Source: a phage. From it: a stretch of DNA of 64,000 nt. The notes beneath the pieces were generated by a model, which was given only the letters and a program-made list of their open reading frames with translations, made no database searches and was not told where the DNA came from. A program made the translations under genes and the position numbers. Positions within the stretch are counted from its first letter, which is position 1. Each line of letters opens with the position of its first letter. Positions 1-64,000 of the stretch are shown in pieces. The DNA is taken from sequence record PV730300.1; one strand, given 5' to 3'.

Positions 1-20
1 CACAAGAAGAGAGAAAAATC

Positions 21-305
21 ATGAAAATCACAAAAAGCCTAACTAATTATGCAGCACGTCGCGGATTATGTTTAACCGTTGAAAACTTAGGGAAAGAAGA
101 CTTTTTGTGTTTTTGGGAGCTTGAAAATGATTGCGAGTGGATGTTTTCTTATTCTATCTGCGAAGATCAAAACGGTTGTTTGTTAACCTGTCGCGGTAAT
201 ATCTATTTACCGGAAGAAATTAAAGAAGAGTTACCAGGTACGATCATGACAGAGAGACAGCTTAAGGAAGTGATCAATTTTGTAGGGCAAAACATTAAAA
301 AATAA
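21..305 (+). CDS. hypothetical protein (94 aa)
   Basis: ORF track; ATG preceded by AGAGAAAAA; first gene of rightward array. Confidence 0.45.
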   Translation: MKITKSLTNYAARRGLCLTVENLGKEDFLCFWELENDCEWMFSYSICEDQNGCLLTCRGNIYLPEEIKEELPGTIMTERQLKEVINFVGQNIKK

Positions 306-306
306 T

Positions 307-336
307 TTGACAGTAGGCAAACAACGTAGTAAAGTT
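307..336 (+). promoter_or_regulatory. sigma70-like promoter (TTGACA-N17-TAAAGT)
   Basis: TTGACA at 307-312, TAAAGT at 330-335; followed by leader hairpin GAGCGGCGG...CCACCGCTC at about 346-369. Confidence 0.45.
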
Positions 337-390
337 TATTACATAGAGCGGCGGAATGGTCCACCGCTCACAACAGAAGAGAAACAAATC

Positions 391-561
391 ATGATCCCGA
401 CTATGTTTTATGTATCGCGCAAAGGTCACAATATTTTTTGGTCTGAAGATTTAAATGAAGCTATGACGTTTGCCCGTGATCGTGTTGCTATCGGTGGCGT
501 TAACATCACTGTAACCGATGAAAACGGCATTGAATACTATAACGGCGACGATGAAGAGTAA
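391..561 (+). CDS. hypothetical protein (56 aa)
   Basis: Track ORF 307..561 starts at a TTG that is the promoter -35 box; ATG at 391 follows GAGAAACAAATC. Confidence 0.4.
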   Translation: MIPTMFYVSRKGHNIFWSEDLNEAMTFARDRVAIGGVNITVTDENGIEYYNGDDEE

Positions 562-608
562 TTAATAAGGCGGGGGAGTATTCCCCGCCGTCAATAAAGA
601 GGTAAATC

Positions 609-878
609 ATGAAAATATCATTAGACGTTGCAATCAAGGCCATCGAATCCGGTTACATCCTGGTAAAAGATGATAAGGCTAAAATTGTGCACCACGTTAA
701 CAAGGAAACAGGCGAAAGCATGATCACATATAAAGCCGCCTATCTTCTCCAATCAGTAGCAGATCCGCGCGTACAGCGCCAGGTGACGGCGGCTATTGCT
801 AAAAAATTATGCGCTTTACAGGGTACAAGCTTTAACGAGATCGCCCCGTGTTTTGTCTGGTCAAGCTTGAAAAAATAG
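609..878 (+). CDS. hypothetical protein (89 aa)
   Basis: ORF track; RBS AAAGAGG upstream of ATG. Confidence 0.5.
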   Translation: MKISLDVAIKAIESGYILVKDDKAKIVHHVNKETGESMITYKAAYLLQSVADPRVQRQVTAAIAKKLCALQGTSFNEIAPCFVWSSLKK

Positions 879-906
879 TTTGACAACAGCCAATAATCTG
901 ATAAAG
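879..906 (+). promoter_or_regulatory. sigma70-like promoter (TTGACA-N16-TAAAGT)
   Basis: Same box architecture as promoter at 307; leader hairpin GGGCG...CGCCC at about 917-940. Confidence 0.45.
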
Positions 907-959
907 TGTACTACATAGGGCGGGGCAATAAGGCAACGCCCATTAATGAGGGTAAAATC

Positions 960-1064
960 ATGTTAGAGAAAATTTTCACGGTTGTAATAGTGGGCCTGGC
1001 GTTATCGGTTGGAGTGGTTGCAACTATGGCTAACATGATCCTATCTTCCCACGGTATCGGTTAA
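960..1064 (+). CDS. small hydrophobic peptide (34 aa, MLEKIFTVVIVGLALSVGVVATMANMILSSHGIG)
   Basis: Own translation; RBS GAGGG 8 nt upstream; below ORF-track size cutoff. Confidence 0.35.
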   Translation: MLEKIFTVVIVGLALSVGVVATMANMILSSHGIG

Positions 1065-1074
1065 GGTGAAACAA

Positions 1075-1290
1075 ATGATCACGAATAAGACAGGTAAAAC
1101 GGAATTTTTACGCGGCTTGCAAGTTGGTAAACCTAAGATCTGGCATTGTACTAAATCCGCGCATAATGAAATGAAAGATTTTACCGCTACTTTACAACGT
1201 GTTAAAATATCTATCACACAGAAAAAAGCCTTGTTAGTAGTAGAAAACGAGATCCCGCAAACCATTATCATTGTTGAGCGTACAGCATGA
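1075..1290 (+). CDS. hypothetical protein
   Basis: Track ORF 1066..1290 (GTG); ATG at 1075 after AAGGTG. Confidence 0.4.
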   Translation: MITNKTGKTEFLRGLQVGKPKIWHCTKSAHNEMKDFTATLQRVKISITQKKALLVVENEIPQTIIIVERTA

Positions 1291-1673
1291 AAACAGAAAA
1301 CATTAACGAAATGATCAACGGTTATATAGAAGCTTTTGTTTTTGCAGAAAGTGCAAGCTATTACAATGGCGACTATATCCCGGATCTGGCGAGGTTTGAT
1401 CTTTCTTCTCAAGCCCTGGACCGTATCGCGGACGATGTAACCGCCTTTATTAATGCTAATCTTACCGCTATCTTTGAGGCAATGAGCAACGGAGCAACAG
1501 CCAACCAGATCGGGAATGATTTACATTTCACCCGCAACGGGCACGGCGTAGGTTTTTGGGATCGCCCTGAAATATATACCCCTAACACGGCGAACCGCCT
1601 AACCAGTGCCGCCGAGGTCATGCCGGACGTGTCGGCTTACATTGGTGAAGATAATTTGATTTATATAGAATAA
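1287..1673 (+). CDS. hypothetical protein (128 aa)
   Basis: ORF track; ATGA overlap with upstream ORF. Confidence 0.5.
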   Translation: MKTENINEMINGYIEAFVFAESASYYNGDYIPDLARFDLSSQALDRIADDVTAFINANLTAIFEAMSNGATANQIGNDLHFTRNGHGVGFWDRPEIYTPNTANRLTSAAEVMPDVSAYIGEDNLIYIE

Positions 1674-1679
1674 AAAGTA

Positions 1680-1708
1680 TTGACACCGATCCCCAATATG
1701 TTACTATT
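1680..1708 (+). promoter_or_regulatory. sigma70-like promoter
   Basis: TTGACA at 1680-1685, TACTAT-like -10; leader hairpin GGCGGGA...TCCCGCC at about 1718-1739. Confidence 0.4.
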
Positions 1709-1762
1709 TACCACGTAGGCGGGAAAATGGTTTCCCGCCAGGTAATCAAAAAGGTAAACATT

Positions 1763-2152
1763 ATGCGCAACCTGGTTTCTGTTTCTAACGTTGAAAAATT
1801 TCAATCCTTGCAGGGTATCGTTAACAACGTAGCGCCTTTTTTAGTCAAAGGCTTGATTGTAAAGATGAAAAATAAACATCATACGGCATGGTCTGCTTAT
1901 TGCTTTGATAATGATGAAAAAGCGGCTGAAATGATGTTAAATATGCTTTTGGATAGTGTAGAATCATCTTTACCGGAAAACATCGCAGAAGAGATCACCT
2001 ATCGTTATAATACGGCGATCACCTTTCAGGAGGTTGCACAATTCAACATGCTGGACGATGACGAACAACAAGATCAGGAAATGTTTTGGGAGTACGCGGA
2101 TCGTCAAGCGGCTTTTGATGAAAAGTTAGCGATGTATTATAACGAATATTAA
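1763..2152 (+). CDS. hypothetical protein (about 129 aa)
   Basis: Track ORF 1727..2152; ATG at 1763 preceded by AAAAAGG. Confidence 0.45.
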   Translation: MRNLVSVSNVEKFQSLQGIVNNVAPFLVKGLIVKMKNKHHTAWSAYCFDNDEKAAEMMLNMLLDSVESSLPENIAEEITYRYNTAITFQEVAQFNMLDDDEQQDQEMFWEYADRQAAFDEKLAMYYNEY

Positions 2153-2170
2153 TACACGGTAAAAGAAAGG

Positions 2171-2194
2171 GGGCGCACAAAGCGCCCTTTTTTG
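2171..2194 (+). terminator. rho-independent terminator (GGGCGC-ACAAA-GCGCCC + T-run)
   Basis: Perfect 6-bp GC stem followed by TTTTTT. Confidence 0.6.
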
Positions 2195-2626
2195 TATTCT
2201 TTTTTCACGATGGAAACAACACGTAAAGAATAGGCGTAAAGGTGGCGTAAAGGTGGCGTAAAACCATCTAAAACCGACTGTAACCGCTTAAACAAGGTGG
2301 CAATGATTAATCACCTTACCAGGATGAAAAAGCCGTTATAAAGCTATCTAGAGCGTTTAAAGCACATGGGAAATAATTTGCTTTTTATCTTGCCTTTTAT
2401 TCTGCTTTTGATTATTATTATGGAACGGGCGGCACCTGGGGACAGGTGAAGATAATCACCGGAAGATCCCGCTATATATCGATAGCTAATACCTATCAAA
2501 CAACAAAACATCAAAGAGATAAACTATCAAATCTTTACAATCCTACATATTGACCGATAAATCACAACAGTTTAATATTGTTTTTAGAGGGTAGAACATA
2601 CCCAAAACGAAAACAGGAAAAAGAAA

Positions 2627-2863
2627 ATGAAAGAAGTCATGATCCTCAAAAAATCACCTATTTTACGTGGTGGCTTTATCGCTTACTCCGATGATCTGTT
2701 AATTGCAACGGTTGCAAAAATACTAAAATCAGAAGAGGATAGTAAAAACGGCGTTTATCGTATCTGTTTCACCCGTGGGAAGTTGCAAGGTAAGATCGCT
2801 TATGCTTTTGATTTACAAGATGTAAACGATAAAATATGCGCTGTTATTGATTATGCGAAATAG
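2627..2863 (+). CDS. hypothetical protein (78 aa)
   Basis: ORF track; isolated ORF inside otherwise non-coding region. Confidence 0.35.
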   Translation: MKEVMILKKSPILRGGFIAYSDDLLIATVAKILKSEEDSKNGVYRICFTRGKLQGKIAYAFDLQDVNDKICAVIDYAK

Positions 2864-2927
2864 TTAATTTTCTTATTGACACCGGATCTACTCAATATAT
2901 GAAGCGTTATAATTGACAACAAAACAA

Positions 2928-2955
2928 GGGGGCGCACAAAGCGCCCTTTCTTTTT
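2928..2955 (+). terminator. rho-independent terminator (second copy of GGGGCGCACAAAGCGCCC hairpin)
   Basis: Near-identical hairpin to 2171-2194 followed by T-rich tract. Confidence 0.5.
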
Positions 2956-4537
2956 GCCCGAAAAATGTTGATAGCTTTCGCCTATGAAAAACCGACACAG
3001 AGCAAAACTGAATAAATCACGGTATCAAGCTAATCAACCATCAAATGAATAACCATACACCCCAGGGCAAAAGGCCGTCAGAGAGCTATTTATAGCGTTT
3101 AAAATCGATCAACAGCCAACAACAAACCATCAAAAACACCCTTTTACCTCCTTTCTAGTGCAATGATAACCATTATCATCTACCCATGATTATCTATGCA
3201 ATATAAGCGCATAGTTATAGTGTTGATAATAGTTCGCAACAACTAACCAACAAACAACATAAAACAATAAGCAAACTAATCATAATCAAAGGAATAATAG
3301 CAAGATGATTGATAACGGCAAACAATTAAACCGTGATGAATAGTAAGCAAAATAACGATAACACGACAAAACAACCAACTAACGAACAATAACAAACGAA
3401 ACCATTAAAATAATAACTATTGCCATAATAGTAACTGAATGAAATCATTACAAAACAAATCATTCCCAGGATCATCATTAGCACGCTATGCCGGACACAT
3501 AGCGAGCTAATAATAAGCCAACTACACCCCAACAATCATAACCATCGGTGATGGTTATTTCTTGTTACTGCGTAGCTTGCAATAATTGCAAGCGTAATGA
3601 CGCTTACACTTATTGCGCTGGCTTATTATTAGCATTATATGTAATTACCAAGATCATAACATTAGCGCAATAACAATAATCATTGTAATGGTTACAATAT
3701 GAAATCATTAGCAAGATGAATAATTGCACGTAGCAACATGAGCGAATAGCGACAGGTTGCATAGTGTGCACATAATAGAATAAAAGTCAATAATTTTGGG
3801 GGCGAAATGTTACCGCCAGGGGCGGGAATGTTGAGCACTAAGAAAAGAGATAAACCTTAATCATGGGGGGCGTAAATATCCGAGGATTGCCAACGGCGAT
3901 CCGGTAGGATGTTGAGCAAGTTCTCTTAAACGTAAATAAAATCAGAAAATTCTTGATTTATTTTAGTTTTTATGTTAATAAACGTTTAAATAATAATCAT
4001 TCTCATATAGATAATAGTCTGCTTGTCATGAGCGGGATCGGTTGACATTGTTCCGTCATATGATGAAGTTGCCAAACCATTGATAAATAAGTGTTTGTGT
4101 GATTTATAATCAAATGGCCCACCTTGTCGCTATGTTGGTATGAGCCTTGCATAAGTCATTGAATACAAATGATAATTATTCTCATTCGCATGATATTTGG
4201 GAATTGTCGCTGCGTGGACCTGACGGCCCGAAAATTCGCGTTAAGCACTTCTTACGTATGCGCCATGATTTTTGCCATATTATATTGATTCTATTAGATA
4301 TTCTTGCCATGATTGCCATGAAACAGGGTGTCCCGAAATAATCTCTCCCCGTAGATATTTTGGGTTACTTTTTATACAAGAGTAGGGTGTCAAAAATAAT
4401 CGGTATATATGGGATAATTGATAGGAATCCCCTATGATAATTCGATTGTAATTCCCTGAGATTGATCGTATGATGTTGGTAGATGTTAGTGATTGATGAT
4501 TGCCATGAAAGATGGCTAACGATGAGAGGAGATTATC

Positions 4538-4942
4538 ATGCAAGAGAGTAAAAATGTTCCGTTGAGCAGTATAGTATTGCTTCGATTCTACAAAGCATGG
4601 ATGGCTGATCACTTCAGTATGGATCGCACGAAGAATGGTCTGTGCAATTGTCTTATCAATTTCCTAGCCTCAACACTGCAACCTGAAAATCCGACAGAGG
4701 ACCAATGGATAACCTACTTGAAGGTGCGTAATAAGATTGTAAGAGAGATGAAATCTCAATTCATTTGTGCAAACCTGTCTTATGTCTTTCCATTTAACAT
4801 GGGATTCAAAGATTACGAAGACGAAACCAGATACAAAAGATGCCATGAAAATCCCCTCCGTGTGCAATGGGTGGAGGACAGAATTCAAGATTGTTTGAAT
4901 AATTATGAGGAGGTGTTATGCGAACAAAACAAGTCTCATTGA
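4538..4942 (+). CDS. hypothetical protein, member of 6-copy paralog family (GLCxCL / PFN / HxNxxRxxWVKD motifs)
   Basis: ORF track; RBS GAGAGGAG; shares motifs with ORFs at 4918, 8176, 11505, 14349, 15654. Confidence 0.55.
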   Translation: MQESKNVPLSSIVLLRFYKAWMADHFSMDRTKNGLCNCLINFLASTLQPENPTEDQWITYLKVRNKIVREMKSQFICANLSYVFPFNMGFKDYEDETRYKRCHENPLRVQWVEDRIQDCLNNYEEVLCEQNKSH

Positions 4943-5283
4943 GTAGTACGATGTTGTTGATGTTTTATAAAAGGTGGTTGGAAGGAGATACCTCCCTTAA
5001 TCTCACAGAGCACGGGTTGTGTTTATGTATTAATCATTTTGTGCGAAGTCATTATGCAAAGGATGTGCACAGTCCCAGATGGTATGATGACATGGTGAAC
5101 AGTTTGTTATATGAAATGCGCAAGCAATTTGAAGAAGCTGGTCTTAGTGCTATTAATCCATTTAACAAAGTATATGCAGATTACTTCCTTGAAGTTGAGA
5201 ACAAAATGTGTCATCTGAACCCGCTTCGCATTCAATGGGTGAAAGATCGTATTGAAGATGCAAATAATGCTTGCATTGAATAA
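4918..5283 (+). CDS. hypothetical protein, paralog family member
   Basis: LCLCI, NPFN, CHLNPLRIQWVKDRI motifs shared with 4538 ORF. Confidence 0.55.
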   Translation: MRTKQVSLSSTMLLMFYKRWLEGDTSLNLTEHGLCLCINHFVRSHYAKDVHSPRWYDDMVNSLLYEMRKQFEEAGLSAINPFNKVYADYFLEVENKMCHLNPLRIQWVKDRIEDANNACIE

Positions 5284-5342
5284 AAATGTCTGTATGATGG
5301 TTTGCATACCGCGCATAACAGATAGCCAATGAGGAGATTGAA

Positions 5343-5552
5343 ATGTCAAATATGAAAACTGTATCCTTGTATTTAGCTAACACTGATCGTGTGCACACCC
5401 TTGCTAACGCAAGTCGTGTACTCGTGCAGTTCCGAAACTTCGCACCGTCCGTTGTGACGGGTAGTGAAACGTGTGTGATCGATTTCATCAATGAATATTT
5501 CTACGGGAATCCTGTTGCTCGTCACTTCGTGGAGAATATGAAAGATGCATAA
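5343..5552 (+). CDS. hypothetical protein
   Basis: ORF track; RBS GAGGAG. Confidence 0.45.
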   Translation: MSNMKTVSLYLANTDRVHTLANASRVLVQFRNFAPSVVTGSETCVIDFINEYFYGNPVARHFVENMKDA

Positions 5553-5775
5553 CATGAAACGCATGAAAATTCGTATTGAGAATGATGGTGGTTATAAAGG
5601 ACTTATCCATGCAAAATTTCCACTTGTGTTGGAAGCTACGGTGGAATACAGTGGGCTTGCTCATGTGCGATTCTCGAAGATGATGGAAGTGCAGGAGTGG
5701 TTTTGGGACGAGATAGATGCACGAGAAGGGGAAGATTATGTTTTCTTTCCTCACGAATATGAAATTGTCTATTAA
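5545..5775 (+). CDS. hypothetical protein; paralog of 8886..9107 (shared EWFxxExxxxEGxDYVFF C-terminus)
   Basis: ORF track; C-terminal similarity to 8886 ORF. Confidence 0.5.
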   Translation: MHNMKRMKIRIENDGGYKGLIHAKFPLVLEATVEYSGLAHVRFSKMMEVQEWFWDEIDAREGEDYVFFPHEYEIVY

Positions 5776-5778
5776 AGG

Positions 5779-6027
5779 TTGTGTGCAATGATCACACCAC
5801 AACAGAATGAAGCAGCAATGGATCTTCTTGATAGTTTGTATTTCGATAATTGGTACTCTGAATGTGAATGGATGAATATGCAAACTCTGAAAGAGAAAAC
5901 AGAAGCGTTGATTACAGTAGATCAATTTCTTGCAGAGACGGAAAGAATGAACTATGATATGGCATCTCGCGCACGACGCGTTTCCATTTTCAATAAAATG
6001 TTAGCATTATGGGGAGGTAGAAAATGA
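5779..6027 (+). CDS. hypothetical protein
   Basis: ORF track. Confidence 0.45.
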   Translation: MCAMITPQQNEAAMDLLDSLYFDNWYSECEWMNMQTLKEKTEALITVDQFLAETERMNYDMASRARRVSIFNKMLALWGGRK

Positions 6028-6485
6028 GACAATTCACTATACTGGCAGCTTATGTGCAATGTGTTCACGATTATGTTAGTGCTCATATAGGTTTGCTGGA
6101 AGTTAATAGTAAAATTGAAGGCAATGTGGGTACTGTCTATGTGCAACATACTTTATCTATCGTGCCGTTTAAAGTGTTCAGTGTTGTAGCTGCCGATTAC
6201 AATCGTGTAGATGTGTGTTTCTTGGATCATAATTTTCGTAACGCACTAGATAATATCGAAGATTATCTTCCCGTGAAACCTTTGTCATTTCCACCGAGTC
6301 GTGCAAATAATGTAGTGACAAACCTTAATGAAAGGAATGTGGCTATGCACAAAAAAGTCCGTCAACTGAAAATGCTGATGGAAATGCAAGAAGAGATTGA
6401 AAAAGAACTGAAAGAAGATTTTGGTATGCTTCCAAAAGACGCTTTGAAATGGTATGATGAACTAGGAAGAGAAAGTTATGAATAA
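6024..6485 (+). CDS. hypothetical protein (153 aa)
   Basis: ORF track; ATGA overlap. Confidence 0.5.
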   Translation: MRQFTILAAYVQCVHDYVSAHIGLLEVNSKIEGNVGTVYVQHTLSIVPFKVFSVVAADYNRVDVCFLDHNFRNALDNIEDYLPVKPLSFPPSRANNVVTNLNERNVAMHKKVRQLKMLMEMQEEIEKELKEDFGMLPKDALKWYDELGRESYE

Positions 6486-6672
6486 AGGAACTACTGTATA
6501 TTTAGTAACAAAGAATACCCCAGGCTGGAGCCAATGCAGCACTGTCCCTTACAAGATCTGTGCAACATTAGAACTAGCACAACGTGCAGAAGCAGAAGTG
6601 GATGCCATGCGATACAGCTACGGTGAAATCATTCCTTTCACTCTTGAACAAGAAGGAGCATACAATGTTTAA
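6478..6672 (+). CDS. hypothetical protein
   Basis: ORF track. Confidence 0.4.
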   Translation: MNKGTTVYLVTKNTPGWSQCSTVPYKICATLELAQRAEAEVDAMRYSYGEIIPFTLEQEGAYNV

Positions 6673-6763
6673 AGAAGGTCATGTCTACCGTTTCCAGGAT
6701 GAAGTTTATAAACGTTTGGTTGTTGCTACCATCGGCGTATCTTTTGTTTAAAAGGGGAATGTT

Positions 6764-7201
6764 ATGTTTAAAGTTAATGCTGTTTACTGTTTCAAAACTA
6801 AAGCTGCCCGTGAAGCTTTCTCTATGATCTCTGATGAAAATTTCAAAATGGCAGCTTTGATTGAAGGGTCTTGTTTTCGCGTCGAAGATGTTAGTGAATC
6901 AGGCTCTGTTTGCTCATTGACTTTATTGGACAGCGGGGATATTATTGAAGCTGGACAGTATCCGTTCAGGAGTTGGGAGATATTGTTAGCTCGCGGAGAG
7001 CGTAACTTTTTTATGTGCGTGTCTGCGGGTGAAGTTGTGAAAGAAACTAAGGATGTTTCTGTTTACAATTCTGAATTTATAAGTTATAGTGAGTATCAAC
7101 ATCTGGAAGGCATTGTTGGTCACTTGTTATCTCTGATTGACGTTGAATGTGACCTGCCTGAATCATTGAAAGAAGAGTTGAAAGCATTAGATCTGTTATA
7201 A
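6764..7201 (+). CDS. hypothetical protein; C-terminus LIDVECDLPESLKEELKALDLL shared with 7528 ORF
   Basis: ORF track; RBS AAGGGGAA. Confidence 0.5.
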   Translation: MFKVNAVYCFKTKAAREAFSMISDENFKMAALIEGSCFRVEDVSESGSVCSLTLLDSGDIIEAGQYPFRSWEILLARGERNFFMCVSAGEVVKETKDVSVYNSEFISYSEYQHLEGIVGHLLSLIDVECDLPESLKEELKALDLL

Positions 7202-7228
7202 TGTTTCGCACAACGAAAGGAGAATAAG

Positions 7229-7528
7229 ATGAATCTGACCGAACAGTTACGCCGTATTGCAAAAGAAGCTTCCTTCAACTTCCCTGTTGAAGAAGTGATC
7301 GAGACTTGTTTTGCTGAAGCACGAGCGGGAAACTCTTCAAGAAATTTCACGCCATCCGATTTTGGTCTGGATAACTCCCCTACTCACCCAGGGGAAATCT
7401 ACAATCAGGTGAAATGGATGGATGAAGCAGTAGCAATTCTTCGTGAGCGTGGGCTTGTTGTTTATAAAGAAATGGACCTAAACGGAGCATACGAGTGGAT
7501 CACTATTGATTGGTCCGAGGTGAAATAA
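7229..7528 (+). CDS. hypothetical protein
   Basis: ORF track; RBS AAAGGAG. Confidence 0.5.
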   Translation: MNLTEQLRRIAKEASFNFPVEEVIETCFAEARAGNSSRNFTPSDFGLDNSPTHPGEIYNQVKWMDEAVAILRERGLVVYKEMDLNGAYEWITIDWSEVK

Positions 7529-7740
7529 TGGTTCTTGAACGTTATGACATTGAAGAAACGAGCAAAAACCCTTTTGCATCTTATCGTTGCATCGTAGAGG
7601 TTGACGAAGGGGATTATGTGTTGTATGATGATTACCAGAAGTTAGCCGAAGCCACCTCTTGGTTGGTTTCGATGCTGGATGTGGAGTGTGATCTTCCGCC
7701 TTCACTGAAAGAAGCACTTGAAGAGCTTGAAATTTTATAA
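7528..7740 (+). CDS. hypothetical protein; paralog of 6764 ORF C-terminus
   Basis: Track ORF 7510..7740 (GTG); ATG at 7528 after GAGGTG. Confidence 0.45.
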   Translation: MVLERYDIEETSKNPFASYRCIVEVDEGDYVLYDDYQKLAEATSWLVSMLDVECDLPPSLKEALEELEIL

Positions 7741-7751
7741 GAGGAGATCGT

Positions 7752-7985
7752 ATGAAAGGTAACAAGATGAAAGTTAATCAAGTGCCGAGCGCATACACCT
7801 TGTGGCTTGCGCGAGCGTTACACCAGACGATCAAAAATCCTAAGAAGCCAATGAAGAGCGGGAAGAAGTTTATGTCTAAGGGCAAAACAACCTTTGGCTT
7901 CACTCGTATGTCTGTTAAGATGAAAAGGCTGGGGTACAAGCCAAACTACGCTCGTTACCCTTCTGAATACAACTGGTTTGACTAA
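7752..7985 (+). CDS. hypothetical basic protein
   Basis: ORF track; RBS AGAGGAG. Confidence 0.45.
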   Translation: MKGNKMKVNQVPSAYTLWLARALHQTIKNPKKPMKSGKKFMSKGKTTFGFTRMSVKMKRLGYKPNYARYPSEYNWFD

Positions 7986-7998
7986 AAGGAGAAAGATT

Positions 7999-8175
7999 AT
8001 GGCTACTTTTCAACAACTGAAAGATGTTTCACGTTTAGTAAGAAAAATCCGAGAAGCAGACGCTGCTGTGCGGAATGCATTAACGCCAGCAGAGCGTGAA
8101 GATCTTGAAGAGGAGGTGAAAACAGCCGAGAATGCTTTTGCTGTGTATCTTTCAACACTGTATACAGGAGGTTAA
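7999..8175 (+). CDS. hypothetical protein
   Basis: Track ORF 7978..8175 (TTG); ATG at 7999 after AAAGGAGAAAG. Confidence 0.4.
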   Translation: MATFQQLKDVSRLVRKIREADAAVRNALTPAEREDLEEEVKTAENAFAVYLSTLYTGG

Positions 8176-8490
8176 ATGTCAGAAGAACTTAAAGAATTTT
8201 ATCAAGCATATCATAACTGGCTGTTAGCTGGTGCTCCAGATAATAATCCTTTCTGGCATGATAAAGGATTATGTAGTTGCCTCTACCTTTGGACTGGAGG
8301 TTATGATGATCTAAATTATGAAATGCAAATGCAATTCCGTGAGGCAGGATTGTCTGAAGAATACCCGTTTGATGACGGAGACTGGTTTAAATATGATTTT
8401 GCACAAAGAAACGGGCTATTGCATTTGAATGCTGCCCGTATAAAATGGGTAAAAGATCATGCTACACAGGAGGATGTGCAATGCCAATAG
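8176..8490 (+). CDS. hypothetical protein, paralog family member (GLCSCL, YPFD, RIKWVKDH)
   Basis: Motif sharing with 4538 family. Confidence 0.55.
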   Translation: MSEELKEFYQAYHNWLLAGAPDNNPFWHDKGLCSCLYLWTGGYDDLNYEMQMQFREAGLSEEYPFDDGDWFKYDFAQRNGLLHLNAARIKWVKDHATQEDVQCQ

Positions 8491-8681
8491 TGTTTAGTTT
8501 CTTGATAATTGTTATGGTTGTTCTTTTCGCGGCATGGCTTTGGGATTTTGACCCAGGAGCAGCGCAGCAAAGAGCTACAGACTGGAAAGAACAATGTATT
8601 GTGCTCAAACATGAACGAAATGCGGAGAAATTTCTTGACCTGGAGTGTGATCGCCTTGTAAGATACAAGCAAGATAAATAA
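8480..8681 (+). CDS. small membrane protein
   Basis: Track ORF 8445..8681; ATG at 8480 after AGGAGG; hydrophobic N-terminus. Confidence 0.4.
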
Positions 8682-8695
8682 CCTTGAGGTGCAAA

Positions 8696-8884
8696 ATGGT
8701 AATTGAGATTAAACTTGAATATGCTGGGGCTGTTGCCCTGATCGCACAAATGTTGGGAGCAAAGATTGAAGAAGTGTGTATCAATGCCTGGAGTGTAGAG
8801 ATTAATGTTCCTATGGATAACATTGCTAATCGCTTGCTGGTGGCAGAGTGTGAACGCACCAACATAATCTACAAAGGAGCATAA
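8696..8884 (+). CDS. hypothetical protein
   Basis: Track ORF 8684..8884 (TTG); ATG at 8696. Confidence 0.4.
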   Translation: MVIEIKLEYAGAVALIAQMLGAKIEEVCINAWSVEINVPMDNIANRLLVAECERTNIIYKGA

Positions 8885-8885
8885 T

Positions 8886-9107
8886 ATGAAAATTAGAGTT
8901 TGTGATGTATTGGGTTATGTTGGTTTTGAGAATGTTCAGATTCCTTTTGTTGTTGAAGCACATCTTGTTAGCGATGATATGACAACATTCTTTGTTACGA
9001 TAGAAGAAATGTCCAAAGTTGAGGGATGGGAGTGGTTTGAAGAAGATGTTTGGGAAGGTTGTGATTACGTATTTTTCTCTGATGAAGTGAATGTTCTTTC
9101 GGAGTAG
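8886..9107 (+). CDS. hypothetical protein; paralog of 5545 ORF
   Basis: ORF track; shared WEWFEEDVWEGCDYVFFSDE-type C-terminus. Confidence 0.5.
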   Translation: MKIRVCDVLGYVGFENVQIPFVVEAHLVSDDMTTFFVTIEEMSKVEGWEWFEEDVWEGCDYVFFSDEVNVLSE

Positions 9108-9109
9108 GT

Positions 9110-9316
9110 ATGTCTTGTTTTACGAAAGCAGTATCCATATGTAAGAAACAGTATGAAAGTGATTACGGAATATTTAATATTCCAGCAGATCATACGGAGT
9201 ATTGTTCATGTGGTGGCAGAATGAAGAAAACAGTGATTTATGCGGATAATGAAGATGAACTTGTTCCGGTTATGGTTTGCAAAGCTTGTCATTCTGTTAA
9301 AACATTAAAAGCGTAA
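9110..9316 (+). CDS. hypothetical Cys-rich protein (possible zinc ribbon)
   Basis: ORF track; CxC...CxxC spacing. Confidence 0.4.
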   Translation: MSCFTKAVSICKKQYESDYGIFNIPADHTEYCSCGGRMKKTVIYADNEDELVPVMVCKACHSVKTLKA

Positions 9317-9411
9317 GGAGTCGGGACACCCGACGATTGGAGCTAAAAATTTTGCGTACAACCCTTTCCGCCCAACAGGGGCGCGTCGGGTAAATAAAGA
9401 GGAGAGTTTAT

Positions 9412-9810
9412 ATGAAAAAGATCATCGTAGGTTTATTGTTACTCATTGCATCACTAGGAACAGCAAATGCGTCTCAAGTTTATGAGTGTGTGTCAGAGGT
9501 GGTTGTTAAAAATCTGAAAGGTGAAGTGATTTCTGGTCCTAAGAAAATGGCTTCTGTTGTCATTAATAAAGATAACTCTTTTATCCTTAAAAATTCAGGT
9601 GGTGCTTTGATGAGTGGCATTCTGCAATACACAGGAGAAAAAAGTAAAGATGGTAGTGCTATGTATGGTTCACAACAGTTTATTGGCACTACTAAAGTAG
9701 TAATGATGCGCACAGAGTATCGAGACACTTTGGCTTGGTTTGCATTTCTAAAAAATGATAAAACAATAACGAATGTTCTTACTCTAGAAGCTGATTGTAC
9801 GCAACGATAA
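9412..9810 (+). CDS. secreted protein with N-terminal signal peptide
   Basis: MKKIIVGLLLLIASLGTANA signal-like N-terminus; RBS AGAGGAGAG. Confidence 0.5.
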   Translation: MKKIIVGLLLLIASLGTANASQVYECVSEVVVKNLKGEVISGPKKMASVVINKDNSFILKNSGGALMSGILQYTGEKSKDGSAMYGSQQFIGTTKVVMMRTEYRDTLAWFAFLKNDKTITNVLTLEADCTQR

Positions 9811-9820
9811 GGGGGTATTT

Positions 9821-10267
9821 ATGACTAAAGTGCGACATTATGCTGTAAACTGCAATGATGTTTGGCGTTTGTGTCCTGATGATCCGACAGAAGGCACATT
9901 TGTAAAATATGAGGATTATAAAGAGTTATCGGATGCTGTGATCGCATTGTTAACCGATATCCGTTCACGTTATCCAGGACAAGATTTCACTTGCCCTCAC
10001 ATCAAACTTCTTGCTTGTCTGGTAGAAGGTGAGAAAGAAGTGGAAGATGGCTTCAAGCGTGTAGAGTATCAAGGTGAAATTTTAGAGGTTCCTGAATTTG
10101 TTAATTATATTGCAACAGATTCGAGTGGCGAGCGTTATGGCTACAGCCATAAGCCAGAGATTCCTGATTGGATTCCCGCTTGGAGATATTCCGTTAGTAC
10201 CGGAGACTATATCTTCCTTGGTGTAGGTAGTAGTAAGGATTGGCGGTTCTCTTTGACAGAGGTTTAA
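9821..10267 (+). CDS. hypothetical protein (148 aa)
   Basis: ORF track; RBS AAGGGGG. Confidence 0.5.
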   Translation: MTKVRHYAVNCNDVWRLCPDDPTEGTFVKYEDYKELSDAVIALLTDIRSRYPGQDFTCPHIKLLACLVEGEKEVEDGFKRVEYQGEILEVPEFVNYIATDSSGERYGYSHKPEIPDWIPAWRYSVSTGDYIFLGVGSSKDWRFSLTEV

Positions 10268-10271
10268 TAAT

Positions 10272-10535
10272 ATGGAAGAAACATTGCCAGCAGCATATCG
10301 TTTGAATGATGAGCGTATTTGGGAGTGGACCGACGTTTCTTGTTTTTACCCTGAAATAGTTCAATATTGGCGAGCGAAAGGGTGTGTTGTAGTTATCAAC
10401 CCTTGTGGACCAGTAGATGAAGATTGCTTGTATCTCGATGGGAAGTGGCACAGTTATTGTCGCTGGCCTTTTGAGTGGATGTGTAAAGAAGATCTCCCAG
10501 AGGGTTGGGAGTATCCAAAAGCAAATAGGAGATAA
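10272..10535 (+). CDS. hypothetical Cys/Trp-rich protein
   Basis: ORF track. Confidence 0.45.
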   Translation: MEETLPAAYRLNDERIWEWTDVSCFYPEIVQYWRAKGCVVVINPCGPVDEDCLYLDGKWHSYCRWPFEWMCKEDLPEGWEYPKANRR

Positions 10536-10536
10536 T

Positions 10537-10899
10537 ATGTCTAAAGATTTTGTTGAAGTATTTGTCAAAGATGAAGAAACTGGTTTAGGCACGGATTTCA
10601 TTTGTGAAGAAACTTTTAAGCGTGAACAAGAAAAAGCTATTCTTATGCACCGCTATGATCATGCACTAGAACAATGGAAAAATGCAGAACAAAAATGCAA
10701 AAACCTTTACGCAGAAAATAGAAAACTACAAGATCAAATGGAGTTGTTAGCTATCAGTTTACGATCTCTCATTTTGGCTGTAGAAGATGGCTTTAAAAAT
10801 CCAGATGGTTTTCCTGTGAGCGATATTGAACATGATTTGTATCTTGCTCGTGGTGCTTACTTTTATGTTAAACAGAAGTCTGTAGAAGGAGAGAAATGA
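10537..10899 (+). CDS. hypothetical protein (coiled-coil rich)
   Basis: Track ORF 10417..10899; ATG at 10537 after AATAGGAG. Confidence 0.45.
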   Translation: MSKDFVEVFVKDEETGLGTDFICEETFKREQEKAILMHRYDHALEQWKNAEQKCKNLYAENRKLQDQMELLAISLRSLILAVEDGFKNPDGFPVSDIEHDLYLARGAYFYVKQKSVEGEK

Positions 10900-11072
10900 T
10901 GGAAGAAAAACTGGAACGTATTATCGAGTTAGCCATGTCTATTGGCTACGACGATTGTTTTCTCCAAACCATTGGAGAATCAGAGAAAGATTACGACTCT
11001 TGGGTGAAAGAGTTGGAAGAACTCAAAACTTCCTTGATTGCTGACTTTGCTGAAGCAGAGGAGGATGAATAA
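10896..11072 (+). CDS. hypothetical small acidic protein (58 aa)
   Basis: Own translation; ATGA overlap with upstream and TAATG with downstream gene; below track cutoff. Confidence 0.35.
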   Translation: MMEEKLERIIELAMSIGYDDCFLQTIGESEKDYDSWVKELEELKTSLIADFAEAEEDE

Positions 11073-11299
11073 TGTCGGATTATAACTGGTATGAACTTGA
11101 AGCTGTTTGTCAGTTTTATGATTCAATAGTTCTACGTGATCCAATCTGTCAAGAATTAAGTCGCCGTGCAAGTGCATTGGCAATCCGTGTTAAAATAAAT
11201 GGTTGGGACGCAGATCTGGAAAAAGAATTGGAATTCCTTTTGGAAACAACTCGTGTCTTCCGTAAAGTATTCCCTCAATGGTTTAAGATGGAGGAATAA
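11072..11299 (+). CDS. hypothetical protein
   Basis: ORF track; RBS GAGGAGG. Confidence 0.5.
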   Translation: MSDYNWYELEAVCQFYDSIVLRDPICQELSRRASALAIRVKINGWDADLEKELEFLLETTRVFRKVFPQWFKMEE

Positions 11300-11301
11300 T
11301 C

Positions 11302-11514
11302 ATGTGGATTGTCCGTCTTAAGTATGATGGCAAGTTTCCGTGGGAGAAAGATGTTTGTGCCTGTGATTCGGCAGCACATGCCAAAGCAGCGGGTCAGGCA
11401 GTAGTTGACATGTATAACAACACTTCCGTTGATCCAGAAATGGGAGGTGTTACAATGAGCATGTTCACTTACTATTCTTTTGAGGTTTACTATCATGAAG
11501 GAGAGTGGAAATGA
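11302..11514 (+). CDS. hypothetical protein
   Basis: ORF track. Confidence 0.45.
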   Translation: MWIVRLKYDGKFPWEKDVCACDSAAHAKAAGQAVVDMYNNTSVDPEMGGVTMSMFTYYSFEVYYHEGEWK

Positions 11515-11831
11515 GCGAAGAACTATTAACATTTTACCGCACGTATTTGGCATGGTTGGAAGCTGGTGCTCCTGAAGGTGAACCGTTCACCCGTTGCACA
11601 GGATTGTGCTCGAACCTCTATGATTTTTACGATATAGGGGAAAACGAACGATACGAACCTGTACTGGATGAAATGCATGAGCAGTTCTACCGCAAAGGTT
11701 TGGTTATGGTGTTGCCTTTCAACAGTAATTTTGGAAAGTACACCTTAGAAGCGGAAAGAAGCCGTTGTCATTTGAATGTGGATCGTGTGAACTGGGTAAA
11801 AGAACGTGTAGCAGAAGAAATAATTGGTTGA
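11505..11831 (+). CDS. hypothetical protein, paralog family member (GLCSNL, LPFN, RCHLNVDRVNWVKER)
   Basis: Motif sharing with 4538 family. Confidence 0.55.
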   Translation: MEMSEELLTFYRTYLAWLEAGAPEGEPFTRCTGLCSNLYDFYDIGENERYEPVLDEMHEQFYRKGLVMVLPFNSNFGKYTLEAERSRCHLNVDRVNWVKERVAEEIIG

Positions 11832-11856
11832 CAGAAGGATCTGTCTTTGTCATAAT
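11828..11856 (+). promoter_or_regulatory. sigma70-like promoter (TTGACA-N17-CATAAT)
   Basis: Upstream of 11886 CDS. Confidence 0.4.
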
Positions 11857-11885
11857 CATCTCATCGAAACAGAGAGGAGAAAATC

Positions 11886-12299
11886 ATGAAACAGTTTATC
11901 TGCACCCGTTCCACTAACAGTGATATCCTTGTAGGTAAGGTTATCAAAGGAGAACTCTTCCATGCAAACGGTAAGAAATATATTCTGCTGAAAGATTCTT
12001 TCAACGGGGAATATCCGCGCTGCACTTTCTTCAATTACAACACTCCGTTTGCTTTAGAAGGAGATGCTTGGGAATGGGCTGAACTCAATCCTTGTTGTGA
12101 GGAAGAAGAATCTATGTTCTTAGGTTTAAACGTTTACCGTGTAGATTACACCATGTGCGGAGCGGAACATTCTGTTCGCGTAGAAGCCGAATCCAAACTA
12201 CAAGCACCTTTCAAGGCGGGATTGACTTTGGGTCATTGTTTGGCAAACATTGAAGATGTTGTGATCCAAAGGGTTGTTTTAGAGAAAGAGGCTATTTGA
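11886..12299 (+). CDS. hypothetical protein (137 aa)
   Basis: ORF track; RBS AGAGGAGAA. Confidence 0.5.
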   Translation: MKQFICTRSTNSDILVGKVIKGELFHANGKKYILLKDSFNGEYPRCTFFNYNTPFALEGDAWEWAELNPCCEEEESMFLGLNVYRVDYTMCGAEHSVRVEAESKLQAPFKAGLTLGHCLANIEDVVIQRVVLEKEAI

Positions 12300-12351
12300 C
12301 AGAAGACGGCACAATATTTAAATATAAAGATTAACCACAAAGGAGATAGAT

Positions 12352-12651
12352 ATGCAAGTTGAAGACCTGATCAAAATTTTGAATGAAGCCAAAGAGAAAG
12401 GTGCTATCAAGGACTGGAAACGTGAAACAAGTGAAGACCTATCTCACTGTTGCCGAGAATTTTACATCGAAGGTATTGCTGACGATCATTATATTATCGA
12501 ATGGTATATCAACTTAATGACTCTTAAGCACGGTTCGTTTGAGGTTTGGTTTGATGACATTGATGTAAATGGTTTTCATCCTGGCTATAAAATCGCTATG
12601 CAGTTGTCTTATCGTAGAGAAGTTGTAGCACATTTGGGTTTACATAATTAA
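12352..12651 (+). CDS. hypothetical protein
   Basis: ORF track; RBS AAAGGAG. Confidence 0.5.
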   Translation: MQVEDLIKILNEAKEKGAIKDWKRETSEDLSHCCREFYIEGIADDHYIIEWYINLMTLKHGSFEVWFDDIDVNGFHPGYKIAMQLSYRREVVAHLGLHN

Positions 12652-12661
12652 GGAGAAAAGA

Positions 12662-12985
12662 ATGCAAGCAGTTGTTAACGAAGCTATTATGAACTTATCC
12701 TTCTTGTTAGCTGGTTTAGGAGGTGTTCTCATAGGTTTGGCTCTTATCTGGTGTATTCGTCGATTAATCGGGTACCGACAAAAAGGTGTTTCATGTTTTG
12801 TATCTTACAATTTTACAACTGCTTACAGCAATGAGGTTGGATCTGGCAATGCTCAAGCATTTTTACCAACATATCCTCCTACGGTGGAAGATATTCGAAA
12901 CTTGGAAGTAGAACTTATGGGACTAAGTGATAACTATACATCTCTCGTTATTCAAAATATTTTTCGACTAAAACAGGAGGCGTGA
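12662..12985 (+). CDS. membrane protein (N-terminal TM helix)
   Basis: ORF track; hydrophobic segment LSFLLAGLGGVLIGLALIWCI. Confidence 0.45.
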   Translation: MQAVVNEAIMNLSFLLAGLGGVLIGLALIWCIRRLIGYRQKGVSCFVSYNFTTAYSNEVGSGNAQAFLPTYPPTVEDIRNLEVELMGLSDNYTSLVIQNIFRLKQEA

Positions 12986-13198
12986 ATGAAGGCACATTAC
13001 CCTCATCCCTTTGATCCTAAAAACAAAGCCGTAATTCTTCGTCAGTGGCAACGGGTTTGTCGTACTAAATGTCCAATTAATAGCCAACACGATGTGGACA
13101 AGGACTATCTTGGGACATTTGTTGAATACACTTACATAGACAAAAACAAGCGTAAACAACATGTCGAGGAATACTGCTTAAGAGTAGAATGGCTGTAA
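12986..13198 (+). CDS. hypothetical protein
   Basis: ORF track. Confidence 0.45.
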   Translation: MKAHYPHPFDPKNKAVILRQWQRVCRTKCPINSQHDVDKDYLGTFVEYTYIDKNKRKQHVEEYCLRVEWL

Positions 13199-13210
13199 AT
13201 AATAAATACC

Positions 13211-13239
13211 TTGACAAGTGTTTATTCGTTTTGTAAAGT
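13211..13239 (+). promoter_or_regulatory. sigma70-like promoter (TTGACA-N17-TAAAGT)
   Basis: Same -10 hexamer as promoters at 307 and 879; upstream of recombinase gene. Confidence 0.45.
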
Positions 13240-13268
13240 GAGAATACAGCAATGGTTTAGGAGTGGTT

Positions 13269-13940
13269 ATGAAAAAGTTTGTTGTTTACAGTCGTCTTTC
13301 TAAACAGAAAAAAGGTGAGGCACAATATGGTATGGAGAGCCAAGAGAACGATATCCGTTACTTCTTAGACTCTGTGCCTGATGCGGAAGTTATTGGTCAA
13401 TTTTCTGAATACTATTCGGGTAAGGGCGATTGGAAGCAACGTAAAGAACTGGTTAAAGCGGTTGAAATGTGTAAAGCTACCGGAGCAACTTTATTGGTAG
13501 CTAAAGTTGACCGCTTGGGTCGTAACAACGCCTCCGTAGCAACTCTTCTGGAGATGATCAATGTTAAGATAGCCATCATGCCAGACGCAGATAAAATGGT
13601 TATACAGCTTCTATCTGTTCTGGCTGAACAAGAAGTTAGAGGTATTGCTGATCGTATTAAAAAGGGTCTTGCTGTAGCAAAAAGTAAAGGTGTTTTATTA
13701 GGTAGTGCTAATCCTAAAACTGCCGCTGCACGTAGAAAAGGAAAAATGGAATACAACTCTGTTAAAGCAGATGCTTTTGCAGAGACATTCCGTGAACGCT
13801 TGGAGATCCTTAGAGATTTAAATACACCTTACAAAACTATTGCTGAAAAATTCAATAGTAAGAAAATAGCAACAGCACGTGGTGGTAAATGGGATGCTAA
13901 AACTGTTTCTCGTTTGTGTGCCAGACTTAACATTAAATAG
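13269..13940 (+). CDS. serine recombinase (resolvase/invertase family) with C-terminal HTH
   Basis: YSRLSKQ catalytic-Ser region, VAKVDRLGRN, EQEVRGIADRIKKGL motifs typical of small serine recombinases. Confidence 0.65.
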   Translation: MKKFVVYSRLSKQKKGEAQYGMESQENDIRYFLDSVPDAEVIGQFSEYYSGKGDWKQRKELVKAVEMCKATGATLLVAKVDRLGRNNASVATLLEMINVKIAIMPDADKMVIQLLSVLAEQEVRGIADRIKKGLAVAKSKGVLLGSANPKTAAARRKGKMEYNSVKADAFAETFRERLEILRDLNTPYKTIAEKFNSKKIATARGGKWDAKTVSRLCARLNIK

Positions 13941-13948
13941 GAGAGGAT

Positions 13949-14359
13949 ATGAAACAAGAAAATGAATCTGTAGATCACTTAATCATGCTGTCAGCCCTTT
14001 TTGCCGGATGGGACGTATTTTTTGAAAATTTGTTCAATTCTGCTACAGATGGTTCCGATTTTATGCGGCAGTTTAAACGACGAACTGTTGAGGACTATGC
14101 TTTCTATTCAGGTCGGATTGAAAAAGGTTACGAAGATACAAATACAACACTCACCATTAAAGTTTTAGATGTGATGTTTAGTGTTATAGATGCTATCGAC
14201 GAAAGTCTTCCGATCCTAGACAATTGTAATACGAAAGCCTATGTTTACAAAATAGCTCGTGCTTATGTGTCTGCAAACAGTTGTCTTCTTTCCACCCAGA
14301 TTGCCGTGAACAATCTTGCCAACTTGTTTGATGAAGGAGAAACTTTTTATGACAATTGA
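13949..14359 (+). CDS. hypothetical protein
   Basis: ORF track; RBS GGAGAGGA. Confidence 0.5.
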   Translation: MKQENESVDHLIMLSALFAGWDVFFENLFNSATDGSDFMRQFKRRTVEDYAFYSGRIEKGYEDTNTTLTIKVLDVMFSVIDAIDESLPILDNCNTKAYVYKIARAYVSANSCLLSTQIAVNNLANLFDEGETFYDN

Positions 14360-14714
14360 TTTGAAGTGTAAGAGGATTCTTTTAGATTTCTATAATAATT
14401 GGTTAGAACACCTCCGTCTTTTTCCAAGAGAAAGTGGTTACGCTGATGTTGGCTTATGCCGAGGTCTACGTATGTATATAAGTGATGAATTTCGGGCCGA
14501 GCATTCTTTAGCATATTCTGTTTATGGTATGCAATTAGCCAGTTTTGAAAACGCTGGTTTAGATACAACTTTCCCATTTAACACAGCAAAATCTTTTGAG
14601 CAAGAGTGTAAGGAAAAACGTTGCATGTTTAATGAAAAACGTGTACAGTGGGTTAAGGATCAAGTTAAACAATTGGAACAAGAGTTGGATTTCTTTTATG
14701 ATGAGGCAGAATAA
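14349..14714 (+). CDS. hypothetical protein, paralog family member (GLCRGL, FPFN, RVQWVKDQ)
   Basis: Track ORF 14316..14714; ATG at 14349 after GAAGGAGAA. Confidence 0.5.
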   Translation: MTIDLKCKRILLDFYNNWLEHLRLFPRESGYADVGLCRGLRMYISDEFRAEHSLAYSVYGMQLASFENAGLDTTFPFNTAKSFEQECKEKRCMFNEKRVQWVKDQVKQLEQELDFFYDEAE

Positions 14715-14986
14715 TGGATAGACAAACCTTAAAAACAATGGCAGATGCTACTAATTCCCCGTACTTTGAAAAAGTAAGTAAATTGGTAGCTCAAGCCGCA
14801 GAGGAAGGATATTATAACATAAACATCCACAACCCAAGTCTTATACTAGAAATGCCAAGTGATAAGAAGATGCAAGAAAGTATCTGTGAAGGTATTGTTA
14901 GTTACTGGCGCGAGCGTGGGTGTGGTGCAAACATGGCTTTAGACAGTGCAAACATTGTAAGATATATAAATATTTCTTGGGGGTGA
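14714..14986 (+). CDS. hypothetical protein
   Basis: ORF track. Confidence 0.45.
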   Translation: MDRQTLKTMADATNSPYFEKVSKLVAQAAEEGYYNINIHNPSLILEMPSDKKMQESICEGIVSYWRERGCGANMALDSANIVRYINISWG

Positions 14987-14990
14987 TTTT

Positions 14991-15602
14991 ATGATTCAAT
15001 GCACTCATATCCAAATTACTTGGAGAGATGAACTTTACCATTTGGGACAATTTACTGTAGGGGAAACATACCCTATCATTAAACATAATCCTAACATCGT
15101 AAACTTTGACAGGATGGTTCTTGTTGAGGATGATCTAGGTCAAACTTATTCTTTAGATCTAAAATGTCCGTTTTCTTACGGCTACGATTGGATCGTTACT
15201 TTTGAAGACGTGGAGGAAAATAAAACAATGAACGAAAAAAATTCTTGGTATTATCGTTGTGAACTGCCGCCAGTAGGTGAAAAGGTTATCTTTGTTCCTG
15301 ACTTGGAAAGATATTCTTGGGACAGTTCTTATTCTATTCCTAAAGAAGGCACCGAAGTTGAAGTTATTGCACATCGCACAACTTCGCATGGTAACGATGT
15401 AGCAGTTGTTTTCTGGGATGATGAAGGCGCTGCTTGTGCAGGTGGCTTTGTTGCAGGTAATTTTGAACCCCTGCCAGATCCTTTGAAGGAGGCAATTTTA
15501 GGCGTAGCTTCTTTTGGACTCTCTTACACGTCTGCACAGGAGATCGTAGAAGGTATTTTAAACGGTACCGTTCCAAACGAAATTTTCAAACAGATTAAAT
15601 AA
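14991..15602 (+). CDS. hypothetical protein (203 aa)
   Basis: ORF track. Confidence 0.5.
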   Translation: MIQCTHIQITWRDELYHLGQFTVGETYPIIKHNPNIVNFDRMVLVEDDLGQTYSLDLKCPFSYGYDWIVTFEDVEENKTMNEKNSWYYRCELPPVGEKVIFVPDLERYSWDSSYSIPKEGTEVEVIAHRTTSHGNDVAVVFWDDEGAACAGGFVAGNFEPLPDPLKEAILGVASFGLSYTSAQEIVEGILNGTVPNEIFKQIK

Positions 15603-15608
15603 CAGTTG

Positions 15609-15633
15609 CACCCCGTTCTTCGGGGTGTTATTG
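15609..15633 (+). terminator. rho-independent terminator (CACCCCG-TTCTT-CGGGGTG + T-rich)
   Basis: 7-bp GC-rich stem directly after 14991 CDS. Confidence 0.5.
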
Positions 15634-15653
15634 TATACGTAAAGGAGGAGATA

Positions 15654-15992
15654 ATGTATTACACTGAAGACTACATACTGTATAACTTTTTTAAAGGCTG
15701 GTTGAAATGGGCTGAACAAGCTCCTGTCGGAGATTGTGTTTTTCCTTGGGATTCTCGTCAAGGTTTGTGTCGTTGTTTGGAAGATTGGCTTATAACCACA
15801 AACTACAACTCAGAAACTAAGAAATCTACATCACAAAGACTAAAAATGTTATTTGAAGAAGATGGTTTAGATCCGATTTATCCTTTCGGTGAGGAAAGTT
15901 TCCACAATGGTCTTTTCCTTGGCACTCAACATTATGATAAAGATCGTGTAGATTGGGTAAAAGAAAAGGTAGCACAGTATGAATGGGGTTAA
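15654..15992 (+). CDS. hypothetical protein, paralog family member (GLCRCL, YPFG, RVDWVKEK)
   Basis: Track ORF 15606..15992; ATG at 15654 after AAAGGAGGAG. Confidence 0.5.
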   Translation: MYYTEDYILYNFFKGWLKWAEQAPVGDCVFPWDSRQGLCRCLEDWLITTNYNSETKKSTSQRLKMLFEEDGLDPIYPFGEESFHNGLFLGTQHYDKDRVDWVKEKVAQYEWG

Positions 15993-16182
15993 GAATTATC
16001 ACCGCTGGTTAGAAAGCTATCTTAAGAAATGCGAACTTGGTGTTCCAGGTTATACTTACGACACGGACGAGATTCTTGATGAAATGGAAGTTTGGTTTAA
16101 AGAGCCTCGTGAACTATTGGCAAATATTCTAATGGCTTGGGATGGTACGGCACAAAGCATCGAAGGAGGTAGAAATGAGTAA
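15979..16182 (+). CDS. hypothetical protein
   Basis: ORF track. Confidence 0.4.
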   Translation: MNGVKNYHRWLESYLKKCELGVPGYTYDTDEILDEMEVWFKEPRELLANILMAWDGTAQSIEGGRNE

Positions 16183-16326
16183 GAAATTGTTTAATATTCG
16201 TGAGAATCGTGATGGATCGTTCTCTGTAGTCAATGAATTTAACGTTTCGGTTGGGACTTTTATTACTAAACGTCAAGCAGAACAAGTAAGAGATACTTTA
16301 AACAAGTAAGTTTTTAAGGGGGACTT

Positions 16327-16746
16327 ATGTTAGGTAAGATCAAAGCTTTTTTCAAACGTATTATTGAAGGAAGTCCAACAGAAGGTGCATTAGGAAGATC
16401 TCTAACAGGAGAACCACTTGCCATAATTTCTATCAGTCGTCATGGTGGATATTCCATTCGACAAACACCTTTAGGTATAGAAGGTAGTATGCTTTCTTGG
16501 ACAATATCTCAAGTTGGTGATAACAGACTTGCAGCTATAGCATTGCTTCGTGGGGAGTATGACTATTGTTTATCAGCATCTTGTAAAAAGCACCTCATAG
16601 AGCACATTAGAGACAGAGTAGAAAGAGAAGGCGGATACTTCTTCGAAACTAAGAGAAACGAACAAGGAACTCTTGACTTCACTAAGGTTTACTGGGACAA
16701 TCATACTCGTCAAACTGTTGAACAACTTCTGGAGGAAAGATGTTAA
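16327..16746 (+). CDS. hypothetical protein (139 aa)
   Basis: ORF track; RBS AAGGGGGA. Confidence 0.5.
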   Translation: MLGKIKAFFKRIIEGSPTEGALGRSLTGEPLAIISISRHGGYSIRQTPLGIEGSMLSWTISQVGDNRLAAIALLRGEYDYCLSASCKKHLIEHIRDRVEREGGYFFETKRNEQGTLDFTKVYWDNHTRQTVEQLLEERC

Positions 16747-16949
16747 AAGCTTTTGCTATATACTCTACTGTAGGATTCTTTTATTGGATTATAGTTATTG
16801 CCGGATGTTGGTTAGGTTCTTGTGTTGTGATGGGAGAATGGTTAACATACAACGTATTTGAATGGGATGTAGTTTGTAGATCATTACTTGTTATATGGAC
16901 TGCTATTGTTTGTTGGATAACTGTTAGTCTAACATTAGATCTATATTGA
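16740..16949 (+). CDS. small membrane protein (2 predicted TM segments)
   Basis: ORF track; hydrophobic. Confidence 0.4.
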   Translation: MLKAFAIYSTVGFFYWIIVIAGCWLGSCVVMGEWLTYNVFEWDVVCRSLLVIWTAIVCWITVSLTLDLY

Positions 16950-17309
16950 TTAATAGATGGTAGATAGATGATCATAGTTTATCTACCTTCACTTACGTTT
17001 CATACCTCACTATCGTGAGTAACATGAAACATTATTATATAGAAATCTACTACTCGCTATCGCTCGTAAACATATGTTTAGGGTACCATATTTTTTTGAA
17101 AAAGTCAATGCTGATTCACCTATCAATTATCTGTTTAAGATAAGTCTTACCTATCAATCTAACTCTTAACTAGTATTGCACCTATAGTCAGACTATTCCT
17201 ATAGTTATTAACCCTCTTCTTCTATAGAATGTAATTAGATCCTTGACAAACTCACAAAACCTGTGTTACATTGTGTCTCACAGGTGAATAATACCAAACA
17301 GGAGGAAGA

Positions 17310-17525
17310 ATGAGTTCCAATTTTCTATACAAAGCAAAAGATTCACGAGATGGAGAGAACCATTGGTGGTTGATCACAGAAGATGGTGTTATCATCCTAC
17401 CGTGGGACGGAGAGACGAAAGTTCAAATACTAGAGAAAGTAAAAGGTGTTAGTTTTAATGTTAGTCATGACATAACAACTTTCAAAGCTTTTGCTATGAA
17501 TCCTAGTCTTGTTGCCGAATGGTAA
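17310..17525 (+). CDS. hypothetical protein
   Basis: ORF track; RBS AGGAGGAAG; promoter-like TTGACA at 17243. Confidence 0.5.
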   Translation: MSSNFLYKAKDSRDGENHWWLITEDGVIILPWDGETKVQILEKVKGVSFNVSHDITTFKAFAMNPSLVAEW

Positions 17526-17537
17526 TCCAGGAGAAAA

Positions 17538-17757
17538 TATGACTAAAATGTATGCAGCCGTTGATAAGCTGGATGGGTCTGATTCTGTTTTTATTTTGAA
17601 TAAAATGGGTGTCTTAGTTTATGCCCGAACTTCTCAAAATGTAGAACACCAAGTGGAAGCAGCACAAATTTTAGAGCAAATAACCCCTCCATACCTATAC
17701 TCAAATGTTGAGCGTTTTAACGATGCACTTGGTTTGACGTTAATAGCGGAATGGTAA
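17538..17757 (+). CDS. hypothetical protein (C-terminal AEW shared with 17310 ORF)
   Basis: Track ORF 17509..17757; ATG at 17538 after AGGAGAAAAT. Confidence 0.45.
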
Positions 17758-17957
17758 TAATGGCGAAAATGTTGGAAATTGATAATGTCGTAACAATCAC
17801 TACGTCCATACCTTGTCCTCCTATGCCTTGTCCCTATTGTGGTGGTGCAAGATATGTTATGGCGGATGTAGGTCAAATTTACGAGTGTAACCCGTGCAAA
17901 ACCACAGGTTATATCCAAATAGAATCAGAGGAGAAACACTATGAGCCAAAACGCTAA
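17751..17957 (+). CDS. hypothetical zinc-ribbon protein
   Basis: CPYCGG...CNPCK motif. Confidence 0.45.
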   Translation: MVIMAKMLEIDNVVTITTSIPCPPMPCPYCGGARYVMADVGQIYECNPCKTTGYIQIESEEKHYEPKR

Positions 17958-18390
17958 AGAAAAAGAAGTAATCACGGTAATCCGTCAGATGGAAGGTGCC
18001 GAAAACAATGCTTTTGTTACTAAGATTCTTCTTAACATCTTTGAAGATGTTATTTTAAACAATCCTGGTCATAAAGATTATCAGTATGATGTTATGATGG
18101 GTGCTTTGCTTGAAATTAACAAAAACACTTTTGCTGAATATGAGCAACACATGCTTTTACCAGAGGAAGATCAGGATTATTTGTTATCTGGTGCTTTAAG
18201 TGCACAAGAAAATTTCTACCACGTTCTTAATATGGCTTATGCAGATGAACTTGCTGTTTCCCTTGAAGAGCGGATTCAAATGGTTCGTGACGTAATGAAT
18301 GAACAAATCCAAGAAGTTGAAGATCTGGTAGCAGAGCCTTTAGCAGAAATTCGTGCAGCTATTGAAAAACAAAAAGGAACTCAATCATGA
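17941..18390 (+). CDS. hypothetical protein (149 aa)
   Basis: ORF track. Confidence 0.5.
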   Translation: MSQNAKEKEVITVIRQMEGAENNAFVTKILLNIFEDVILNNPGHKDYQYDVMMGALLEINKNTFAEYEQHMLLPEEDQDYLLSGALSAQENFYHVLNMAYADELAVSLEERIQMVRDVMNEQIQEVEDLVAEPLAEIRAAIEKQKGTQS

Positions 18391-18554
18391 TGCAAGTAGG
18401 TGATGTTGTTTGTCTTAAAGGTGCAAACAAACAAATGACAGTAATAGAAAGTTATGGTGAATCTTGTAAAGTAACTTGGTTTGATGAAAACGGGGAGTTG
18501 CAACACGCTATATTCGATCAAAAAGCTTTGAGGAAGGTTGAAGAAAAAGAATGA
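18387..18554 (+). CDS. hypothetical small protein (55 aa)
   Basis: Own translation; overlaps stop of upstream gene; below track cutoff. Confidence 0.3.
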   Translation: MMQVGDVVCLKGANKQMTVIESYGESCKVTWFDENGELQHAIFDQKALRKVEEKE

Positions 18555-18814
18555 GCCATCCGTCAATATTTTTCTGTTTTGTAGATCTTGAAAACGAGTC
18601 TTTAATCGTTGATAGTGAGGGTTACTTCACTTATTGGGAATCCGAGCACGAAACTATAAGTGTAGTGAAAGAAATTATGCAAACCAATCCAAACCTACCA
18701 GCGCATAAGTACGGTATTGCAAAAGTGTTTGTTACTAAAACAGAGTACACAAAAGAGCGAAGCACTTTGTACCATAATATTGAAGTGATTCACTATTTCA
18801 AAGATGTTATTTAG
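18551..18814 (+). CDS. hypothetical protein
   Basis: ORF track. Confidence 0.45.
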   Translation: MSHPSIFFCFVDLENESLIVDSEGYFTYWESEHETISVVKEIMQTNPNLPAHKYGIAKVFVTKTEYTKERSTLYHNIEVIHYFKDVI

Positions 18815-18822
18815 GAGGTTAT

Positions 18823-19431
18823 ATGGAAGAGAAGATTTGGGATGGTAAAGATCCTTTAGAAGTTGGACACGTAGCGCGTGTCAAAAAATCTACTACAGGT
18901 CCTGGTTTTTCTGGTTTGTATCATATACCAGAAGAAGGTCAGCACGTTACAATTTTGGCTCGTGACAAACAAAACGGAGCAACGCCTGTGTGGATTGTTC
19001 GTTGGTATGACAAAGATCTTAACATTTGCTTGTCACCTATTATGGCTCATTTGCTGGAAGCCCCTTGCTCTGAAGAAGCTCTAATTTTTGTTTCGGCTTT
19101 TCAGAAAGCCACAGGTTTAACATTAGATGTAAAAGATGTGCAAAAAGCACTTGACATTATTGAGGAAGACAACGATACTACATCTAACGACGAACTGGTT
19201 GAAGTTACAATATTATCTTCAGCAGATATCCGAGAGATTGAGAATTGTGATTTTCCAATCACATTTAAAATGTCGCAGAAAGACATACAGTCATCTGGAA
19301 GTTGTTTTGGCATACCTCGTTGGTTTTTTGATTCTATCAAAAATTCTACTACAGAGGGATCAGACTATGATCAAGATGACATGCTTTGGTTCTTAAAAAA
19401 CCGAGAGATTGTTCTCTCACCACTTAAGTAA
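18823..19431 (+). CDS. hypothetical protein (202 aa)
   Basis: ORF track; RBS AGGAGG. Confidence 0.5.
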   Translation: MEEKIWDGKDPLEVGHVARVKKSTTGPGFSGLYHIPEEGQHVTILARDKQNGATPVWIVRWYDKDLNICLSPIMAHLLEAPCSEEALIFVSAFQKATGLTLDVKDVQKALDIIEEDNDTTSNDELVEVTILSSADIREIENCDFPITFKMSQKDIQSSGSCFGIPRWFFDSIKNSTTEGSDYDQDDMLWFLKNREIVLSPLK

Positions 19432-19549
19432 GGAGAAATAATGGTTTCATTTATCGTAGGTGTAGTTGTAGGCTATCTTATTAACAAATATCAAGACGTT
19501 ATTACGGCAAAAGTAAAAGACATTTTAGACTCATCTAAATAATCTATCA

Positions 19550-19580
19550 AAGCTGCATCTTCAATAGGTGCAGCCTTTTA
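19550..19580 (+). terminator. rho-independent terminator-like hairpin (GCTGCA...TGCAGC + TTTT)
   Basis: Inverted repeat followed by T-run. Confidence 0.4.
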
Positions 19581-19594
19581 AAAGGAGATATGGC

Positions 19595-19768
19595 ATGACT
19601 AAACGCACTGATTTTAAATGTATGCATTGTGGGAAATCTTTTGGGGATCATCAAGCTCGCACATTCAACTGTCCACGTAAAGGTCGCGGAAATTTTAAAG
19701 GTTTTAATCCCGCACATGTTTATTCTCCAGATTACGATAAGCCAGAAGAAGAAAAATTTGTTATTTAA
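19595..19768 (+). CDS. hypothetical zinc-finger protein
   Basis: Track ORF 19568..19768; ATG at 19595 after AAAGGAGAT; CxxC...C motif. Confidence 0.45.
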   Translation: MTKRTDFKCMHCGKSFGDHQARTFNCPRKGRGNFKGFNPAHVYSPDYDKPEEEKFVI

Positions 19769-19780
19769 TAAGGAGGTCAT

Positions 19781-20062
19781 ATGGAACTCGTTCAAGAATT
19801 GTATAATGCTTTAGGAGCAAAAGGAAAAGATTGGCCCGAACATGCGCTTATTGCTATAAGAGACTCCGATGGTGAGATTAAGTTTTCAAGCGTAAGTAAA
19901 GAGCACATCGTAGAAACAAAACTGGGTATTTACATGCGTGGAACTTATTGCTTATTCAACACCAGAATGGTAGAAGCCCCTGTTATCGAGGATGGAACAA
20001 AAGGTTGCCCCACAATCGTAACAAAATCCGAATATGAGAAGTTTTTCTACGCTAAGGCTTGA
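19781..20062 (+). CDS. hypothetical protein
   Basis: ORF track; RBS AAGGAGG. Confidence 0.5.
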   Translation: MELVQELYNALGAKGKDWPEHALIAIRDSDGEIKFSSVSKEHIVETKLGIYMRGTYCLFNTRMVEAPVIEDGTKGCPTIVTKSEYEKFFYAKA

Positions 20063-20107
20063 CACAGAAACAATACTATAGGATAGTGATCCTATCGTAG
20101 CAATAGA

Positions 20108-20131
20108 ACCCGCTTCGGCGGGTTTTTTCAT
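20108..20131 (+). terminator. rho-independent terminator (ACCCGC-TTCG-GCGGGT + TTTTTT)
   Basis: Seen directly; tetraloop hairpin plus T-run. Confidence 0.6.
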
Positions 20132-20153
20132 ATCTGTAGCAATAGGAGGTCGT

Positions 20154-20384
20154 GTGTTAAATAAAATCGAAGAAGGTTGTATGGCATTTTTGGTAGATAA
20201 CCCGTTTCCCTTTATGGTTAAGGTCCATGTAGGAGAGTATTTAGGTTATGACGAATGGGATTGTAGTATCAATAGTGAAATGCACCACTACCAACCAACA
20301 ATACTTAAGACGGATCAAATGGCGCGTATTACAGTAGAGGATGAATTGATCATTGAGTTATACGAGAGAGCACTACACAAGTAA
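20154..20384 (+). CDS. hypothetical protein
   Basis: ORF track (GTG start); last gene of rightward block. Confidence 0.4.
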   Translation: MLNKIEEGCMAFLVDNPFPFMVKVHVGEYLGYDEWDCSINSEMHHYQPTILKTDQMARITVEDELIIELYERALHK

Positions 20385-20426
20385 GCTAGAACCCACCTAA
20401 ATCGAACAGAGACGCTCTAAAATAGA

Positions 20427-20455
20427 AAAGGCACCCACTTGGGTGCCTTTGTTTT
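20427..20455. terminator. bidirectional terminator at convergence of rightward and leftward blocks
   Basis: GGCACCC-ACTT-GGGTGCC hairpin flanked by T-runs on both strands. Confidence 0.55.
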
Positions 20456-20726
20456 ATTCTTCGTTAGATTGCGTCTCAGACGCGTTAAATTCGGTTTCAG
20501 TACAACTTGCTAGGTAACTTATATTTTGCATCACTACAACTACAGGTGTTTGAAGTTTATCTTCTAGCCCCGCAGCCACTTGAGCCAAGGCATTATCAAT
20601 ATTTGATTTCCTAACGCCTGTTCCATGTCCTGTTGCCAAGTAAAGATTACCTTCCCCTTTTTGCGTAGCATTAGCAAAGTAGTAAACGTAATGTGCAAGG
20701 TAGTAATCACGGATTTCTTCAGTCAT
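20454..20726 (-). CDS. hypothetical protein (90 aa), last gene of Sir2 operon
   Basis: ORF track; RBS AGGAGAATAAA. Confidence 0.5.
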   Translation of the reverse strand: MTEEIRDYYLAHYVYYFANATQKGEGNLYLATGHGTGVRKSNIDNALAQVAAGLEDKLQTPVVVVMQNISYLASCTETEFNASETQSNEE

Positions 20727-20746
20727 TTTATTCTCCTAATAAGAAA

Positions 20747-20760
20747 GGGGCCGAAGCCCC
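20747..20760 (-). other. conserved intercistronic hairpin GGGGCCGAAGCCCC (copy 1 of 3)
   Basis: Identical 14-nt palindromic hairpin also at 32853 and 37139. Confidence 0.5.
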
Positions 20761-20769
20761 TTGAGTGGT

Positions 20770-21585
20770 TTATTTGTTTAAGTGGTCTTCGACCATTTTA
20801 ATGAAACCTTCATTGCTGAAGGCTGTTGCAGCTTTTTCTCGGTAAACAAAAACTCCACGATCTTCATAGAGAAGTGTTTCTTCGTAATTAACTCCAGGGT
20901 TAACTACAACCATTTTTGTACCCATACTAAGCGCAGGGAATAATTCCCAATTAAAATTGATAACTTGGTTTGAACATCCTACTACTACAACCAAATCTTG
21001 CATGGTCAAAGTATCGAACAAGTGAGCCATATCTGCATACAAAGGTGCAGCCTCACCAAAAAATACAACATTAGGCTTCACCCAGTTATAATCATCTATG
21101 TTTATACTATTGTAACCAATATCTACCAGTGTTTTGTAATCTCCAGGATGCATACGGTAAACTACTTCAGGGAGATATCCGTGCACGTGAATAACAGAAT
21201 CTCTGTCTACACCTGCTCGCTCTAGTAGATCATCAACGTTTGTTGTCAAGTTTACTATTTGGTTAGGATATTCCTTAAACCATTTTGCTATTTGAATATG
21301 TGCAGCATTAGGTTGTACATCTTTAAGTTCAACACGCCTTTTGTTATAAAATTCGTGTGTTTTGGCATACAAATCCATACCGTTCTCGTCTACACCACCG
21401 ACCACCGGAAGATCTGGAGATGTTCTAACACGATAACCTGCCTGGAAAGCTCCAATATCGCAGACCTCTTCTAAATCATATTCTTCCCATAAGGCACGAC
21501 CACTATCGGTGTCTGTTCGGAATGTTCTAATCCCACTATCTGCACTTAAACCTGCACCGCTTACAAAAATCACTCGTCTTGGCAT
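20770..21585 (-). CDS. Sir2-family (sirtuin-like, NAD-binding) protein lacking the zinc ribbon
   Basis: GAGLSADSGIRTFR, NVDDLLERAG, HVHG, VVVVGCS motifs; no CxxC pairs; RBS GAGGAGG. Confidence 0.7.
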   Translation of the reverse strand: MPRRVIFVSGAGLSADSGIRTFRTDTDSGRALWEEYDLEEVCDIGAFQAGYRVRTSPDLPVVGGVDENGMDLYAKTHEFYNKRRVELKDVQPNAAHIQIAKWFKEYPNQIVNLTTNVDDLLERAGVDRDSVIHVHGYLPEVVYRMHPGDYKTLVDIGYNSINIDDYNWVKPNVVFFGEAAPLYADMAHLFDTLTMQDLVVVVGCSNQVINFNWELFPALSMGTKMVVVNPGVNYEETLLYEDRGVFVYREKAATAFSNEGFIKMVEDHLNK

Positions 21586-22073
21586 TCTTCCTCCTCATAA
21601 TCATCATAATCTTCGTCATCCAAATCGTACACTTCATCTTGAGAATAACTCACTTCAAAGTAAATATCAAACTCCGCAAACAAACGTAGAATGTTGGACA
21701 TGCTATAATAAGTATCGTAGGCAGATTCAGCTTCATAGTAAACATAAAGCAAATGGTTAGCCTTATCATCTTCCAAATATTTCCCGTCTGCATACGCATA
21801 GTCTGCATATGCTTTACCTGCATCTTCCACAAGAGAACGATCAAGCAGAGTAGGAAACGGTTTCTCTTTTTCTTTTAGTTTGCTCACCAACCAGTGTGCA
21901 ATATCATGCCAATCTGCATCCTCTCCGCTGAAGCAGCTTGCAACTTCGCCAAACTTGGCATCTCCTAAGTCCCCGCTGATAGTGATCATGGTTGAACTAT
22001 TGTAACCACAAGTTTCGCAATTTGAACAACTGTTGTGCACATGAATTTCTACTTGAAACATATTTCCTCCCAT
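21570..22073 (-). CDS. hypothetical protein with N-terminal Cys cluster and polyacidic C-terminal tail
   Basis: ORF track; CSNCETCG; C-terminus DLDDEDYDDYEEEECQDE. Confidence 0.5.
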   Translation of the reverse strand: MGGNMFQVEIHVHNSCSNCETCGYNSSTMITISGDLGDAKFGEVASCFSGEDADWHDIAHWLVSKLKEKEKPFPTLLDRSLVEDAGKAYADYAYADGKYLEDDKANHLLYVYYEAESAYDTYYSMSNILRLFAEFDIYFEVSYSQDEVYDLDDEDYDDYEEEECQDE

Positions 22074-22119
22074 AAAAGAAAAGCCCCCTGAAACAGGAGG
22101 CTTTGTTCAGATGCTGGCA

Positions 22120-22773
22120 CTATACCAGACTTTGTAGGTATTTGTCAAGGGCTTCTTGATCTCCTTGACAAACATAGCAACGGAAGTCTTGAGCCGAAGG
22201 TTGTTTATTTTCATCCCAGTCCCAATAAACATTACCCTTATAACGTGAACCAGGAAACTCAAAAGAGGCTGTATGTGTAATGTATCCTGGGCCACCAGTG
22301 AAATCACAGAATGAGAATTGGGGGTATGCCGCCTTTACTGCCTCAATAAACCAAGCTTTACGATCTAAAGCTTCATTGATGCTATATGCATGTCTCTCCA
22401 TTTCTTCCCACGTTTTCCAGACACTTCTTTCATCAGGAGAAAAGACAAGCCATTCTGGAAGGTAGAGAGTGTCATAGTAATCATCATATTCGATCTCGGA
22501 GGCGCACGAAGCTGACTCCTCCAGTTTTGAGTAATCAAAAGCAGAATATACCCACCAACCATCTTCCAGTAAGGCTTTGACAGGGACGAAGCCTTTATCA
22601 GCATATTGATCGAATTGTTTGACACGGTGGCTTGTGCAGTCTTCAAACTCACATTCTAAACGATATGCACCTTTTCGACGAGCCTCAAGACCGTGTGTAC
22701 TGAAAATAACAACACTTCCTTCACCATCATTACGATCTACTTGATAAGCAACTACTGGTTTTGAATTTGACAT
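22120..22773 (-). CDS. hypothetical protein (217 aa)
   Basis: ORF track. Confidence 0.5.
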   Translation of the reverse strand: MSNSKPVVAYQVDRNDGEGSVVIFSTHGLEARRKGAYRLECEFEDCTSHRVKQFDQYADKGFVPVKALLEDGWWVYSAFDYSKLEESASCASEIEYDDYYDTLYLPEWLVFSPDERSVWKTWEEMERHAYSINEALDRKAWFIEAVKAAYPQFSFCDFTGGPGYITHTASFEFPGSRYKGNVYWDWDENKQPSAQDFRCYVCQGDQEALDKYLQSLV

Positions 22774-23456
22774 TATTTCTCCTTATCTAGAAGATTGTTA
22801 GACAAAAACACGGCACGAGCAAAACCACGAGCGGTTAGGGATCTAAGTTGTTTTGTTTTTGCACTAGCTCCACCTAAGCTTTTCCAACCCCAGAAGCAGC
22901 CTATATGATCTACTGGTTTCTTCACTGGTTGAACAAAACCATTGCCGTGCCAAATACAAGTTTTCTTTGTATACCCATCACGGGTAGGCATTTTAGGATG
23001 AAAGCTTCCTTCCTCTTCAAACAAATACCCACCATATTCATAAGGATCAAAGTAAAAATCGGGTTTACGCCATAAGGTTGAAAGTTTACCTACTGGGTTC
23101 TCAATCATCCAAGGAACATTATATTTGTTACCCAAAGCTTCCACTACACGAATATTAGCTAAAGCTTCATCTAATTCCTCTGTGCTACGTTCGTGTTTGC
23201 TACCACTACCTGCTAACATAGTGCAAGGTGGAAATCCAAAAATAATATCGGGTTTAGGTATCCCATGATCTTCAGGGTTGAATGTAGAATCTATCCAGGC
23301 ATTCACATAGGTTATGTTTGGGTGCTCCATCCTAACCTCGTATTTACCGTGGTCCCCTTCGTCAGCGTTCACACAAAAACACTTGTGACCTGCTTCGGCA
23401 TAACGTAACACCATGATCCCAGATCCGTCAAACATAGACAAAACTGTTTTACTCAT
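22773..23456 (-). CDS. cytosine-C5 methyltransferase-like protein (compact, no target-recognition domain)
   Basis: LSMFDGSG (motif I-like), FGFPPCT (PC motif IV-like), IENPVG (ENV-like motif VI); ATG at 23456 after GGAGGGG. Confidence 0.5.
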   Translation of the reverse strand: MSKTVLSMFDGSGIMVLRYAEAGHKCFCVNADEGDHGKYEVRMEHPNITYVNAWIDSTFNPEDHGIPKPDIIFGFPPCTMLAGSGSKHERSTEELDEALANIRVVEALGNKYNVPWMIENPVGKLSTLWRKPDFYFDPYEYGGYLFEEEGSFHPKMPTRDGYTKKTCIWHGNGFVQPVKKPVDHIGCFWGWKSLGGASAKTKQLRSLTARGFARAVFLSNNLLDKEK

Positions 23457-23862
23457 TACCCCTCCATTTAAGACAAGCCATAACTTTACGCCAATCACTT
23501 TCTGTAAGAAAAATCTCGTTTGCTTTCTTCCACAAATCTAAATCGTGAAGGGTTGGAATACGATATGTTAGTTCACAGAATCTATGCTCTTCTTCTGTAA
23601 TATAACCAAAATGCAGAGCCACATCGTGAAACCAACACCAACCATGCATCTCTCGAACAACATGGTCATGCTGAGACATTGTTTTATGCCGTAAACCTAA
23701 CCAACAAGGAACAGATACTTTAGTAGTCTTTAATCTGTGATTAACAGTATTAGAGTATTCAATAATAGCTGTCAGTTTCAATCGTGCTTTTTCTAAATCC
23801 TCATGGGTCACTTTGAAATAACTTTCTGAAAGATATCCACACATATTAATAACCTCCTTCAA
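23449..23862 (-). CDS. hypothetical His-rich protein
   Basis: ORF track. Confidence 0.45.
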   Translation of the reverse strand: MKEVINMCGYLSESYFKVTHEDLEKARLKLTAIIEYSNTVNHRLKTTKVSVPCWLGLRHKTMSQHDHVVREMHGWCWFHDVALHFGYITEEEHRFCELTYRIPTLHDLDLWKKANEIFLTESDWRKVMACLKWRGNE

Positions 23863-24787
23863 AAGGCTTAACTACATGTTGATTAGCTTTAAAACGTTCA
23901 ACATAGTCGTTTTCACCCATGTTTTCATATAGCTTAGTAACAACATAAAAGTTTTCCCAAGCATACTCCCTAAACCAACCACTAGTGATGGATGTGCAGA
24001 CTTTAGATAAAGCCATTATAAAACTTTGCTTAGGGGTTGGACCTCCGATCTCTCCACCGAAAGGAATTTGTGAACGTTCCAAAGCCAAAACACACGCTTC
24101 TTCATAAACACCTAATAGGCGCACATGTTTTGGTTGAGCAAAAAACTTTTCTTTGCTGGTCATAACTTCACTTCCATCTTTCATATAAGATTTATATGCT
24201 GGAGCATCCATTACCGCGATTGCTTCATGGATAGAATCATGATCATAAACATACGGAACCTCATCACCTTTAAAGAAGTCTTTACTTTTTACGTTTAAGT
24301 TTGGATGAGAGTAAGTGTATGTTTCTTTCTCACGCAACTCATAAATACTCTTAAGATTTTCTGGGATCTTTGCGCCCAGTGACCGCATGAAATGAATATC
24401 TTTCATAGTTTTAAAGAAGTGAGGACTATCCTTTTTAAAACGATGACTCATTTTAAGAAGGTAGAGCACATCTAAAGGAGCAACAACATGTCCAGCGTAA
24501 GTTCGACGAACATCCTCAGAATCTTCACAATAACTAATCAAAGCTTCTGTGCTATCTCCTTGAGAAGCAATATCGTATTCCAAATGTGCACCAGCTATCA
24601 TTTTGACATGGCCTTTGTTCCCTTTACGTTCTACAAGTTCAACAAACTCATCTTGAGAGAACATTTTTGATAATTCTTCCCACTCTTGTTCTGTACACAG
24701 GTAATCTAAATCTACACAAGGGCGATACAAGTCTTTTCCCATGTCCATAGCATGAATTTGCAATGCACGGCTACCAATTAACACCAT
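23846..24787 (-). CDS. putative nucleotidyltransferase-fold protein
   Basis: N-terminal IGSRA...VDLDYL resembles GS...DxD NTase signature; tentative. Confidence 0.35.
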   Translation of the reverse strand: MVLIGSRALQIHAMDMGKDLYRPCVDLDYLCTEQEWEELSKMFSQDEFVELVERKGNKGHVKMIAGAHLEYDIASQGDSTEALISYCEDSEDVRRTYAGHVVAPLDVLYLLKMSHRFKKDSPHFFKTMKDIHFMRSLGAKIPENLKSIYELREKETYTYSHPNLNVKSKDFFKGDEVPYVYDHDSIHEAIAVMDAPAYKSYMKDGSEVMTSKEKFFAQPKHVRLLGVYEEACVLALERSQIPFGGEIGGPTPKQSFIMALSKVCTSITSGWFREYAWENFYVVTKLYENMGENDYVERFKANQHVVKPFEGGY

Positions 24788-24851
24788 AATATTTCTCCTC
24801 TATTGGTTGATAGGTTAAGTTTATCAAGCTTCCAGATTCCTGTCAATAAAA

Positions 24852-24872
24852 AACCCGCCGAAGCGGGTTATT
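24852..24872 (-). terminator. rho-independent terminator (ACCCGC-TTCG-GCGGGT + T-run)
   Basis: Same hairpin sequence as 20108 terminator, here oriented for the minus strand. Confidence 0.5.
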
Positions 24873-24877
24873 ATTTA

Positions 24878-25150
24878 CTAACACATTGAGGAAGAAGAGA
24901 TCCAAACACCTCTTGTGGTTAAACCATTTTCATCCAACTCTACACCATAATCTTCACAAATGAAATCAATATAGTGATCTGCGGCTGACGTTCCTGTAGG
25001 GTAATAAGTTTCTCCGTTACCGTAGTCACCTATCCAAGCTTGTTCCTGAAACTGTTCACAAAGTTCTTCAATCTCCTTACGAAACTTTCTTTGTGCTTGT
25101 TCCATCTCTTTAACTTTCTTTTTTATCAGCAGTTCGCCTTCAGACTCCAC
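24878..25150 (-). CDS. small acidic protein, W-x-SSS-C C-terminal family (member 1)
   Basis: C-terminus GVWISSSSMC; helical N-terminus. Confidence 0.5.
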   Translation of the reverse strand: MESEGELLIKKKVKEMEQAQRKFRKEIEELCEQFQEQAWIGDYGNGETYYPTGTSAADHYIDFICEDYGVELDENGLTTRGVWISSSSMC

Positions 25151-25159
25151 AATCTCTCC

Positions 25160-25378
25160 TTAACAGCTACTACTGTGCCAAACGCCTTGAGAATTAACGA
25201 CGAAACCATCATCACCTTCGCCATAACAAGAAGAGGATTGCCAATCTTCAAAACAGATTGCGTCATTTTCTAAACTAAGACCAAAACCAGCATCTTCAGC
25301 TTCTTTTGTAAGTTCGTCCACTAAAGCCATAATAGCTTGGGCTTTTTCAGTTAATTCTTCAACATTACGATCACTCAT
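25160..25378 (-). CDS. small acidic protein, W-x-SSS-C C-terminal family (member 2)
   Basis: C-terminus GVWHSSSC plus internal EDWQSSSC; start at MSDRNV (TAATG overlap). Confidence 0.5.
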   Translation of the reverse strand: MSDRNVEELTEKAQAIMALVDELTKEAEDAGFGLSLENDAICFEDWQSSSCYGEGDDGFVVNSQGVWHSSSC

Positions 25379-25692
25379 TAGTATTTCTCCTCTGGTTGGA
25401 AAACTGAACGACAAGCCCACATACTAGCTTCTTTTAAATGTTTAATAGCACAACGGATTTGATCAATACGTTCGTATGCAAGATCTAATTCTTTTTCTGT
25501 GCCGTCAAAAGACCCATGATATGCTTCACAATACTCTTCCTCTAAAGCTTTGAAGATTAAACCTAAACGCTCTTCTGCATCTTTAATAGCGTTAACCTTG
25601 CCAATCTTATCGTCAGTATGCGCCTTATAACCTTTGATATCTTCGATTCCCACTTTACCCCCTATTAACAACTTAAAGAAGATGGATGCCAA
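25378..25692 (-). CDS. hypothetical protein
   Basis: ORF track; start uncertain. Confidence 0.4.
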   Translation of the reverse strand: MASIFFKLLIGGKVGIEDIKGYKAHTDDKIGKVNAIKDAEERLGLIFKALEEEYCEAYHGSFDGTEKELDLAYERIDQIRCAIKHLKEASMWACRSVFQPEEKY

Positions 25693-25862
25693 TTTGTCCC
25701 AGTATTCTCATTTTCATCTTCTGGATCATAATAACCACCCATCCCATATTCAGGGGAGAAACGGAAACCTTTACCAGTCTCATCTGCTAACTGCTCTGCT
25801 TCCGCTAAAGCCTCATAAGCTGCTTTTACGGCTTCTTCTACTGTTTTAAACTTGGTCGTCAT
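25665..25862 (-). CDS. small acidic protein, W-x-SSS-C C-terminal family (member 3)
   Basis: C-terminus TNWHPSSLSC. Confidence 0.5.
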   Translation of the reverse strand: MTTKFKTVEEAVKAAYEALAEAEQLADETGKGFRFSPEYGMGGYYDPEDENENTGTNWHPSSLSC

Positions 25863-26136
25863 AAAATTTCTCCTCTCCTAAAGACATGTTGACATGAAAT
25901 GCACGATATGTAAATTCGTTGTCCGTTGTGTTTGAATAAAACTCAAATTGAACAACACCGTCTTGAGAAGACAGATACATGCCAATTTGAACTGTTCCTT
26001 CTGGTACCAGGTAAGCATACTCTGGACGTAGTGTTACATTGTAAAAATAAAGTTCCCCAACACCCATTTCATCCCAAGCTTCCCAAGCGGTAACGAAGTT
26101 ACTTTCAAAACTTGTTACTGATCCGAACTCTGCCAT
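25846..26136 (-). CDS. hypothetical protein
   Basis: ORF track. Confidence 0.45.
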   Translation of the reverse strand: MAEFGSVTSFESNFVTAWEAWDEMGVGELYFYNVTLRPEYAYLVPEGTVQIGMYLSSQDGVVQFEFYSNTTDNEFTYRAFHVNMSLGEEKFYDDQV

Positions 26137-26627
26137 AAAACCTCCTCAATCTTGTAGTTTGACTCCATCTCCAACACATTTCCACGAACGTCTCTCCGAA
26201 GAAAGGCATAAGCTTTATTAGGTATTGTAGACTCATATTTAACCATATCTGGCACAGCAAAAGATACTACTACTCCTGCTGGGCTTCTGTCAAGAGCCTT
26301 ATTAATATTTCTAAGGATATCGTTAGCCAAGATTTCTGCCAATTCTCCAAGAACAGTTTCGGTTATATCTTTATATCCCATTAAGTATTTGTTGATATCT
26401 TTCATCTCTGTATTGTTCAGAGTATAGTCCAAAGGATAGAAATTCAAAGCGGAGTCACTTTTATGTGTCCACATGAAATGCACCCGATCAGAGCAGAATC
26501 GTAACCCTCTGTGAAGAATATCTTCTACAACAGGGAGAATTTCTTTTGTTACATCATTAACCATGTTGTAATCTAAGATTTCTGCCAAGTTTGTTCTTTG
26601 TTCACCACGTTTACGTTTAGGAATCAC
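26115..26627 (-). CDS. hypothetical protein (170 aa)
   Basis: ORF track. Confidence 0.45.
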   Translation of the reverse strand: MIPKRKRGEQRTNLAEILDYNMVNDVTKEILPVVEDILHRGLRFCSDRVHFMWTHKSDSALNFYPLDYTLNNTEMKDINKYLMGYKDITETVLGELAEILANDILRNINKALDRSPAGVVVSFAVPDMVKYESTIPNKAYAFLRRDVRGNVLEMESNYKIEEVLWQSSDQ

Positions 26628-27198
26628 TTGTTATTGCCCTCATTACCAAAGGTCGTAGAAAATCGTAAATCTCTTGTTTTGTTTTCCCACGAATGTTTAA
26701 ACAAGGAACATTATTGGCTTTAGCTATCTTCCAAGCCGTAGCTGTTCCACCTTTTGCATCTCCATGTTTATCAGCATTAGCACAAGCCAACAAGAAACAT
26801 GATGGAGCAGGATTCTCCAAATCTCTACCTAACACTTGATGCACATTACGTTGGTGCAATTTTCTAGCACCCTGCTTAAGCTTTTCATAGGCTGGGTGAA
26901 CATCTTTGATCCATTGCACAGAGATAGCATAGTTCATTGTATCTGGTTTTGCAAGAACAATAACATCCCCTGGAATCTGATTACCTTTGAAATTTTCCCA
27001 AGGAACATAAATCTCCTTGTTAGTAGGATTTTCAGACTCTTGGACACCTGTTTCAAAAGCAGAATCACTACCCTCTGCCTTCCCAGACCTTAATTTAAAC
27101 CCAAGGTTTGAAAGCCATTTCCCTATGCCTACCATCAAAGCCCACTCTTCTTCGGATATGTCTCTACTTCCAACTCCCGTATAGAACAGTTCTGCCAT
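26617..27198 (-). CDS. DprA/Smf-like (SLOG superfamily) Rossmann-fold protein
   Basis: GVGSR...SGKAEGSDSA motif pattern; start at MAELFYTG after GAGGTG. Confidence 0.45.
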   Translation of the reverse strand: MAELFYTGVGSRDISEEEWALMVGIGKWLSNLGFKLRSGKAEGSDSAFETGVQESENPTNKEIYVPWENFKGNQIPGDVIVLAKPDTMNYAISVQWIKDVHPAYEKLKQGARKLHQRNVHQVLGRDLENPAPSCFLLACANADKHGDAKGGTATAWKIAKANNVPCLNIRGKTKQEIYDFLRPLVMRAITSDS

Positions 27199-27205
27199 AA
27201 TCACC

Positions 27206-27514
27206 TCAACAAGTAATTTCAAAAGGTGTATACGGTTCCGTATTTCTCATGATCCAAGGACTGCTAGGATTGCTCGGATCATAAGGACCAAAAGGTTTTA
27301 TGGTAGGTTGTGTTTCTTTCTTCTGAATCTCTTCAAAAATACGACGAAGTTCAGAATATTCTTGATCCACCATAAGATTCGGTGCATCTGATTCTACAGC
27401 TTGTAGGTTATTTTCCTTAAAAACAACCTCACGAACAAGATTAACATCCTCTGTTTCTAAGATAACTTCTTTACGGATATTACCTACACTTTGAATAATT
27501 GTAATCTTATACAT
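27206..27514 (-). CDS. hypothetical protein
   Basis: ORF track. Confidence 0.45.
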   Translation of the reverse strand: MYKITIIQSVGNIRKEVILETEDVNLVREVVFKENNLQAVESDAPNLMVDQEYSELRRIFEEIQKKETQPTIKPFGPYDPSNPSSPWIMRNTEPYTPFEITC

Positions 27515-28257
27515 TAATCCTCCTCAAGAGTTGAATAAAATTGAAGACCACCGTCCATATCGAAATAAGCAAATGTTAAGTTATTATTGAACACAGATCC
27601 AGTATCCATATAAACACGATTCGCATTGATAATAGGTGTTTTTACATAAGAGTGTCCATGAAACACATAATCCACACCCATCACAACAGGAAGTTTCATT
27701 CCCTCTTTAGCACAATCCACCATATCTCTGTCCCACATAAGTGCTTCAGCAAAACGGTTTTCCTGTGTTTTTGTCATCTTCAAAATGTATTCTGGAATAT
27801 CTGTTACAGGGAGATATTCCAAAGAAGATGGATACCCACCATGAATAAACGCAAGTTTCATGCCTCTGTAGTTAACAATGAGAACAACAGGTAAATCTTC
27901 TGTCATCATTGCTAAGGCTGTAGCTCCTTCTTCACCACATTCTTCAAGGACCGTATATCCTCCATTTTGATACCAACACTCGAAGTAGCTACGATCTCCT
28001 TCCAGCATACCTTTAATCATCATGTCTTCATGATTTCCACGAATAGCATAGCGATGGTGTTTACGAGTAAATTCTAAAACACAACGAAAGTTTTGCTTTC
28101 CACGGTCAGTAAGATCTCCTAAAGATACAACTACATCTGTATCTCGGATACCTAACTTTGCCTTTCCTTTTTCATACAAATTATAACAACCGTGTAGATC
28201 TCCGATTATAAAAAGATCTTGATCGCTTTTAACAGTAATTTCTCTGTGTATGATCAC
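27514..28257 (-). CDS. Ser/Thr protein phosphatase (lambda-phosphatase-like metallophosphatase)
   Basis: GDLHGC, GDLTDRG, GNHE, GHS motifs. Confidence 0.7.
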   Translation of the reverse strand: MIIHREITVKSDQDLFIIGDLHGCYNLYEKGKAKLGIRDTDVVVSLGDLTDRGKQNFRCVLEFTRKHHRYAIRGNHEDMMIKGMLEGDRSYFECWYQNGGYTVLEECGEEGATALAMMTEDLPVVLIVNYRGMKLAFIHGGYPSSLEYLPVTDIPEYILKMTKTQENRFAEALMWDRDMVDCAKEGMKLPVVMGVDYVFHGHSYVKTPIINANRVYMDTGSVFNNNLTFAYFDMDGGLQFYSTLEED

Positions 28258-28583
28258 TTATCCTCCTCAAAATCTAAGAAAATAAAAATATTCACCTTTC
28301 CTTCAATCTCTTGTTCTAAAACAAGATCGGCAAATTCTGCATAAGCTTTCTCTTCAACTTTTTCAATATGTTCTGCGGCATCTTTAAAAGGCGTATCCCC
28401 ATCCACCTTTACTAATAAGAAAAGAGATCGCATTTCGACGTTTTTACTGTTACGAGGAAGGAAATCTACAGCTTCAACAATTCTCCAACCCAAATAGCCA
28501 GGGGTTTTATGAATCTCCCCTAAATACTTTTCTAAGATTTTACGACCCTCGTCGATAAGGGCTTGTTCTGTAGTAATTTCCAT
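28254..28583 (-). CDS. hypothetical protein
   Basis: ORF track; ATGA overlap. Confidence 0.45.
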   Translation of the reverse strand: MEITTEQALIDEGRKILEKYLGEIHKTPGYLGWRIVEAVDFLPRNSKNVEMRSLFLLVKVDGDTPFKDAAEHIEKVEEKAYAEFADLVLEQEIEGKVNIFIFLDFEEDK

Positions 28584-28593
28584 TCCTTCCTCC

Positions 28594-29184
28594 TCAAATT
28601 ATTAACGAAACCGCATGACTAAATCTTGGTTCAGATATAACCTCTGCTACAGTCACATATGTATCGTGCAGCCAAAAAGATTCTACTCTACAAACACAAA
28701 TACCGTTGATAATGAAATCTACACAGGATTTATTATTTTCGCACACCTGTTGACTATAAACAACCCCTAAAGAGTCATAAAGTGATCTCACTGTTGCTAC
28801 CATTTCATCTGTTTCGTCTTCCTGTGAAACAAAGAAAACGAATACAGACAAGTTGTTAGCGAAAGTACTGCTATTCTCTACTTCAACCGACTTACAAGGT
28901 AAAAAGGAGTAATATTTACCGTTAGGTATCAATTTCGCCTCAACCTGGTTAAGTATGCTTTGAGATGGTTTTGTTACATAAAAAAGATTTTCTGTTGGGT
29001 TTTCAACATTGCTCCTTACTATGCAACGAGTGGGGTTCGAAGGATCAAAAACATGATCAAAATCGACACACACAGGTAAGTTAACAACTTTAAACTTTTT
29101 GCTAAGAATGCTTACTGCTGTAAAAATCAAACCAGCATTTATTTTGCCAGTGAAAGTTGAACGCATAACTACTCCTCGGATCAT
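28594..29184 (-). CDS. hypothetical protein (196 aa)
   Basis: ORF track. Confidence 0.45.
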   Translation of the reverse strand: MIRGVVMRSTFTGKINAGLIFTAVSILSKKFKVVNLPVCVDFDHVFDPSNPTRCIVRSNVENPTENLFYVTKPSQSILNQVEAKLIPNGKYYSFLPCKSVEVENSSTFANNLSVFVFFVSQEDETDEMVATVRSLYDSLGVVYSQQVCENNKSCVDFIINGICVCRVESFWLHDTYVTVAEVISEPRFSHAVSLII

Positions 29185-29375
29185 TCTACCAAAGAGAATT
29201 CCGCCTCTTCCAGGTAGATTACAGACCTTGTTGCATGATATTTAACGCTCCAGAAATTACCTTCGCGCCGTAAAAGTATCTCATTCACATCAAGATTGCT
29301 TAGAAAAACCATATAACTTAAAGCTTGTTGACGCGTTGAGAATTGTTTCTCTAAAAGTTCTTCTCCGCTCTGCAT
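29181..29375 (-). CDS. hypothetical protein
   Basis: ORF track. Confidence 0.4.
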   Translation of the reverse strand: MQSGEELLEKQFSTRQQALSYMVFLSNLDVNEILLRREGNFWSVKYHATRSVIYLEEAEFSLVE

Positions 29376-29421
29376 AATCCCTCCCTAAAAATACTCCCTC
29401 CGAGAAGGGAGTATAAGTATA

Positions 29422-29625
29422 TCACGTAGTTGTTATGTTGTCTTCTTGGATACCAGAATCCACTTCTGCAAACATATCTTCTGCACTGTAATTATTTCCA
29501 GTCCAGCGTGATAGAAGGATAGCACCAATCTCTTTTGCATGAGATTCAGACTCCGCATAAACGTTAGTCCCAGTATCACCTTTTTTCTTTTCATGTGCAT
29601 AAATGCAGTAATAATTGTAAACCAT
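29422..29625 (-). CDS. hypothetical protein
   Basis: ORF track. Confidence 0.4.
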   Translation of the reverse strand: MVYNYYCIYAHEKKKGDTGTNVYAESESHAKEIGAILLSRWTGNNYSAEDMFAEVDSGIQEDNITTT

Positions 29626-29861
29626 TAGTCTTCCCAGTCATTGTCCTCGGTAGAGTGAACCAAAGCTCGCACGATGCCGCCATAATCTACTGCTTGGTTT
29701 GCAGCATGTTCGGCATAAACTTCAATGGCTTTTTTGAAGAAAAGAGCAGTAGCTGCTTCAATATTATCCATTTCGCCATCTACGTCAGTAGAAAGTGAAA
29801 GGTTGAGGCTTTCATCTACTTCATCAAAATCAATAGCCACTGTCATAATTAGTTTACCCAT
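29625..29861 (-). CDS. hypothetical acidic protein
   Basis: ORF track. Confidence 0.4.
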   Translation of the reverse strand: MGKLIMTVAIDFDEVDESLNLSLSTDVDGEMDNIEAATALFFKKAIEVYAEHAANQAVDYGGIVRALVHSTEDNDWED

Positions 29862-29873
29862 AGTTCACACTCC

Positions 29874-30383
29874 TTAAACAAAATAAAATGGTTGAGAGAG
29901 GCCCAAACGATTCTTTGGGTCGTATACATACCAAGCGTATGCTGTCTTATCTGTTCCACCTGCAACAAACGAAGGCCGTTCTGAAAGGACTATAAGGTTT
30001 GTTGGTGGATTCTTTTGATGGAACTCTCGTCGTTTCTTTGACTCCAAGAAGCCCAACCGAAGAAGATAAATACAAACATCCGCCTCTTTTAAGCTCTTTT
30101 CCAAGAACTCCATTGCTAACTTGAATGGAGGATTTGTGATTATAATGTCGGGACGATTTTCCCATTCATGACTAAAATAATCTTTACCTTCTTCAAGTTC
30201 ACAATATTCTGAACCTTCAGGAAAATGGCGATAAATCGCTTCAGCTTCACCTCTGCAAGGTTCTGCAAAAACCCAACCTTCTTCCTTTAGATTTTTGAAA
30301 TCTATAACACTAAACAAACTATTGATTGCTTTTTGCGGTGTCGGATAATAATCGCTCGTTGGGCGATCATAATCTAATGCCAT
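29874..30383 (-). CDS. small amino-methyltransferase-like protein (NPPF motif)
   Basis: FAEPCRGEAE (motif I-like) followed by DIIITNPPF (motif IV); only 169 aa. Confidence 0.4.
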   Translation of the reverse strand: MALDYDRPTSDYYPTPQKAINSLFSVIDFKNLKEEGWVFAEPCRGEAEAIYRHFPEGSEYCELEEGKDYFSHEWENRPDIIITNPPFKLAMEFLEKSLKEADVCIYLLRLGFLESKKRREFHQKNPPTNLIVLSERPSFVAGGTDKTAYAWYVYDPKNRLGLSQPFYFV

Positions 30384-30801
30384 CTAAAATCTCCTCTTTT
30401 GTAATATTATCCAACTCTTTAAAGGATGAAATCTCATTTAATAATCCTATTTGATCAGCCTCTAGAGGATAAGTGTTTTTATCTGTTTTTCTAGACAGAA
30501 TATCTTCAACAAACTTATCAATAGCCAAAGAAGAATCATAAAATTTTAAAAGTTGGTAATCCATAGGAGATATTTTGTCATCTCTTAGAAATATTTCTAA
30601 CATGTTTTCAGGAGTATCGTGGTTTAGTTTATGTTCACCAAAAATATTAACTTCGTAAACATCTTTGCCAAACCAACGTTTTTTCTTTTCAACAGTATAG
30701 GTTTTTGCCACCAGACCATCTAAACAGTTTCTTGCCCTCTTACATGTTTGACGGTAAGAGTGGATAGCGCCTTCAACAAACTTAGCAGGAACTTGTAACA
30801 T
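30367..30801 (-). CDS. hypothetical protein
   Basis: ORF track. Confidence 0.45.
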   Translation of the reverse strand: MLQVPAKFVEGAIHSYRQTCKRARNCLDGLVAKTYTVEKKKRWFGKDVYEVNIFGEHKLNHDTPENMLEIFLRDDKISPMDYQLLKFYDSSLAIDKFVEDILSRKTDKNTYPLEADQIGLLNEISSFKELDNITKEEILDGIRL

Positions 30802-30846
30802 TATTAATCTCCTATGTTTAAGAAATGCCCCCGAAGGGGCAGTTTG

Positions 30847-31539
30847 TTAAATAGCGGTTCCTTCGAAATCCGCCACATTTACGAGATTAATATTTTCAGA
30901 TTTAGAAGTCAAGTTGTTTTCTGCAACAGATTTTTCTTCAGTATCCGCCTCGTTACCTGCCACGTTACGAGGTTCTTCTTCACCGTAGGGATTACCGAAT
31001 TTCAAAAGATTGATCAATTCTTCTTTGGAGAAGTTTTCTAAATCATCATCTGTTAATTCAATAATCTCGTCTTGTTCTTCAATAAATGTTTCACCACCAG
31101 AAAAAGCATCTCGCTTTTTAGCTACTTCCATAGCCTGTTCTGGTGTTGCTCCTGCATCAAGAGCAGCTAAAGCAAAATCTGACCCGCTTCCTACCGCATA
31201 ATATTCTTCATCAATCGGATATGCACGTGTTGGGTTGTTACCTTCATGCAGGAAAATACGTCCGTCTGGATGAACAACAAGTGCAATAAACTCTTCATCT
31301 TCTTTGTCTGGATCAGAGTGAATCATCAAACCAGGGACAGCATCACGTGCTGCTTCGCACTGTAGGTTTTGTTCAAACCATTGAAAGAAAGAAAGCACGG
31401 AGGTCAGACGACCAGCACCACCTACAAGGTAATCTCCAATTTTTCGGACCTTTTTGAAATTAATAGAATCTACACGTCCACCGAAAGTTACCTTACCGTC
31501 ACTCAAAATCTTATTTTTGGTTGCAATAATTGTCGTCAC
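30847..31539 (-). CDS. HslV-like Ntn-hydrolase peptidase with acidic C-terminal extension
   Basis: GTG start then TTIIA (Thr2 nucleophile position), KKVRK, GGAG, AVGSGSDFALAALDAG align to HslV; RBS GAGGAGG. Confidence 0.6.
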   Translation of the reverse strand: MTTIIATKNKILSDGKVTFGGRVDSINFKKVRKIGDYLVGGAGRLTSVLSFFQWFEQNLQCEAARDAVPGLMIHSDPDKEDEEFIALVVHPDGRIFLHEGNNPTRAYPIDEEYYAVGSGSDFALAALDAGATPEQAMEVAKKRDAFSGGETFIEEQDEIIELTDDDLENFSKEELINLLKFGNPYGEEEPRNVAGNEADTEEKSVAENNLTSKSENINLVNVADFEGTAI

Positions 31540-32042
31540 TATTCTTCCTCCTCTGTTAATGTTTTAAGAACCGCTTTCCCGCCATTCACATATTTGCAGA
31601 TGTATTCTATCGCACGTAGTGTCTCTTTGTCAACAAAAATTTGATCAGACGTTGCGAGCGGGTTATTAAGAAGATCACTGCAATCACGAACAAGCAGTGC
31701 TTTCTTATTAAACAAATTACTTAAGAACAGTAACTTCGCCTCTTCTTCTGTTATGTGCAGAAGGCTAGGATCGGAGCCAGCTATTCCTATTATACAATCA
31801 AACAAGCTTTCTTTACTATCAGAAAGTTCTTGAAAATGGTTTAAAAGCCAATCTTCTCCTAGACACCAACATTTAAACATTTCCAGTTTATCTCGGAGGG
31901 TCATATTCTCTAAAGTAAGAGCAATCTCTTTTTCAATATGGTTTACACAAATTTGACGAAATTCGTTAGGTTTTACGAGTCCCGTTTGATAGCACTCATC
32001 TATACCGCTTCTTCCGATAGCTATTGTTGCTACACCCATCAA
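31539..32042 (-). CDS. hypothetical protein (167 aa)
   Basis: ORF track. Confidence 0.45.
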   Translation of the reverse strand: MMGVATIAIGRSGIDECYQTGLVKPNEFRQICVNHIEKEIALTLENMTLRDKLEMFKCWCLGEDWLLNHFQELSDSKESLFDCIIGIAGSDPSLLHITEEEAKLLFLSNLFNKKALLVRDCSDLLNNPLATSDQIFVDKETLRAIEYICKYVNGGKAVLKTLTEEEE

Positions 32043-32074
32043 TCCTCCTTATAAATGGCTTCCCTGCCATGTTA

Positions 32075-32833
32075 TTAAATAAACACTTCAGTAATCAGTT
32101 TAGACAAACGTCCACGTTTATTATCGTCCGTTGTCAGTTCAACGTATCCAATAAAATCTACAATTGGCTCACGAACACCTTCTTCATTTTCTGGATACAA
32201 AAGTTCCAAAATTTGATGCAGACCATTACTACGTTTTTTAATTGCATATGTCTGGCGAACATCGCCTAATACAATAACATGCGTATTAATACCTGCACGT
32301 TCAATAAGAAGTTTAAGTGTTTCTGTTGACATAAGTTGTGCTTCGTCAATAATGACGATTGTATTATCCAGGGTAGCCCCTAACAAATAGTTAGGAATAT
32401 TCAATTCGATCTTACCTGATCCAATATCGTTTTCCAATTTGTTGGCTGTCATGAATTGCTGGAAAATACGTTTTGTAGATTCATAGTGTGCTGCTAGTTT
32501 ATCTGTTTTATCCCCCGACAAGAAACCAATCTGATCATCTCCGACTTCAGTAGGGTTCTTGATAAAAAGTAGTTTACGGAAGTCTCCTGAGCGAAGCATC
32601 TGCAAAGCTTTCCATAAAGCAACAGAGGTTTTACCAGTCCCTGCCGGAGCATTTACAACAGTCAGATCATTCCAAATCATGCTTTGAACAATCTTATTTT
32701 GGTCCCCTTCAGGCATAAATTCATCTAAACGGTAATCGTCATTACCTACCGCTTTTGCTGCATAACGGCTTTCAATCTTTGCTGAATTAGCCAGTTTCTG
32801 CCGTTGTGTTTTAGCTGCGGTTTTATTTCCCAT
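32075..32833 (-). CDS. phoH: PhoH-like ATPase
   Basis: NAPAGTGKT Walker A, VIIDEAQ Walker B-like; ATG at 32833 after AAAGGAG (track start 32884 overlaps lysozyme). Confidence 0.75.
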   Translation of the reverse strand: MGNKTAAKTQRQKLANSAKIESRYAAKAVGNDDYRLDEFMPEGDQNKIVQSMIWNDLTVVNAPAGTGKTSVALWKALQMLRSGDFRKLLFIKNPTEVGDDQIGFLSGDKTDKLAAHYESTKRIFQQFMTANKLENDIGSGKIELNIPNYLLGATLDNTIVIIDEAQLMSTETLKLLIERAGINTHVIVLGDVRQTYAIKKRSNGLHQILELLYPENEEGVREPIVDFIGYVELTTDDNKRGRLSKLITEVFI

Positions 32834-32850
32834 AGTAGCACTCCTTTTAG

Positions 32851-32868
32851 AAGGGGCCGAAGCCCCTT
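32851..32868 (-). other. conserved intercistronic hairpin AAGGGGCCGAAGCCCCTT (copy 2 of 3)
   Basis: Between lysozyme stop and phoH RBS. Confidence 0.5.
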
Positions 32869-32870
32869 TA

Positions 32871-33371
32871 TTAGTTGTAAGCATCTAAAGTTCCAGAAGT
32901 CAGAACTTTAATTACTCGTTCAGCACGGTTTGGCGTCTGGCTATACCATCGGCTTTTACGCATGTTTTTACCTGCTTGAGTATAATATGCATTGCTGATT
33001 AAAGTCAAGCTATTTTGAAACCCTTCAGCACCTTTTAACCCCAACTGGAAAACCATGTTGATTATTCCCAATTTACGAGTATCACTAACCTTATCATAGA
33101 TTGGTGATAAGATAGTACTGTTTTTTATGTCTCTCTTCACTTTTGCAACATCGTCAGCAAAGATTTGACGGGCTTCTTTTTCTGTGATAACTCCATTAGT
33201 CTTACGACCAAGAAGATTATCTAAGATTTGAATAGCCTTTGCTTTATCTTTTATTTTAGTCAGAAGGTGTCCTATGCCGACTGTCCAATAACCAAGATGG
33301 TCTTGATAAACAGTAAGCTTCAGTCCTTCATCGACTCGTAGCATATCAAACTCATCTACTACTTTAGCCAT
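32871..33371 (-). CDS. T4-type lysozyme (endolysin, glycoside hydrolase family 24)
   Basis: DEGLKLTVYQDHLGYWTVGIGHLLTK and RWYSQTPNRAERVI align closely to T4 lysozyme. Confidence 0.85.
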   Translation of the reverse strand: MAKVVDEFDMLRVDEGLKLTVYQDHLGYWTVGIGHLLTKIKDKAKAIQILDNLLGRKTNGVITEKEARQIFADDVAKVKRDIKNSTILSPIYDKVSDTRKLGIINMVFQLGLKGAEGFQNSLTLISNAYYTQAGKNMRKSRWYSQTPNRAERVIKVLTSGTLDAYN

Positions 33372-33533
33372 TTACTTCCTATTCGTCGTCTCCTACTCCG
33401 TGATCCAACTCGTTAAACAACAGATGTTCTGGAGAAGTTTCACGTTTTGGTTTCGTTTTCTTTATGTTGGACTTCAGCTCATTTGCCAAAGCACGAGAAA
33501 AGATCTTACGTTTCTGTTTACTTTTCATAATTG

Positions 33534-33794
33534 TTACTCCGCAATTTGAGCCATGAGATCACGCAGTTCGGTAAAACCGCCTACGTATGTTACCTCCCCG
33601 TTCACTTCAGACAGAATTTGTGGAAATGTGCGTGGAGGAACTCCGGTAAGATCAACAACTGTTTTAGTCATTGATTCTAAATCGTAGTCTTGGTCAAGAC
33701 TTAAATATTCAAACTGTTTATTGCGCATAGTCAATAGTTGTTTTGACATTTCACAAAATTGACAGTTAGGTTTACCAAAAATTACAAATTCCAT
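33534..33794 (-). CDS. glutaredoxin-like protein (NrdH/NrdC-type redoxin)
   Basis: CQFC active-site motif, about 86 aa, adjacent to RNR genes. Confidence 0.6.
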   Translation of the reverse strand: MEFVIFGKPNCQFCEMSKQLLTMRNKQFEYLSLDQDYDLESMTKTVVDLTGVPPRTFPQILSEVNGEVTYVGGFTELRDLMAQIAE

Positions 33795-34636
33795 TACCTC
33801 TCCTTATTAAGTAATACTGCTAAAGACTGTTCAATACCTTTATTTAAATCTGATTTTGTAAGATAGTGACTGGTTACTAGTTGTGACTTCACCGGACGTG
33901 CTGCTGGAGCATTATAGGTTGAAGCTGATACCGCCGATATCTTAACAGGTTCTGGCATCTGTGTCAAGATCTTTTCCGCAAACTCCGCCCAAGAAATAAG
34001 ATGGCTTCCTGCAAAATGGTAAGTCTTAACAGACCTTGACCAACCTGTTTTTAATACTTCAAAAATAGCTTCTGCTAAATCTGGAGCATATGTTGGACAA
34101 GAGAACTGATCAGCAACAATAATAAAATCACGTTGTCCATCATTATAGCGAGACAACATGGTTTTTAGAAAGTTATTTCCAAATTCGCTATATACCGAGG
34201 CTGTTCGAATAATATATGCATTTGGGTTAACTCCTCGCACCATTTTTTCACCAAGTTCTTTCGTATACCCATAATTGTTTATTGGGTTAGGTGTAGTATC
34301 TTCAAAAATAGGATGAGAATAATTAAAAATATAGTCTGTAGAAATATGCACAAAATCAATTTTAAGTTTGCTGCACACTGCCGCAATATTTGCAGGTCCA
34401 TACGCATTAACAGCCAAAGCAGTAGCAAAATCATGTTCTGCTTTATCTACAGCCGTATAAGCAGCGCAGTTAATAACACCGTCTACATAATCTTCAACAA
34501 TAGCGTTTCGCACAGCTTCAAAATTTGTAATATCTACACGTTCTTTAGGATAAATTAAAGATACGTTTGAAGGAACCACTTTACGTAAAGCTTGTCCCAG
34601 TTGTCCATTACCACCCAATACCAGATATGTTAGCAT
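33794..34636 (-). CDS. rmlD: dTDP-4-dehydrorhamnose reductase
   Basis: VLGGNGQLG, AAYTAVDKAE, STDYIF, YGYTK, NNFLKTML, DQFSCPT align to RmlD. Confidence 0.8.
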   Translation of the reverse strand: MLTYLVLGGNGQLGQALRKVVPSNVSLIYPKERVDITNFEAVRNAIVEDYVDGVINCAAYTAVDKAEHDFATALAVNAYGPANIAAVCSKLKIDFVHISTDYIFNYSHPIFEDTTPNPINNYGYTKELGEKMVRGVNPNAYIIRTASVYSEFGNNFLKTMLSRYNDGQRDFIIVADQFSCPTYAPDLAEAIFEVLKTGWSRSVKTYHFAGSHLISWAEFAEKILTQMPEPVKISAVSASTYNAPAARPVKSQLVTSHYLTKSDLNKGIEQSLAVLLNKER

Positions 34637-35196
34637 ACACCCTCACTACGCAACTGTTGAAAAGATTTAGCCATTGCATCTTTTGTTGATAAGATAGGTT
34701 TAAAACCTTCGTCAAAAATCATATCGAAGCCCCAATCGATCCCTATGTCAGGATCATCCCAACGTAAACTTTGTTCGCTAGAAGGGTCGTATGGAGTTGT
34801 GCATTTGTATTCAAAGATAGCGTCCATACTCAAAACTATAAAACCATGTGCCAAACCAGGGGGAAGCCAAAACTGCGTATGGTGTCGTGCACTAAGAACA
34901 ACACCGTCCCAAGCACCGTAAGTTGGACTATCTTTACGTAAATCTACAGCGAAATCCAATACTTCTCCACTTACACAACGAACAAGCTTACCTTGCGGGT
35001 TATTTGTTTGAAAGTGCATTCCTCGCAAAACACCGAAGTTTGATTTAGACATATTATCTTGAACGAAAGTTTGTTTACCAATGATATCTTCGTATTTTTG
35101 TTCATTGTATGTTTCTAAAAAGAAACCACGATCATCTTTATAAACGTCTGGTTTGATAATTACCGCACCTTCAATTTTTGTTTTTTCTACTTTCAT
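34630..35196 (-). CDS. rmlC: dTDP-4-dehydrorhamnose 3,5-epimerase
   Basis: DDRGFFLETYN, FVQDNMSKSNFGVLRGMHFQ, GKLVRCVSGEVLDFAVDLRK align to RmlC. Confidence 0.8.
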   Translation of the reverse strand: MKVEKTKIEGAVIIKPDVYKDDRGFFLETYNEQKYEDIIGKQTFVQDNMSKSNFGVLRGMHFQTNNPQGKLVRCVSGEVLDFAVDLRKDSPTYGAWDGVVLSARHHTQFWLPPGLAHGFIVLSMDAIFEYKCTTPYDPSSEQSLRWDDPDIGIDWGFDMIFDEGFKPILSTKDAMAKSFQQLRSEGVC

Positions 35197-35205
35197 TTTC
35201 TCTCC

Positions 35206-35532
35206 TTACCAGACATGTTGAGAAATAATAGTTTCCGTTTTAATGTTATATTTTTCAAGTAGCTCTGCATAGGCTTCTTTTGCATTCTCATTTACTTTCT
35301 CAAGATCTACAGCTACGCTTCCTTCTCCGCCTTCTAAATAAATACCATATATGCAATAAGACTCATCAGCATCGTAGAAAGGAGAGATGCGACTTAAGTC
35401 AAGACCTTCTTGTAAGAACCAGTTAAAATCTCCGTCAAATTCTTCTTCAATTCTAGGGTCTTCTCCTACAGCCTCTTCCCATTTATTAAAAGGTGCACCC
35501 TGTAACATACGCCATTCGATATCAATACCCAT
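35206..35532 (-). CDS. hypothetical acidic protein
   Basis: ORF track. Confidence 0.45.
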   Translation of the reverse strand: MGIDIEWRMLQGAPFNKWEEAVGEDPRIEEEFDGDFNWFLQEGLDLSRISPFYDADESYCIYGIYLEGGEGSVAVDLEKVNENAKEAYAELLEKYNIKTETIISQHVW

Positions 35533-35707
35533 TTTTCATCTCCTCCTCTTCTTGAGCAGCTTTAATAATTGCTTCATAAATATCGTAAGCAATGCCTCCA
35601 CAACATCTAGCTTCGAAAGCTATTGCTTCTGCAATGTGATCTGTTAATTCTCGTGGAATACGGACATACTCTTTTTCATTCTCCATCTTCCACCTCTTCT
35701 TTTTCAA
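35522..35707 (-). CDS. hypothetical small protein (possible ribbon-helix-helix)
   Basis: ORF track; EYVRIPRELTDHIAEAIA resembles RHH N-terminus. Confidence 0.35.
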   Translation of the reverse strand: MKKKRWKMENEKEYVRIPRELTDHIAEAIAFEARCCGGIAYDIYEAIIKAAQEEEEMKNGY

Positions 35708-35821
35708 AGACTACTACTCGTCCCTCACCATGACAATTCAGGCAAGGAAATGTTACCATAATTTCCACTTCCATCTGTCCAGTCCCACCGCACACAGGAC
35801 AAAAAATAAGTTTTTCAGCCA

Positions 35822-36031
35822 TTATTCCTCCTTAATTATTTCAAACTTGGCAACACCGTTTACAATAATATGACCACAAGACATAACTCCTAGCCAAGGA
35901 TCGCCGTTTTTCTTCGGGCGTTTACCGAATACATCACAAAAACCATTCTTCATTTCGGAGGCTTCATAAGAAGCCCCTTTGTCAAAAACGTCTTTGAATG
36001 TGTCGATTATACCAACACATCTCAAAATCAT
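35822..36031 (-). CDS. hypothetical protein
   Basis: ORF track; ATGA overlap with nrdB stop. Confidence 0.4.
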   Translation of the reverse strand: MILRCVGIIDTFKDVFDKGASYEASEMKNGFCDVFGKRPKKNGDPWLGVMSCGHIIVNGVAKFEIIKEE

Positions 36032-37116
36032 TAGAAGTCAAGCTCCTCATCATCAGAGAGATCTTTGTTAGCTGAATTCAATTTGTAATTAGTTAACTGA
36101 ATCTCTTGGGCTGCTGACTGAATCAAATCAGGATTCAACCATTTTTCCATCCAAGCTAAAGGACTATGTTTAGGTGCTTTAAACTTAGCTTTCATTTTCA
36201 ATCGACGATAAATAGGAGCAGCATTGAAATAAACCCACTGTTTAGACAATTCGGCGTTAAGACCTACAATAAAACGACCTTCACTAAACAGGTAGTCACA
36301 CCACTGTTCCTCTTGTTCAACAACAGTGTCGAGGATCAAAGTCAACTCTTCAATATTGTCTTCGTAAATTTTACGCCAAATTGGGTCATGCATCAATGCA
36401 TCAATTACAGCATAATCCATCTTAACATGCAAGATTTCATCTAACATAATTTTCTGGATCAGTTTACAAGCCCCAACAAACAGTTGTTGTTCTGCCATAG
36501 CAAAAGTAGCAGAGAAGGAAGATATAAACTGAATACCTTCTAATCCAATCAGGGCTACCATCCCTTTAAGAATCAGCAGTCGAAGTTCATCGTTAGCTTC
36601 AATCAATCCTAGAGCATACTTATGACCAGCTTCTTCCAACTGACCCATGATATCAGCAATGATACCCATACGATTGAAAATTTTATCATTAATCATAATC
36701 TGATTGATGACTTCGATTGGATCTGGAGTACATTGACGGATTATTTCAGAATACGTTAACGCATGGAGAACTTCCATTTCACTCTGCTTCATCATCATAG
36801 CACAGGCTTCATTGTTACTCAAGAATGGAGAGAACAAAGTGATGATTGATTTTGCAAGAGAATCATTTTCCCATTGGAACGATAAGTTTTTAATCATAAC
36901 ATCATAGTTGTTTTTAGAACAAGCTACGAAATCTTTACGTGTCTGATCCAGATTGACTTCATTCTCATCCCAATCTTGTGCTTTTTGAAGTTTGTAGAGT
37001 TTGTGCATTTCTGGATAAGTTACGTTAACAGAATCAAAGATCCCTAATTGTTCCCCTAAAAATACTGGATATTTTCCTGTTTTGTAAACTTCATTGTGTA
37101 AATTAATTGCTGCCAT
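36031..37116 (-). CDS. nrdB: ribonucleotide reductase class Ia small subunit
   Basis: Length 361 aa; N-terminus and helical core resemble E. coli NrdB; adjacent to nrdA. Confidence 0.8.
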   Translation of the reverse strand: MAAINLHNEVYKTGKYPVFLGEQLGIFDSVNVTYPEMHKLYKLQKAQDWDENEVNLDQTRKDFVACSKNNYDVMIKNLSFQWENDSLAKSIITLFSPFLSNNEACAMMMKQSEMEVLHALTYSEIIRQCTPDPIEVINQIMINDKIFNRMGIIADIMGQLEEAGHKYALGLIEANDELRLLILKGMVALIGLEGIQFISSFSATFAMAEQQLFVGACKLIQKIMLDEILHVKMDYAVIDALMHDPIWRKIYEDNIEELTLILDTVVEQEEQWCDYLFSEGRFIVGLNAELSKQWVYFNAAPIYRRLKMKAKFKAPKHSPLAWMEKWLNPDLIQSAAQEIQLTNYKLNSANKDLSDDEELDF

Positions 37117-37133
37117 TTAAAATTCTCCTCAAT

Positions 37134-37155
37134 AAAAGGGGGCCGAAGCCCCTTT
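37134..37155 (-). other. conserved intercistronic hairpin AAAGGGGGCCGAAGCCCCTTT (copy 3 of 3)
   Basis: Between nrdA stop and nrdB RBS. Confidence 0.5.
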
Positions 37156-37184
37156 ACGTTTACCCTTCTTCACCTGTTCTCCTA

Positions 37185-39428
37185 CTACATTTTACAGGCA
37201 CTACACCCTTCGTCTTCAGAATCTTCTTGTGCTAAAGAGTCTGCTGATTTTGTTCTACTATTAAGGTAATACAATGACTTGCCACCCAGTCTGGCAAAAT
37301 TCAGAATAAACTGCATCTCAGCTTTCACTGATAAACGTCCACCTACCAATTTAGAATAATCTAGCCAAGAATCACAAGAAATTCCTTGGTCCGTGAACTT
37401 GGTAAAGATACCATACATTTCTGCAAGATCTTTAGCCGGAGTATCCCAGGCGGATTGGTAGAACATTTTCAGTTTTTCGTAGTCTGGAACAATAAATAAT
37501 ACACTACCTTTCTGACTTTGTTTATACATAATAGTATCACGAACAGGATACAGAGAGTTAGTAGTATTGCTTACCAAACTGCTGGACTCATTAGGTGCAA
37601 TAGCAGCCAAGACACTGTTACGGATACCACCTTGTTCAATGATTTCAGCACGTAAGCCTTCCCAGTCCATTTTAAGATCAAAATTACCGATACTATCTAC
37701 TGTTTTAGCATAAGTGTCAATTGGTAGCCAACCTTGAGGCCATTTGGTTTTATCGATCCATTCCGCATTACCTTTTTCCTTAGCCAGACGCAGAGAGGCT
37801 TTTGCCAACCAAAAGTAATGACGTTCTGCAAGTTCATGCATTAATTTTTTAGCATAAGCATCTGAATAATTTACAAAATTGCTTGCCAAGTAATGCGCTA
37901 AGTTTGTAATACCTACACCAATAGATCTACGTGCTTTAGCAGTTATTTCGTTATGTTTAAATGGATAATCCATTGTTTCAATAACGTTGTCAATTGTCAA
38001 TACAGTGTAGTATGCAACATCCTCATATTCTTCAGGTAATACACGACCAGCAACAATAGAAGATAAGAAGCATAAAGCCAATTCTTGATCTTCTGTATTC
38101 TCACCAGTAAAGAGATCCGGCATACTGTGGAAAGCTTTAGTTGGTAAGAAGATCTCTTGACACAGGTTTGATTGATATACCGTATCCAGGAAAGGTGTAT
38201 GGTTGTTAACGTTGTCAGCAAAGAACATGTAAATACGTCCTGTTTCTGCACGTTGAACAATAATCTCTGTCAGAAGATCACGAGCCTTAACAAATTTTTT
38301 CTTAATGCGACGACGGCTTACTTTGTCATAAACTGCATCAAACTCTTCTTCACTTTTATACAAAGCTTCATAAAGTTCAGGAGCATCATCACAACTAACT
38401 AACATCCAGTCTTCGTTTTTTGCTGCTCGACGCAAGAACGAACGGTTAACAACAATAGAATAATCTAGTTTATCCACTCGTTTATCTATAGGTGTTGTTG
38501 GATTCTTCAGTCGAATCAGATCGTCGAAGTCTGGTTCAAGTATGGTAAAGGTAACTGTAGCACTACCTCCACGGCTTGCTTGCTTTGAAGCTCCAACACT
38601 ATCTTCCATCCATTTCAGATACGGAAGAAGACCACCGTGAATAATACGATTATTCTTAACACCTTGACCTGTGGCACGAGTTTGAAGATTAACACCAATA
38701 CCTGCGTTATTCAACGTATACTCATGAGCTAAGTAATTAGCAATGGCTAAAGACTCTGCTGTATCGTCTGCACGGAATAAACAACAAGACGCACTTCCTT
38801 TGATCGGAGTTCGTAGAGTTGTCAGATACGGCGATGGCAGATTAATCTTAAGATCGCTAACATAAGTATAAAGTTTTTTAATATCTTCTATACGGCGTTC
38901 TTTTGGTTGGATCTCCATAACCTTCATTGCGACACCAATGAAAAGAAACTGTGGAGACTCATGCACCACATCGTTTACTGCATCTCGAATAAGATATTTA
39001 TCCACCATTTGACGTAAAACAGAATAACCATAAGTTAGATTTTTATTATGCTTTACAATCTTACCGATTTCTTTGATCTCTTCATCAGTATAATCCATTT
39101 TAGCCCAATGACCACGTTCTACCATATCATGATAAAAGGTATTCAGTGAAGGGATACTGTGGTATCCCCCATGAGCCTGTTTGTAAATCATACCCAGAAG
39201 AAGTCTTCCTGCCATATCACTGTAAGCTTGTGTTTTCTTGTCAATACACGCTGCAATCATTGCTTTATGCAGATCACGTGTAGACACACCGTCATAACAC
39301 CGCTTCACAGCTTCTAATTCAATTTCAGACCAGTTTAGTTTACCTGCTGCAAATTCAGACCACTTGCGAAGTTTTTCTGGGTTAAACTCCTCTGTCTTAC
39401 CATTAGATTTAGTTACAAAACGAATCAA
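37185..39428 (-). CDS. nrdA: ribonucleotide reductase class I large subunit
   Basis: 747 aa; ATP-cone-like N-terminus; C-terminal CSACKM redox tail; TTG start after GGGAGGAG. Confidence 0.85.
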   Translation of the reverse strand: MIRFVTKSNGKTEEFNPEKLRKWSEFAAGKLNWSEIELEAVKRCYDGVSTRDLHKAMIAACIDKKTQAYSDMAGRLLLGMIYKQAHGGYHSIPSLNTFYHDMVERGHWAKMDYTDEEIKEIGKIVKHNKNLTYGYSVLRQMVDKYLIRDAVNDVVHESPQFLFIGVAMKVMEIQPKERRIEDIKKLYTYVSDLKINLPSPYLTTLRTPIKGSASCCLFRADDTAESLAIANYLAHEYTLNNAGIGVNLQTRATGQGVKNNRIIHGGLLPYLKWMEDSVGASKQASRGGSATVTFTILEPDFDDLIRLKNPTTPIDKRVDKLDYSIVVNRSFLRRAAKNEDWMLVSCDDAPELYEALYKSEEEFDAVYDKVSRRRIKKKFVKARDLLTEIIVQRAETGRIYMFFADNVNNHTPFLDTVYQSNLCQEIFLPTKAFHSMPDLFTGENTEDQELALCFLSSIVAGRVLPEEYEDVAYYTVLTIDNVIETMDYPFKHNEITAKARRSIGVGITNLAHYLASNFVNYSDAYAKKLMHELAERHYFWLAKASLRLAKEKGNAEWIDKTKWPQGWLPIDTYAKTVDSIGNFDLKMDWEGLRAEIIEQGGIRNSVLAAIAPNESSSLVSNTTNSLYPVRDTIMYKQSQKGSVLFIVPDYEKLKMFYQSAWDTPAKDLAEMYGIFTKFTDQGISCDSWLDYSKLVGGRLSVKAEMQFILNFARLGGKSLYYLNSRTKSADSLAQEDSEDEGCSACKM

Positions 39429-39444
39429 CTTCTCCTCCCTATTA

Positions 39445-39687
39445 TTAATGCATATTCAAAACATCTACATCATAACCGAACTTCATTTCATTAAAAAGTC
39501 CATTAGCATATAGAAAACCTTCAAAATGAGTTATGTCATCAAACCCTTTTGCTTTTGCTCGACGGTCTGCTTCTTGTCTTTTAGGAGATAAACGTTTTGA
39601 AGTGTCTAGAATTACAGTTACATTACAACCAACAGTTTCATCAAAATAGACTTCGATTTCACAGCCTTCATATTTATTATCAGTCAT
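39445..39687 (-). CDS. hypothetical protein
   Basis: Track ORF 39445..39699; start likely MTDNKY. Confidence 0.4.
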   Translation of the reverse strand: MTDNKYEGCEIEVYFDETVGCNVTVILDTSKRLSPKRQEADRRAKAKGFDDITHFEGFLYANGLFNEMKFGYDVDVLNMH

Positions 39688-39695
39688 TGTCCCTC

Positions 39696-40106
39696 TCATT
39701 GATTAGTATCATCTGCTTTCGCAGGATCATAAGAGTTACCGAAATCATCCATCTTAATATGTGACGCACCCCAACCTGTAAATTCTTCATCACCAAAATG
39801 AAAAATATCATTTTCTTGGTAGATTCGTTTAAAACCACAATTAGGTGAAACAGGGAAAGTGAAAAGCGTTGTATTTGCAAACACTACTCGCTTATCGTTA
39901 TTGCTTCGGATATTCACATTACGCTCAACAGAATAGTGTGAATCTTCAGCCATACCCAGCATTACAAGCGACGCTCTAATAACAGCATTTTGTTTCTCGT
40001 GTGGGATATTGCCATTGTGTTTATTTGATTCTAGTTTCCAGATAGGGGTAGACATTACAGTAGACATGCTTACGGTAGCCCAAGTTGTAGTATTTACTAA
40101 TGACAT
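39696..40106 (-). CDS. hypothetical protein
   Basis: Track ORF 39696..40139; start likely MSLVNT after AAGGAGAAAAT. Confidence 0.4.
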   Translation of the reverse strand: MSLVNTTTWATVSMSTVMSTPIWKLESNKHNGNIPHEKQNAVIRASLVMLGMAEDSHYSVERNVNIRSNNDKRVVFANTTLFTFPVSPNCGFKRIYQENDIFHFGDEEFTGWGASHIKMDDFGNSYDPAKADDTNQ

Positions 40107-40204
40107 ATTTTCTCCTTCGTTTTGAATGGGAGGACTCACCTCCTCCCAGTATTGTGCTATATTATACTAAAACTAATACTAAAGTCAATAACTATTTAAA
40201 CAGA

Positions 40205-41203
40205 TCACCATTTAGTATGATTTGTTAAAAGTTGACGATGTTGAATCCAGCCTTTGAAATTGCCAGACCAAAACTTACCATTACGATCTACATGGGTAAT
40301 ACCTGGTTCCCAAGAGTTAAAATCCCAAGGAGCATTGATAAACAAATCTTCAAAACAGTTCTCTCCATATTGTTCGCATGTTTCTTGCATTGGAGTGGCT
40401 TGATGTTCAAACGGAGAAGCATGAACCTTGCGCCCAGTCAGCAAACGACCATAGATATCTAAAGCTTTATCTTTAGTTGCATTCAAACGACGATAGCTAA
40501 CCTGTGCACAACACGAAGCTGAAATAGCTTTGGCTTCTTCCAAAGTAAGCACAACAACTTCTCCAGATTCATCTTGAACGTAGTATCCACCAAAAACAAA
40601 ATGATCGTCACCTTCTGTGCCAATATTATCATAGAAATGGTCTACATAAGGTGTGTGCCATTGCCCTGGTTTCAGCACCTCTGGTGTAGATTCTTCATAC
40701 TCTTTGTGCATATCTTTAGCCAAAGCTTCGATAGTAGGATCGGCTTCTTTGTCATCACGTAGCCACCAGAAATTTTCATATTCTGTTGCTGTCAGAACTG
40801 TTTTAATTCGTTGGAAAGGTTCTAGAAGACGGTTTGCAACTTGTTTGTGGTACCCTGCCAAAGAGAATTCTTCTGCAAAACGTGCTGCACTAAGCGCGGC
40901 AAGATCCCACCACTCTTGAGCAGTATAACCTGCATCAATAAGAGCGTCATGATCAACACCTTTATCCTGCATACCAGGTTGGTTAGCCCCAAAACGATAA
41001 GGACGAGCAGGTTGATTTCGCACCATTTCAATCAGTGTTTTAACAGGTATAGCACGGCTAGAAGCAGCATTACGACTGAACAGGCGGTGAGTCATCAATT
41101 CTGAATGAATAATACGTGGATATTCTAGTTCAAAAGTTACAATCTCTTTTCCGTCTTCAGTGATGGAATGCGCAATAATACTAGCCGAAATCTGTTTTGT
41201 CAT
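40205..41203 (-). CDS. thyX: flavin-dependent thymidylate synthase (ThyX)-like protein, atypically long
   Basis: THRLFSRNAASSRA matches the ThyX RHRxxxxxxxS signature region; 332 aa; RBS TAAGGAGAA. Confidence 0.6.
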   Translation of the reverse strand: MTKQISASIIAHSITEDGKEIVTFELEYPRIIHSELMTHRLFSRNAASSRAIPVKTLIEMVRNQPARPYRFGANQPGMQDKGVDHDALIDAGYTAQEWWDLAALSAARFAEEFSLAGYHKQVANRLLEPFQRIKTVLTATEYENFWWLRDDKEADPTIEALAKDMHKEYEESTPEVLKPGQWHTPYVDHFYDNIGTEGDDHFVFGGYYVQDESGEVVVLTLEEAKAISASCCAQVSYRRLNATKDKALDIYGRLLTGRKVHASPFEHQATPMQETCEQYGENCFEDLFINAPWDFNSWEPGITHVDRNGKFWSGNFKGWIQHRQLLTNHTKW

Positions 41204-41212
41204 TTTTTCTCC

Positions 41213-41821
41213 TTAGTTTTTAAAATTGTTCAAAGTGTTAAAAACATCCAAACATGTTAGCCACTGATCTTCTAAACCTGTGATCACAACATTTGGTTTT
41301 TTCTTTAGTTCTTCTAGATGGTTATCTTTATAAGGCGTATTAAAATATATTTTAACCACTTCATCTGGAAAATATAGTAGGTTATCAGCCCTGTCATCTA
41401 TTGCTATATCACAAGGCAATAAGTATTTTTCTTTCGTAGCAAAAAAGCCGTTACCAGATCCTTTGCTAAAATCAATCGTATCTAACGTTCTTAAAACATG
41501 CTTATGTTTAGAACTTAAGTGACCACCTTTTGTCACACTTGCGATCAAAAGATTGCTACCTTTCCTTGAAACATACTTTAAGAAATCCGGCATACCTGGA
41601 ACAAAACCCATTGTATCATAGAGATGAGGATTATCCAGAAATCCGTAAGGATCTATATTGAACTCCTCCCTGAAACCAGGAAAGTAGTTGGTAAGATCAT
41701 AGTCTGCATTTTTTGTGAATGTGTCTATCTTAACACCAAGTCCACTAATCTTATTCAACCATTCTAACCAAGCAACATCTAATGGAGCCACAACTAAATC
41801 CCAATCACATACTATCTGCAT
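41213..41821 (-). CDS. HAD-superfamily hydrolase, possible 5'(3')-deoxyribonucleotidase
   Basis: N-terminal CDWD (DxD) and IAIDDRADN (motif IV DD). Confidence 0.4.
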   Translation of the reverse strand: MQIVCDWDLVVAPLDVAWLEWLNKISGLGVKIDTFTKNADYDLTNYFPGFREEFNIDPYGFLDNPHLYDTMGFVPGMPDFLKYVSRKGSNLLIASVTKGGHLSSKHKHVLRTLDTIDFSKGSGNGFFATKEKYLLPCDIAIDDRADNLLYFPDEVVKIYFNTPYKDNHLEELKKKPNVVITGLEDQWLTCLDVFNTLNNFKN

Positions 41822-41857
41822 AAAACCTCCTCTCTCTTTTAGTATAGTTATCTTATA

Positions 41858-42433
41858 CTAACTTTCAATTTCCTGCAATAGGATTTTGACTATTTGTTTA
41901 CGGCGTTTTGCTACTGTGCTTTCAGGTTCTATTTTACGCTTCTTCAACCAAGCCTTATCTTTCTTAGCTCTACACAAAGCTATCGCTTCTTTTTCAGCTT
42001 TTGCTTCTTCAAAAGATATGCCTTGCTTGTCTGCATAAGCAAGAATAGAGTTGCACAATTTACAAACCATTCGCAAATCTTCTTCTTTCACATAGATCAA
42101 ACGGAAAACAAAAAGAGGGATATCATCAAAACATTGAAGTTGTTTTGCTGCGTGAATATGATCCACTTGGAAGTCTTTCATTCCTCCTCTATGTCCACAT
42201 ATTTCGCACTCACAATTCCAAACTTGTTTTGGTTTTCCAGTTTTCTTATCTATCATTACATTGCCGTCTTTATCTACACGATCAACTTTAAAACGCCTTG
42301 CATTGATAACCTTAATTTTATTAGGGTGTCTCATCCATGCTTTTCTAAAGCATCCCCTAAGATAAGTATAAAATTCAGCTTGTGTTTTCCAGGGTGTTCC
42401 TTCACCCCACATTATTTTTGGTTCACCTGCCAA
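41858..42433 (-). CDS. HNH endonuclease (free-standing, homing-type)
   Basis: CECEICGH ... QVDHIHA ... CKLCN HNH zinc-finger nuclease pattern. Confidence 0.6.
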   Translation of the reverse strand: MAGEPKIMWGEGTPWKTQAEFYTYLRGCFRKAWMRHPNKIKVINARRFKVDRVDKDGNVMIDKKTGKPKQVWNCECEICGHRGGMKDFQVDHIHAAKQLQCFDDIPLFVFRLIYVKEEDLRMVCKLCNSILAYADKQGISFEEAKAEKEAIALCRAKKDKAWLKKRKIEPESTVAKRRKQIVKILLQEIES

Positions 42434-42656
42434 TATTGCTCACCTTTTTAGCTGTATATTCCCCTGGTGGGATATTGTGTTTAAAAAACAAAAGGCGGTC
42501 TAACCCAGCCTTGCACATTGTTTCTGGAATAGTCAAAGTTAGTAAAAGTTTATCACCTTTTCGGTTGAATATTTTATAAACTTCTCCTGCTCCATATTGT
42601 TTAGTATTACTCGCCACTAATACGTTCCTTAAGTTGTTTAATAGCTTCGATTGCAT
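42423..42656 (-). CDS. hypothetical small protein (start uncertain)
   Basis: ORF track; overlaps both neighbours, true start probably internal. Confidence 0.25.
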   Translation of the reverse strand: MQSKLLNNLRNVLVASNTKQYGAGEVYKIFNRKGDKLLLTLTIPETMCKAGLDRLLFFKHNIPPGEYTAKKVSNIGR

Positions 42657-43002
42657 CTACATAAGAAGAGTTATACATGTGTTTCAGTGCTACTCGTACT
42701 AAAGGATCTTTTGTGAAGAAATCAATAAGAAGCATAGCTTGATCATGTTTAGCTGCATTTGTCATAGATGGATAATTTTCACGAACCATATACGTGTTAT
42801 TTTGCATAAGGGTTCTTTCTAGTTCAATACAATGAATAGCTTTATCTAGGTTAATCTGACGTTCACCTTTGATACGTGTTGCGTATTTTGCCAATTTGCA
42901 AAAACAAGGTGTGCCACCAACCAAATAAGCTAGTTCAATAGGTTGCATTGCCATTTTTGTGTAGTGATCACCGTCAACCTGATTATCAAAAGCATTAGAC
43001 AT
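42607..43002 (-). CDS. DUF3310-like phage protein
   Basis: N-terminal QVDGDHY...MQPIE motif as recalled for DUF3310; unverified. Confidence 0.35.
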   Translation of the reverse strand: MSNAFDNQVDGDHYTKMAMQPIELAYLVGGTPCFCKLAKYATRIKGERQINLDKAIHCIELERTLMQNNTYMVRENYPSMTNAAKHDQAMLLIDFFTKDPLVRVALKHMYNSSYVDAIEAIKQLKERISGE

Positions 43003-43258
43003 AATTTTCCTCCTGAATTCCTACTGCGCCGTCTTCTGGGTAGTCTGTATAATAAGCTACCCTACCTTGATAGATAACATCACCATCGCTATTGTAGATT
43101 GCTGTATCTTCTTGAATTGTTATTTCAACGTCAAGTAAATCTGGGTCTTTCTCGATGGTATAGTTCAAACCTAACATTTCAAACAGTTCGAAAATTTCGT
43201 TACCTGTTAATGTAATGCTCATATTTCCTCCTTTTATTGTGGTTAGCAGAGTATACAC
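42995..43258 (-). CDS. hypothetical protein
   Basis: ORF track. Confidence 0.4.
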   Translation of the reverse strand: MYTLLTTIKGGNMSITLTGNEIFELFEMLGLNYTIEKDPDLLDVEITIQEDTAIYNSDGDVIYQGRVAYYTDYPEDGAVGIQEENYV

Positions 43259-43308
43259 TAATATAAAATTTTTGTCAATAAAAAAGGGAGCAATAAGCTC
43301 CCTGATTA

Positions 43309-44268
43309 TTAGATTCCAATAATAGTTGCTGCTCGTTTATCCTTGGATCTGGTGTTTGCTCTACTACGTGACAAACCTCCACAAGATTCACAACGAATGA
43401 TATCGAAAGAACTTACCGCAGTGTGGTATTGCTTACCAGTAACAACGTGAACATGATCACTTCCGCAACGAGAACAACGGACTTTCTCATCTGGGTAATA
43501 AGCGGATAAGTTAGGATGTTGTGGAATCCACGGAAGGATTTTCATATACAAATCACGGAGTGAAACAACATCACCATCGTTGTAAATCTGCATACGTTCA
43601 AAAGCATCACGATCACCTTCACAACATGCTTTCCATAAAGGGAACCCCTCGTTATCCAGTTTTTCACTCTCTGTTTCGAAATATGCTCCCATTTCTTTAA
43701 GGGAGTTGGAAGGAAGTGCAAATTGTTTCTTAGCTGCCTTCAATGTATCAACAACTACATAATTAGAAGGAGGAGCCATATCGTGATATGCAAATCGTTG
43801 GTTAATGTATGCACGGTCAAACTTATACCCGTTGTGTGCCACAACTACATCTGCCTCATTCAGAAGGTTCCAAAGATCTTGGCAAAGCTCCCAATCATCT
43901 GTATGATCAATATCAAAAAGAGGATAAGAAGACAAATTCTTACCTTCCACTTCACCAGTATACAGATCAGCAGAAGAATAAGATAACAAATAACCTCTGC
44001 GAATTACCTGGTCTGGAGAAATGAAGGCTTTGAATCGACGGAAAGTATATGCAATCTCTGGTGCAGTTTCAACATCAATAATTTTAATAACTGGTTGTTT
44101 CTTTTTAACGGGTTCTTGTTTACTTCCACTGAAACGTGCAAGGAAATCATTTACTGTGCTTTTTCTTGTTGGGCTACCTAAAACAATTGCTGCAATATTG
44201 CGAGAAGACATACCCTCTGCACTCATACTAAGGATATCTGCTTTCTGCTCTTCTGTTAATCTGCTCAC
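43309..44268 (-). CDS. DnaQ-like 3'-5' exonuclease with N-terminal HTH and C-terminal zinc ribbon
   Basis: IIDVETAP (Exo I), VVAHNGYKFD (Exo II), YNDGDVVSLRDLY (Exo III); CSRCGS...CESCGG. Confidence 0.55.
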   Translation of the reverse strand: MSRLTEEQKADILSMSAEGMSSRNIAAIVLGSPTRKSTVNDFLARFSGSKQEPVKKKQPVIKIIDVETAPEIAYTFRRFKAFISPDQVIRRGYLLSYSSADLYTGEVEGKNLSSYPLFDIDHTDDWELCQDLWNLLNEADVVVAHNGYKFDRAYINQRFAYHDMAPPSNYVVVDTLKAAKKQFALPSNSLKEMGAYFETESEKLDNEGFPLWKACCEGDRDAFERMQIYNDGDVVSLRDLYMKILPWIPQHPNLSAYYPDEKVRCSRCGSDHVHVVTGKQYHTAVSSFDIIRCESCGGLSRSRANTRSKDKRAATIIGI

Positions 44269-45371
44269 TCTGCCTCCTGTTGTGAGATGTATGACTGAAG
44301 CATACTCTCAAATGTTGTATCGTCATTATCCCAGCGTTTCATGTATACCAACTGGAAAATTGTTTCTATCCATTCATCTGTTGTCATATGGACTTCTTCT
44401 CCATCCCAAGAAGTAAAATTAACACCATCTGGGAACCACGAGTAGTAAGTATCTTTAACTGTTTGGAAAAGCTCTGCTTGAGTTTTACAAGCTGAAAGAA
44501 GATTAAAACAAGTAATATCTCCAAACTTAATATCAAAATCTTGATAAGGTCGAATACTATCTGTTTTATCTCCCATTAGCATCTGATATGCTAACCAGTA
44601 ACTGCCCCAACCTTTAACTTCTTTCTTTTTACCTTTATCTACGATCCATATATCGCCAATAGACTCGTCAATAAGAATTATATCTGGATTTTTAAATACT
44701 CCATCCTCTTTGTAGAAATTAAAAAGGATACTAGGAGTATGTAAACTATCTTTATCTATAGACACTACGATATAAGAAAATTTACCCGTCCTTTTATAAT
44801 CTTTATAACCTTGGAAACCATACTTCTCTAACTCATCATCGGCTTCTATTACAGTAACAACATCACCATTGTGGAACTCCACAAGATAATCTTTGGTTTC
44901 TGAAAGCTGAAGTGGTTTGATATCTAATCGTTCAGATTTATATTCTACAGGCATTTTGAAGGCGTGTCTGAAAGTTTTTCCTACGCCAATAACTCCGCAA
45001 TATTTTTCTAAACGTAGATGTTTTAGAATACCTAAGACTTTTGTTTTAGCTGCTTGGAAGGTGTGTCCGATATCTTCTGGCGGGTATTGCTTATCAATGA
45101 TTTCGAACTCTTCCTTTGTGAAGGGACGTTTGTTTTTGGAGGCTCTTTCTGCATTTGTATCTCCTAGCCAACCTCCAATTTTAGTCTTGCTTTTACCCCA
45201 AAACTCTGTCTTATTTTTAAATTCCTTTTGAGCACCTGAAGGGATGTGCTTCGCAATGATTGTTCTTTTCTCTAATGCAGATGCTGCTTGGAAAGCGATC
45301 TGATCATAATCAATTGCAGCTATTGTTTCTTCGTTGACATATAAATGAAGATCTTCAGGTTTAATTAAAAT
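44265..45371 (-). CDS. rnh: T4-type RNase H / flap endonuclease (5'-3' exonuclease) with no canonical start codon
   Basis: IAAIDYDQIAFQAASA and GDKTDSIRP align to T4 RNase H; reading frame open from stop at 45396-45398 with no ATG/GTG/TTG until 44954; 5' end approximate. Confidence 0.55.
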   Translation of the reverse strand: MLIKPEDLHLYVNEETIAAIDYDQIAFQAASALEKRTIIAKHIPSGAQKEFKNKTEFWGKSKTKIGGWLGDTNAERASKNKRPFTKEEFEIIDKQYPPEDIGHTFQAAKTKVLGILKHLRLEKYCGVIGVGKTFRHAFKMPVEYKSERLDIKPLQLSETKDYLVEFHNGDVVTVIEADDELEKYGFQGYKDYKRTGKFSYIVVSIDKDSLHTPSILFNFYKEDGVFKNPDIILIDESIGDIWIVDKGKKKEVKGWGSYWLAYQMLMGDKTDSIRPYQDFDIKFGDITCFNLLSACKTQAELFQTVKDTYYSWFPDGVNFTSWDGEEVHMTTDEWIETIFQLVYMKRWDNDDTTFESMLQSYISQQEAE

Positions 45372-45395
45372 ATAACCGCTAATATTTCCCCCTAA

Positions 45396-45605
45396 TTATT
45401 CATCGTCATCCTCTGTTGAGAATGTTTTAGTATACGGACATTGACGACTTTTCGGGATTGCTATAACTTCATCTTGGTTAGCGTTAGAATAGTAGCAATA
45501 TTTTGTATTGCCATTAACTTCAGAATCAGACAAGATTAAAGTAATTTGACCTGCTGCTACTGTGAAACTAAAAGCTAAAAGAACGACTGTCAGAATCTTT
45601 TTCAT
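45396..45605 (-). CDS. small secreted protein (signal peptide)
   Basis: MKKILTVVLLAFSFTVAAG signal-like N-terminus. Confidence 0.45.
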   Translation of the reverse strand: MKKILTVVLLAFSFTVAAGQITLILSDSEVNGNTKYCYYSNANQDEVIAIPKSRQCPYTKTFSTEDDDE

Positions 45606-45677
45606 AACGCCTCCTAAAAAGCCTACCTCATTAAGTAGGTAGGCATAATATCATAACTAATCCCGCAAGTCAAGAAC

Positions 45678-46556
45678 TTATTTAAGGATTGTTGCTTTGG
45701 TTAAATCTTCCATCAGACCTCGAATCTCATTGAAGCACAGAAGGACTGAAGCTTCAATACTACCTTCTTCGTCTGCAAAATATTTCGGAAAACGTAGTTT
45801 AGAAAGTTTAAACTCTTTATCCACTACAAAATCTACAACACCATCATATTCAAGACCGATTGCAACCACATCTTTACCATCTTCTTTTAGTTCGACAGCT
45901 TTAGACTCGTATAGGGATTCTTTACTCCAAACAACAACGCCCTCGCTATCCTCCATTTTGATATAATTTCCGAGAGTAATACGATCTGCTTCGTGATTCT
46001 CCAACAATTCGCCAAAACCTTTTACAATAGCTTCTTCGTGCACACTAAAACCTACCGAAGGGAAAGTCCCCAGAACGGAACGGAGGAAAGAAGTAATCTC
46101 TTCTGCAACCTTTTTACTTCCATTAAGAACATAAAGAAGATTCGTAGTTTTATCCAAGACAACATAGTTAAAGAAATCTTCAGGTTCTGTTTCAGGCAAT
46201 AGTGCAAATTCAATATCTTCCTTCATCGCTTTGACTACTTCTTTATCGACATAAAACTCTTTACCTTCGCTCTCCATGTCCTGACGCATTTCTTCTAGAC
46301 GTTCATTCAGAATACGTTTAACTTTCTTTTTATCTACCTTCTTCACAGATTGACCTACATTAAGCAGTTCAAGATCTGAAAACTCTTTTACAAATTTAGA
46401 GTCATCTTCGAAACGAACAAGACCGATAGTGTGTGACTGGGAGCCTTCTGCTGTTACAAATTCCAGAGGAATATCTGTAATGCTGTTAAGGGATGCTACA
46501 GAAGCATTGTCACCAACAACCATAGGCAGAGCGGATTTAAAAGATTTTACAAACAT
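45678..46556 (-). CDS. rdgC: RdgC-like recombination-associated protein
   Basis: DKTTNLLYVLNGSKKVAEEITSFLRSVLGTFPSV aligns to the RdgC [33 protein letters not shown] region; similar length. Confidence 0.5.
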   Translation of the reverse strand: MFVKSFKSALPMVVGDNASVASLNSITDIPLEFVTAEGSQSHTIGLVRFEDDSKFVKEFSDLELLNVGQSVKKVDKKKVKRILNERLEEMRQDMESEGKEFYVDKEVVKAMKEDIEFALLPETEPEDFFNYVVLDKTTNLLYVLNGSKKVAEEITSFLRSVLGTFPSVGFSVHEEAIVKGFGELLENHEADRITLGNYIKMEDSEGVVVWSKESLYESKAVELKEDGKDVVAIGLEYDGVVDFVVDKEFKLSKLRFPKYFADEEGSIEASVLLCFNEIRGLMEDLTKATILK

Positions 46557-46612
46557 GTTTCCTCCTATTTAATACATCTCACATTACCGCCCATAAAGGG
46601 CGGCTTACAACA

Positions 46613-47338
46613 TTACTTGTTAATAATACCTGCAATATTAGGTTTAATGAAACCTGACCACTTCATGATCTTACCTTTATCATCAAAGAACACATACACT
46701 TTCTGTTTTTCATTATAAACAGCATGAACACCAGTGTATGCCCCTTCTGGACGATTGGCATTTCGTTCTTCAATTGCAGCACATTCTTGTGCAATGGCTG
46801 AATCGATATCTGAAGTTTTCCAAGTTTTCAGCAACTGTTGTTTAGTTGGATACTTGGAATCATTGCTTTTCAATACCTCTTTAATAACTTTCTTTTCTGG
46901 ATATTTTGAACGGATTAGAGTGTCACGAGACATACGCATAATACCCGCAGCCATTAGCGCCATTTGAACTGGCTCTGTAAATGTTTGTTCCAAAGCATCG
47001 AAATCGGTATACACAGTTGGAGTAAAAACATCGCCTACAGCATAGTCCAAGAAATTCATCGTATGTTCTTCACCAAAGAACATGTAAGTCAGATAACTGG
47101 ATACTACAAAAATATCCGCTGCTGCATCCAAGAGTTCTACATGATCGTTTACTTTCGCGGCTGTTTCATACTCTTTAAGCTCTTCACGAACGAACCCGAT
47201 TTGGGACATAAATAGCTCTTGAGTGAATTCAGGTTGTTCGCCACCTCGTGCTTTGGCATTCCAATCAATCACGTGCTTTGCTGCATTTTTGAAAAATTCA
47301 GTATCGAATTTAATATCTTTAAAAAAATTCTCGATCAT
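46613..47338 (-). CDS. MazG-like all-alpha nucleotide pyrophosphohydrolase (putative)
   Basis: EExxE...ExxD acidic helix pattern VREELKEYETAAKVNDHVELLDAAADIF. Confidence 0.4.
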   Translation of the reverse strand: MIENFFKDIKFDTEFFKNAAKHVIDWNAKARGGEQPEFTQELFMSQIGFVREELKEYETAAKVNDHVELLDAAADIFVVSSYLTYMFFGEEHTMNFLDYAVGDVFTPTVYTDFDALEQTFTEPVQMALMAAGIMRMSRDTLIRSKYPEKKVIKEVLKSNDSKYPTKQQLLKTWKTSDIDSAIAQECAAIEERNANRPEGAYTGVHAVYNEKQKVYVFFDDKGKIMKWSGFIKPNIAGIINK

Positions 47339-47347
47339 TATAACTCC

Positions 47348-47608
47348 TTATTTAAAATAGCTTTCTAGAAAGTTGCTAATATTTACTACAGTCTCACCCA
47401 TGTAAATTCCTGCGAAACCGAAAACAAGCATACGTGGAATATTGAAATACCATTTATCCGCCGGAAAAGATGCCAGAATTACAATAGCAATTGCTATCAA
47501 CATCATAAGAATTGTTGCTAAGATTATCATAAAAATGCCTCCAGGTATTTTGCACAATGATAAGCTAAGAAACAAGAAACTACCGCATACCCAACTCCAG
47601 ACATACAT
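47348..47608 (-). CDS. small membrane protein
   Basis: ORF track; hydrophobic; overlaps next ORF, start may be internal. Confidence 0.35.
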   Translation of the reverse strand: MYVWSWVCGSFLFLSLSLCKIPGGIFMIILATILMMLIAIAIVILASFPADKWYFNIPRMLVFGFAGIYMGETVVNISNFLESYFK

Positions 47609-47721
47609 GAATCAATCGCAACACATATGGTTCTTTTCTTTGAATTCTTAGGAAAGTTTTCAGAAGCATTCATACAATAAAAAGAAAGCACACTGAAAAC
47701 GATTAAAATGGCTAAGAACAT
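47527..47721 (-). CDS. small membrane protein
   Basis: ORF track; hydrophobic N-terminus. Confidence 0.4.
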   Translation of the reverse strand: MFLAILIVFSVLSFYCMNASENFPKNSKKRTICVAIDSCMSGVGYAVVSCFLAYHCAKYLEAFL

Positions 47722-47730
47722 TTTTCCTCC

Positions 47731-48846
47731 TTATTCTGCTGGTTCCCAAGTGCCTGGGATCATTTCTCGGATACGAACACCAACAGGTTTTGTTGGAATA
47801 CCTTCATCTGAAAATTCTTCATACTCTATTTCAACGAACTGATTAATCAAGGTAGAAGCATTCTCTGCTTTACGATAATTGATAGTCTCATGAGCATCTT
47901 TACGCATTAAGAATTCGACTACTTTACCATTTTCCATCTCACCTGTCAACACTCCATCGCCATTTTTATCACTTTTTGAATTTATTACTTTAACTTCAAG
48001 CGTATGACGAGGCTTACGTTTAATAACATCATAAGAACGTTTATCAAATTCGTAAACTCCGTGAGCATTACGATATACTACACCTTCAGCTTTCTCAAGT
48101 AAAGCTTTTTCATAGAAAGCATCAAACTGTTCTTGGTTTTCAATATACTCTGTATGAACTACACAAATAAGCTCATCAAGACCATAATCCTCCACTACTG
48201 CCTTAAGAGCAGTAAGAACATCAACACGTTTTTCAAACGGTAGATCTGGAACTGGAATATCGTATACGTAATAATTCAGCAAAGGTGTATTTGCATTATG
48301 CTTCTTCCAGGCACTGTTAATTTGTTGCAGACTAAGAACACCTAACCCAGCAAACACTTCACCATCAAGAGGATGACCAACAACTTCACTAATAAAGTTT
48401 GGAATACCTTTCCAATGAGGTGGCAGGTTGTACACTTCCCCAGCTTTTGATAAACACTCCCCTTTCATGTTAATCATAGAACGTAACCCGTTCAGTTTGT
48501 ATTGTGCATAACCAGGGAACACAACCCTTTCAGGATAATCTTTATAATCCTGGCATTTCATTGGTGTGGAAGGAACATGGTTTTCAGCTTCTTCTTTTGT
48601 TTTATAATAGCCATTCTTTAACTGTTTTGTCCATTTGGCAAAAGCTTCAAGTTCAGCTTGTTCTTCCGGTGTTGTTTCATTGGAACGACCAATGTTTTTT
48701 GCTTCTGCTGTATAAGATTTTTCTGTGATTTTTCCACCTACCCTTCCATGAGCTACAGTAACAACTGCACCATCTGTATACACTGTCCACTGTTTAAGTT
48801 TTCCTTTTGAATCTTTACCATACAGCGTTTGATTTGTTTGTTGCAT
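47731..48846 (-). CDS. ATP-dependent polynucleotide ligase (DNA ligase, or Rnl5-like nick-sealing RNA ligase)
   Basis: Motif I KLNGLR, motif III LDGEVF, motif IV EGVVYR, motif V DVIKRK; ATG at 48846 after GGGAGG. Confidence 0.65.
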   Translation of the reverse strand: MQQTNQTLYGKDSKGKLKQWTVYTDGAVVTVAHGRVGGKITEKSYTAEAKNIGRSNETTPEEQAELEAFAKWTKQLKNGYYKTKEEAENHVPSTPMKCQDYKDYPERVVFPGYAQYKLNGLRSMINMKGECLSKAGEVYNLPPHWKGIPNFISEVVGHPLDGEVFAGLGVLSLQQINSAWKKHNANTPLLNYYVYDIPVPDLPFEKRVDVLTALKAVVEDYGLDELICVVHTEYIENQEQFDAFYEKALLEKAEGVVYRNAHGVYEFDKRSYDVIKRKPRHTLEVKVINSKSDKNGDGVLTGEMENGKVVEFLMRKDAHETINYRKAENASTLINQFVEIEYEEFSDEGIPTKPVGVRIREMIPGTWEPAE

Positions 48847-49067
48847 TAGTCCTCCCACTTAAAAACTGAAATTTTCAATCTGTTACACACTTCATCCAAA
48901 TCTGCGTCGAGTAACGTTGTAGATGTTGCCAACATATAATCAATACTTGTGAAACCTTGCCCTTTGGCATAGTCAAGCATATCTTCATACATATCTTCAA
49001 GATCACCGTCATCAAAAGTAGCTAGAAAATCCTCGTCTCCGCTACGAACATAAAATGCAGTACTCAT
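48846..49067 (-). CDS. hypothetical acidic protein
   Basis: ORF track; TAATG overlap with ligase start. Confidence 0.45.
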   Translation of the reverse strand: MSTAFYVRSGDEDFLATFDDGDLEDMYEDMLDYAKGQGFTSIDYMLATSTTLLDADLDEVCNRLKISVFKWED

Positions 49068-49255
49068 TCTTCTTCATCCCAAGATTCAAAAGCACAACAA
49101 TCATCGGTTTCTATAATACCAACACGTCCGCAGGTATTGCAAGTGATTTTATCCCCGTAGAATAAATAATTTTTATCACCCTCTGTGTTTACAGTTATGT
49201 CATTACTACCACAAGGGCAAGTCAGCCAACCAACAACAACGATATCTTTTTTCAT
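49064..49255 (-). CDS. hypothetical zinc-ribbon protein
   Basis: CPCGS...CNTCG. Confidence 0.45.
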   Translation of the reverse strand: MKKDIVVVGWLTCPCGSNDITVNTEGDKNYLFYGDKITCNTCGRVGIIETDDCCAFESWDEEE

Positions 49256-49264
49256 AATCCCTCC

Positions 49265-49591
49265 TTAAGCGTTAAGTTCGTTGTTGAGTTCGTAAATCTC
49301 TTCTTGAAGAGCATCAATCTCTTCCTCCAAACGGGAGATCTCTTCTTTTAGATATACCATTTCGGATTCTTTCTCTTCTAATTCATTTTCAAATTTTACT
49401 TTATTAGCCTCATTTTCATAATGCAGTTCAGCGTAATCATCACGCATTTGTTCAATAAGATGAATCAGAGACAAGATATAATTGTCTCCCGTTTCATCAC
49501 GCCACTCTTCACCGTGACGGAGAACGGTAATTCGTCCAGTATCTTCATCTAAAATTGTCTCATATTTACGATCATCTGTATAAATCTGCAT
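49265..49591 (-). CDS. hypothetical coiled-coil protein
   Basis: ORF track; heptad-rich C-terminus. Confidence 0.45.
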   Translation of the reverse strand: MQIYTDDRKYETILDEDTGRITVLRHGEEWRDETGDNYILSLIHLIEQMRDDYAELHYENEANKVKFENELEEKESEMVYLKEEISRLEEEIDALQEEIYELNNELNA

Positions 49592-49600
49592 TATTTCTCC

Positions 49601-50005
49601 TTATTGAAGTTTAAGTGAACCACGAAGACGTTTCTCTTGCTGATCACGGATATATTGTGGAACCTCGTGAATTGAATCATTACCGTGCCTATTTTCAACA
49701 ACTAAAGAGATAACTTGATAACCAAACTCTTCAGCAAGAGCTAGGTAAGGTTTAAGTTCTTTCTCTGTGGTTGAAGTATTAGAAACAATAATCTTGTTAA
49801 GATTAGATGCCATAGCATCACGAACAATACCCTGACACCATGCGTGTGCTTTACCTACATTTTCTGGCTTCCAATCGTAAACACCACTTTCTGTGTAATG
49901 ATATTGATCTGCCTCACAGATAGGCCAATAACCTTCAGAAATAATTTCTGCTACTGTAGATTTACCAGCACCTGAAACGCCACGTAAAATGATAAGTTGT
50001 TTCAT
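49601..50005 (-). CDS. P-loop kinase (polynucleotide 5'-kinase-like)
   Basis: ILRGVSGAGKST Walker A at N-terminus, 134 aa; directly downstream of RNA ligase. Confidence 0.6.
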   Translation of the reverse strand: MKQLIILRGVSGAGKSTVAEIISEGYWPICEADQYHYTESGVYDWKPENVGKAHAWCQGIVRDAMASNLNKIIVSNTSTTEKELKPYLALAEEFGYQVISLVVENRHGNDSIHEVPQYIRDQQEKRLRGSLKLQ

Positions 50006-50938
50006 TTATCCTCCAAAAAAGTTTTCGATTTTTTCACGTCGCTCTTGCTGATTTAAAGCAGCCCATTGAGTCTTCGTAAAATTATTTCGAATCCATTCTA
50101 ACAAAGCGTAATATTCTTCGTCAACCATTTGCTTGGCATTTTTTGGATTATCCCAAATCAGATCCCACTTTTTATCTCCACCACGCATAAGAAACTTCTT
50201 AGTAAGATAGTGTGGTGATTTAATTTTTAAAAGTAAGTTGAACGGATAGTTTGTTTCACGAACTACAAACCCTTCGTGTTTACAATGTTTAGACATTTCA
50301 ACCACATCTGAAAATTTAATCATCGGATAAACTTCAGGACGTTTAAATTTTGTAATAGATGCAATCCCATCAAGCACACCTTCAGGTAACATAAAACTTG
50401 TCCCATCAGGATTTTGAATTCTGGCACCAATTAAGTATGCACCTGGTTCTTCTTCGACAATATGCGGATCAGAAGGATCACAGATTTCAAACAGGAAAGT
50501 TGCTTTTGCACTCTCTGCCCATTTGATGAAATGTTCTATGTCATCGCACTCTGAAACAATATGATTCTTTGCAATACTTGCAAAATCTGATTCAAGGCTT
50601 CCTGTTGTCGATACAATAAGTTGACCTTTATATACACCTACAGAGGCCATAAAACCATTTACTTTACGAACCACATCTACAAGTTCATCCGCTGGTAGAT
50701 CTGTGCCATTCTCAAAACGATTAAAAATCTTAGTGAAAGGCCAAATAACAACATTGTCATCAGCATCAACAACGATTCCGCGACATTCTAGAAGACGAGA
50801 ATCAATGCTCCATAAGTTATCCCAGAAAACTTTGTTCTTATACTTAAGAACAGATAGACCAGAATACTCTCCTTCTTTATATGTTTTCTTATGAACTAAA
50901 CCTTTTTCAACCAAATCGTCGCAATTAAATTTAGTCAC
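50006..50938 (-). CDS. rnlA: RNA ligase, T4 Rnl1-type
   Basis: LLECRGIVVD and KVNGFMASV (motif I) align to T4 Rnl1 LECRGIMF / KEDGSLVST; GTG start after AGGAGAG. Confidence 0.75.
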   Translation of the reverse strand: MTKFNCDDLVEKGLVHKKTYKEGEYSGLSVLKYKNKVFWDNLWSIDSRLLECRGIVVDADDNVVIWPFTKIFNRFENGTDLPADELVDVVRKVNGFMASVGVYKGQLIVSTTGSLESDFASIAKNHIVSECDDIEHFIKWAESAKATFLFEICDPSDPHIVEEEPGAYLIGARIQNPDGTSFMLPEGVLDGIASITKFKRPEVYPMIKFSDVVEMSKHCKHEGFVVRETNYPFNLLLKIKSPHYLTKKFLMRGGDKKWDLIWDNPKNAKQMVDEEYYALLEWIRNNFTKTQWAALNQQERREKIENFFGG

Positions 50939-50939
50939 A

Positions 50940-51491
50940 TTACTCTCCTTTGATTATTTTGTGATGGTCTACAGTCACGATATCTCGTTTACTCATCATA
51001 GAAATTATCTCATCAAAATGCAAGATTTTTCCGTGTGCATCCCAACCCACATCTAACATTTTACCATAAGCTTCATCAGGGAAAGATCCGTGGGAATGCC
51101 CGTGTAGCATGATTGATCCACGACCTTGTTTATTCCAGGAGGCTATAGGGTAATGGCTTAAGACGAAGAACAGCTTCTGATATTTCACTTCGTCATAATA
51201 CACCACTTCTCCATACTCTGCAAGCACTTCTCGGTGTTTGCTGTAGTCATGGTTCCCAACACAGTAGGTGATATCTCCTTGGAGACGGGAAGCAATTTTA
51301 CGGGTATCTTCTTCAGTTCCGAAACAGAAGTCGCCCAAATGCCACATCTTAACACCAGGAGTAGTAGCACATTTGTTCCATGCTTCGATCAAGGCTTCTG
51401 TCATGTGGTCCATATCTTCCCACGGACGATATTCAGGAGCAAACTCTCGAATACGTTTATGCATAAAATGCAAATCGCTTGTAATAAACAT
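50940..51491 (-). CDS. calcineurin-like metallophosphoesterase (candidate RNA 2',3'-cyclic/3'-phosphatase)
   Basis: SDLHF, LGDF, VGNHD, HGHSHG metallophosphatase motifs. Confidence 0.7.
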   Translation of the reverse strand: MFITSDLHFMHKRIREFAPEYRPWEDMDHMTEALIEAWNKCATTPGVKMWHLGDFCFGTEEDTRKIASRLQGDITYCVGNHDYSKHREVLAEYGEVVYYDEVKYQKLFFVLSHYPIASWNKQGRGSIMLHGHSHGSFPDEAYGKMLDVGWDAHGKILHFDEIISMMSKRDIVTVDHHKIIKGE

Positions 51492-51847
51492 TAGTATAAT
51501 CCCTCGCTAAATAATTCATGGTCGTGACCATTACGCTCATGGTCGATCTGGTCAGCATTTTCCGCGATGATGTAAGCATCCGCACGACTCCACCAATTGT
51601 AATACTGATCGATAAAGCCTTGATTATCTGGTGTGCACAAAGTTTTGTTGATTACACCTGCTTCTTTCAACACGTTTAACTGTGCATATAGTACAGGATT
51701 TGCATGTCGAACACAAGGAATAATTAATTCTTCACCATTATTCAAAATATACTTATTCGCAGCACAGACGATAACACGTTGCGCATAATGGCCCTCACCA
51801 ATCCAGGTGAGAGGTTGGTAACAAATGTTCTGATCAATACTACTCAT
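51491..51847 (-). CDS. hypothetical protein
   Basis: ORF track; ATGA overlap. Confidence 0.45.
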   Translation of the reverse strand: MSSIDQNICYQPLTWIGEGHYAQRVIVCAANKYILNNGEELIIPCVRHANPVLYAQLNVLKEAGVINKTLCTPDNQGFIDQYYNWWSRADAYIIAENADQIDHERNGHDHELFSEGLY

Positions 51848-51858
51848 TAAATTTCTCC

Positions 51859-52215
51859 TTAATAGTGAACACGAATCATTTTAATACCATAACGCAGCAT
51901 GGATTCTTTTGCAAGCATGAATTTATCCCCAGCGGCGGGATTAGAAGTATGCACGAAAATGGTAGGTGAACCAAAGCAAGGTTTACCAAACGCCAGAAGT
52001 TCTTCCAAACGCAAGAAAACATCATACCCGTCTTGATCAGAATCTTCACCCAAATCGTTGTCAAAATGCCACTCGTCTACAAAACGATAACCCTTCTGCA
52101 CCTCATTCATGTAACGAGAGGCAAGAAGTTCCTGTGAGGTTTTAAACCAGATTGCATCTGGACAACCATAATCTTTTGGATCACGTAAATCATCAAGCCA
52201 AATAATAGTACCCAT
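51859..52215 (-). CDS. hypothetical protein
   Basis: ORF track. Confidence 0.45.
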   Translation of the reverse strand: MGTIIWLDDLRDPKDYGCPDAIWFKTSQELLASRYMNEVQKGYRFVDEWHFDNDLGEDSDQDGYDVFLRLEELLAFGKPCFGSPTIFVHTSNPAAGDKFMLAKESMLRYGIKMIRVHY

Positions 52216-52225
52216 ATAACCTCCT

Positions 52226-52696
52226 CTAAGCTGGCATTATTAAAAAAGAACTCTCCACTTCAAAATGCCAATCATCCACAAGCCCTGATTCCCAATCCTT
52301 CTCTTCATGGAAAGAGCAAATCCAACGGTACATACCTGGCGGTGTATTCTCAACATCTTCTGGCAACCCGTAATCCAAAGCTGTCAAACCGTTCTCTGTA
52401 AAACTAGGATGGAGATTAGGAGCTTTCAATACAGAAACCATGCCTCCAACATCTACAGCCACAATCCACTCTGTCATGTATGGGCTGTCATATTGAGGCT
52501 CATCAGAACCTACCTCAACAGCCTCTGTGCGTAAGATGATAATAGCCTGCTCTGTGATTGGGGCTTTGACAATATACCCGTGGTCCTCAAAAAGATCGAT
52601 AACCTCGAACTCATCACCGTTTTCGATACCATAGCTCTTATTCAAAGAGATAAACTTCGGGTTATCATCGTAAGCTTTAGTTACTTTAATTTTCAT
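52226..52696 (-). CDS. hypothetical protein (156 aa)
   Basis: ORF track. Confidence 0.45.
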   Translation of the reverse strand: MKIKVTKAYDDNPKFISLNKSYGIENGDEFEVIDLFEDHGYIVKAPITEQAIIILRTEAVEVGSDEPQYDSPYMTEWIVAVDVGGMVSVLKAPNLHPSFTENGLTALDYGLPEDVENTPPGMYRWICSFHEEKDWESGLVDDWHFEVESSFLIMPA

Positions 52697-52917
52697 TTTT
52701 CCTCCTTCACTTTAACCTCAAATTCTACAGGCTTGCCCTCAATGTAAAAACACTGATACTCTGACTTATCATCCTCATCACGAGGCCAAGTTACCAAGGA
52801 GTTATAGCAATCTTCTGGTGCTTTGAAGATGTTTTTAGTCTCCACAGTAACATTCCCATTAAGTGTTGCCAATACCACCCAACCAGCTACAGGGATCATA
52901 GTGTCTCCACTTTCCAC
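52693..52917 (-). CDS. hypothetical protein
   Basis: ORF track. Confidence 0.4.
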   Translation of the reverse strand: MESGDTMIPVAGWVVLATLNGNVTVETKNIFKAPEDCYNSLVTWPRDEDDKSEYQCFYIEGKPVEFEVKVKEEK

Positions 52918-53078
52918 GTTTTACCATTATCAACCAAGGTCTTTGCTACAGCATACTCCTTCCCATTAATAATGAAATAATAAACTATAAAAGATTTTCC
53001 GATTGTTACTGTCTTAGTAACCTCTACGCGTTTAACACCTTGCATGTATTTCGCCTTACCGGAATAGAGTAAAATCAT
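52896..53078 (-). CDS. hypothetical protein
   Basis: ORF track. Confidence 0.35.
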   Translation of the reverse strand: MILLYSGKAKYMQGVKRVEVTKTVTIGKSFIVYYFIINGKEYAVAKTLVDNGKTWKVETL

Positions 53079-53356
53079 TTTGCATTCCTCTTGTTGTTGA
53101 TAACATCCATAGTAGTATATGGTTTATTAGTGCCATGATACTCTAGAATCATTGGAGAGCCTTCTTGCACTACTTCAAAAATACCATAAACAGAACTTTC
53201 AGCAAATACCATTTGCTTCGTGCCTTCATCGTTTACAACGAGAGAAAACTTCTTGCCTGTCCCGTTGAGGATCTCGTATTTCTTGCCAGCAGTGAATAAT
53301 CCAGAGTACCACTCGTTATCTGTTGCTTTTACACACTTCAGGAAAGTCTTGATCAT
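53075..53356 (-). CDS. hypothetical protein
   Basis: ORF track. Confidence 0.4.
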   Translation of the reverse strand: MIKTFLKCVKATDNEWYSGLFTAGKKYEILNGTGKKFSLVVNDEGTKQMVFAESSVYGIFEVVQEGSPMILEYHGTNKPYTTMDVINNKRNAK

Positions 53357-53706
53357 TTCTTTTTGCTCCTCTTTTTAGATTTCTCATACAAACCTAACAC
53401 AGCCGCTTCTTTTGCACAAGTAGGAACTGAAGTCATTCCTCTTCTTTTTGCTTCTGGTAGTTGCAAAGTCCATATTCCCCACCAATAAATTTGGTCTGCC
53501 GTGAGTGGTTCAGCCATTGGATCTGCCTCCTGCTCCTCAAGACGTTGCAACGCTTCTTCAATCTTCTCGATTGGTGTGTCAAAGACGAATGCCTCCGTAT
53601 CAAATTTATCTTTCTTAGGAACTGATTTGGCTACTTTGAGAACCTCGTTTTTCGGTTTCTTAGTAACGTTCTTTGGCTTTGATAACTTCTTCGGTGTTTT
53701 CGCCAC
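53353..53706 (-). CDS. hypothetical Lys-rich (putative nucleic-acid-binding) protein
   Basis: N-terminus and C-terminus Lys-rich (KKLSKPKNVTKKPK, KKRSKKK). Confidence 0.4.
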   Translation of the reverse strand: MAKTPKKLSKPKNVTKKPKNEVLKVAKSVPKKDKFDTEAFVFDTPIEKIEEALQRLEEQEADPMAEPLTADQIYWWGIWTLQLPEAKRRGMTSVPTCAKEAAVLGLYEKSKKRSKKK

Positions 53707-53899
53707 TTACTACCTCCATACGATCTAAAAAGTCATTCACAAATCTCCAGTAACGTTGACCTGTTCTAAGATCTTCATAGATAACCACAGGATCAAACAC
53801 TTTAGATATTCCGGCAGGTTTTGGAAATTCCACTACTGTATATAAACCACCTTTTGCTACACAAGAATAGGTTACGCCTGTAATTGGATAGTTGCTCAT
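53660..53899 (-). CDS. hypothetical protein
   Basis: ORF track. Confidence 0.4.
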   Translation of the reverse strand: MSNYPITGVTYSCVAKGGLYTVVEFPKPAGISKVFDPVVIYEDLRTGQRYWRFVNDFLDRMEVVSGENTEEVIKAKERY

Positions 53900-54090
53900 T
53901 TCTTTACGTACTCCATGATTGGGGTATGGTCGCCAGTAAGCGTAACACGGCTGTAGGACACATCTTGTGTCTTCAGTGTATCAATCCACTCTAAGAAGTG
54001 TTCTTTCGCTTCTGTGTAGTTCTGTGTGCCTTTAACAACGTGTATACCATCTAGAGTTACACGGAATACCATTTGAATAACGTCTTTCAT
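53896..54090 (-). CDS. hypothetical protein
   Basis: ORF track. Confidence 0.4.
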   Translation of the reverse strand: MKDVIQMVFRVTLDGIHVVKGTQNYTEAKEHFLEWIDTLKTQDVSYSRVTLTGDHTPIMEYVKK

Positions 54091-54284
54091 TTCTTACCTC
54101 CTTTGTTGTCAAAATAACTTACCAGAACATCGTGAACCACACACATGGCAAAAATCAGAACAATTGTTGTCAGGACTGGATTCTCACTAATTAGTGCTAT
54201 CATCTTTAACCACCTCCAATTGCCTTTCGAGTTTGACTTTGTTTGAGAACTGATAATGACACAACTTACATTGCATGTCAACAA
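54087..54284 (-). CDS. small membrane protein (start uncertain)
   Basis: ORF track; overlaps upstream ORF. Confidence 0.3.
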   Translation of the reverse strand: MLTCNVSCVIISSQTKSNSKGNWRWLKMIALISENPVLTTIVLIFAMCVVHDVLVSYFDNKGGKK

Positions 54285-54510
54285 TCTGATCGTGATTTAA
54301 CCCTACAATTTTAACTTCCTTTGCACCATCCCACTCCAAATACTCAAAGCCATCCAAATGATTACTCTTGTCCAACAGGAATGCTATCTGCTGCCATTCA
54401 ATCTGAATGTCATTTAAATGATATGCTGCACAGAAGATATCCTCATAGTAAAAGACGATCATTGTCATTGCTTCGTCCAGCACAACTACCTCTTGTCTTG
54501 TAAATCTCAT
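54187..54510 (-). CDS. hypothetical protein, first gene of leftward block
   Basis: ORF track; RBS AGGAGG. Confidence 0.45.
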   Translation of the reverse strand: MRFTRQEVVVLDEAMTMIVFYYEDIFCAAYHLNDIQIEWQQIAFLLDKSNHLDGFEYLEWDGAKEVKIVGLNHDQIVDMQCKLCHYQFSNKVKLERQLEVVKDDSTN

Positions 54511-54719
54511 TCTAGCCTCCTAAACGCGTCTCTGACGCACTTTTTATATATAAGATGATAAATCACCTTACCTAGTAAGTGAACTTGCTCTACGAGCCTC
54601 TTATGAAGCTTATGTTATAGGTTATACTATTGCTACCTGTTTAAGCAAGGTTTTTGCACACAGAAAATAATTTTTAATAAAACTCTTGACTTTTGTGTTC
54701 GAAGTATGCTACCCTAGAA

Positions 54720-54975
54720 ATCTATTAACGAGCGCAGCGAGTTAAGGTTTTAGGTTGTTGATGTAGTACTCTGTACTCAAGTACTGTACTCCGTACTAGA
54801 TTAATAATTATTAAATATTAATAATAAATAATTATTAGATCTAACAAACAGGTACAGTGTATCAGAACTGGTACGTACAGATCAACTTCTATCAATTAAA
54901 AATAAAATAATAAATTATTATAAATAATACTTGATCTATAGATCAGTATGAAGTACAGTACGGAACATCTTAACA
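54720..54975. promoter_or_regulatory. divergent control region with GTAC-rich imperfect inverted repeats flanking an AT-rich palindromic core
   Basis: Five GTACT repeats at 54764-54799, AATAATTATT palindromes, GTACAGTACGG arm at 54950-54965. Confidence 0.4.
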
Positions 54976-54991
54976 AGAATGGAGGTGTGCA

Positions 54992-55177
54992 ATGATTAGT
55001 GAGAATCCGTGCAAATGGCATCATGTGCCTATTAAAGATTGTATGTCTTGTAATCCACGTTCTATTTATAACATTGCATCTTATGATGATGACAATGTGT
55101 TAGACGATGATGAAGGCTGGGAGGATTTGGATTGGACTGGTTATGAAACCAAAAAGGATAAAATTATTCCTAGTTGA
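54992..55177 (+). CDS. hypothetical acidic protein
   Basis: ORF track; RBS GGAGG. Confidence 0.45.
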   Translation: MISENPCKWHHVPIKDCMSCNPRSIYNIASYDDDNVLDDDEGWEDLDWTGYETKKDKIIPS

Positions 55178-55214
55178 CTTAAGATATCCTTCGTGCTAAA
55201 CTAGAAGTGAGGAG

Positions 55215-55466
55215 ATGCCGATCACTCCCCATTTGGGGTTCGAAGGATATATGCAAAATAGCTTTTATTTTAGGTGCCGTGCTTGTAATAGGCATTTGAC
55301 AAACCACTCCAGACGTGATAAAAATGGAGTCATCAAGGAATCAGACCTCTGTTCTATTTGCACAGGTTTGGCTTTTGATGATAGTCCCGAAAGGGTTTAT
55401 CAGCATCAATGTATAACAGACGTTCTCGTGTCAAACTTGGTAGAGGACGAACAACTAACAGATTAG
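55215..55466 (+). CDS. hypothetical Cys-rich protein
   Basis: ORF track; CRACN...CSIC. Confidence 0.45.
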   Translation: MPITPHLGFEGYMQNSFYFRCRACNRHLTNHSRRDKNGVIKESDLCSICTGLAFDDSPERVYQHQCITDVLVSNLVEDEQLTD

Positions 55467-55474
55467 GAGGAACA

Positions 55475-55723
55475 ATGTCTCTATTAGAAAAACACGTGTT
55501 TGAAGATGGTAACGGCAATGCAGTTTTTCTTTTCCATCCAGAAAAATACACATCTGAAAACAATGGTACAACTTCTATTGTAATCACTAAAGATGTTAAA
55601 GTTATTGATTTCTTGGCTCTGATGCGAGAGATGGATCTTGAAATTAATACTTTTAACGCAGAAGCTTTGGTTGTTGCTCTTCTGGAAAAGAAAGATAGTG
55701 AAGAAGTAGCAGAATATGCTTAA
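55475..55723 (+). CDS. hypothetical protein
   Basis: Track ORF 55409..55723; ATG at 55475 after AGGAGGAACA. Confidence 0.45.
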   Translation: MSLLEKHVFEDGNGNAVFLFHPEKYTSENNGTTSIVITKDVKVIDFLALMREMDLEINTFNAEALVVALLEKKDSEEVAEYA

Positions 55724-55730
55724 ATAACTA

Positions 55731-55759
55731 TTGACAAACGTATCCTTCATATGTTAGGA
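55731..55759 (+). promoter_or_regulatory. promoter (ACTATTGACAA box) upstream of tRNA cluster
   Basis: TTGACA-N17-TTAGGA; box ACTATTGACAA repeated at 56318 and 57288. Confidence 0.45.
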
Positions 55760-55969
55760 TACGTTCATCAAGTGTGGTAACAGGGTCGTTGACTTTTGTT
55801 AAGAGGGGCTTGCACTGCGGTAGTGTTAGAGACTACTTCTTCAGAGGTTAGCTACCAAAGAGGAAAAGGAATAGTCTCGGCTCAAGAACTTTTACGCTGA
55901 AAGTTGGGCTTGGTCTTAGAGAATGTAGCGGTTCTCTACAATCGTCAGCGTCTCTGTTACCACATTTAT

Positions 55970-56044
55970 GGCCCTGTAGCTCAATGGGAGAGCTGTCGGC
56001 TCATAACCGATAGGTAGCTGGATCGAAACCAGCCAGGGCCACCA
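55970..56044 (+). tRNA. tRNA-Met (anticodon CAT; could be lysidine-modified Ile2)
   Basis: Manual cloverleaf: 7-bp acceptor GGCCCTG/CAGGGCC, loop CTCATAA, encoded CCA. Confidence 0.65.
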
Positions 56045-56046
56045 AC

Positions 56047-56121
56047 GTCTTTATGGTGTAATGGATAGCACAGGAGTCTTCTAAACTCTTAGTCAAGGTT
56101 CGATTCCTTGTAAAGACACCA
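56047..56121 (+). tRNA. tRNA-Arg (anticodon TCT)
   Basis: Manual fold: loop CTTCTAA, T-arm CAAGG-TTCGATT-CCTTG, CCA end. Confidence 0.65.
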
Positions 56122-56317
56122 GAACATTTTAACATGAATTAGCTCAAGTGATTTGAACCCACTACTGATCATGGTGGCAGAGAATGAGGCAAGTATGTCA
56201 GACATTATAAACAAAGGCCACGGTTATATTAGAAGACATAAATGCTCGAAGAGCACCGTTCGTTGAGAACGGGGGTTGGTGGAGTCACCATTCATGGTAA
56301 AATGTTTTAAAAAACTA

Positions 56318-56346
56318 TTGACAACTAACATTATTTTATGTTAGAT
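56318..56346 (+). promoter_or_regulatory. promoter (ACTATTGACAA box) internal to tRNA cluster
   Basis: TTGACA-N17-TTAGAT immediately upstream of tRNA-Ser. Confidence 0.45.
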
Positions 56347-56355
56347 TATAAGTAT

Positions 56356-56446
56356 GGAAGGGCAAATCGACGTGGCGACGAAAACGGTCTTGAAAACCGC
56401 CGAGCTTGAAAGAGCCTTGGGAGTTCGACTCTCCCTCCTTCCGCCA
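56356..56446 (+). tRNA. tRNA-Ser (anticodon TGA), type II
   Basis: CGGTCTTGAAAACCG anticodon arm matches E. coli tRNA-Ser(UGA); long variable arm; G73; CCA. Confidence 0.6.
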
Positions 56447-56451
56447 GATTA

Positions 56452-56537
56452 GGTAGATTGGTGAAATGGTAGCCACGACAGTTTGCTAAACTGTAGTCGG
56501 AAACGGCGTGTAGGTTCGAGTCCTACATCTACCGCCA
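56452..56537 (+). tRNA. tRNA-Ser (anticodon GCT), type II
   Basis: Acceptor GGTAGAT/ATCTACC, loop TTGCTAA, long variable arm, G73, CCA. Confidence 0.6.
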
Positions 56538-56667
56538 AGTTCTTTTTAATATAGCTTACTTTAATAGAGTAAACTTTCGGCAGATGGCCCCCACCATCTT
56601 ACCGATAACTCATAGTTAGTGGTGTGAACACTGGCTATTTTAAAAAGAATTTAAATATTAGTATTTA

Positions 56668-56755
56668 GGTGAGTTAATTCCGTAGGGGTAGCGGGGCAGA
56701 CTGTAAATCTGTTATCATTGCGATTCGGGTGGTTCGACTCCATCACTCACCACCA
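56668..56755 (+). tRNA. tRNA-Tyr (anticodon GTA), type II
   Basis: GCAGACTGTAAATCTG anticodon arm as in E. coli tRNA-Tyr; A73; CCA; D-arm atypical. Confidence 0.55.
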
Positions 56756-56761
56756 AATTAA

Positions 56762-56847
56762 GATGAGTTGGCTGAATGGTTTAAGCGGCGGACTGTTAAT
56801 CCGTGTTCGAAAGAACGATATAGGTTCAAATCCTATACTCATCGCCA
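56762..56847 (+). tRNA. type-II tRNA (long variable arm, G73) with GTT anticodon (Asn codons); identity uncertain
   Basis: Perfect 7-bp acceptor, loop CTGTTAA, variable arm GTTC-GAAA-GAAC, T-arm ATAGG-TTCAAAT-CCTAT, CCA. Confidence 0.55.
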
Positions 56848-56852
56848 GAATT

Positions 56853-56932
56853 ATGGACTTGTAGAGTTAAGGTAAACCCCCAGTCGCCAAGAGGCTTCTG
56901 AAATTGCAGGTATCGAATCCTGCCGAGTCCCA
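56853..56932 (+). ncRNA. tRNA-like element, isotype unresolved (possible degenerate tRNA)
   Basis: Acceptor-like GGACTTG/CGAGTCC and T-arm-like GCAGG-TATCGAAT-CCTGC but no canonical anticodon arm found. Confidence 0.25.
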
Positions 56933-56937
56933 GCTTT

Positions 56938-57012
56938 GCTCCTATAGTATAATGGCTATTACAACGGTTTTGTAATCCGTGGATCTCTGTTCGATTCAGA
57001 GTGGGAGCACCA
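56938..57012 (+). tRNA. tRNA-Thr (anticodon TGT)
   Basis: Acceptor GCTCCTA/TGGGAGC, loop TTTGTAA, T-arm CTCTG-TTCGATT-CAGAG, CCA. Confidence 0.6.
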
Positions 57013-57287
57013 ACACAACATTAAGAGCACTGTGATTGATCGTCGTATCCTGTGCACAAGGTCTGTTCGAAAGACAGTGTTCTTAGTATTGTGTTGATCA
57101 CACAAAAAGAGTTACCTGAAACTTGACCGGAGTAGGGTTGGATGGGGCAAAAGAAGAAGCGGCTCTCCCATCGACAGCAACGAAGAATAATATTTGACTT
57201 TGGTTTTGTATTATTTTAAGTTAGCTTACCGAACGTAGGGCTAGTCACCCAATGGGATACTCGTCACTGTCCCACTCAATAAAACTA

Positions 57288-57317
57288 TTGACAACCAATA
57301 GTAAAATGTAGTATAGT
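57288..57317 (+). promoter_or_regulatory. promoter (ACTATTGACAA box) internal to tRNA cluster
   Basis: TTGACA-N18-TATAGT upstream of tRNA-Gly. Confidence 0.45.
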
Positions 57318-57328
57318 AAAGATGTAGG

Positions 57329-57402
57329 GCGTTCTTGGTGTAGCGGTAGCATTCCGTCCTTCCAAGTCGGCGGCACGAGTTCGATCCTCGTAGAACGCTC
57401 CA
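57329..57402 (+). tRNA. tRNA-Gly (anticodon TCC)
   Basis: Loop CTTCCAA as in E. coli tRNA-Gly(UCC); T-arm ACGAG-TTCGATC-CTCGT; CCA. Confidence 0.6.
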
Positions 57403-57499
57403 AATTATTTAATAAAGGGTTGCCAGAAAACTTTCTCTTTTACTCATGGTTTTCTCCTTCTCTCACACCTCTTCTGGTTGCCCTTCATTAAATGATTTA

Positions 57500-57575
57500 T
57501 TGGTTTGTAGTGTAGTCCGGTAGCACACGACACTTTGACTGTCGTAGGTTTGGTTCAAATCCAGACAGACCAGCC
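57500..57575 (+). tRNA. tRNA-Gln (anticodon TTG)
   Basis: Anticodon arm CGACA-CTTTGAC-TGTCG; T-loop TTCAAAT; CCA. Confidence 0.6.
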
Positions 57576-57580
57576 ATATA

Positions 57581-57657
57581 ACGGAATTTAGCTCAGTTTG
57601 GTAGAGCATACGCTTTGGGAGCGTAGGGTCGCAGGTTCGAATCCTGCAATTCCGACC
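57581..57657 (+). tRNA. tRNA-Pro (anticodon TGG)
   Basis: Acceptor CGGAATT/AATTCCG; arm TACGC-TTTGGGA-GCGTA; T-loop TTCGAAT; CCA. Confidence 0.65.
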
Positions 57658-57663
57658 AATTTA

Positions 57664-57737
57664 ATGTTTCGTAGTTCAATGGTAGAACCCACGACTGATA
57701 ATCGTGAGACACAAGTTCGATTCTTGTCGAAACAACC
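57664..57737 (+). tRNA. tRNA-Ile (anticodon GAT)
   Basis: Acceptor TGTTTCG/CGAAACA; arm CACGA-CTGATAA-TCGTG; T-loop TTCGATT; CCA. Confidence 0.65.
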
Positions 57738-57741
57738 AGTT

Positions 57742-57811
57742 TCCCGTTAGACTTACAGGATAAGAGTTCCACAGCTTATTGTGATGCTGGTTCGAATCCA
57801 GCACGGGATAC
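57742..57811 (+). ncRNA. tRNA-like element, isotype unresolved
   Basis: T-arm GCTGG-TTCGAAT-CCAGC and acceptor-like TTCCCGT/ACGGGAT but anticodon arm not resolvable by eye; no CCA. Confidence 0.3.
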
Positions 57812-57816
57812 CTAAT

Positions 57817-57895
57817 AGCGGGATAGAGGAGTCTGGTCGTCCTCGCCAGTTTCATATGCTGGAGATCATCGGTTCGAATCCGATTCCCGCCTCCA
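57817..57895 (+). tRNA. tRNA-Met-like (anticodon CAT) with A1-C72 mismatch
   Basis: Arm CCAGT-TTCATAT-GCTGG, T-arm ATCGG-TTCGAAT-CCGAT, CCA; first acceptor pair unpaired. Confidence 0.5.
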
Positions 57896-58012
57896 AATAT
57901 CGCTTGCCAGCGGTATCTTTGAAGACCTTGCCTGGTTCCTTCTAAGATGGAGGGGTGCGACTCCTTAACGCACAATTATAATAAAGCATTTCAACTTAAC
58001 AGTATTTATTAG

Positions 58013-58038
58013 CCTCCTTATTGGAGGCTTTTTGCTAC
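58013..58038 (+). terminator. rho-independent terminator after tRNA cluster (AGCCTCC-TTATT-GGAGGCT + TTTTT)
   Basis: Seen directly. Confidence 0.6.
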
Positions 58039-58102
58039 CTATTGAATAAAACTTGACTTATTATTTTTTATATGTTAAGATAAAGTTTAGGAGGATTTTA
58101 TT

Positions 58103-58399
58103 ATGCCTAAACTAAAACGTGGTCGTGGAAGACCAACAGCCGAAATGCAACAGATTTACGCAATGGATGCGGCGCAAGCAAGTGTAAAAGAATTATTTGC
58201 AGAGCATTATTTAGAAGCTATGCGGTATATTGTTGAACTTGTTAATGATAAGGATGCAGCAAAACCTCTCCGCTTCCAAGCAGCTAAAGCTATTAAAGAG
58301 CAAGTAGAAGAATGGTTAGAAGAACATTATGAAGCTATGGAAGAAGAAACCCCTGCCGTGCAGAATACAGATGACGTTCCTAAAAAGATCGTAATCTAA
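58103..58399 (+). CDS. hypothetical DNA-binding protein (AT-hook-like KRGRGRP N-terminus)
   Basis: ORF track; RBS AGGAGGA; position upstream of terminase could fit a small terminase subunit but no motif support. Confidence 0.45.
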   Translation: MPKLKRGRGRPTAEMQQIYAMDAAQASVKELFAEHYLEAMRYIVELVNDKDAAKPLRFQAAKAIKEQVEEWLEEHYEAMEEETPAVQNTDDVPKKIVI

Positions 58400-58760
58400 T
58401 CCCTCTCCTCTCTTGGGGCTTTGCCCCCTCCTCCTTGTTATTTTTAACACCCCTCTCCGAAAGGTTAGGGGCTTTTTATTTTTAATGCTTGCAATTATAT
58501 ATCATTTTATGATAAGATCAGATATGAGGAGGATAAAATATGCGCAATTTTGTAGTTAAAAATGATTTTAACCGTTCTTCTTATCATAAAGATAAAAAGA
58601 ATGATTACACACGGGCTTGGAACTTAGAGGAAGAACTTTATGATGACAGAGAAGACTTGGGAAGAGATCCTAGCGGAGGCTCAACCAATGGAAGTGAAGA
58701 AGATAGTTAACAACGCCCCTTCTCTTCCTAAAATAAAATTTTATGAGGAAGTAGAAGATA

Positions 58761-59153
58761 ATGAATCTAAAGACTAAAACTGTATTAAGTTTTGTTTTAA
58801 TTGTTGTTCTTATTCTTGCCGGAATGTTTGCTTATAACAAGATACGTGAGTCTGGCTACAAAGATGGTGTTGCCTATCAAACGCAAGTATATCAAGCAGC
58901 CCAAGCAAAAGCAAAACAAGATTTCGATGTTCTTCAAAAAAGAGCGGATGAAGAAAGAGCATTATTAAATACTCAAATAAACAACTTGTCTAAAAACAAT
59001 GCACAATTAAAAGCAGATTTAGAGAAGAAGAAACAAACGATCAATGAGGATACAACGAATTATGCAAAAACTAATTCTGGCAGTATGTCTTGCTTTGCCC
59101 CTAATGATGACGGGTTGTTCATCATCAACAAAAGTTTCCCCAGTTCTTATTGA
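58761..59153 (+). CDS. i-spanin (Rz-like): N-terminal TM anchor plus periplasmic coiled coil
   Basis: TM segment TVLSFVLIVVLILAGMFAY then charged coiled-coil; overlapped by lipoprotein ORF in another frame. Confidence 0.55.
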   Translation: MNLKTKTVLSFVLIVVLILAGMFAYNKIRESGYKDGVAYQTQVYQAAQAKAKQDFDVLQKRADEERALLNTQINNLSKNNAQLKADLEKKKQTINEDTTNYAKTNSGSMSCFAPNDDGLFIINKSFPSSY

Positions 59154-59388
59154 TGAGTGTAAGGCTGTAGCCATAGAAAAGGTTAAAGGTCCAGATTCGG
59201 ATTTGATGGATAAAGTATCGACACCTGTGCCATACACTAAAAATCAAATTGCAAAAGGGGTTAGTAGATCTGAAGTTGTTAACAACCAAACTCAAAACAA
59301 CGCTCTTTGGGAGCAAGATAGACGAAAGGTTTTAGGTTTACAAACATATATTAAAACACTGCAAGAAAAAGGTATTATTGCTGAATAA
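59062..59388 (+). CDS. o-spanin (Rz1-like outer-membrane lipoprotein), overlapping i-spanin
   Basis: Signal peptide with lipobox LMMTGC; starts inside 58761 ORF in a different frame. Confidence 0.5.
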   Translation: MQKLILAVCLALPLMMTGCSSSTKVSPVLIDECKAVAIEKVKGPDSDLMDKVSTPVPYTKNQIAKGVSRSEVVNNQTQNNALWEQDRRKVLGLQTYIKTLQEKGIIAE

Positions 59389-59397
59389 GGAGGGAAT

Positions 59398-61473
59398 GTG
59401 GCAAAGAAAAAGGCAGCAGGTAGTTTAGCTGGAGTAGATATTGAAGTAAAGGCTCAACCAGGTAAACAGACTCTTGCAATGGATTTAATGCCAGAAGTTA
59501 TGATTTATGGTGGTGCCGCTGGATGTGTTTCTGCTGAAACGGAATATCTTACAAAAGATGGTTGGAGACAGATTAGTGAATATTCGGGAGAGGATATTTA
59601 CCAATACAACCCTAAGAATAAGCGTTTAGAATTGGTAACACCTTATTTTGTAGAATACGATTTAAATGGAGATAACCTATACAGAATAACAAATGGTGTA
59701 GGATTGTTCCAAGAACTTAGTATGGAACACCGTTTTGTATTCTATAAGAAAAAGAAATCAAAGAAACATTTCGAGATTCTTGTAGGAGATCTTATTGCAT
59801 TACAGCAAATAGGAAAACCCCTTCAAGGTTATGTAGAAAATCCATTCGGTAAACGTGTTCCTTTTAACATACCTGGTAAAAAGAGCACTTACTTAAAAAT
59901 ACACGAGGTTATTTCAACAGATGATAAGAAATATTGTTTTGAGACTCCAAGCAGTTATATTGTCTTTAGACGTGGCGATCACTGCTTCGTTACTGGGAAT
60001 AGCGGCAAGTCTCGTCTGCTATTGCTGAAAGCTTTAAAATACGCCTACAAAGACCCTTTGTTTGGTGGAATACTTTTCCGTAAGAACACCACTGCTCACC
60101 GTAAACCAGGGGGTCTGTTTACAGAAGCAAAACGTTTGTATCTTCCTTTACAACCGCACGTAAAAGAAAGTACAATGGATATCATTTTTGAAGCCACTGG
60201 TGGCGGAACCCTCAAATTTGACCATTTGGAAAACGATAACGTAACCGCAGAAACAAACCATCAGGGTACACAGTATTCAATGGTAGGTTTTGACGAGTTA
60301 ACCCACTTCACACAGTATGAAATGCTCTATCTTCTGGGACGTATGCGTTCAGAGTCAGAAACAAGTTTCATGTTGTGCACATGTAACCCTGACGCAGATA
60401 GTTGGGTTTTGAATTGGGTGTTACCTTATCTTGATGAGGGTGGTTATCCTAGAGAAGATATGTGTGGTAAACAAAAATATTTCATCATTGTTAACGATGA
60501 ACCTGTTTTTGCTGACACACCTGAAGAACTGAAAGAAAAATATCCAGAAAACTGTTTCATGGAAAACCCTAATACAGGGGAGACAGTTGTTATTGAACCA
60601 CAAACTTTCGTATTTATTGGTGGGACAATATTTGATAACCCAGAACTCATTAGGCTTAACCCTAATTACTTAGCACAGCTTAAATCACAAACAGCGATCA
60701 AAAGAGCACAGCTTCTGGACGGTTGTTGGTTTGCACGTATCCAGAAAGAATCTTTCTTTCAACGCGAATGGTTACATAAAATATCTTATAAAGATGTTCC
60801 TAACAATCTTAAACTAATGCGAGCATGGGATAAAGCTGTTTCAGTTCCTACAGAAACTTATCGTTATCCAGACTATACAACATCTGTCAAAATGGGTAAA
60901 GACCAAGATGGTAATATCTACATCTTTGGCGACTATGATTATGATGCTGTGGATGAGAAAAGTAAAATTTTCGGAAGGTTTCGAAGACTACCTGGGGAAA
61001 GGGATAACCTGATTCTAAATCAATGTAAGATTGATGGACCAGAAGTTACAGTAGTTCTTCCTAAAGACCCATCTGGTGCTGGGACAATAGAATATACAGA
61101 GTCTGCAAAGAAACTTATTCTAGAGGGTTTTGTTGTTAAACCAGATGCTATGCCAGGCAACAAGAAAAAGCTTCAGCGTTTTATGCCTTTTAGTAGTGCG
61201 TGTCAAAACGGTTTTGTTTATATTGTTGAAGACTCTTTCCCTAATGTGGAAACTTTAACCCACTTTTATAAAGAATTGGAATCTTTCAATGGTGAAAGAT
61301 CTACAGCCACTATTAAAGATGACATTCCCGATGCTGCTGCCTCTTGTTTTAATACTCTGTCAAAAGAGAATACTTTCAAGGCAGTAGCTATCCCTACAAC
61401 AACAAATGCTCCTACAGGATACAGTAGAATGAACAGCGGATTTCACCAACCGTATAGTGTCCGTAAAAGATAA
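59398..61473 (+). CDS. terL: terminase large subunit (intein-containing precursor)
   Basis: Walker A GGAAG|SGKS split by intein; Walker B MVGFDELTHF; C-terminal nuclease-like domain; followed by portal. Confidence 0.8.
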   Translation: MAKKKAAGSLAGVDIEVKAQPGKQTLAMDLMPEVMIYGGAAGCVSAETEYLTKDGWRQISEYSGEDIYQYNPKNKRLELVTPYFVEYDLNGDNLYRITNGVGLFQELSMEHRFVFYKKKKSKKHFEILVGDLIALQQIGKPLQGYVENPFGKRVPFNIPGKKSTYLKIHEVISTDDKKYCFETPSSYIVFRRGDHCFVTGNSGKSRLLLLKALKYAYKDPLFGGILFRKNTTAHRKPGGLFTEAKRLYLPLQPHVKESTMDIIFEATGGGTLKFDHLENDNVTAETNHQGTQYSMVGFDELTHFTQYEMLYLLGRMRSESETSFMLCTCNPDADSWVLNWVLPYLDEGGYPREDMCGKQKYFIIVNDEPVFADTPEELKEKYPENCFMENPNTGETVVIEPQTFVFIGGTIFDNPELIRLNPNYLAQLKSQTAIKRAQLLDGCWFARIQKESFFQREWLHKISYKDVPNNLKLMRAWDKAVSVPTETYRYPDYTTSVKMGKDQDGNIYIFGDYDYDAVDEKSKIFGRFRRLPGERDNLILNQCKIDGPEVTVVLPKDPSGAGTIEYTESAKKLILEGFVVKPDAMPGNKKKLQRFMPFSSACQNGFVYIVEDSFPNVETLTHFYKELESFNGERSTATIKDDIPDAAASCFNTLSKENTFKAVAIPTTTNAPTGYSRMNSGFHQPYSVRKR
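59524..60000 (+). mobile_element. mini-intein (159 aa) inserted in the terminase P-loop
   Basis: Starts CVSAETEYLTKDGW (block A), TxxH-like SMEH (block B), ends DHCFVTGN followed by +1 Ser; excision restores GGAAGSGKS. Confidence 0.7.
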
Positions 61474-61476
61474 TTG

Positions 61477-61505
61477 TTGACAAAAGTCACTTTAAAGTGT
61501 ATTAT
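61477..61505 (+). promoter_or_regulatory. sigma70-like promoter (TTGACA-N17-TATTAT) upstream of portal gene
   Basis: Seen directly. Confidence 0.4.
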
Positions 61506-61574
61506 AACTAGATAGGTGAGGTTGTATATAATACAGCCTTGCCTTAACGATTTTATACCTGACTGGAGGAACAA

Positions 61575-63140
61575 GTGTCAACAGGAAAAAGAACGTACAC
61601 TAAAAAGTCAGAATACTGGGACAAAGGTGCTGCAAATAAAGCTGCTCTCTCTCCAACAAAAGAAGCAGAGAAAGAGAAAACGTTACTCCTGTCACCTGAA
61701 ATAGGAACGATCGGATTAAACTCAATCAAAGCATTTACGAATTTCATGCAACCCTATGAGACTCGTTTCCCAGAATGTATTCGCACTTTTAAAGAGATGG
61801 GTGAAGACCCTGATGTAGCTACTGCTCTTGACGCTACATATATCTTTGTAGATAGAGCATTCTTTGATTTCAAGATAAAATACAATGTAAACTCGGCAAA
61901 GTCAAGAAAAGCTGCTAAGTTTATTGATTACATGTTACGCAATATGCAAGCCCCTCTACGTCAATATGTTAGATCACTTTTGACATATAAGCAATATGGT
62001 TTTGCATTCGCAGAGAAAGTTTATGAGTTGGATGAAGATCCTAAAAGTCCTTACTTTGGGTATTGGCGATTGACCAAATTGGCTTTTAGACCACAAGACA
62101 CTCTTCACATGGCTCAACCTTTTACATATTCGGCAGACGGACGTTCTATTCTATCTGTTAACCAGAATATCACCAATACGATGTTAGCTCCAGGTAATAC
62201 AACTTTAGAAACGGGTATTAAAGAAATTCCTTTCAGTAAAGTTTTATTTGTTGGTAGCAACATTACAGAGAATAACCCATTAGGAGTTAGTCCGCTGTTA
62301 GCTGTATATCGTAGCTGGCGTGAAAAATCTCTTATTCAGGAATTTGAGGTTATTGGGGTATCTAAAGATTTAGGCGGTATGCCAGTTCTTAAGGTTCCAA
62401 GTGACATTCTAAACAGGGCATCTTTAGATCCTGCGGGGGATGAAGCACAATCTCTTCGAGTTCTCCAAGCCAACATCGCTAACCTGCACTCTGGTGAGCA
62501 AGCCTACATGGTATTGCCTTCAGACGTTTATGAAGGTACAGTGATGCGTCAATACGATCTTGTATTCCAAGGTGTTGATGGCACGGGTAAACAGTTTGAC
62601 ACTCAAGCACTAATCAAACAACGCAAACTGGATATTTATAACCGCTTTGGTGCGGGTGTGTTGATTATGGGTGATGGTGATGCAGGAAGTTTTGCGCTTT
62701 CTGACAACAAACAAACACTATTGTCTCATTTTATTGAGCGAGATGTAGATATTGTTGTAGAAGCTATAAACTCTCAACTGATCCCTCAAACACTACGACT
62801 AAACAATATCTTCCTTTCTGATGAAGATATGCCTAAGTTTGTCAGTGGTGAAATGGGTGATCCTGATATTGAAGTAAATGCTAAAGCTATTCAGCAGTTG
62901 GTAGCCTCTGGTGCAATACCTTTAACCCCAGAAGTTATTAACGAGTTCCTTGAAAAAATTGGTTTTGAATATCGCATCCCTGACGATATTGTTGCCAATA
63001 AAGAAAAATTCTTTGAATTCATGGATAACTATATGCCTGACAAAACTTCACGATCAGGAGATGGTTTAGCTACAGCGGGAACTGGAACGTCTGATACTGT
63101 TTCTGCTTTAGATCCTTCAGCACAAAACCTGTCGAATTAA
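61575..63140 (+). CDS. portal protein (putative)
   Basis: 521 aa ORF immediately downstream of terL and upstream of prohead protease; GTG start after GGAGGAACAA; call by size and synteny. Confidence 0.6.
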   Translation: MSTGKRTYTKKSEYWDKGAANKAALSPTKEAEKEKTLLLSPEIGTIGLNSIKAFTNFMQPYETRFPECIRTFKEMGEDPDVATALDATYIFVDRAFFDFKIKYNVNSAKSRKAAKFIDYMLRNMQAPLRQYVRSLLTYKQYGFAFAEKVYELDEDPKSPYFGYWRLTKLAFRPQDTLHMAQPFTYSADGRSILSVNQNITNTMLAPGNTTLETGIKEIPFSKVLFVGSNITENNPLGVSPLLAVYRSWREKSLIQEFEVIGVSKDLGGMPVLKVPSDILNRASLDPAGDEAQSLRVLQANIANLHSGEQAYMVLPSDVYEGTVMRQYDLVFQGVDGTGKQFDTQALIKQRKLDIYNRFGAGVLIMGDGDAGSFALSDNKQTLLSHFIERDVDIVVEAINSQLIPQTLRLNNIFLSDEDMPKFVSGEMGDPDIEVNAKAIQQLVASGAIPLTPEVINEFLEKIGFEYRIPDDIVANKEKFFEFMDNYMPDKTSRSGDGLATAGTGTSDTVSALDPSAQNLSN

Positions 63141-63168
63141 AAATATTTAATATTTTTTAATTTTTCTA

Positions 63169-63197
63169 TTGACAAAACAACAAATATCCTGTAGACT
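63169..63197 (+). promoter_or_regulatory. sigma70-like promoter (TTGACA-N17-TAGACT)
   Basis: Seen directly; upstream of 63234 CDS. Confidence 0.35.
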
Positions 63198-63233
63198 AAG
63201 ATTTATGGGATATCTGTTTTTAAGAGGTTTCAA

Positions 63234-63713
63234 ATGGAACTCAATAAAGATACACTGTGGGAACTCTTCAAAACCTTCGCTGGTTTTAAAGAGAATTCTG
63301 AATCCCAACAAGATTCTATACCATCTCAAAAACCTGAAACTTTAGTCAAACAAAATAAATTTGATGAAGAAAAGATGCAGGTTATTGAGGTCTTGTATTG
63401 TCCACCTGAAGAAGACGATCTCCACGGAGAGCGCATGTCTGATTTGGAAATCAGGAAGATGGTTGACAACTTCAATGAGAATATTACCAACATTAGCGGT
63501 AATCTTGGTCACATGAAGAACACCGATAAGTTTTCTCCAATTAAAGCTTGGGTAAATGAAGTCGATTGTTACATTGGTGACGAACTCGTTGTGGAAGGAA
63601 CTCCCCTCGTTAAAATCCAATTCAACGACCCTGAATTATATCAAGCTCGTAAAGACGGCGTTCTTAAAGGTTTGAGTATAGGCGCAATGGGCGTTAAAGT
63701 CAAGAAGGACTAA
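63234..63713 (+). CDS. XkdF-like prohead protease / scaffold-associated protein (putative)
   Basis: EDDLHGERMS ... GLSIGAMG pattern recalled from XkdF-like family; position after portal. Confidence 0.45.
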   Translation: MELNKDTLWELFKTFAGFKENSESQQDSIPSQKPETLVKQNKFDEEKMQVIEVLYCPPEEDDLHGERMSDLEIRKMVDNFNENITNISGNLGHMKNTDKFSPIKAWVNEVDCYIGDELVVEGTPLVKIQFNDPELYQARKDGVLKGLSIGAMGVKVKKD

Positions 63714-63716
63714 TCG

Positions 63717-64000
63717 TGGCAAATACATATTTAACTAACGTAGACTTTTCAGGAAAAGCTACGGAAGAGTCACTAGGTGCTCATATTGCTTACACTTTTG
63801 ATTTTCAAGGTGGAGCGGCATCTGGTTATAATACCCCCCTTTTATTTAAGTCAGACGGATCTCCAGACATAACTTTTGAAAAGTTAGAAGCTCTCACTAA
63901 AATGGGAGAAGATGTTACAGAGTTACGTAAAAGCTATATCCAACAAGTGATGGATCGCATTTCTGAAAAAGTGCGTGAAAAATTTGAAGCTGGTTGGGAT
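63717..64000 (+). CDS. hypothetical head-module protein (partial, continues past window end)
   Basis: GTG-initiated ORF open to end of window. Confidence 0.35.

Follow-up and report, generated by a model that had tools for sequence, protein, structure and literature searches.

In the phage DNA analysed here, the gene of a 5'-3' exonuclease most probably starts at the near-cognate codon ATT at 45383-45381, which gives a product of 372 residues. From its sequence and a structural model, this product is predicted to be a flap-endonuclease-type 5' nuclease of the phage replication module. The analysis bears on one window, i.e. the whole stretch of 64,000 nucleotides (sequence record PV730300.1), in which the nuclease gene is placed between an RdgC-like gene and the gene of a DnaQ-like DNA polymerase exonuclease subunit. 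The coordinates of the features are collected in Table 1.

Table 1. Features of the nuclease gene and its surroundings in the window
Feature	Position	Strand	Basis or remark
Sigma-70-like promoter TTGACT-17-TATTAT, with TG extension	45645..45673	-	consensus scan, 10/12 matches; pattern match only
Terminator-like hairpin GCCTACCT...AGGTAGGC followed by TTTTT	45621..45644	-	scan; MZ726793 annotates a rho-independent terminator here
69-codon gene, small protein with a hydrophobic signal-peptide-like N-terminus	45396..45605	-	ORF list; PHROG 4641, E = 7e-27
Shine-Dalgarno (SD) AGGGGG	45388..45393	-	anti-SD pairing like AGGAGG, with one G-U pair; spacer AAAT 45387-45384
Proposed initiation codon ATT (AUU)	45381..45383	-	near-cognate or canonical codon at the same aligned position in relatives
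Proposed full CDS, 5'-3' exonuclease / flap endonuclease	44265..45383	-	372 codons from ATT (read as fMet) plus TGA 44267-44265
Asp25 codon, motif IDYDQ	45309..45311	-	invariant in 44 homologues; closes the first core beta-strand (residues 16-25)
ATG annotated as start; internal Met144 of the full-length protein	44952..44954	-	no SD within 20 nt upstream
GTGA overlap: nuclease TGA / GTG start of the next gene	44265..44268	-	sequence and ORF list
DnaQ-like DNA polymerase exonuclease subunit	43309-44268	-	PHROG 403, E = 6.6e-107

A direct reading of the minus strand shows 376 codons without a stop, from 45395 down to the TGA at 44267-44265; this open frame reaches back to the TAA of the preceding small gene (45396-45398), as an earlier note on this DNA had stated. 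The first in-frame ATG, GTG or TTG is the ATG at 44954-44952 (codon 148). That note had correctly found the frame devoid of canonical starts before 44954 but had put the length of this part at about 140 codons; we counted 147. Both in-frame ATT codons that it had listed, at 45383-45381 and 45371-45369, are present, together with a third one at 45365-45363, and the peptide IAAIDYDQIAFQAASA is encoded 5' of the ATG at 44954. The window contains 47 stop-to-stop ORFs of 150 codons or more, and in none of the others is the stretch before the first canonical start nearly as long as in the nuclease ORF. The runner-up stretch is of 55 codons, in an ORF that is probably spurious, and those of the remaining ORFs do not exceed 36. 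From the window's own codon usage, in which ATG, GTG and TTG together make up 5.4% of the codons, the probability of 147 codons without any of the three is about 3e-4; within the other genes of the window, the longest run free of canonical starts is 123 codons. This low probability led us to consider a selection against internal canonical starts in the N-terminal third of the gene, an idea that was rejected because the relatives L009, L012 and ESCO32 have TTG or GTG there. A canonical start is unavailable upstream of conserved nuclease coding sequence, as in near-cognate genes of the infC / pcnB type.

An ATG removed by a sequencing or assembly error can be set aside with near certainty. Beyond the oddity of the gene itself nothing favours it, and a 1.5-kb region around the start is matched at 95% identity or more by 65 GenBank phage records with the same codon, all of them phAPEC8-like (genus Phapecoctavirus, subfamily Stephanstirmvirinae), which excludes a sequencing error. 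The same ATT was found in each of the five Phapecoctavirus records that we opened and in the IMG/VR contig L008, and the same or an equivalent near-cognate codon occurs in independent IMG/VR, ENA and Logan assemblies, in 20 diverged lineages.

In public annotations, the first part of the gene is missing. The five Phapecoctavirus records opened (phAPEC8 RefSeq, iGC_PHA_EC001, ASO2A, EF1-1 and WPEC4) all annotate only a 229-residue product from the ATG, and in two of them the resulting gap of 441 nt is filled with short, probably spurious ORFs in other frames. The one Justusliebigvirus record opened, that of ESCO32, whose protein is about 77-78% identical, places the start 32 codons too late, at a GTG within the conserved DYDQVAFQA motif. 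This situation raises the question of a truncated gene, put forward in the earlier note, or of a pseudogene, in which just the 229-residue fragment from the ATG at 44954 would be made while the 143 upstream codons decay. The GenBank annotations agree with it, as does the presence of the 229-aa form in the protein database (P0019, P0029).

The behaviour of the 143 upstream codons makes such a truncation very improbable. Between the window and ESCO32, they evolve with pN = 0.24 and pS = 0.79 (pS being saturated), a sign of purifying selection, and omega is about 0.07 over the whole gene. The N-terminal frame is open in all 20 lineages examined. Using the whole open frame as a tblastn query, relatives were matched over 92-98% of its length in Vequintavirinae (CR3, KB57, phiTE, rV5-like), in Pseudomonas PAK_P1/PaP1-like phages and in Vibrio ICP1. 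In an alignment of 44 homologues, Asp25 (motif IDYDQ), Phe138 and Arg139, all encoded 5' of the annotated ATG, are invariant, and Asp27 is conserved in at least 90% of the sequences. In the 5'-nuclease active site, Asp25 would provide the first of the metal-binding carboxylates, and we take it to be equivalent to T5 Asp26 and T4 Asp19. The upstream part also supplies two core beta-strands of the single domain predicted for the protein. Conversely, the ATG at 44954 has no SD, and the position of Met144 is occupied by Leu or Pro in several homologues (e.g. LSLPKEYK, LELPKEYK); for the same reasons, an internal start at this ATG yielding a second product was rejected. The claim of the earlier note that the N-terminal domain is encoded upstream of the first canonical start thus holds, this part being conserved and under selection.

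The annotated 229-residue protein, in which Asp25, Phe138, Arg139 and the core strands 16-25 and 127-137 are missing, is a gene-finder artefact, these programs accepting ATG, GTG and TTG only. The annotated products are predicted to be devoid of the catalytic Asp, the 229-residue form lacking in addition two core strands, and cloning or modelling the annotated protein would, according to the predicted structure, provide an inactive fragment. Phages of the Phapecoctavirus type are widely isolated for therapeutic purposes and also serve in defence-system screens. A gene finder that knows only three start codons can miss genes of this kind systematically.

The structure of the 372-residue protein was modelled with AlphaFold2 as a single domain (pLDDT 95.8, pTM 0.89). 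The model adopts a flap-endonuclease fold, about equally close to T5 exonuclease, ExoIX and T4 RNase H, with the PIN-like alpha/beta core and the helix-3-turn-helix (H3TH) region that define the superfamily; its core strands 16-25 and 127-137 come from the N-terminal part absent in the annotations. Residues D25, R139, Y148, K149, E180, D182, D183, D210, K211, D212, D272 and D275 are invariant in the 44 homologues, and the sequences appear to contain the conserved acidic metal-binding clusters and the basic arch residues of the superfamily. The motifs FRH..YK..R, EADD, DKD and GDxxDN align with the Taq polymerase 5' nuclease and with T4 RNase H, and the protein matches the PHROG 107 'exonuclease' family with E = 1.4e-55.

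The nuclease family is divergent. The phage protein is about 100 residues longer than the nucleases of the T5 D15, E. coli ExoIX (Xni), mycobacterial FenA and Pol I 5'-nuclease domain type (PF02739 / PF01367), from which it differs by insertions located for instance at residues 40-100 and 215-260. Its sequence identity with solved structures is of 12-20%, and the Pfam models miss it: a scan of the full, N-terminal and C-terminal protein gave no meaningful hit, and the window protein matched neither PF02739 / PF01367 nor any other family even at E up to 1. PF02739 is carried by the homologues P0035 and P0073-P0084. Likewise, a phmmer search of the 372-aa protein against the PDB sequences returned nothing, and a profile built from the 44 homologues retrieved Taq polymerase only, with a weak score (E = 0.065). 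The earlier note had described the gene as a T4-type RNase H / flap endonuclease whose N-terminus aligned to T4 RNase H. Its assignment to the flap-endonuclease / RNase H-type nucleases stands, but the label 'T4-type' is too specific: with hhalign, bacteriophage T4 RNase H (rnh, PDB 1TFR) aligned weakly and over residues 120-281 only, which contain the central motifs, while the N-terminal sequence alignment was not reproduced and the protein was found no closer to T4 Rnh than to its other structural relatives.

To locate the start codon, we relied on the comparison of orthologs, a check that the earlier note had suggested. A set of 23 distinct start regions was compiled from GenBank, IMG/VR, ENA and Logan assemblies, and they align on the position of the ATT at 45383-45381. 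The aligned position is occupied by ATT (11), ATC (5), ATA (2), CTG (2), ATG (2), GTG (1) and TTG (1), and by no other codon. In the 20 start regions whose proteins are at least 50% identical to the window protein, the codon is always near-cognate (ATT 11, ATC 5, ATA 2, CTG 2) and never canonical (0/20). ATT, ATC, ATA and CTG are exactly the four codons reported to be the best initiators in E. coli after the canonical three, with about 1-2% of the efficiency of AUG (bioRxiv 10.1101/063800). In the same 20 start regions, all Stephanstirmvirinae-like, a GGAGG or GGGGG motif systematically lies 4 nt before the start codon (5 nt in L012). In the window, the sequence following the upstream stop reads TAA-TT-AGGGGG-AAAT-ATT-AGC-GGT-TAT, and a spacing of 4 nt is the commonest SD-to-start spacing among the genes (31 cases). 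The gene thus combines an SD at functional spacing with a conserved start position taken up by start-competent codons only, as near-cognate genes do.

The Vequintavirinae orthologues (rV5-like, CR3, KB57, phiTE) are 37-42% identical to the window protein across 93-98% of the length; they too have the N-terminal G-Y motif immediately behind the start and lie in a replication-module context. They differ by their canonical starts, which fall on the same aligned codon as the ATT: ATG in CR3, GTG in KB57 and TTG in the rV5-like CarlMeissner, so that the genes are annotated at full length there. In phiTE, the annotated ATG is located further upstream and a GTG with a good SD is found at the aligned position. 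The first residues are M-G-Y in the Vequintavirinae and I-(S)-G-Y in the near-cognate clade.

All three Ile codons being near-cognate, a variation among ATT, ATC and ATA taken alone would also fit an ordinary internal Ile. The distinction rests on the CTG cases, the TAA of L013, the way in which the preceding triplet varies freely, the SD, and the match in position to the canonical starts of the sister clade. The proteins of L014 and L015 are 92.6% identical, yet their start codons, ATA and CTG respectively, differ at two bases and are both near-cognate; CTG is a minority Leu codon, accounting for 7-21% of the Leu codons in these genes. In L013, an in-frame TAA immediately precedes the ATC, and the ORF therefore cannot begin further upstream. 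The triplet preceding the start varies freely (AAT, ACT, GTT, AGT, TTT, AAG, AAA, AAC, TTA, ATT and, in L013, TAA), whereas the codons following it are conserved as Ser/Thr-Gly-Tyr.

The start could also be sought slightly downstream, at the ATT at 45371-45369 or 45365-45363, the ATA at 45323 or the ATT at 45314. These codons are in frame, and in homologues at 53-57% identity the start is called some 8-10 codons later, as if the extreme N-terminus were dispensable. Within this group, an ATG also occurs in L028 and L029 some 10 codons downstream of the aligned start, hence the first 10 residues or so are not essential. Judged by sequence conservation taken alone, a slightly later start would be compatible with the data. 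However, neither the second ATT, nor the third, nor the ATG at 44954 has a usable SD, the motif being at least 13 nt away from the second ATT. Moreover, the position of the second ATT is AAA in L027 and GAA in L028, L014 and L015, that of the third is ACA or ACT in several relatives, and the first position alone has a near-cognate or canonical codon in 23/23 start regions. We thus regard a downstream start as quite improbable. The earlier note had proposed the ATT codons at 45381-45383 and 45369-45371 as possible starts; the former, listed first, is supported by its alignment with the start codons of the relatives, and the latter now appears unlikely.

Folding of 121 nt of RNA around the start revealed no structure beyond that of shuffled controls (z = -0.26), and accordingly no riboswitch, pseudoknot or frameshift-type element is proposed there. 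Literature searches turned up neither an N-terminal peptide nor ribosome-profiling or toeprint data for this phage or related ones, no earlier description of the start codon in phAPEC8-like/Stephanstirmvirinae phages, and no report of AUU starts in phages.

The TAA of the 69-codon gene (45398-45396) precedes the ATT by 12 nt, and this gene shares the frame of the nuclease in this phage only. In relatives, it lies in another frame (L004) or about 100 nt away (L025), or has a methyltransferase gene (L028) or an HNH endonuclease gene (L030) in its place. These arrangements bear on two further accounts of initiation, the first being readthrough of the small-gene TAA, an option of the earlier note, which would fuse the small protein to the nuclease. 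The common frame in the window speaks for it, and a database protein of 444 aa, P0005, resembles such a fusion; the latter was rejected as evidence because at that position its contig carries a TAG, which the gene calling turned into Gln. In L004 (Justusliebigvirus), the two genes do not share a frame, and a TGA immediately ahead of the SD closes that of the nuclease. The genes of L013 are separated by two stops in frame, TAG and TAA, and the upstream genes of L028 and L030 are unrelated. A DNA nuclease fused to a signal-peptide-like N-terminus would also make little functional sense. Taken together, the stops of L013 and the other-frame or different upstream genes of relatives exclude readthrough, to which we leave hardly any probability.

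The second account is termination-reinitiation, in which ribosomes ending at the TAA would restart at the ATT, the nuclease depending mainly on the translation of the small gene. It is consistent with the short distance of 12 nt in the window and with the many relatives in which the upstream stop overlaps or abuts the SD (TAGGAGG). In reporter work on closely spaced cistrons, including an infC-type AUU junction, about half of the initiation was due to reinitiation (PMC3592434). However, the gene arrangement is not conserved, whereas the SD and the near-cognate codon are: in L025 some 100 nt separate the end of the called upstream gene from the SD, and the preceding gene is a methyltransferase in L028 and an HNH endonuclease in L030. 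Reinitiation is thus unlikely as the main route, and since it would still use the ATT as start, it would be a contribution rather than an alternative.

For direct initiation at the ATT, we propose the following scheme. The strong SD AGGGGG (45393-45388), four bases upstream, would place the 30S subunit at the AUU, where the initiator fMet-tRNA would pair with the near-cognate codon (45383-45381), giving the N-terminus Met-Ser-Gly-Tyr-Ile-Leu-Ile-Lys. Reinitiation after the TAA 12 nt upstream may add some initiation in this phage. Near-cognate triplets like AUU, AUC, AUA and CUG initiate far more poorly than AUG, and IF3 discriminates against them. The conserved association of a weak codon with a strong SD would therefore probably keep the amount of nuclease low, and by analogy with infC, the expression of the nuclease may depend on the IF3 level of the host.

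To our knowledge, infC, encoding IF3, and pcnB, encoding poly(A) polymerase, are the only E. coli genes with confirmed AUU starts. They share with the phage gene a near-cognate AUU/AUC start placed after an SD and close behind the stop of the preceding cistron, a weak codon conserved across orthologues, and in their case the codon limits or regulates translation. infC keeps AUU or AUC in all bacteria, for the autoregulation of IF3 (PMC5499595), and its junction with the preceding cistron reads UAA GGU AUU (PMC3592434); in pcnB, the AUU limits expression (PMC5499595; PMC3592434). The phage gene differs in encoding a DNA nuclease instead of a translation or RNA-metabolism factor, so that no autoregulatory loop is expected, and in having a codon that drifts among AUU, AUC, AUA and CUG within the clade. 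Near-cognate initiation itself is a known mechanism; what is notable here is that a whole clade of phages whose genes are expressed in E. coli conserves it, together with consistently truncated annotations among those examined.

Within the clade, the weak codon and the strong SD were kept through many codon switches, none of them to ATG, which suggests a selection for a low or IF3-dependent level of nuclease. The frequent use of the weaker GTG and TTG in the sister clade would fit the same trend towards low expression. More speculatively, the near-cognate start could be a selected regulatory device across the phage subfamily, its codon switching between AUU, AUC, AUA and CUG without ever turning into AUG, and making nuclease synthesis dependent on host IF3 activity; we consider this rather unlikely. 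If true, the nuclease would be throttled early in infection and would rise as the IF3:ribosome or IF3:mRNA ratio changes, a phage counterpart of the infC-type control. The near-cognate start of at least 20 diverged lineages, set against the ATG, GTG and TTG of the sister clade, forms a natural comparative series on why weak initiation is selected, possible reasons being the toxicity of the nuclease or a coupling to IF3.

Beyond the nuclease gene itself, the GTG of the downstream DnaQ-like gene is also preceded by GGAGG and 4 nt. On the other side, the putative sigma-70-like promoter lies upstream of both the 69-codon gene and the nuclease gene. The terminator-like hairpin is found after the rdgC-like gene and starts one base past the -10 box of this promoter.

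Codons 1-147 of the nuclease frame (44955-45395, minus strand) contain no ATG, GTG or TTG, for which the codon usage of the window gives a probability of ~3e-4. Since TTG or GTG codons are present in the same stretch of relatives, this absence of canonical starts is probably a matter of chance and not of selection against internal starts. Two short out-of-frame ORFs in this N-terminal coding region bear the GenBank label 'hypothetical protein' (phAPEC8 gp266, WPEC4 CDS215/216), and are most likely artefacts of gap filling that arose because the ATT start was missed.

Features of the nuclease gene and its surroundings in the window
Feature	Position	Strand	Remark
GTGA overlap	44265-44268	-	nuclease TGA stop / GTG start codon of the gene for the DnaQ-like 'DNA polymerase exonuclease subunit'
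Short out-of-frame ORF	45032-45154	-	inside N-terminal coding region of nuclease gene
Short out-of-frame ORF	45164-45256	-	inside N-terminal coding region of nuclease gene
Sigma-70-like promoter TTGACT-17-TATTAT with TG, and adjoining terminator hairpin with T-run	45673-45621	-	predicted; good consensus match

In Pectobacterium phage phiTE, the annotated ATG of the exonuclease gene (locus L037, 277-330) lies 9 codons 5' of a GTG-GGA-TAT. This triplet series is served by a strong AAGGAGG site and is aligned with the starts of CR3 and KB57. As annotated, the phiTE gene may be 9 codons too long. Among the FelixO1-like 'exodeoxyribonuclease' genes of Felixounavirus and Erwinia phages (tblastn matches H76-H89), the query match begins only at residue 151 or 210, and their N-terminal parts would be either far more diverged or differently organised. 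This onset falls approximately where the mis-annotated phAPEC8 protein begins.

At the 3' end of the nuclease gene, a GGAGG is found 4 nt 5' of the GTG of the DnaQ-like gene, the same spacing as at the nuclease ATT. Together with the GTGA overlap, it suggests that the flap endonuclease and DnaQ-like genes are translationally coupled.

Directly 5' of the nuclease gene, CR3, KB57, phiTE and one uncultured relative (L005, L007, L037 and L030, respectively) carry an HNH homing-type endonuclease gene, whereas in Stephanstirmvirinae this site is held by the gene of the small signal-peptide-like protein. The database protein P0005 (444 aa) resembles this small upstream protein joined to the nuclease. 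It was rejected as a true fusion: its source locus (L021 2208-2210, Logan contig SRR30397360_28145) has an in-frame TAG, there would be no such entry had the gene caller of the source not rendered this codon as Gln, and the locus translation differs from the query.

Further upstream, the terminator hairpin begins one base after the end of the predicted promoter. Transcripts initiated at this promoter would have their 5' end inside the hairpin and would thereby escape termination, while those reading in from the rdgC-like gene would be stopped there.

Follow-up and report, generated by a model that had tools for sequence, protein, structure and literature searches.

What is the function of three adjacent phage genes whose products resemble a phosphoesterase, an RNA ligase and a polynucleotide kinase? 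The question is raised by positions 49601-51491 of the 64,000-nucleotide stretch of record PV730300.1 analysed here (the window). The window is that of a Phapecoctavirus, a phAPEC8-like E. coli myovirus, with 98.5% identity to phages in GenBank. A sequence-only reading had proposed that three adjacent co-directional genes encode here a split module for healing and sealing of RNA ends. The open reading frames lie exactly where that reading had placed them, on the minus strand:

50940-51491, minus strand: predicted calcineurin-like binuclear metallophosphoesterase (MPE), aq_1665-like, 183 aa (Metallophos_2, phrog_547, 1xm7)
50006-50938, minus strand: predicted Rnl1-clade ATP-dependent RNA ligase, 310 aa, GTG start (RNA_lig_T4_1, phrog_562)
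49601-50005, minus strand: stand-alone P-loop polynucleotide 5'-kinase-like protein, 134 aa (AAA_33, phrog_2071)

These core genes recur in hundreds of phage genomes and their grouping is therefore no chance pattern. They most probably constitute the conserved core of a phage cassette for RNA end-healing and sealing.

Translational coupling is seen at the junctions of the three genes. The MPE ATG is overlapped by the TAA of the gene upstream (TAATG), the MPE TAA is separated by 1 nt from the ligase GTG, and the kinase ATG directly follows the ligase TAA, with a GGAGGA sequence within the final ligase codons. The domain scan found no HAD domain in the module, and no methyltransferase (Hen1) domain was detected among the flanking genes scanned. 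The window encodes also a separate lambda-phosphatase-like MPE at 27514-28257.

The ligase matches Pfam RNA_lig_T4_1 (PF09511; E=9.4e-15, 55.5 bits for a cut-off of 28.3) and phrog_562 (2e-70), and its family profile finds T4 Rnl1 in the PDB (2c5u, E=1.9e-22). Its score with the T4 RnlA equivalog model TIGR02308 is 24.2 bits for a cut-off of 242. Being above the PF09511 threshold and below that of TIGR02308, it belongs to the family without being an ortholog of T4 RnlA. The Rnl1-type assignment of the sequence-only reading, based on LECRGI and KxNG motifs, is borne out: the protein carries LLECRGIVVD at residues 49-58 and its motif I is RKVNGF, with K92 as predicted lysine nucleophile. Residues R53, K70, K92, G95, E151, E222, G223, K238 and K240 are invariant among 32 family members while F72 is nearly so. 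K92/G95, E151, E222/G223 and K238/K240 align to T4 K99/G102, E159, E227/G228 and K240/K242, and the covalent nucleotidyltransferase set of motifs I (KxxG), III (Glu), IV (EG) and V (KxK) is complete. Of 11 residues essential in T4 Rnl1 (R54, K75, F77 and K119 among them), ten are conserved in the ligase (R53, K70, F72, K92, G95, E151, E222, G223, K238, K240); K119 aligns to a threonine (T112) that is invariant in the ligase family.

The AF2 model of the ligase (pLDDT 92) features a nucleotidyltransferase domain and an all-helical carboxyl-terminal domain (residues ~242-307). The ten best Foldseek matches of this model in the PDB are Trl1-LIG or T4 Rnl1 structures (E 4e-14 to 5e-12, TM 0.60-0.65), followed by Rnl3 (3e-10 or worse), Rnl2 (5e-7 or worse) and DNA ligases (8e-5 or worse). 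Profiles and modelled fold support placement of the protein in the Rnl1 clade (T4 RnlA / Trl1-LIG), and its specificity is probably for RNA rather than DNA. The all-helical carboxyl-terminal domain of T4 Rnl1 confers tRNA preference. T4 Rnl1 has 374 aa, ~120 of them in this domain, as compared to ~70 in the window ligase, whose profile aligns to T4 Rnl1 over residues 44-239 only. The domain is thus too short and too divergent from that of T4 for tRNA specificity to be deduced.

The kinase had been described as a 134-aa P-loop protein, in agreement with its match to Pfam AAA_33 (E=2.7e-10, 41 bits, cut-off 27) and its GVSGAGKST motif. It also matches phrog_2071 (2e-56) and phrog_505, 'polynucleotide kinase' (8e-8). 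Residues G9-x-x-G12-x-G14-K15-S16 and D33 are invariant, D33 aligning to the T4 general base D35. The substrate and lid arginines of T4 Pnk are R38 and R126. R38 aligns to H36 of the kinase, a position unconserved across the family; the invariant arginine of ENRHGN, R106, is aligned within a gapped loop with T4 R122 instead of R126. The sequence-only reading had set polynucleotide kinase against dNMP kinase, and the protein groups with the former. The best PDB matches of its profile are T4 Pnk (1ly1/1ltq, 6e-6), the kinase domain of Clostridium thermocellum Pnkp (4gp7, 2e-5) and Pnkp1 (4xrp, 3e-5), aligned over ~130 positions for 1ly1, 1ltq and 4gp7 and over 105 of 136 for 4xrp. Adenylate, thymidylate and uridine kinases align in the same search to residues 1 to 40-50 only, with E>=0.008. 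A PHROG match to dNMP kinase (1.2e-4) covers residues 1-35, and the dNMP kinase identity was rejected as this likeness is restricted to the P-loop.

An exhaustive profile search returned 12,902 kinase relatives. Some are fused to an Rnl1-like ligase, among them P0303 (phmmer 4e-64 to the window ligase) and P0271, and L073:7533-8828 is a kinase-ligase ORF of 431 aa. Other fusions have the organization HD+kinase, kinase+HD, kinase+CNPase and kinase+CUE+DUF1771+Smr (the N4BP2 architecture); the HD-fused relatives P0278, P0313, P0364 and P0382 match the family profile at E about 1e-40. RNA ligase, HD, CNPase and Smr as fusion partners link the kinase to the ends of nucleic acids. Sequence comparison supports its grouping with polynucleotide 5'-kinases, in a clade with N4BP2-type members and with CNPase- and HD-fused ones.

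The phosphatase had been assigned to the metallo type rather than to the HAD type of T4, and its motifs agree. D6-x-H8, G53-D54, G79-N80-H81, H113 and G131-H132-x-H134, the predicted metal ligands, are invariant in six homologs with 36-50% identity, and the family profile matches the Aquifex MPE aq_1665 (1xm7) at 1.2e-17. The protein is by these features a predicted calcineurin-type binuclear enzyme. Aq_1665, the nearest solved relative, has itself no known function. The profile searches suggested by the sequence-only reading gave above-threshold matches for ligase and kinase; the MPE stayed under the Metallophos_2 cut-off of 27 bits (E=3.4e-5, 24.3 bits). This Pfam family is matched by all six diverse members of the MPE family (best 3.8e-8), and the window protein matches phrog_547, 'phosphoesterase', at 9e-56. 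A search of all PDB chains with the family profile (E<=1) gave no Pnkp chain and no lambda-phosphatase-type chain. Membership in the lambda-phosphatase-like subfamily of bacterial Pnkp phosphatases was rejected, aq_1665 being the only strong PDB match. The parallel with bacterial Pnkp drawn earlier holds thus for the three predicted activities, here in separate genes, but not for the MPE subfamily.

Members of the MPE family are present in 1359 phage records, about double the 686 that have the ligase. They include Staphylococcus and Vibrio phages without recognisable RNA-repair neighbours, so that the MPE substrate need not be RNA ends. In Listeria phage LP-064 a family member is located near an Rnl2-type ligase, RtcB and NADAR. 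It is from gene linkage that the window MPE can be proposed to act on RNA 2',3'-cyclic phosphate or 3'-phosphate ends.

This linkage was assessed in 80 independent IMG/VR viral contigs carrying the ligase, which form 41 clusters at 70% identity. Of these loci, 74 have the kinase, which lies within 2 kb at 70, within 150 nt at 46 and is fused at 12. The MPE is found at 66 loci (62 of them within 2 kb) and both partners together at 62. Two gene orders prevail, MPE-ligase-kinase at 36 loci and kinase-ligase-MPE at 22. The ligase is thus central, in two mirrored orders, at 58 of the 62 loci having both partners, an arrangement hard to explain by unlinked functions. The fused kinase-ligase lineage has no nearby MPE. 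No HD-domain protein was found with an HD profile at the 80 loci. Among 50,697 phage records the ligase and kinase counts per host genus are nearly one-to-one (Escherichia 199/198, Pseudomonas 175/173, Klebsiella 36/36, Acinetobacter 24/24).

The module is larger than the three genes. Four further genes of the window come into consideration:

51491-51847, minus strand: 118-aa protein (phrog_839, PF26092), translationally coupled to the MPE gene
51859-52215, minus strand: cREC protein, a receiver-domain derivative, 118 aa (Pfam cREC_REC PF20274, 3.4e-13)
46613-47338, minus strand: MazG-like nucleotide pyrophosphohydrolase, 241 aa (Pfam PRA-PH 2.7e-6, phrog_671)
20770-21585, minus strand: Sir2-family protein, 271 aa (Pfam SIR2 1.9e-22)

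The three-gene extent of the original proposal holds for the core, but the cREC gene lying just upstream also belongs to the module. Its product keeps the acidic/polar motifs WLDD, FDNDLG and VHTSNP; the gene is found at 10 of the 80 ligase loci and adjoins the ligase in phage rV5. The cREC domain was predicted to be a metal-independent cyclic-phosphate esterase (PMC7824862, PMC9503650), a function that can be predicted here for an accessory module member of enterobacterial phages. The MazG-like gene is downstream of the ligase at 13 of the 80 loci, all in enterobacterial lineages, and may code an accessory component as in the rV5-type neighbourhood. The Sir2 gene, 365-2232 nt downstream of the ligase at 11 of the 80 loci, adjoins the module in rV5-like phages while it is 28 kb from the ligase in the window, where its product is a possible distal partner. 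Among the 80 loci, Sir2, cREC and MazG are restricted to a few enterobacterial lineages. Membership of the phrog_839 protein is doubtful.

The homologous rV5 neighbourhood was assigned to RNA repair by comparative genomics (PMC9503650, PMC7824862). Iyer, Burroughs, Anantharaman and Aravind (Viruses 2022; PMC9503650, section 3.7.3) described a set of sirtuin, T4-like tRNA ligase, cREC, nucleotide kinase, MazG and, 'occasionally', calcineurin-like phosphoesterase, which would clean up 2',3'-cyclic phosphate ends before ligation. The window proteins are orthologous to those of rV5, with tblastn identities of 48% for the ligase, 43% for the kinase, 36% for the MPE, 53% for cREC, 30% for the MazG-like protein (rV5 ORF85) and 46% for Sir2 (ORF84). 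All but the sirtuin are encoded in the window at 46613-52215 on one strand. In rV5 kinase and MPE are divergently transcribed, whereas in the window they are co-directional with the ligase gene and coupled to it. The MPE, 'occasional' in that description (PMC9503650), is a near-constant partner in our census. The split arrangement is therefore already known: more than 600 deposited phage genomes have it, and its rV5 version was interpreted by Iyer et al. 2022. With the genes annotated in GenBank and a published interpretation of the neighbourhood (PMC9503650), the present finding is incremental. No biochemical or genetic test of the module was found in the literature searched.

The following sequence of reactions can be proposed. 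RNA would first be cut by a metal-independent RNase, such as a toxin or an anticodon nuclease of the host, leaving 2',3'-cyclic phosphate and 5'-OH ends. The MPE would open and remove the cyclic or 3' phosphate, yielding a 3'-OH, and in the window phage the upstream cREC esterase might help or precede it. Using K15 of its P-loop and D33 as general base, the kinase would transfer an NTP phosphate to the 5'-OH. The ligase would then self-adenylylate at K92, pass AMP to the 5'-phosphate and seal the break. We infer that the three proteins have these activities, that their substrate is RNA, probably tRNA, and that they counteract host defence.

A genuine RNA healing-and-sealing unit could also serve normally in programmed processing of phage RNA, such as maturation of the tRNA-cluster transcript or joining of deliberately cleaved RNAs, instead of repairing damage inflicted by the host. 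The phage tRNA genes give this idea its appeal:

55970-57895, plus strand: cluster of 10 phage tRNA genes (ARAGORN)

The cluster, which had been noted to lie a few kb away, is indeed about 4 kb off (~3.8 kb past the cREC gene, 4.5 kb past the MPE), and one phage tRNA, with an anticodon for Asn, is of an unusual class II shape. Of the 80 ligase loci, 38 have one or more tRNA genes within 8 kb, a raw count uncorrected for phylogeny and for general clustering of early genes. ARAGORN shows no introns and no split tRNA genes in the window, and to our knowledge the only role experimentally established for a phage Rnl1 paired with end-healing is that of T4, reversal of anticodon-nuclease damage. We regard programmed processing as unlikely to be the normal role, and the tRNA cluster as context of the module and source of candidate substrates.

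Kinase and MPE might, alternatively, heal DNA ends (5'-OH, 3'-phosphate) for a DNA ligase, in a PNKP-plus-ligase-like or PdeM-like repair of DNA breaks. A suitable enzyme is encoded close by:

47731-48858, minus strand: ATP-dependent DNA ligase, 743 nt downstream of the kinase gene

A DNA-end role of the healing enzymes has to be considered because such a ligase is found on the same strand within 8 kb at 48 of the 80 loci, and within 2 kb at 28. T4 Pnkp acts on DNA ends too. The MPE also matches ligase-associated PdeM of NCBIfam (0.0043), but with 16.5 bits for a cut-off of 150. At none of the 48 loci with a DNA ligase is this an immediate neighbour (within 150 nt), whereas the RNA ligase lies between or beside kinase and MPE, is fused to the kinase at 12 loci and accompanies it almost one-to-one across genera. 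In Vibrio phage JSF10 and Acinetobacter phage Acibel004, the stretch fetched around the triad contains no DNA ligase. This distribution makes a primary function at DNA ends very improbable.

That the genes are neighbours doing separate work, with a nucleotide or nucleoside kinase, an MPE acting as phosphodiesterase on small molecules, for instance on immune signals of the cyclic nucleotide type, and a ligase acting alone, would suit the adjacent 36-47 kb region encoding ribonucleotide reductase, ThyX-like, NT5C-like and MazG-like enzymes, the many phages with MPE and no ligase, and the weak dNMP kinase match, but the full-length likeness of the kinase to polynucleotide kinases, its fusions and the central position of the ligase leave it little chance.

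For the proposed RNA end-healing and sealing cassette, a close eukaryotic system is the fungal/plant tRNA ligase Trl1 (ligase-kinase-CPDase). Its ligase domain (9qw7, 6n0v, 6n67, 8rbj, 9r3w) is structurally as close to the window ligase as T4 Rnl1. Trl1 unites ligase and kinase, which are adjacent genes in the window and fused in other viruses, where the kinase-ligase order of most fusions is opposite to that of Trl1. CNPase-fused members exist in the family of the window kinase, but Trl1 has a 2H cyclic phosphodiesterase where the window has the MPE (plus cREC). Among the best 60 (all with E<=0.23) of 97 PDB matches of the kinase profile at E<=1 there was no Trl1 chain, kinase domain included.

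Since the ligase is as Trl1-like as T4-like, the kinase is of the N4BP2/CNPase type and cREC is a predicted cyclic-phosphate esterase, the cassette might correspond in viruses to the Trl1/Tpt1 pathway of eukaryotes and not to that of T4, a tentative idea that we consider improbable. Opening of the cyclic phosphate by cREC would yield a 2'-phosphate that the ligase would need or tolerate, the phage Sir2 would remove it using NAD+ as an analogue of Tpt1, and the MPE would act in a second route, clearing the end completely. Removal of the 2'-phosphate by Sir2 as Tpt1 analogue was proposed by Iyer et al. (PMC9503650). If true, no earlier pathway of 2'-phosphate-dependent RNA ligation would be known from a bacterial virus, and the reaction would be of a new kind for sirtuins.

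It is now recognised that bacteria commonly have defences that cleave tRNA or other RNA (PrrC, RloC, PARIS, retrons, Cas13, HEPN, toxin RNases). We know of no experimentally proven phage repair answer to them other than T4 Pnkp with Rnl1. The cassette is the commonest alternative design that we found. More than 600 sequenced phages carry it, with Escherichia, Klebsiella, Pseudomonas, Vibrio, Acinetobacter and Aeromonas as hosts, and many are therapy candidates. If the proposed function is correct, it would help to account for the hosts that rV5-like, phAPEC8-like and Pakpuna-like phages can infect among strains with RNA-targeting defences. The 134-aa kinase, 183-aa end phosphatase and 310-aa RNA ligase would then be three small separable enzymes of possible use as reagents.

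Bacterial Pnkp systems (Clostridium thermocellum Pnkp/Hen1; Capnocytophaga Pnkp1-Rnl-Hen1) share the domain set of kinase, metallophosphoesterase and ligase with the window. Clostridium Pnkp is one polypeptide whereas the window has three genes, and the bacterial ligase type differs from the Rnl1-clade ligase as does the phosphatase from the aq_1665-like MPE. Close relatives of the window kinase bear an HD domain at the amino or carboxyl terminus, reminiscent of HD-Pnk, an HD phosphoesterase fused to a polynucleotide kinase, as in Runella slithyformis. The phosphoesterase is fused in HD-Pnk and a separate MPE gene product in the window.

T4 Pnkp and Rnl1, whose tRNA repair counters the PrrC anticodon nuclease, perform the same three steps of 5' phosphorylation, 3' end healing and Rnl1-type sealing that are predicted for the window. 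The ligase nucleotidyltransferase domains are homologous and the window kinase is distantly homologous to the kinase domain of T4 Pnk. The latter is fused to a HAD phosphatase, in contrast to the free-standing kinase and binuclear MPE of the window. Identity of the window kinase as a T4-type Pnkp was discarded, as it is a single 134-aa domain in a module without HAD. A true T4-type Pnkp arrangement was found in Streptomyces phage Jay2Jay.

The three genes that the sequence-only reading had described as a split RNA healing-and-sealing module were recovered as adjacent, co-directional ORFs at exactly the positions it had assigned to them:

50940-51491, minus strand: metallophosphoesterase (MPE), 183 aa
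50006-50938, minus strand: RNA ligase, 310 aa, GTG start
49601-50005, minus strand: kinase, 134 aa

The motifs reported for their products, LECRGI, KVNG and GAGKST, are all present in the window proteins. The junction sequences show that the triad genes are tightly coupled: the MPE start codon is overlapped by the stop of the preceding gene (TAATG), a single base separates the MPE stop from the ligase GTG, and the kinase ATG abuts the ligase TAA with a GGAGGA ribosome-binding site lying within the final ligase codons. The triad is embedded in a single long minus-strand transcription block (~20-54 kb, from GC skew). A consensus scan found promoter-like sites in the module region to be no commoner than in shuffled sequence and found no convincing terminator within the module, results that carry little weight for defining the transcription unit. 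Segment 49000-52800 matches 122 phage records by megablast, the top ones being Escherichia phages Mt1B1_P17, WPEC1 and ukendt (98.3-98.5% identity over the entire query), which are 150-kb E. coli myoviruses of the genus Phapecoctavirus (Stephanstirmvirinae). Among PHROG families, those named 'RNA ligase', 'ATPase' and 'phosphoesterase' are hit by the triad proteins with E-values of 1e-55 to 1e-70.

The proposed kinship of the ligase to T4 Rnl1 held up. A single-sequence search of the PDB gave no match and a family profile was needed; built from eight diverse homologs, it matches T4 Rnl1 (2c5u) at 1.9e-22 across the nucleotidyltransferase domain (family-profile positions 44-239), while the Pfam model RNA_lig_T4_1 is matched above its cut-off (9.4e-15). 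The profile and a 32-sequence alignment equate T4 R54, K75, F77, K99, G102, E159, E227, G228, K240 and K242 with the conserved ligase residues R53, K70, F72, K92, G95, E151, E222, G223, K238 and K240, respectively; in that alignment the position of T4 K119 is an invariant Thr (T112). The ten best PDB fold matches of the ligase AlphaFold model (pLDDT 92, pTM 0.86) consist solely of T4 Rnl1 and fungal Trl1 ligase domains (E 4e-14 to 5e-12), with progressively poorer scores for Rnl3, Rnl2, Rnl5 and DNA ligases. The C-terminal residues 242-307 form an all-helical region of only ~70 aa that cannot be aligned with the tRNA-binding domain of T4, and the protein scores far under the T4 RnlA equivalog cut-off. 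Residues, fold, C-terminal region and equivalog score thus identify the ligase as a member of the Rnl1 clade that is not a T4 RnlA ortholog; its tRNA specificity is not readable from the sequence. The label 'tail fibre attachment' carried by the ligase is probably a legacy of T4 gp63 naming; the gene is found among early nucleic-acid metabolism genes.

The kinase matches Pfam AAA_33 above cut-off (2.7e-10). Its single-sequence search of the PDB returned P-loop matches only and a family profile was again required. The best full-length solved relatives of the profile are T4 polynucleotide kinase (6e-6) and the kinase domain of Clostridium thermocellum Pnkp (2e-5), followed by Pnkp1 of the Capnocytophaga repair complex (3e-5), while similarity to the nucleotide kinases of the PDB is limited to the P-loop. 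The P-loop, D33 and R106 are invariant in the family, D33 aligning to the T4 general base D35. Word-indexed homolog searches yielded close stand-alone relatives only; fusions surfaced in an exhaustive profile search with 12,902 kinase relatives. The longer proteins within the best 150 of these combine the kinase with a Rnl1-like ligase of the window-ligase subfamily (phmmer 4e-64), with a ligase fragment preceding it, with an HD phosphoesterase in both orders, with CNPase, or with CUE, DUF1771 and Smr domains, the architecture of N4BP2. The identified partners (ligase, HD, CNPase, Smr) all act on nucleic-acid ends. As judged from these alignments and architectures, the kinase is placed with the kinases of the N4BP2/CNPase/HD-Pnk group and not with dNMP kinases, a grouping that would have told against the module.

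The MPE matches Pfam Metallophos_2 (3.4e-5), with a score slightly under the cut-off. The metal-ligand motifs of binuclear metallophosphoesterases are all invariant in the family alignment. The sole strong solved match of the MPE profile is Aquifex aq_1665 (1.2e-17), a protein without assigned function. No bacterial Pnkp chain was returned among all PDB chains at E<=1, and the MPE is therefore not of the bacterial Pnkp type. From gene context, RNA ends are its probable substrate. The MPE family is wider than that of the ligase (1359 phage records): a member in Listeria phage LP-064 adjoins an Rnl2-type ligase, NADAR and RtcB, and neighbours in Staphylococcus and some Vibrio phages are uninformative. 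The window has another gene of this kind:

27514-28257, minus strand: second, lambda-phosphatase-like MPE (Pfam Metallophos, 1e-12)

This second enzyme may offer another route to end healing, as a phosphatase of bacterial Pnkp type, since the gene for its homolog in Vibrio phage JSF10 (L005:1920-2663) is immediately upstream of that for the Rnl1-like ligase.

The association of the three genes extends well beyond Phapecoctavirus. In seven annotated phages of six unrelated genera, among them rV5, Pseudomonas K8, T5-like Vibrio JSF10, Vibrio X1, Acinetobacter Acibel004 and Aeromonas 2L372X, the kinase is found a few kb from the ligase, as is the MPE in six. A census of 50,697 phage records gave the ligase in 686 (~75 of them from Streptomyces phages, whose ligase is a distant long form) and the kinase in 623, with nearly equal genus counts. 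Family profiles were also run on the ORFs of 80 IMG/VR loci that encode a relative of the ligase (38-89% identity, in 41 clusters at 70%). The kinase occurs in 74 loci, within 2 kb of the ligase in 70, within 150 nt in 46 and as one kinase-ligase ORF in 12; Pfam bore out one of these, L073:7533-8828. Among the six loci where no kinase was found, the ligase is no more than ~2.8 kb from a locus end in five, whereas L028 lacks a kinase despite 8 kb of sequence to either side. The MPE is found in 66 loci (within 2 kb in 62), and 62 have both partners. The ligase is central in both of the commonest orders, MPE-ligase-kinase as in the window (36 loci) and kinase-ligase-MPE (22 loci). No HD phosphoesterase was detected in the 80 loci with a profile built from HD-kinase fusions.

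A role in DNA-end repair, alongside a DNA ligase encoded nearby, has some support:

47731-48858, minus strand: ATP-dependent DNA ligase, near the RNA ligase module

Such a gene is a frequent neighbour, within 8 kb and on the same strand in 48 of the 80 loci, but an immediate one in none; this points either to a shared region for nucleic-acid break repair or to mere synteny. The RNA ligase, by contrast, directly adjoins its partners or forms fusions. Independent functions of the three genes would not easily account for the fusions and for the mirrored orders. Programmed RNA processing instead of repair is unlikely.

The reading best supported by homology, active-site integrity, gene fusions and linkage is that the triad would heal and seal RNA after cleavage by metal-independent RNases. 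The chemistry of its steps is modelled on T4 Pnkp/Rnl1, bacterial Pnkp and Trl1. The MPE, perhaps after initial action of cREC in the window phage, would turn the 2',3'-cyclic phosphate end into a 3'-OH, the kinase would add phosphate to the 5'-OH and the ligase would seal the ends via a lysyl-AMP intermediate at K92. The substrate may be tRNA, the junction may carry a 2'-phosphate and the purpose may be counter-defence.

Further genes relevant to the module are:

51859-52215, just upstream: cREC (Pfam PF20274, 3.4e-13)
between cREC and MPE: phrog_839/PF26092 gene, 118 aa, coupled to the MPE gene
46613-47338: MazG-like gene, homolog of rV5 ORF85
20770-21585, minus strand: Sir2-family gene, homolog of rV5 ORF84 (46% identity)

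The product cREC derives from a receiver domain and is predicted to resolve cyclic phosphates (PMC7824862, PMC9503650); its acidic motifs are kept as far as a Streptomyces phage homolog. The Sir2 gene adjoins the ligase module in rV5-like phages and is 28 kb off in the genus of the window phage. cREC (10 of 80 loci), Sir2 (11) and MazG (13) accompany the ligase in enterobacterial lineages only. The phrog_839/PF26092 gene is not linked to the ligase elsewhere, and no solved relative of its well-predicted fold was found. An extra 47-aa ORF separates this gene from cREC in the close relatives ukendt, ESCO37 and Mt1B1_P17 (L001:8855-8998, L002:5855-5998); it is missing at window 51848-51858 and likewise in DE16, SF1-1 and EF1-1, a ~148-bp indel polymorphism.

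The homologous rV5/Mydo neighbourhood was described as an RNA-repair system by Iyer et al. 2022, comprising a T4-like tRNA ligase, cREC, a nucleotide kinase, MazG, a sirtuin and occasionally a calcineurin-like esterase (PMC9503650). A 2021 jumbo-phage survey by the same authors reported calcineurin-like and HD esterases as the phosphatase of some phage repair sets. GenBank already uses the labels 'RNA ligase', 'phosphoesterase/metallophosphatase', 'ATPase' and, occasionally, 'polynucleotide kinase'. No experimental study of the module in Phapecoctavirus, Vequintavirinae or Pakpunavirus was found in the literature. The present analysis refines this known system with four additions: the conserved core is the ligase-kinase-MPE triad and not the sirtuin, the MPE accompanies the ligase regularly and not just occasionally, kinase and ligase also occur fused, and the kinase belongs with those of N4BP2, CNPase and HD-Pnk.

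Unlike the window triad, Streptomyces phage Jay2Jay has a longer T4-like Rnl1 (366 aa) and a true T4-type Pnkp. These and a cREC-like 'response regulator' are encoded at L007 2209-2520, 4965-6065 and 6612-7511. Streptomyces phages with this pairing have tRNA genes and a tmRNA interspersed among the repair genes. Their arrangement amounts to a second solution to the same pathway, reached independently.

The tRNA cluster noted near the module was also confirmed:

55970-57895: ten tRNA genes

In 38 of the 80 loci the ligase has tRNA genes no more than 8 kb away; this proximity, a raw count uncorrected for phylogeny, is suggestive. One window gene, called tRNA-Asn(GTT) by ARAGORN (56762-56847, plus strand), is 86 nt long and has the class II shape, with a long variable arm. 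Its D stem is of 3 bp, it carries G73, and its CCA is encoded. Class I is the usual form for Asn tRNAs; the shape and G73 are Ser-tRNA-like. Identity to the neighbouring tRNA-Ser(GCT) of class II (56452-56537) is only ~58%, so the gene is not a recent duplicate. It could be either a tRNA that mis-decodes or a variant able to evade nucleases.

NAD+ salvage genes (nicotinamide phosphoribosyltransferase, PRPP synthetase, NMN adenylyltransferase/Nudix) were found beside the ligase-kinase pair:

L004 (Pseudomonas K8) 6346-9172: NAD+ salvage flank
L005 (Vibrio JSF10) 5818-8610: NAD+ salvage flank
L009 (Vibrio X1) 105-2603: NAD+ salvage flank

Their presence in three unrelated phages may point to a connection of NAD+ supply with RNA repair.

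Some database labels are misleading. The cREC gene appears in GenBank as 'putative RNA ligase and tail attachment protein', and a 108-aa coiled-coil gene (49265-49591) as 'DNA polymerase I' or 'hol-like chemotaxis'. The 'Campylobacter phage' records B15, C3 and C15 have ~96% DNA identity to, or a ligase 97%, 88% or 48% identical to that of, E. coli Phapecoctavirus, related Stephanstirmvirinae and Vequintavirus genomes; this suggests that their hosts are mislabelled.

Follow-up and report, generated by a model that had tools for sequence, protein, structure and literature searches.

The 481 bp gap between two opposed gene blocks of a phAPEC8-like coliphage can be read as the divergent control region of this phage, a view that is supported by comparison of its sequence with those of two related clades. 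Within the gap lies a GTAC/AT inverted repeat that is genuine and statistically extreme, yet is a young, clade-restricted and weakly constrained insertion. The most likely reading, to which we give slightly less than an even chance, is that a divergent promoter architecture is combined with an insertion that modestly modulates the transcript of one of the promoters, P1. In this arrangement promoter PL would fire leftward and promoter P1 would fire rightward from a position ~100 bp away, the two being placed back to back. Downstream of P1 would come, in this order, a hairpin whose CGAGCG-N-AGCGAG cap is invariant, a leader of ~270 nt, promoter P2 with its AT-rich tract, a small gene and the tRNA cluster. 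Judged from the sequence, no other feature of the region points as strongly to a function as the strict conservation of promoter P1 together with the hairpin.

The locus and its genes

The DNA analyzed here, referred to as the window, is a stretch of 64,000 nucleotides of sequence record PV730300.1. The phage belongs to the genus Phapecoctavirus and displays 99.6% identity to Mt1B1_P17, 536P1 and ESCO13. The 2.5 kb around the locus is 99.2-99.6% identical to the corresponding DNA of ~65 sequenced members of the genus (phAPEC8, ESCO13, Mt1B1_P17 and 536P1 among them). Phapecoctavirus is placed in the subfamily Stephanstirmvirinae, and its members are ~150 kb myoviruses that infect E. coli.

In agreement with the original prediction that opposed gene blocks meet at this position, the leftward ORFs end at position 54510, with an ATG on the minus strand, and the ATG of the first rightward ORF is located at 54992, which leaves an intergenic gap of 481 bp; the GC skew switches sign at the boundary between the gene blocks. 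The first gene of the leftward block (54187-54510, minus strand) encodes a protein of 107 aa that matches PHROG 14390 (function not assigned), and a homologue of this gene is present at the equivalent position in the Justusliebigvirus phage A110a. The first rightward gene (54992-55177, plus strand) encodes a 61 aa protein matching PHROG 26411 (function not assigned) and is preceded by a GGAGG sequence at 54981-54985; downstream of it, a tRNA block begins at position 55970. A check for hidden small genes revealed no credible ORF of at least 20 aa inside the gap, which is a non-coding divergent promoter region between the opposed blocks. Searches against Pfam and PHROGs gave no DNA-binding or replication domain for the ten small proteins that flank the gap, all of which are listed as having "unknown function". 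Synteny based on the 61 aa ORF was also followed into the Vequintavirinae; it was uninformative because the weak Seunavirus homologue sits within a co-directional block.

Predicted promoters and their conservation

The gap was compared with the homologous regions of two outgroups, the phiWec179/188 clade (~73% identical here) and the genus Justusliebigvirus, represented by the phi92-like phage A110a. Promoter P1 was found with a pattern scan for the promoter type of the phage itself, TTGAC(A/T)-N16-19-TAnnnT with TG and an A/T-rich tract in front of it. The predicted rightward promoter, including its AT-rich upstream element, occupies positions 54664-54715 (plus strand). It is composed of an upstream tract of 84% A/T, a -35 box TTGACT (54686-54691), an 18 nt spacer, the dinucleotide TG (54707-54708) and a -10 box TACCCT (54710-54715). 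Among 13 genomes of the phAPEC8 clade, P1 varies only by three single-base changes, all of them in the spacer. The second predicted rightward promoter, P2 (TTGATC-N17-TACAGT; 54931-54959, plus strand), was read from the sequence immediately upstream of the GGAGG and of the ATG, and has counterparts in the phiWec clade (TTGACT-N18-TAGAGT) and in A110a (TTGACT-N17-TAGAGT). For the opposite direction, a promoter consensus scan yielded PL, a predicted leftward sigma-70 promoter (TTCACT-N17-TATCAT; 54555-54583, minus strand), whose spacer sequence AGGTAAGGTGAT is common to the equivalent site of A110a. All three predicted promoters have the hexamers spaced at 16-18 bp, with TGn and UP elements as optional additions, that characterize sigma-70 promoters. 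A GC hairpin (GCGTCAGAGACGC on the minus strand; 54526-54538), which appeared as a terminator-like match in a scan of the plus strand, is located just upstream of the Shine-Dalgarno sequence of the leftward gene, and we infer that it forms part of the 5' leader of the leftward mRNA.

The hexamers of P1 and P2 are conserved in both the phiWec clade and A110a despite diverged flanks, and PL is conserved in A110a. In this latter phage the leftward genes are syntenic and the homologous gap, of 409 bp, contains in this order PL, P1 (TTGACA...TGCTACCCT), the CGAGCGCAGCGAG hairpin, the sequence GATCTAACAGACA, an AT-rich tract and P2. The phiWec179/188 clade keeps P1, a 26 nt block, a GATCT(A/T)A.A.ACA motif, the AT-rich tract and P2. 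Alignment places the motif GATCTAACAAACAG (54838-54851, plus strand) in all three clades, as GATCTAACAGACA in A110a and as GATCTTAAAGACA in phiWec. Both the phiWec179/188 clade and Justusliebigvirus thus far compared have the order PL, P1, AT-rich tract and P2 as well. The divergent transcription switch proposed in the original prediction is borne out in the sense that a predicted leftward promoter and two predicted rightward promoters keep their order across two genera, and in that sense the label "switch" appears to be right. For annotation, a long "empty" gap in ~70 sequenced phapecoctaviruses, several of which have been proposed for therapy, can be named a PL / P1 / P2 control region, a label that replaces that of origin or the generic "repeat_region".

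The strong early promoters of virulent coliphages, such as the early promoters of T5 and the A1-A3 promoters of T7, are similar to those predicted here in having a consensus -35 box, an extended -10 box and A/T-rich upstream elements; the early regions of these phages are also similar in that tandem promoters precede the first early gene and that the layout at the block boundary is divergent. P1 differs from the T5 and T7 promoters by its unusual and strictly conserved TGcTACCCT sequence in the -10 region, and by its association with an invariant hairpin that would open the transcript.

A conserved hairpin module downstream of P1

Conservation and covariation delineate a leader block downstream of P1 (54722-54748, plus strand) that contains a hairpin at 54725-54745, in which a TTAAC/GTTAA stem closes GAGCG-C-AGCGA. 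The 26 nt block CTATTAACGAGCGCAGCGAGTTAAGG (54722-54747) is identical at 26 of 26 positions between our phage and phiWec, that is, between clades that are ~73% identical overall, and it is invariant in the 13 aligned genomes of the phAPEC8 clade. The core of the hairpin, GCG-C-AGC (54732-54738), is a GCGNAGC mini-hairpin flanked by would-be tandem G.A pairs; its paralogues have A, AT, GG, G or T as loop variants.

536P1 and A110a each contain exactly three copies of the sequence CGAGCG-N(1-2)-AGCGAG, and all these cap copies are located 12-15 nt downstream of TTGAC(T/A)-N17/18-TGnTACCCT. One copy of this module is that of P1, and another one is located at 17016-17108 on the minus strand of the window. 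A BLAST search with the 61 nt module produced matches in 134 records, which correspond only to Stephanstirmvirinae-type genomes and fall mostly in unannotated gaps. The flanks of the stem vary between copies yet are complementary (UUAAC/GUUAA, UUAC/GUAG, UACC/GGUA and UGAC/GUUA). For 15 distinct copies, 81.9% of the cells of the flanking stem were paired, versus at most 43% for controls in which the partners had been slid, and the covariation score of the stem was 0.331 versus 0.174, a score reached by none of 500 shuffles. The U.G pairs found on the sense strand argue that it is this strand that folds, be it in the form of RNA or of non-template DNA. The hairpin would form immediately after initiation, on the emerging transcript or on the non-template strand. 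The module could mark three transcription units for special treatment, such as processive antitermination, protection of the 5' end or recognition by a phage factor.

Away from P1 the module heads what look like ordinary small-gene leaders: the copy in phi92 is located ~105 nt upstream of gp208, and the copy at 74.7 kb in 536P1 is located ~135 nt upstream of a small gene. A tentative interpretation, which we regard as possible though doubtful, is that promoter and hairpin together constitute an undescribed cis-regulatory element of the Stephanstirmvirinae, present three times per genome, with the GTAC/AT repeat acting as a secondary modulator. Our search of the literature for promoters, origins and transcriptomes of Phapecoctavirus and Stephanstirmvirinae returned nothing relevant. 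Found in three copies per genome in different genera, the strictly conserved TACCCT promoter with its mini-hairpin leader constitutes a defined, testable candidate for a regulatory element, and we consider the P1 module a more durable result than the GTAC array. Searches of Rfam 15 gave nothing at E <= 5 in the region 54300-56000 other than two chance matches to snoRNAs; for the whole window only tRNAs exceeded the gathering threshold, and a permissive run on the paralogous locus likewise returned only tRNAs.

Mini-hairpins of the GCGNAGC / GCGNNAGC type are extremely stable and are found at the G4 ori(c), in the promoters of the N4 virion RNA polymerase and at ssiA of RSF1010 (PMC13037366). 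The P1 hairpin shares with this class the GCG-N(1-2)-AGC core, a loop that fits GNA/GNNA, strand specificity and a position in an initiation region. It differs from the class in that it is extended by the tandem G.A pairs and a covarying stem, and in that it is located downstream of a sigma-70-type promoter. We know of no virion RNA polymerase in Stephanstirmvirinae-type phages. A metagenome scan for TACCCTA-N-CGAGCGCAGCGAG identified 48 contigs, most of which contained unrelated REP-like or terminator hairpins sharing only the cap. As unrelated environmental hairpins carry it, the cap alone is to be regarded as a generic stable hairpin tip and not as a sign of homology, and the P1 cap, being common to unrelated terminator- and REP-like hairpins, may simply be a stable cap. 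Among the marine contigs of IMG/VR we observed divergent pairs of TACCCTA-C7-hairpins upstream of terminase, which may or may not be related to the module described here.

The boxB hairpin of the lambda nut sites and the putL and putR sites of HK022 resemble the P1 hairpin as they are small conserved stem-loops that follow early promoters, occur in few copies and act from the sense strand. The P1 hairpin differs from them in having no sequence similarity to these sites, and no N-like or Nun-like gene was identified. On the minus strand, the sequence CGCTCGTTAATAG bears no more than a resemblance to boxA.

Composition of the GTAC array and the A/T blocks

The original prediction had described five GTACT units at 54764-54799. 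These were indeed present (plus strand), with starts at 54766, 54773, 54781, 54786 and 54793 and a span of 54766-54797, and they make up the left part of the clade-specific insertion that is delineated below. In total, GTAC occurs ten times within 196 bp (54766 to 54961). Central GTAC sites (54852-54878, plus strand) are contained in GGTACAG (54851-54857) and GGTACGTACAG (54870-54880), and two sites overlap the -10 box of P2. Start-to-start spacings of the GTACT units are 7, 8, 5 and 7 bp and hence out of helical phase. Tandem Repeats Finder reported the AT block only, missing the GTACT units because their period is irregular. Five units have the form GTACAG; the left arm carries two of them, in minus-strand orientation, and the other three, in plus-strand orientation, are situated further rightward. 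These represent 5 of the 12 GTACAG sequences in the window.

GTAC is the most depleted of the 256 tetranucleotides in the window (61 observed versus 176 expected under a second-order model), and GGCC, CCGG and CTAG come next; depletion of these four is the usual signature of restriction avoidance. For the complete genome of 536P1 (99.6% identical) 137 GTAC sites were observed versus 443 expected, the observed/expected ratio being 0.31-0.35 in the window and in this genome. A search for such repeats elsewhere in the genome, which had been suggested as a check, showed that the cluster of ten is unique in the 149 kb of 536P1; the runner-up among 200 bp windows holds three GTAC sites. The probability of at least ten GTAC sites in 196 bp is ~2e-15 (Poisson), or ~1e-12 when corrected for scanning, and a corrected P of 0.02 is obtained when the sites are taken conservatively as four clusters.

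The AT-rich core with palindromes was also confirmed. It comprises two pure A/T runs, at 54800-54837 (38 bp) and 54894-54929 (36 bp), which are the two longest ones in the 149 kb genome of 536P1, and the most AT-rich 150 bp window of that whole genome falls at this locus. A repeat search revealed that the first block, which forms the right part of the insertion, is a near-perfect palindrome (arms 54802-54819 and 54820-54837); the self-complementary 10-mer AATAATTATT occurs twice, at 54803 and 54827. The second block is located directly upstream of the -35 box of P2 at a position that is kept in all clades, and is a probable UP element or region of curved DNA. Local alignment identified an imperfect inverted repeat (54781-54962) with arms at 54781-54837 and 54906-54962 and a spacer of ~68 bp. 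Alignment of the left arm to the reverse complement of 54906-54962 gave a score of 40, which none of 500 shuffles reached. The claim that the arms are imperfect reverse complements of each other therefore stands, and the right arm, which had been placed at 54925-54970, is to be moved to 54906-54962.

The array and the first A/T block form a clade-specific insertion

Alignment revealed that the GTACT array is absent from the homologous locus of the phiWec179/188 clade, and the homologous gap of A110a lacks both a GTAC cluster and the first AT palindrome. Because the array and the first AT block are missing in both outgroups, the region of ~75 bp at ~54760-54837 is an insertion specific for the phAPEC8 clade. 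Lack of conservation of the repeats in related phages was one of two observations, the other being lack of divergent transcripts, that the original prediction had named as evidence against itself, and this half of it was found. The insertion resembles an imperfect inverted copy of the DNA that extends from the AT tract through the -10 box of P2. Such an origin would account for both the "arms" and the mirror-image orientation of the GTACAG units. The insertion would have arisen by local inverted duplication combined with slippage. No second copy of it is present in the 149 kb genome of 536P1, which indicates that it is not a dispersed element; inverted arms are present, but a MITE or other dispersed repeat was rejected on this ground.

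According to the reading that we prefer, the insertion would be located inside the transcribed leader of P1, where the two arms of the inverted repeat may pair as a long AU-rich RNA helix or, alternatively, may form a cruciform when the DNA is supercoiled. The insertion would, at most, tune read-through, processing or stability of the P1 transcript versus that of P2, and its GTAC sites would erode by the same selection that removes GTAC genome-wide. The predicted fold of the P1 leader contains a long-range helix between the arms 54781-54837 and 54906-54962 (z = -3.56 versus shuffles). For this long helix the 13 genomes display one compensatory change, two changes that preserve wobble pairs and three broken pairs in KKP3954, and RNA pairing of the long arms is therefore not supported by covariation. 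The RNase III hairpin R0.3 of T7 is comparable in that a long imperfect leader helix is located between the early promoters and the first gene, and differs in that the helix predicted here is AU-rich, clade-specific and without covariation support.

Loss of GTAC sites within the clade

Constraint on the array was assessed with an alignment of the 13 phAPEC8-clade genomes. Ten GTAC sites are present in 8 of the 13, nine in anhysbys and phAPEC8, eight in dw-ec and nieznany and three in KKP3954. Two units are removed by a 14 bp deletion in dw-ec, and the central sites are included in a 65 bp deletion in nieznany and mutated in anhysbys and KKP3954. The short tandem unit AAGGTTTT (54744-54756, plus strand) differs in copy number between isolates, with extra units in anhysbys and Ro121lw. 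Since isolates with lost sites are viable, the GTAC units are not essential.

The changes in KKP3954 are concentrated in the GTAC columns of the alignment, with 9 substitutions in 40 of these columns versus 4 in 314 other columns (Fisher p = 6e-7). They are mostly transitions that convert GTAC into GTAT or ATAC and keep both RTAY and the spacing. The observed/expected ratio of GTAC is 0.22 in a 50 kb piece of KKP3954. In the part that could be aligned with 536P1, 21 of 42 GTAC sites are gone, compared to 14% expected at 3.8% divergence (p = 4e-8), and nine new GTAC sites are present. The loss from the array (7 of 10) is not significantly different from this genome-wide loss (p = 0.31), which indicates that GTAC was purged throughout the KKP3954 lineage and that the array was not protected. 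Selection for restriction avoidance can be seen at work at this locus: the largest cluster of the most avoided tetranucleotide is located in non-coding DNA and was selectively mutated away in one lineage. The locus lends itself to use as a natural marker of GTAC-specific restriction pressure.

These data bear on the view that the repeat has no function, was left behind by slippage and inverted duplication in a P1-P2 spacer that is unconstrained, and persists only because it is young relative to the rate of GTAC purging. We rate this view as rather unlikely. Absence of the array in both outgroups, the point losses and the 14 bp and 65 bp deletions in viable isolates, the loss of GTAC from the KKP3954 array at the genome-wide rate and the variable copy number of the adjoining AAGGTTTT unit all fit with it. 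Less easily reconciled with a neutral repeat are the preservation by 8 of 13 genomes of ten intact copies of the tetranucleotide that is avoided most, the ordered layout with GTACAG units facing outward from the AT palindrome, and the predominance in KKP3954 of transitions that preserve RTAY and spacing. The eight genomes that have all ten GTAC sites come from several continents, and the genome otherwise strongly avoids GTAC. Retention of the ten sites in these genomes, which speaks against the reading that we prefer, could reflect maintenance for some reason.

The repeat as a possible operator array

The orientation and position of the GTACAG units raise the possibility, unlikely in our judgment, that a phage or host protein binds ~(A/G)GTACAG at the left array, the central sites and the -10 box of P2. 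Such a protein, which may loop the DNA, would repress P2 and block read-through from P1 in an early-to-middle switch. This would be in line with the occurrence here, in the orientations given above, of 5 of the 12 GTACAG units of the window and with the two sites that overlap the -10 box of P2. Moreover, palindromic units every 5-8 bp bring to mind tandem operators of the MetJ and TrpR type: like the MetJ metbox and TrpR half-sites, the units recur every 5-8 bp, and GTACT is an instance of GNACT. The array differs from the MetJ and TrpR operators in that it is not conserved. Indeed, it has no conservation outside the clade, KKP3954 lacks 7 of the 10 sites, no DNA-binding domain was found in the ten neighboring small proteins, and inverted duplication alone explains the orientation pattern. 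The spacings of TrpR and LexA sites were not found either. The TrpR operator consensus is GNACT-N8-AGTNC and that of the LexA box is CTGT-N8-ACAG. As candidate TrpR operators we considered GTACT(54766)-N9-AGTAC(54780) and GTACT(54773)-N2-AGTAC, in neither of which the spacing is N8, and GAGTAC is absent from the region. The nearest match to a LexA box, CTGTACTCAAGTACTG, ends with ACTG instead of ACAG.

The region as a possible replication origin or genome end

It is improbable, in our view, that the region is a replication origin, at which transcription from P1 would open or prime an AT-rich unwinding element, the mini-hairpin would serve as priming signal on the displaced strand and the repeat would be extruded as a cruciform. 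Several features are those that an origin might have. The locus is unique in the genome and contains its most AT-rich 150 bp and its two longest A/T runs, a conserved promoter is located immediately upstream, and GCGNAGC mini-hairpins occur at priming sites of the G4 type and at ssiA of RSF1010 (PMC13037366). In addition, the global minimum of the cumulative GC skew lies within the region (position 145883 of 536P1, ~54600 of the window), and likewise at the homologous locus of A110a. The skew, however, follows the orientation of the genes in four blocks and reaches another minimum near 75 kb; its minimum at the locus is therefore not independent evidence for an origin. Other observations argue against an origin. 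The array and the first AT block are restricted to the clade and can partly be deleted, the same promoter-hairpin module elsewhere drives what look like ordinary small-gene leaders, and the neighbors include no recognizable initiator gene. With respect to iteron origins, the region has an AT-rich unwinding element but lacks iterons in helical phase, which would recur every ~11 or 22 bp, as well as DnaA and IHF enrichment and conservation of the repeats. Only one match to the DnaA box TTWTNCACA was found in the region (8 in the window versus 11 expected), and none to the IHF consensus. The suggestion of a binding site array for a regulator or an origin was not supported by the features analyzed, the repeats being unconserved, decayed or deleted in 5 of 13 close relatives and out of phase, without enrichment of DnaA or IHF sites.

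The layout does correspond to that of a transcription-primed origin, with an A/T block at +80 from P1 (~150 bp downstream in A110a). Transcription-dependent origins of this kind are oriF and oriG of T4, where an unwinding element is located downstream of a promoter, and the primary origin of T7, where promoters are combined with an AT-rich region. In common with them, a single locus here brings together a promoter and, downstream of it, the DNA of the genome that melts most easily. The differences from these origins are that the melted block nearest to P1 is clade-specific and that the module recurs at ordinary-looking gene leaders.

Finally, a packaging site or physical genome end at the locus is extremely improbable. 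The record of nieznany is cut near the region, and three records annotate a 55 nt "repeat_region" in the AT blocks. The nieznany cut, however, is inside the downstream ORF, and the ends overlap as in an arbitrarily opened circle. For the related phage BME3 a direct terminal repeat of 342 bp has been reported (PMC12210895). This repeat maps to positions 95366-95707 of A110a and, weakly, to 4151-4252 of the window, ~50 kb away from the locus, and on the basis of this mapping a genome terminus at 54.7 kb was rejected.

Further copies of the P1 module and possibly related motifs

A paralogue of the P1 module, which combines a predicted promoter with a hairpin, is located on the minus strand at window 16960-17108 and consists of TTGACT-N17-TGgTACCCT plus ACGAGCGATAGCGAGT. 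The RNA predicted for this copy contains a hairpin (GTTTCAT...ATGAAAC), in place of which phiWec188 has ATTGC...GCAAT and phi92 has TTCCTG...CAGGAA. Rfam has no entry for this RNA, and we consider the transcript of the paralogue a candidate antisense or small RNA. The equivalent module of phi92 is the co-directional promoter of gp208, a small membrane protein. The predicted direction of the window paralogue is opposite to that of the surrounding rightward genes, and its predicted transcript runs into a hydrophobic ORF of 69 aa (16740-16949) at the 3' end of that ORF.

The third promoter-hairpin copy lies outside the window, at about 74.6-74.8 kb of the near-identical relative 536P1 (L011 24619-24790). 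Ahead of this copy, a CCCCGAAGGG hairpin extends across the predicted start. The leader that the copy is predicted to drive is structured, measures about 135 nt and is followed by a small gene.

Motifs that may or may not be related to the coliphage module were found in IMG/VR marine viral contigs, in which two divergent copies of TACCCTATCCCCCCC(A/T)ACGAGCG(A/G/C)AGCGAGTGGG are separated by about 100 bp (L021 2024-2161, plus about 25 similar IMG/VR loci). The genes for the terminase large subunit and the portal follow directly downstream of this pair, and the GCC/GGC swaps in a second hairpin of these contigs are compensatory.

Features in and near the divergent gap

Directly 3' of the P1 hairpin, at window 54744-54756, is a AAGGTTTT unit whose copy number differs among isolates, additional units being present in anhysbys and Ro121lw; this variation demonstrates slippage in the spacer. 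At window 54526-54538 the plus strand carries a GC hairpin accompanied by a T-run. On the minus strand, the first leftward gene has this hairpin in its 5' leader, immediately before the Shine-Dalgarno sequence. The phiWec179/188 clade has an additional leftward ORF of 70 aa (phiWec188, L004 1684-1896), which occupies the place of the region containing the predicted leftward promoter PL in the phAPEC8 clade (window 54511-54640).

Probable genome end, tetranucleotide depletion and tRNA

Window 4151-4252 is weakly homologous to the annotated 342-bp direct terminal repeat of phage BME3 (70% over 111 nt), and the physical end of the phage genome is probably near this position. Three strong TTGACA promoters are predicted within 1.4 kb at window 307-1707, each with a GC-rich hairpin (e.g. 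GGCGG...CCGCC) about 10 nt past the -10 box. These promoters possibly constitute an immediate-early cluster adjoining the genome end.

The four most depleted tetranucleotides were GTAC (0.35), GGCC (0.37), CCGG (0.44) and CTAG (0.51; observed/expected, whole window/536P1 genome). Depletion of GTAC was only mild in Justusliebigvirus A110a (0.79), and turnover of GTAC sites between KKP3954 and 536P1 was about 3.5 times the expected rate.

Finally, an eleventh tRNA, unreported by ARAGORN, matches the Rfam tRNA model at window 56668-56752 with 39 bits.
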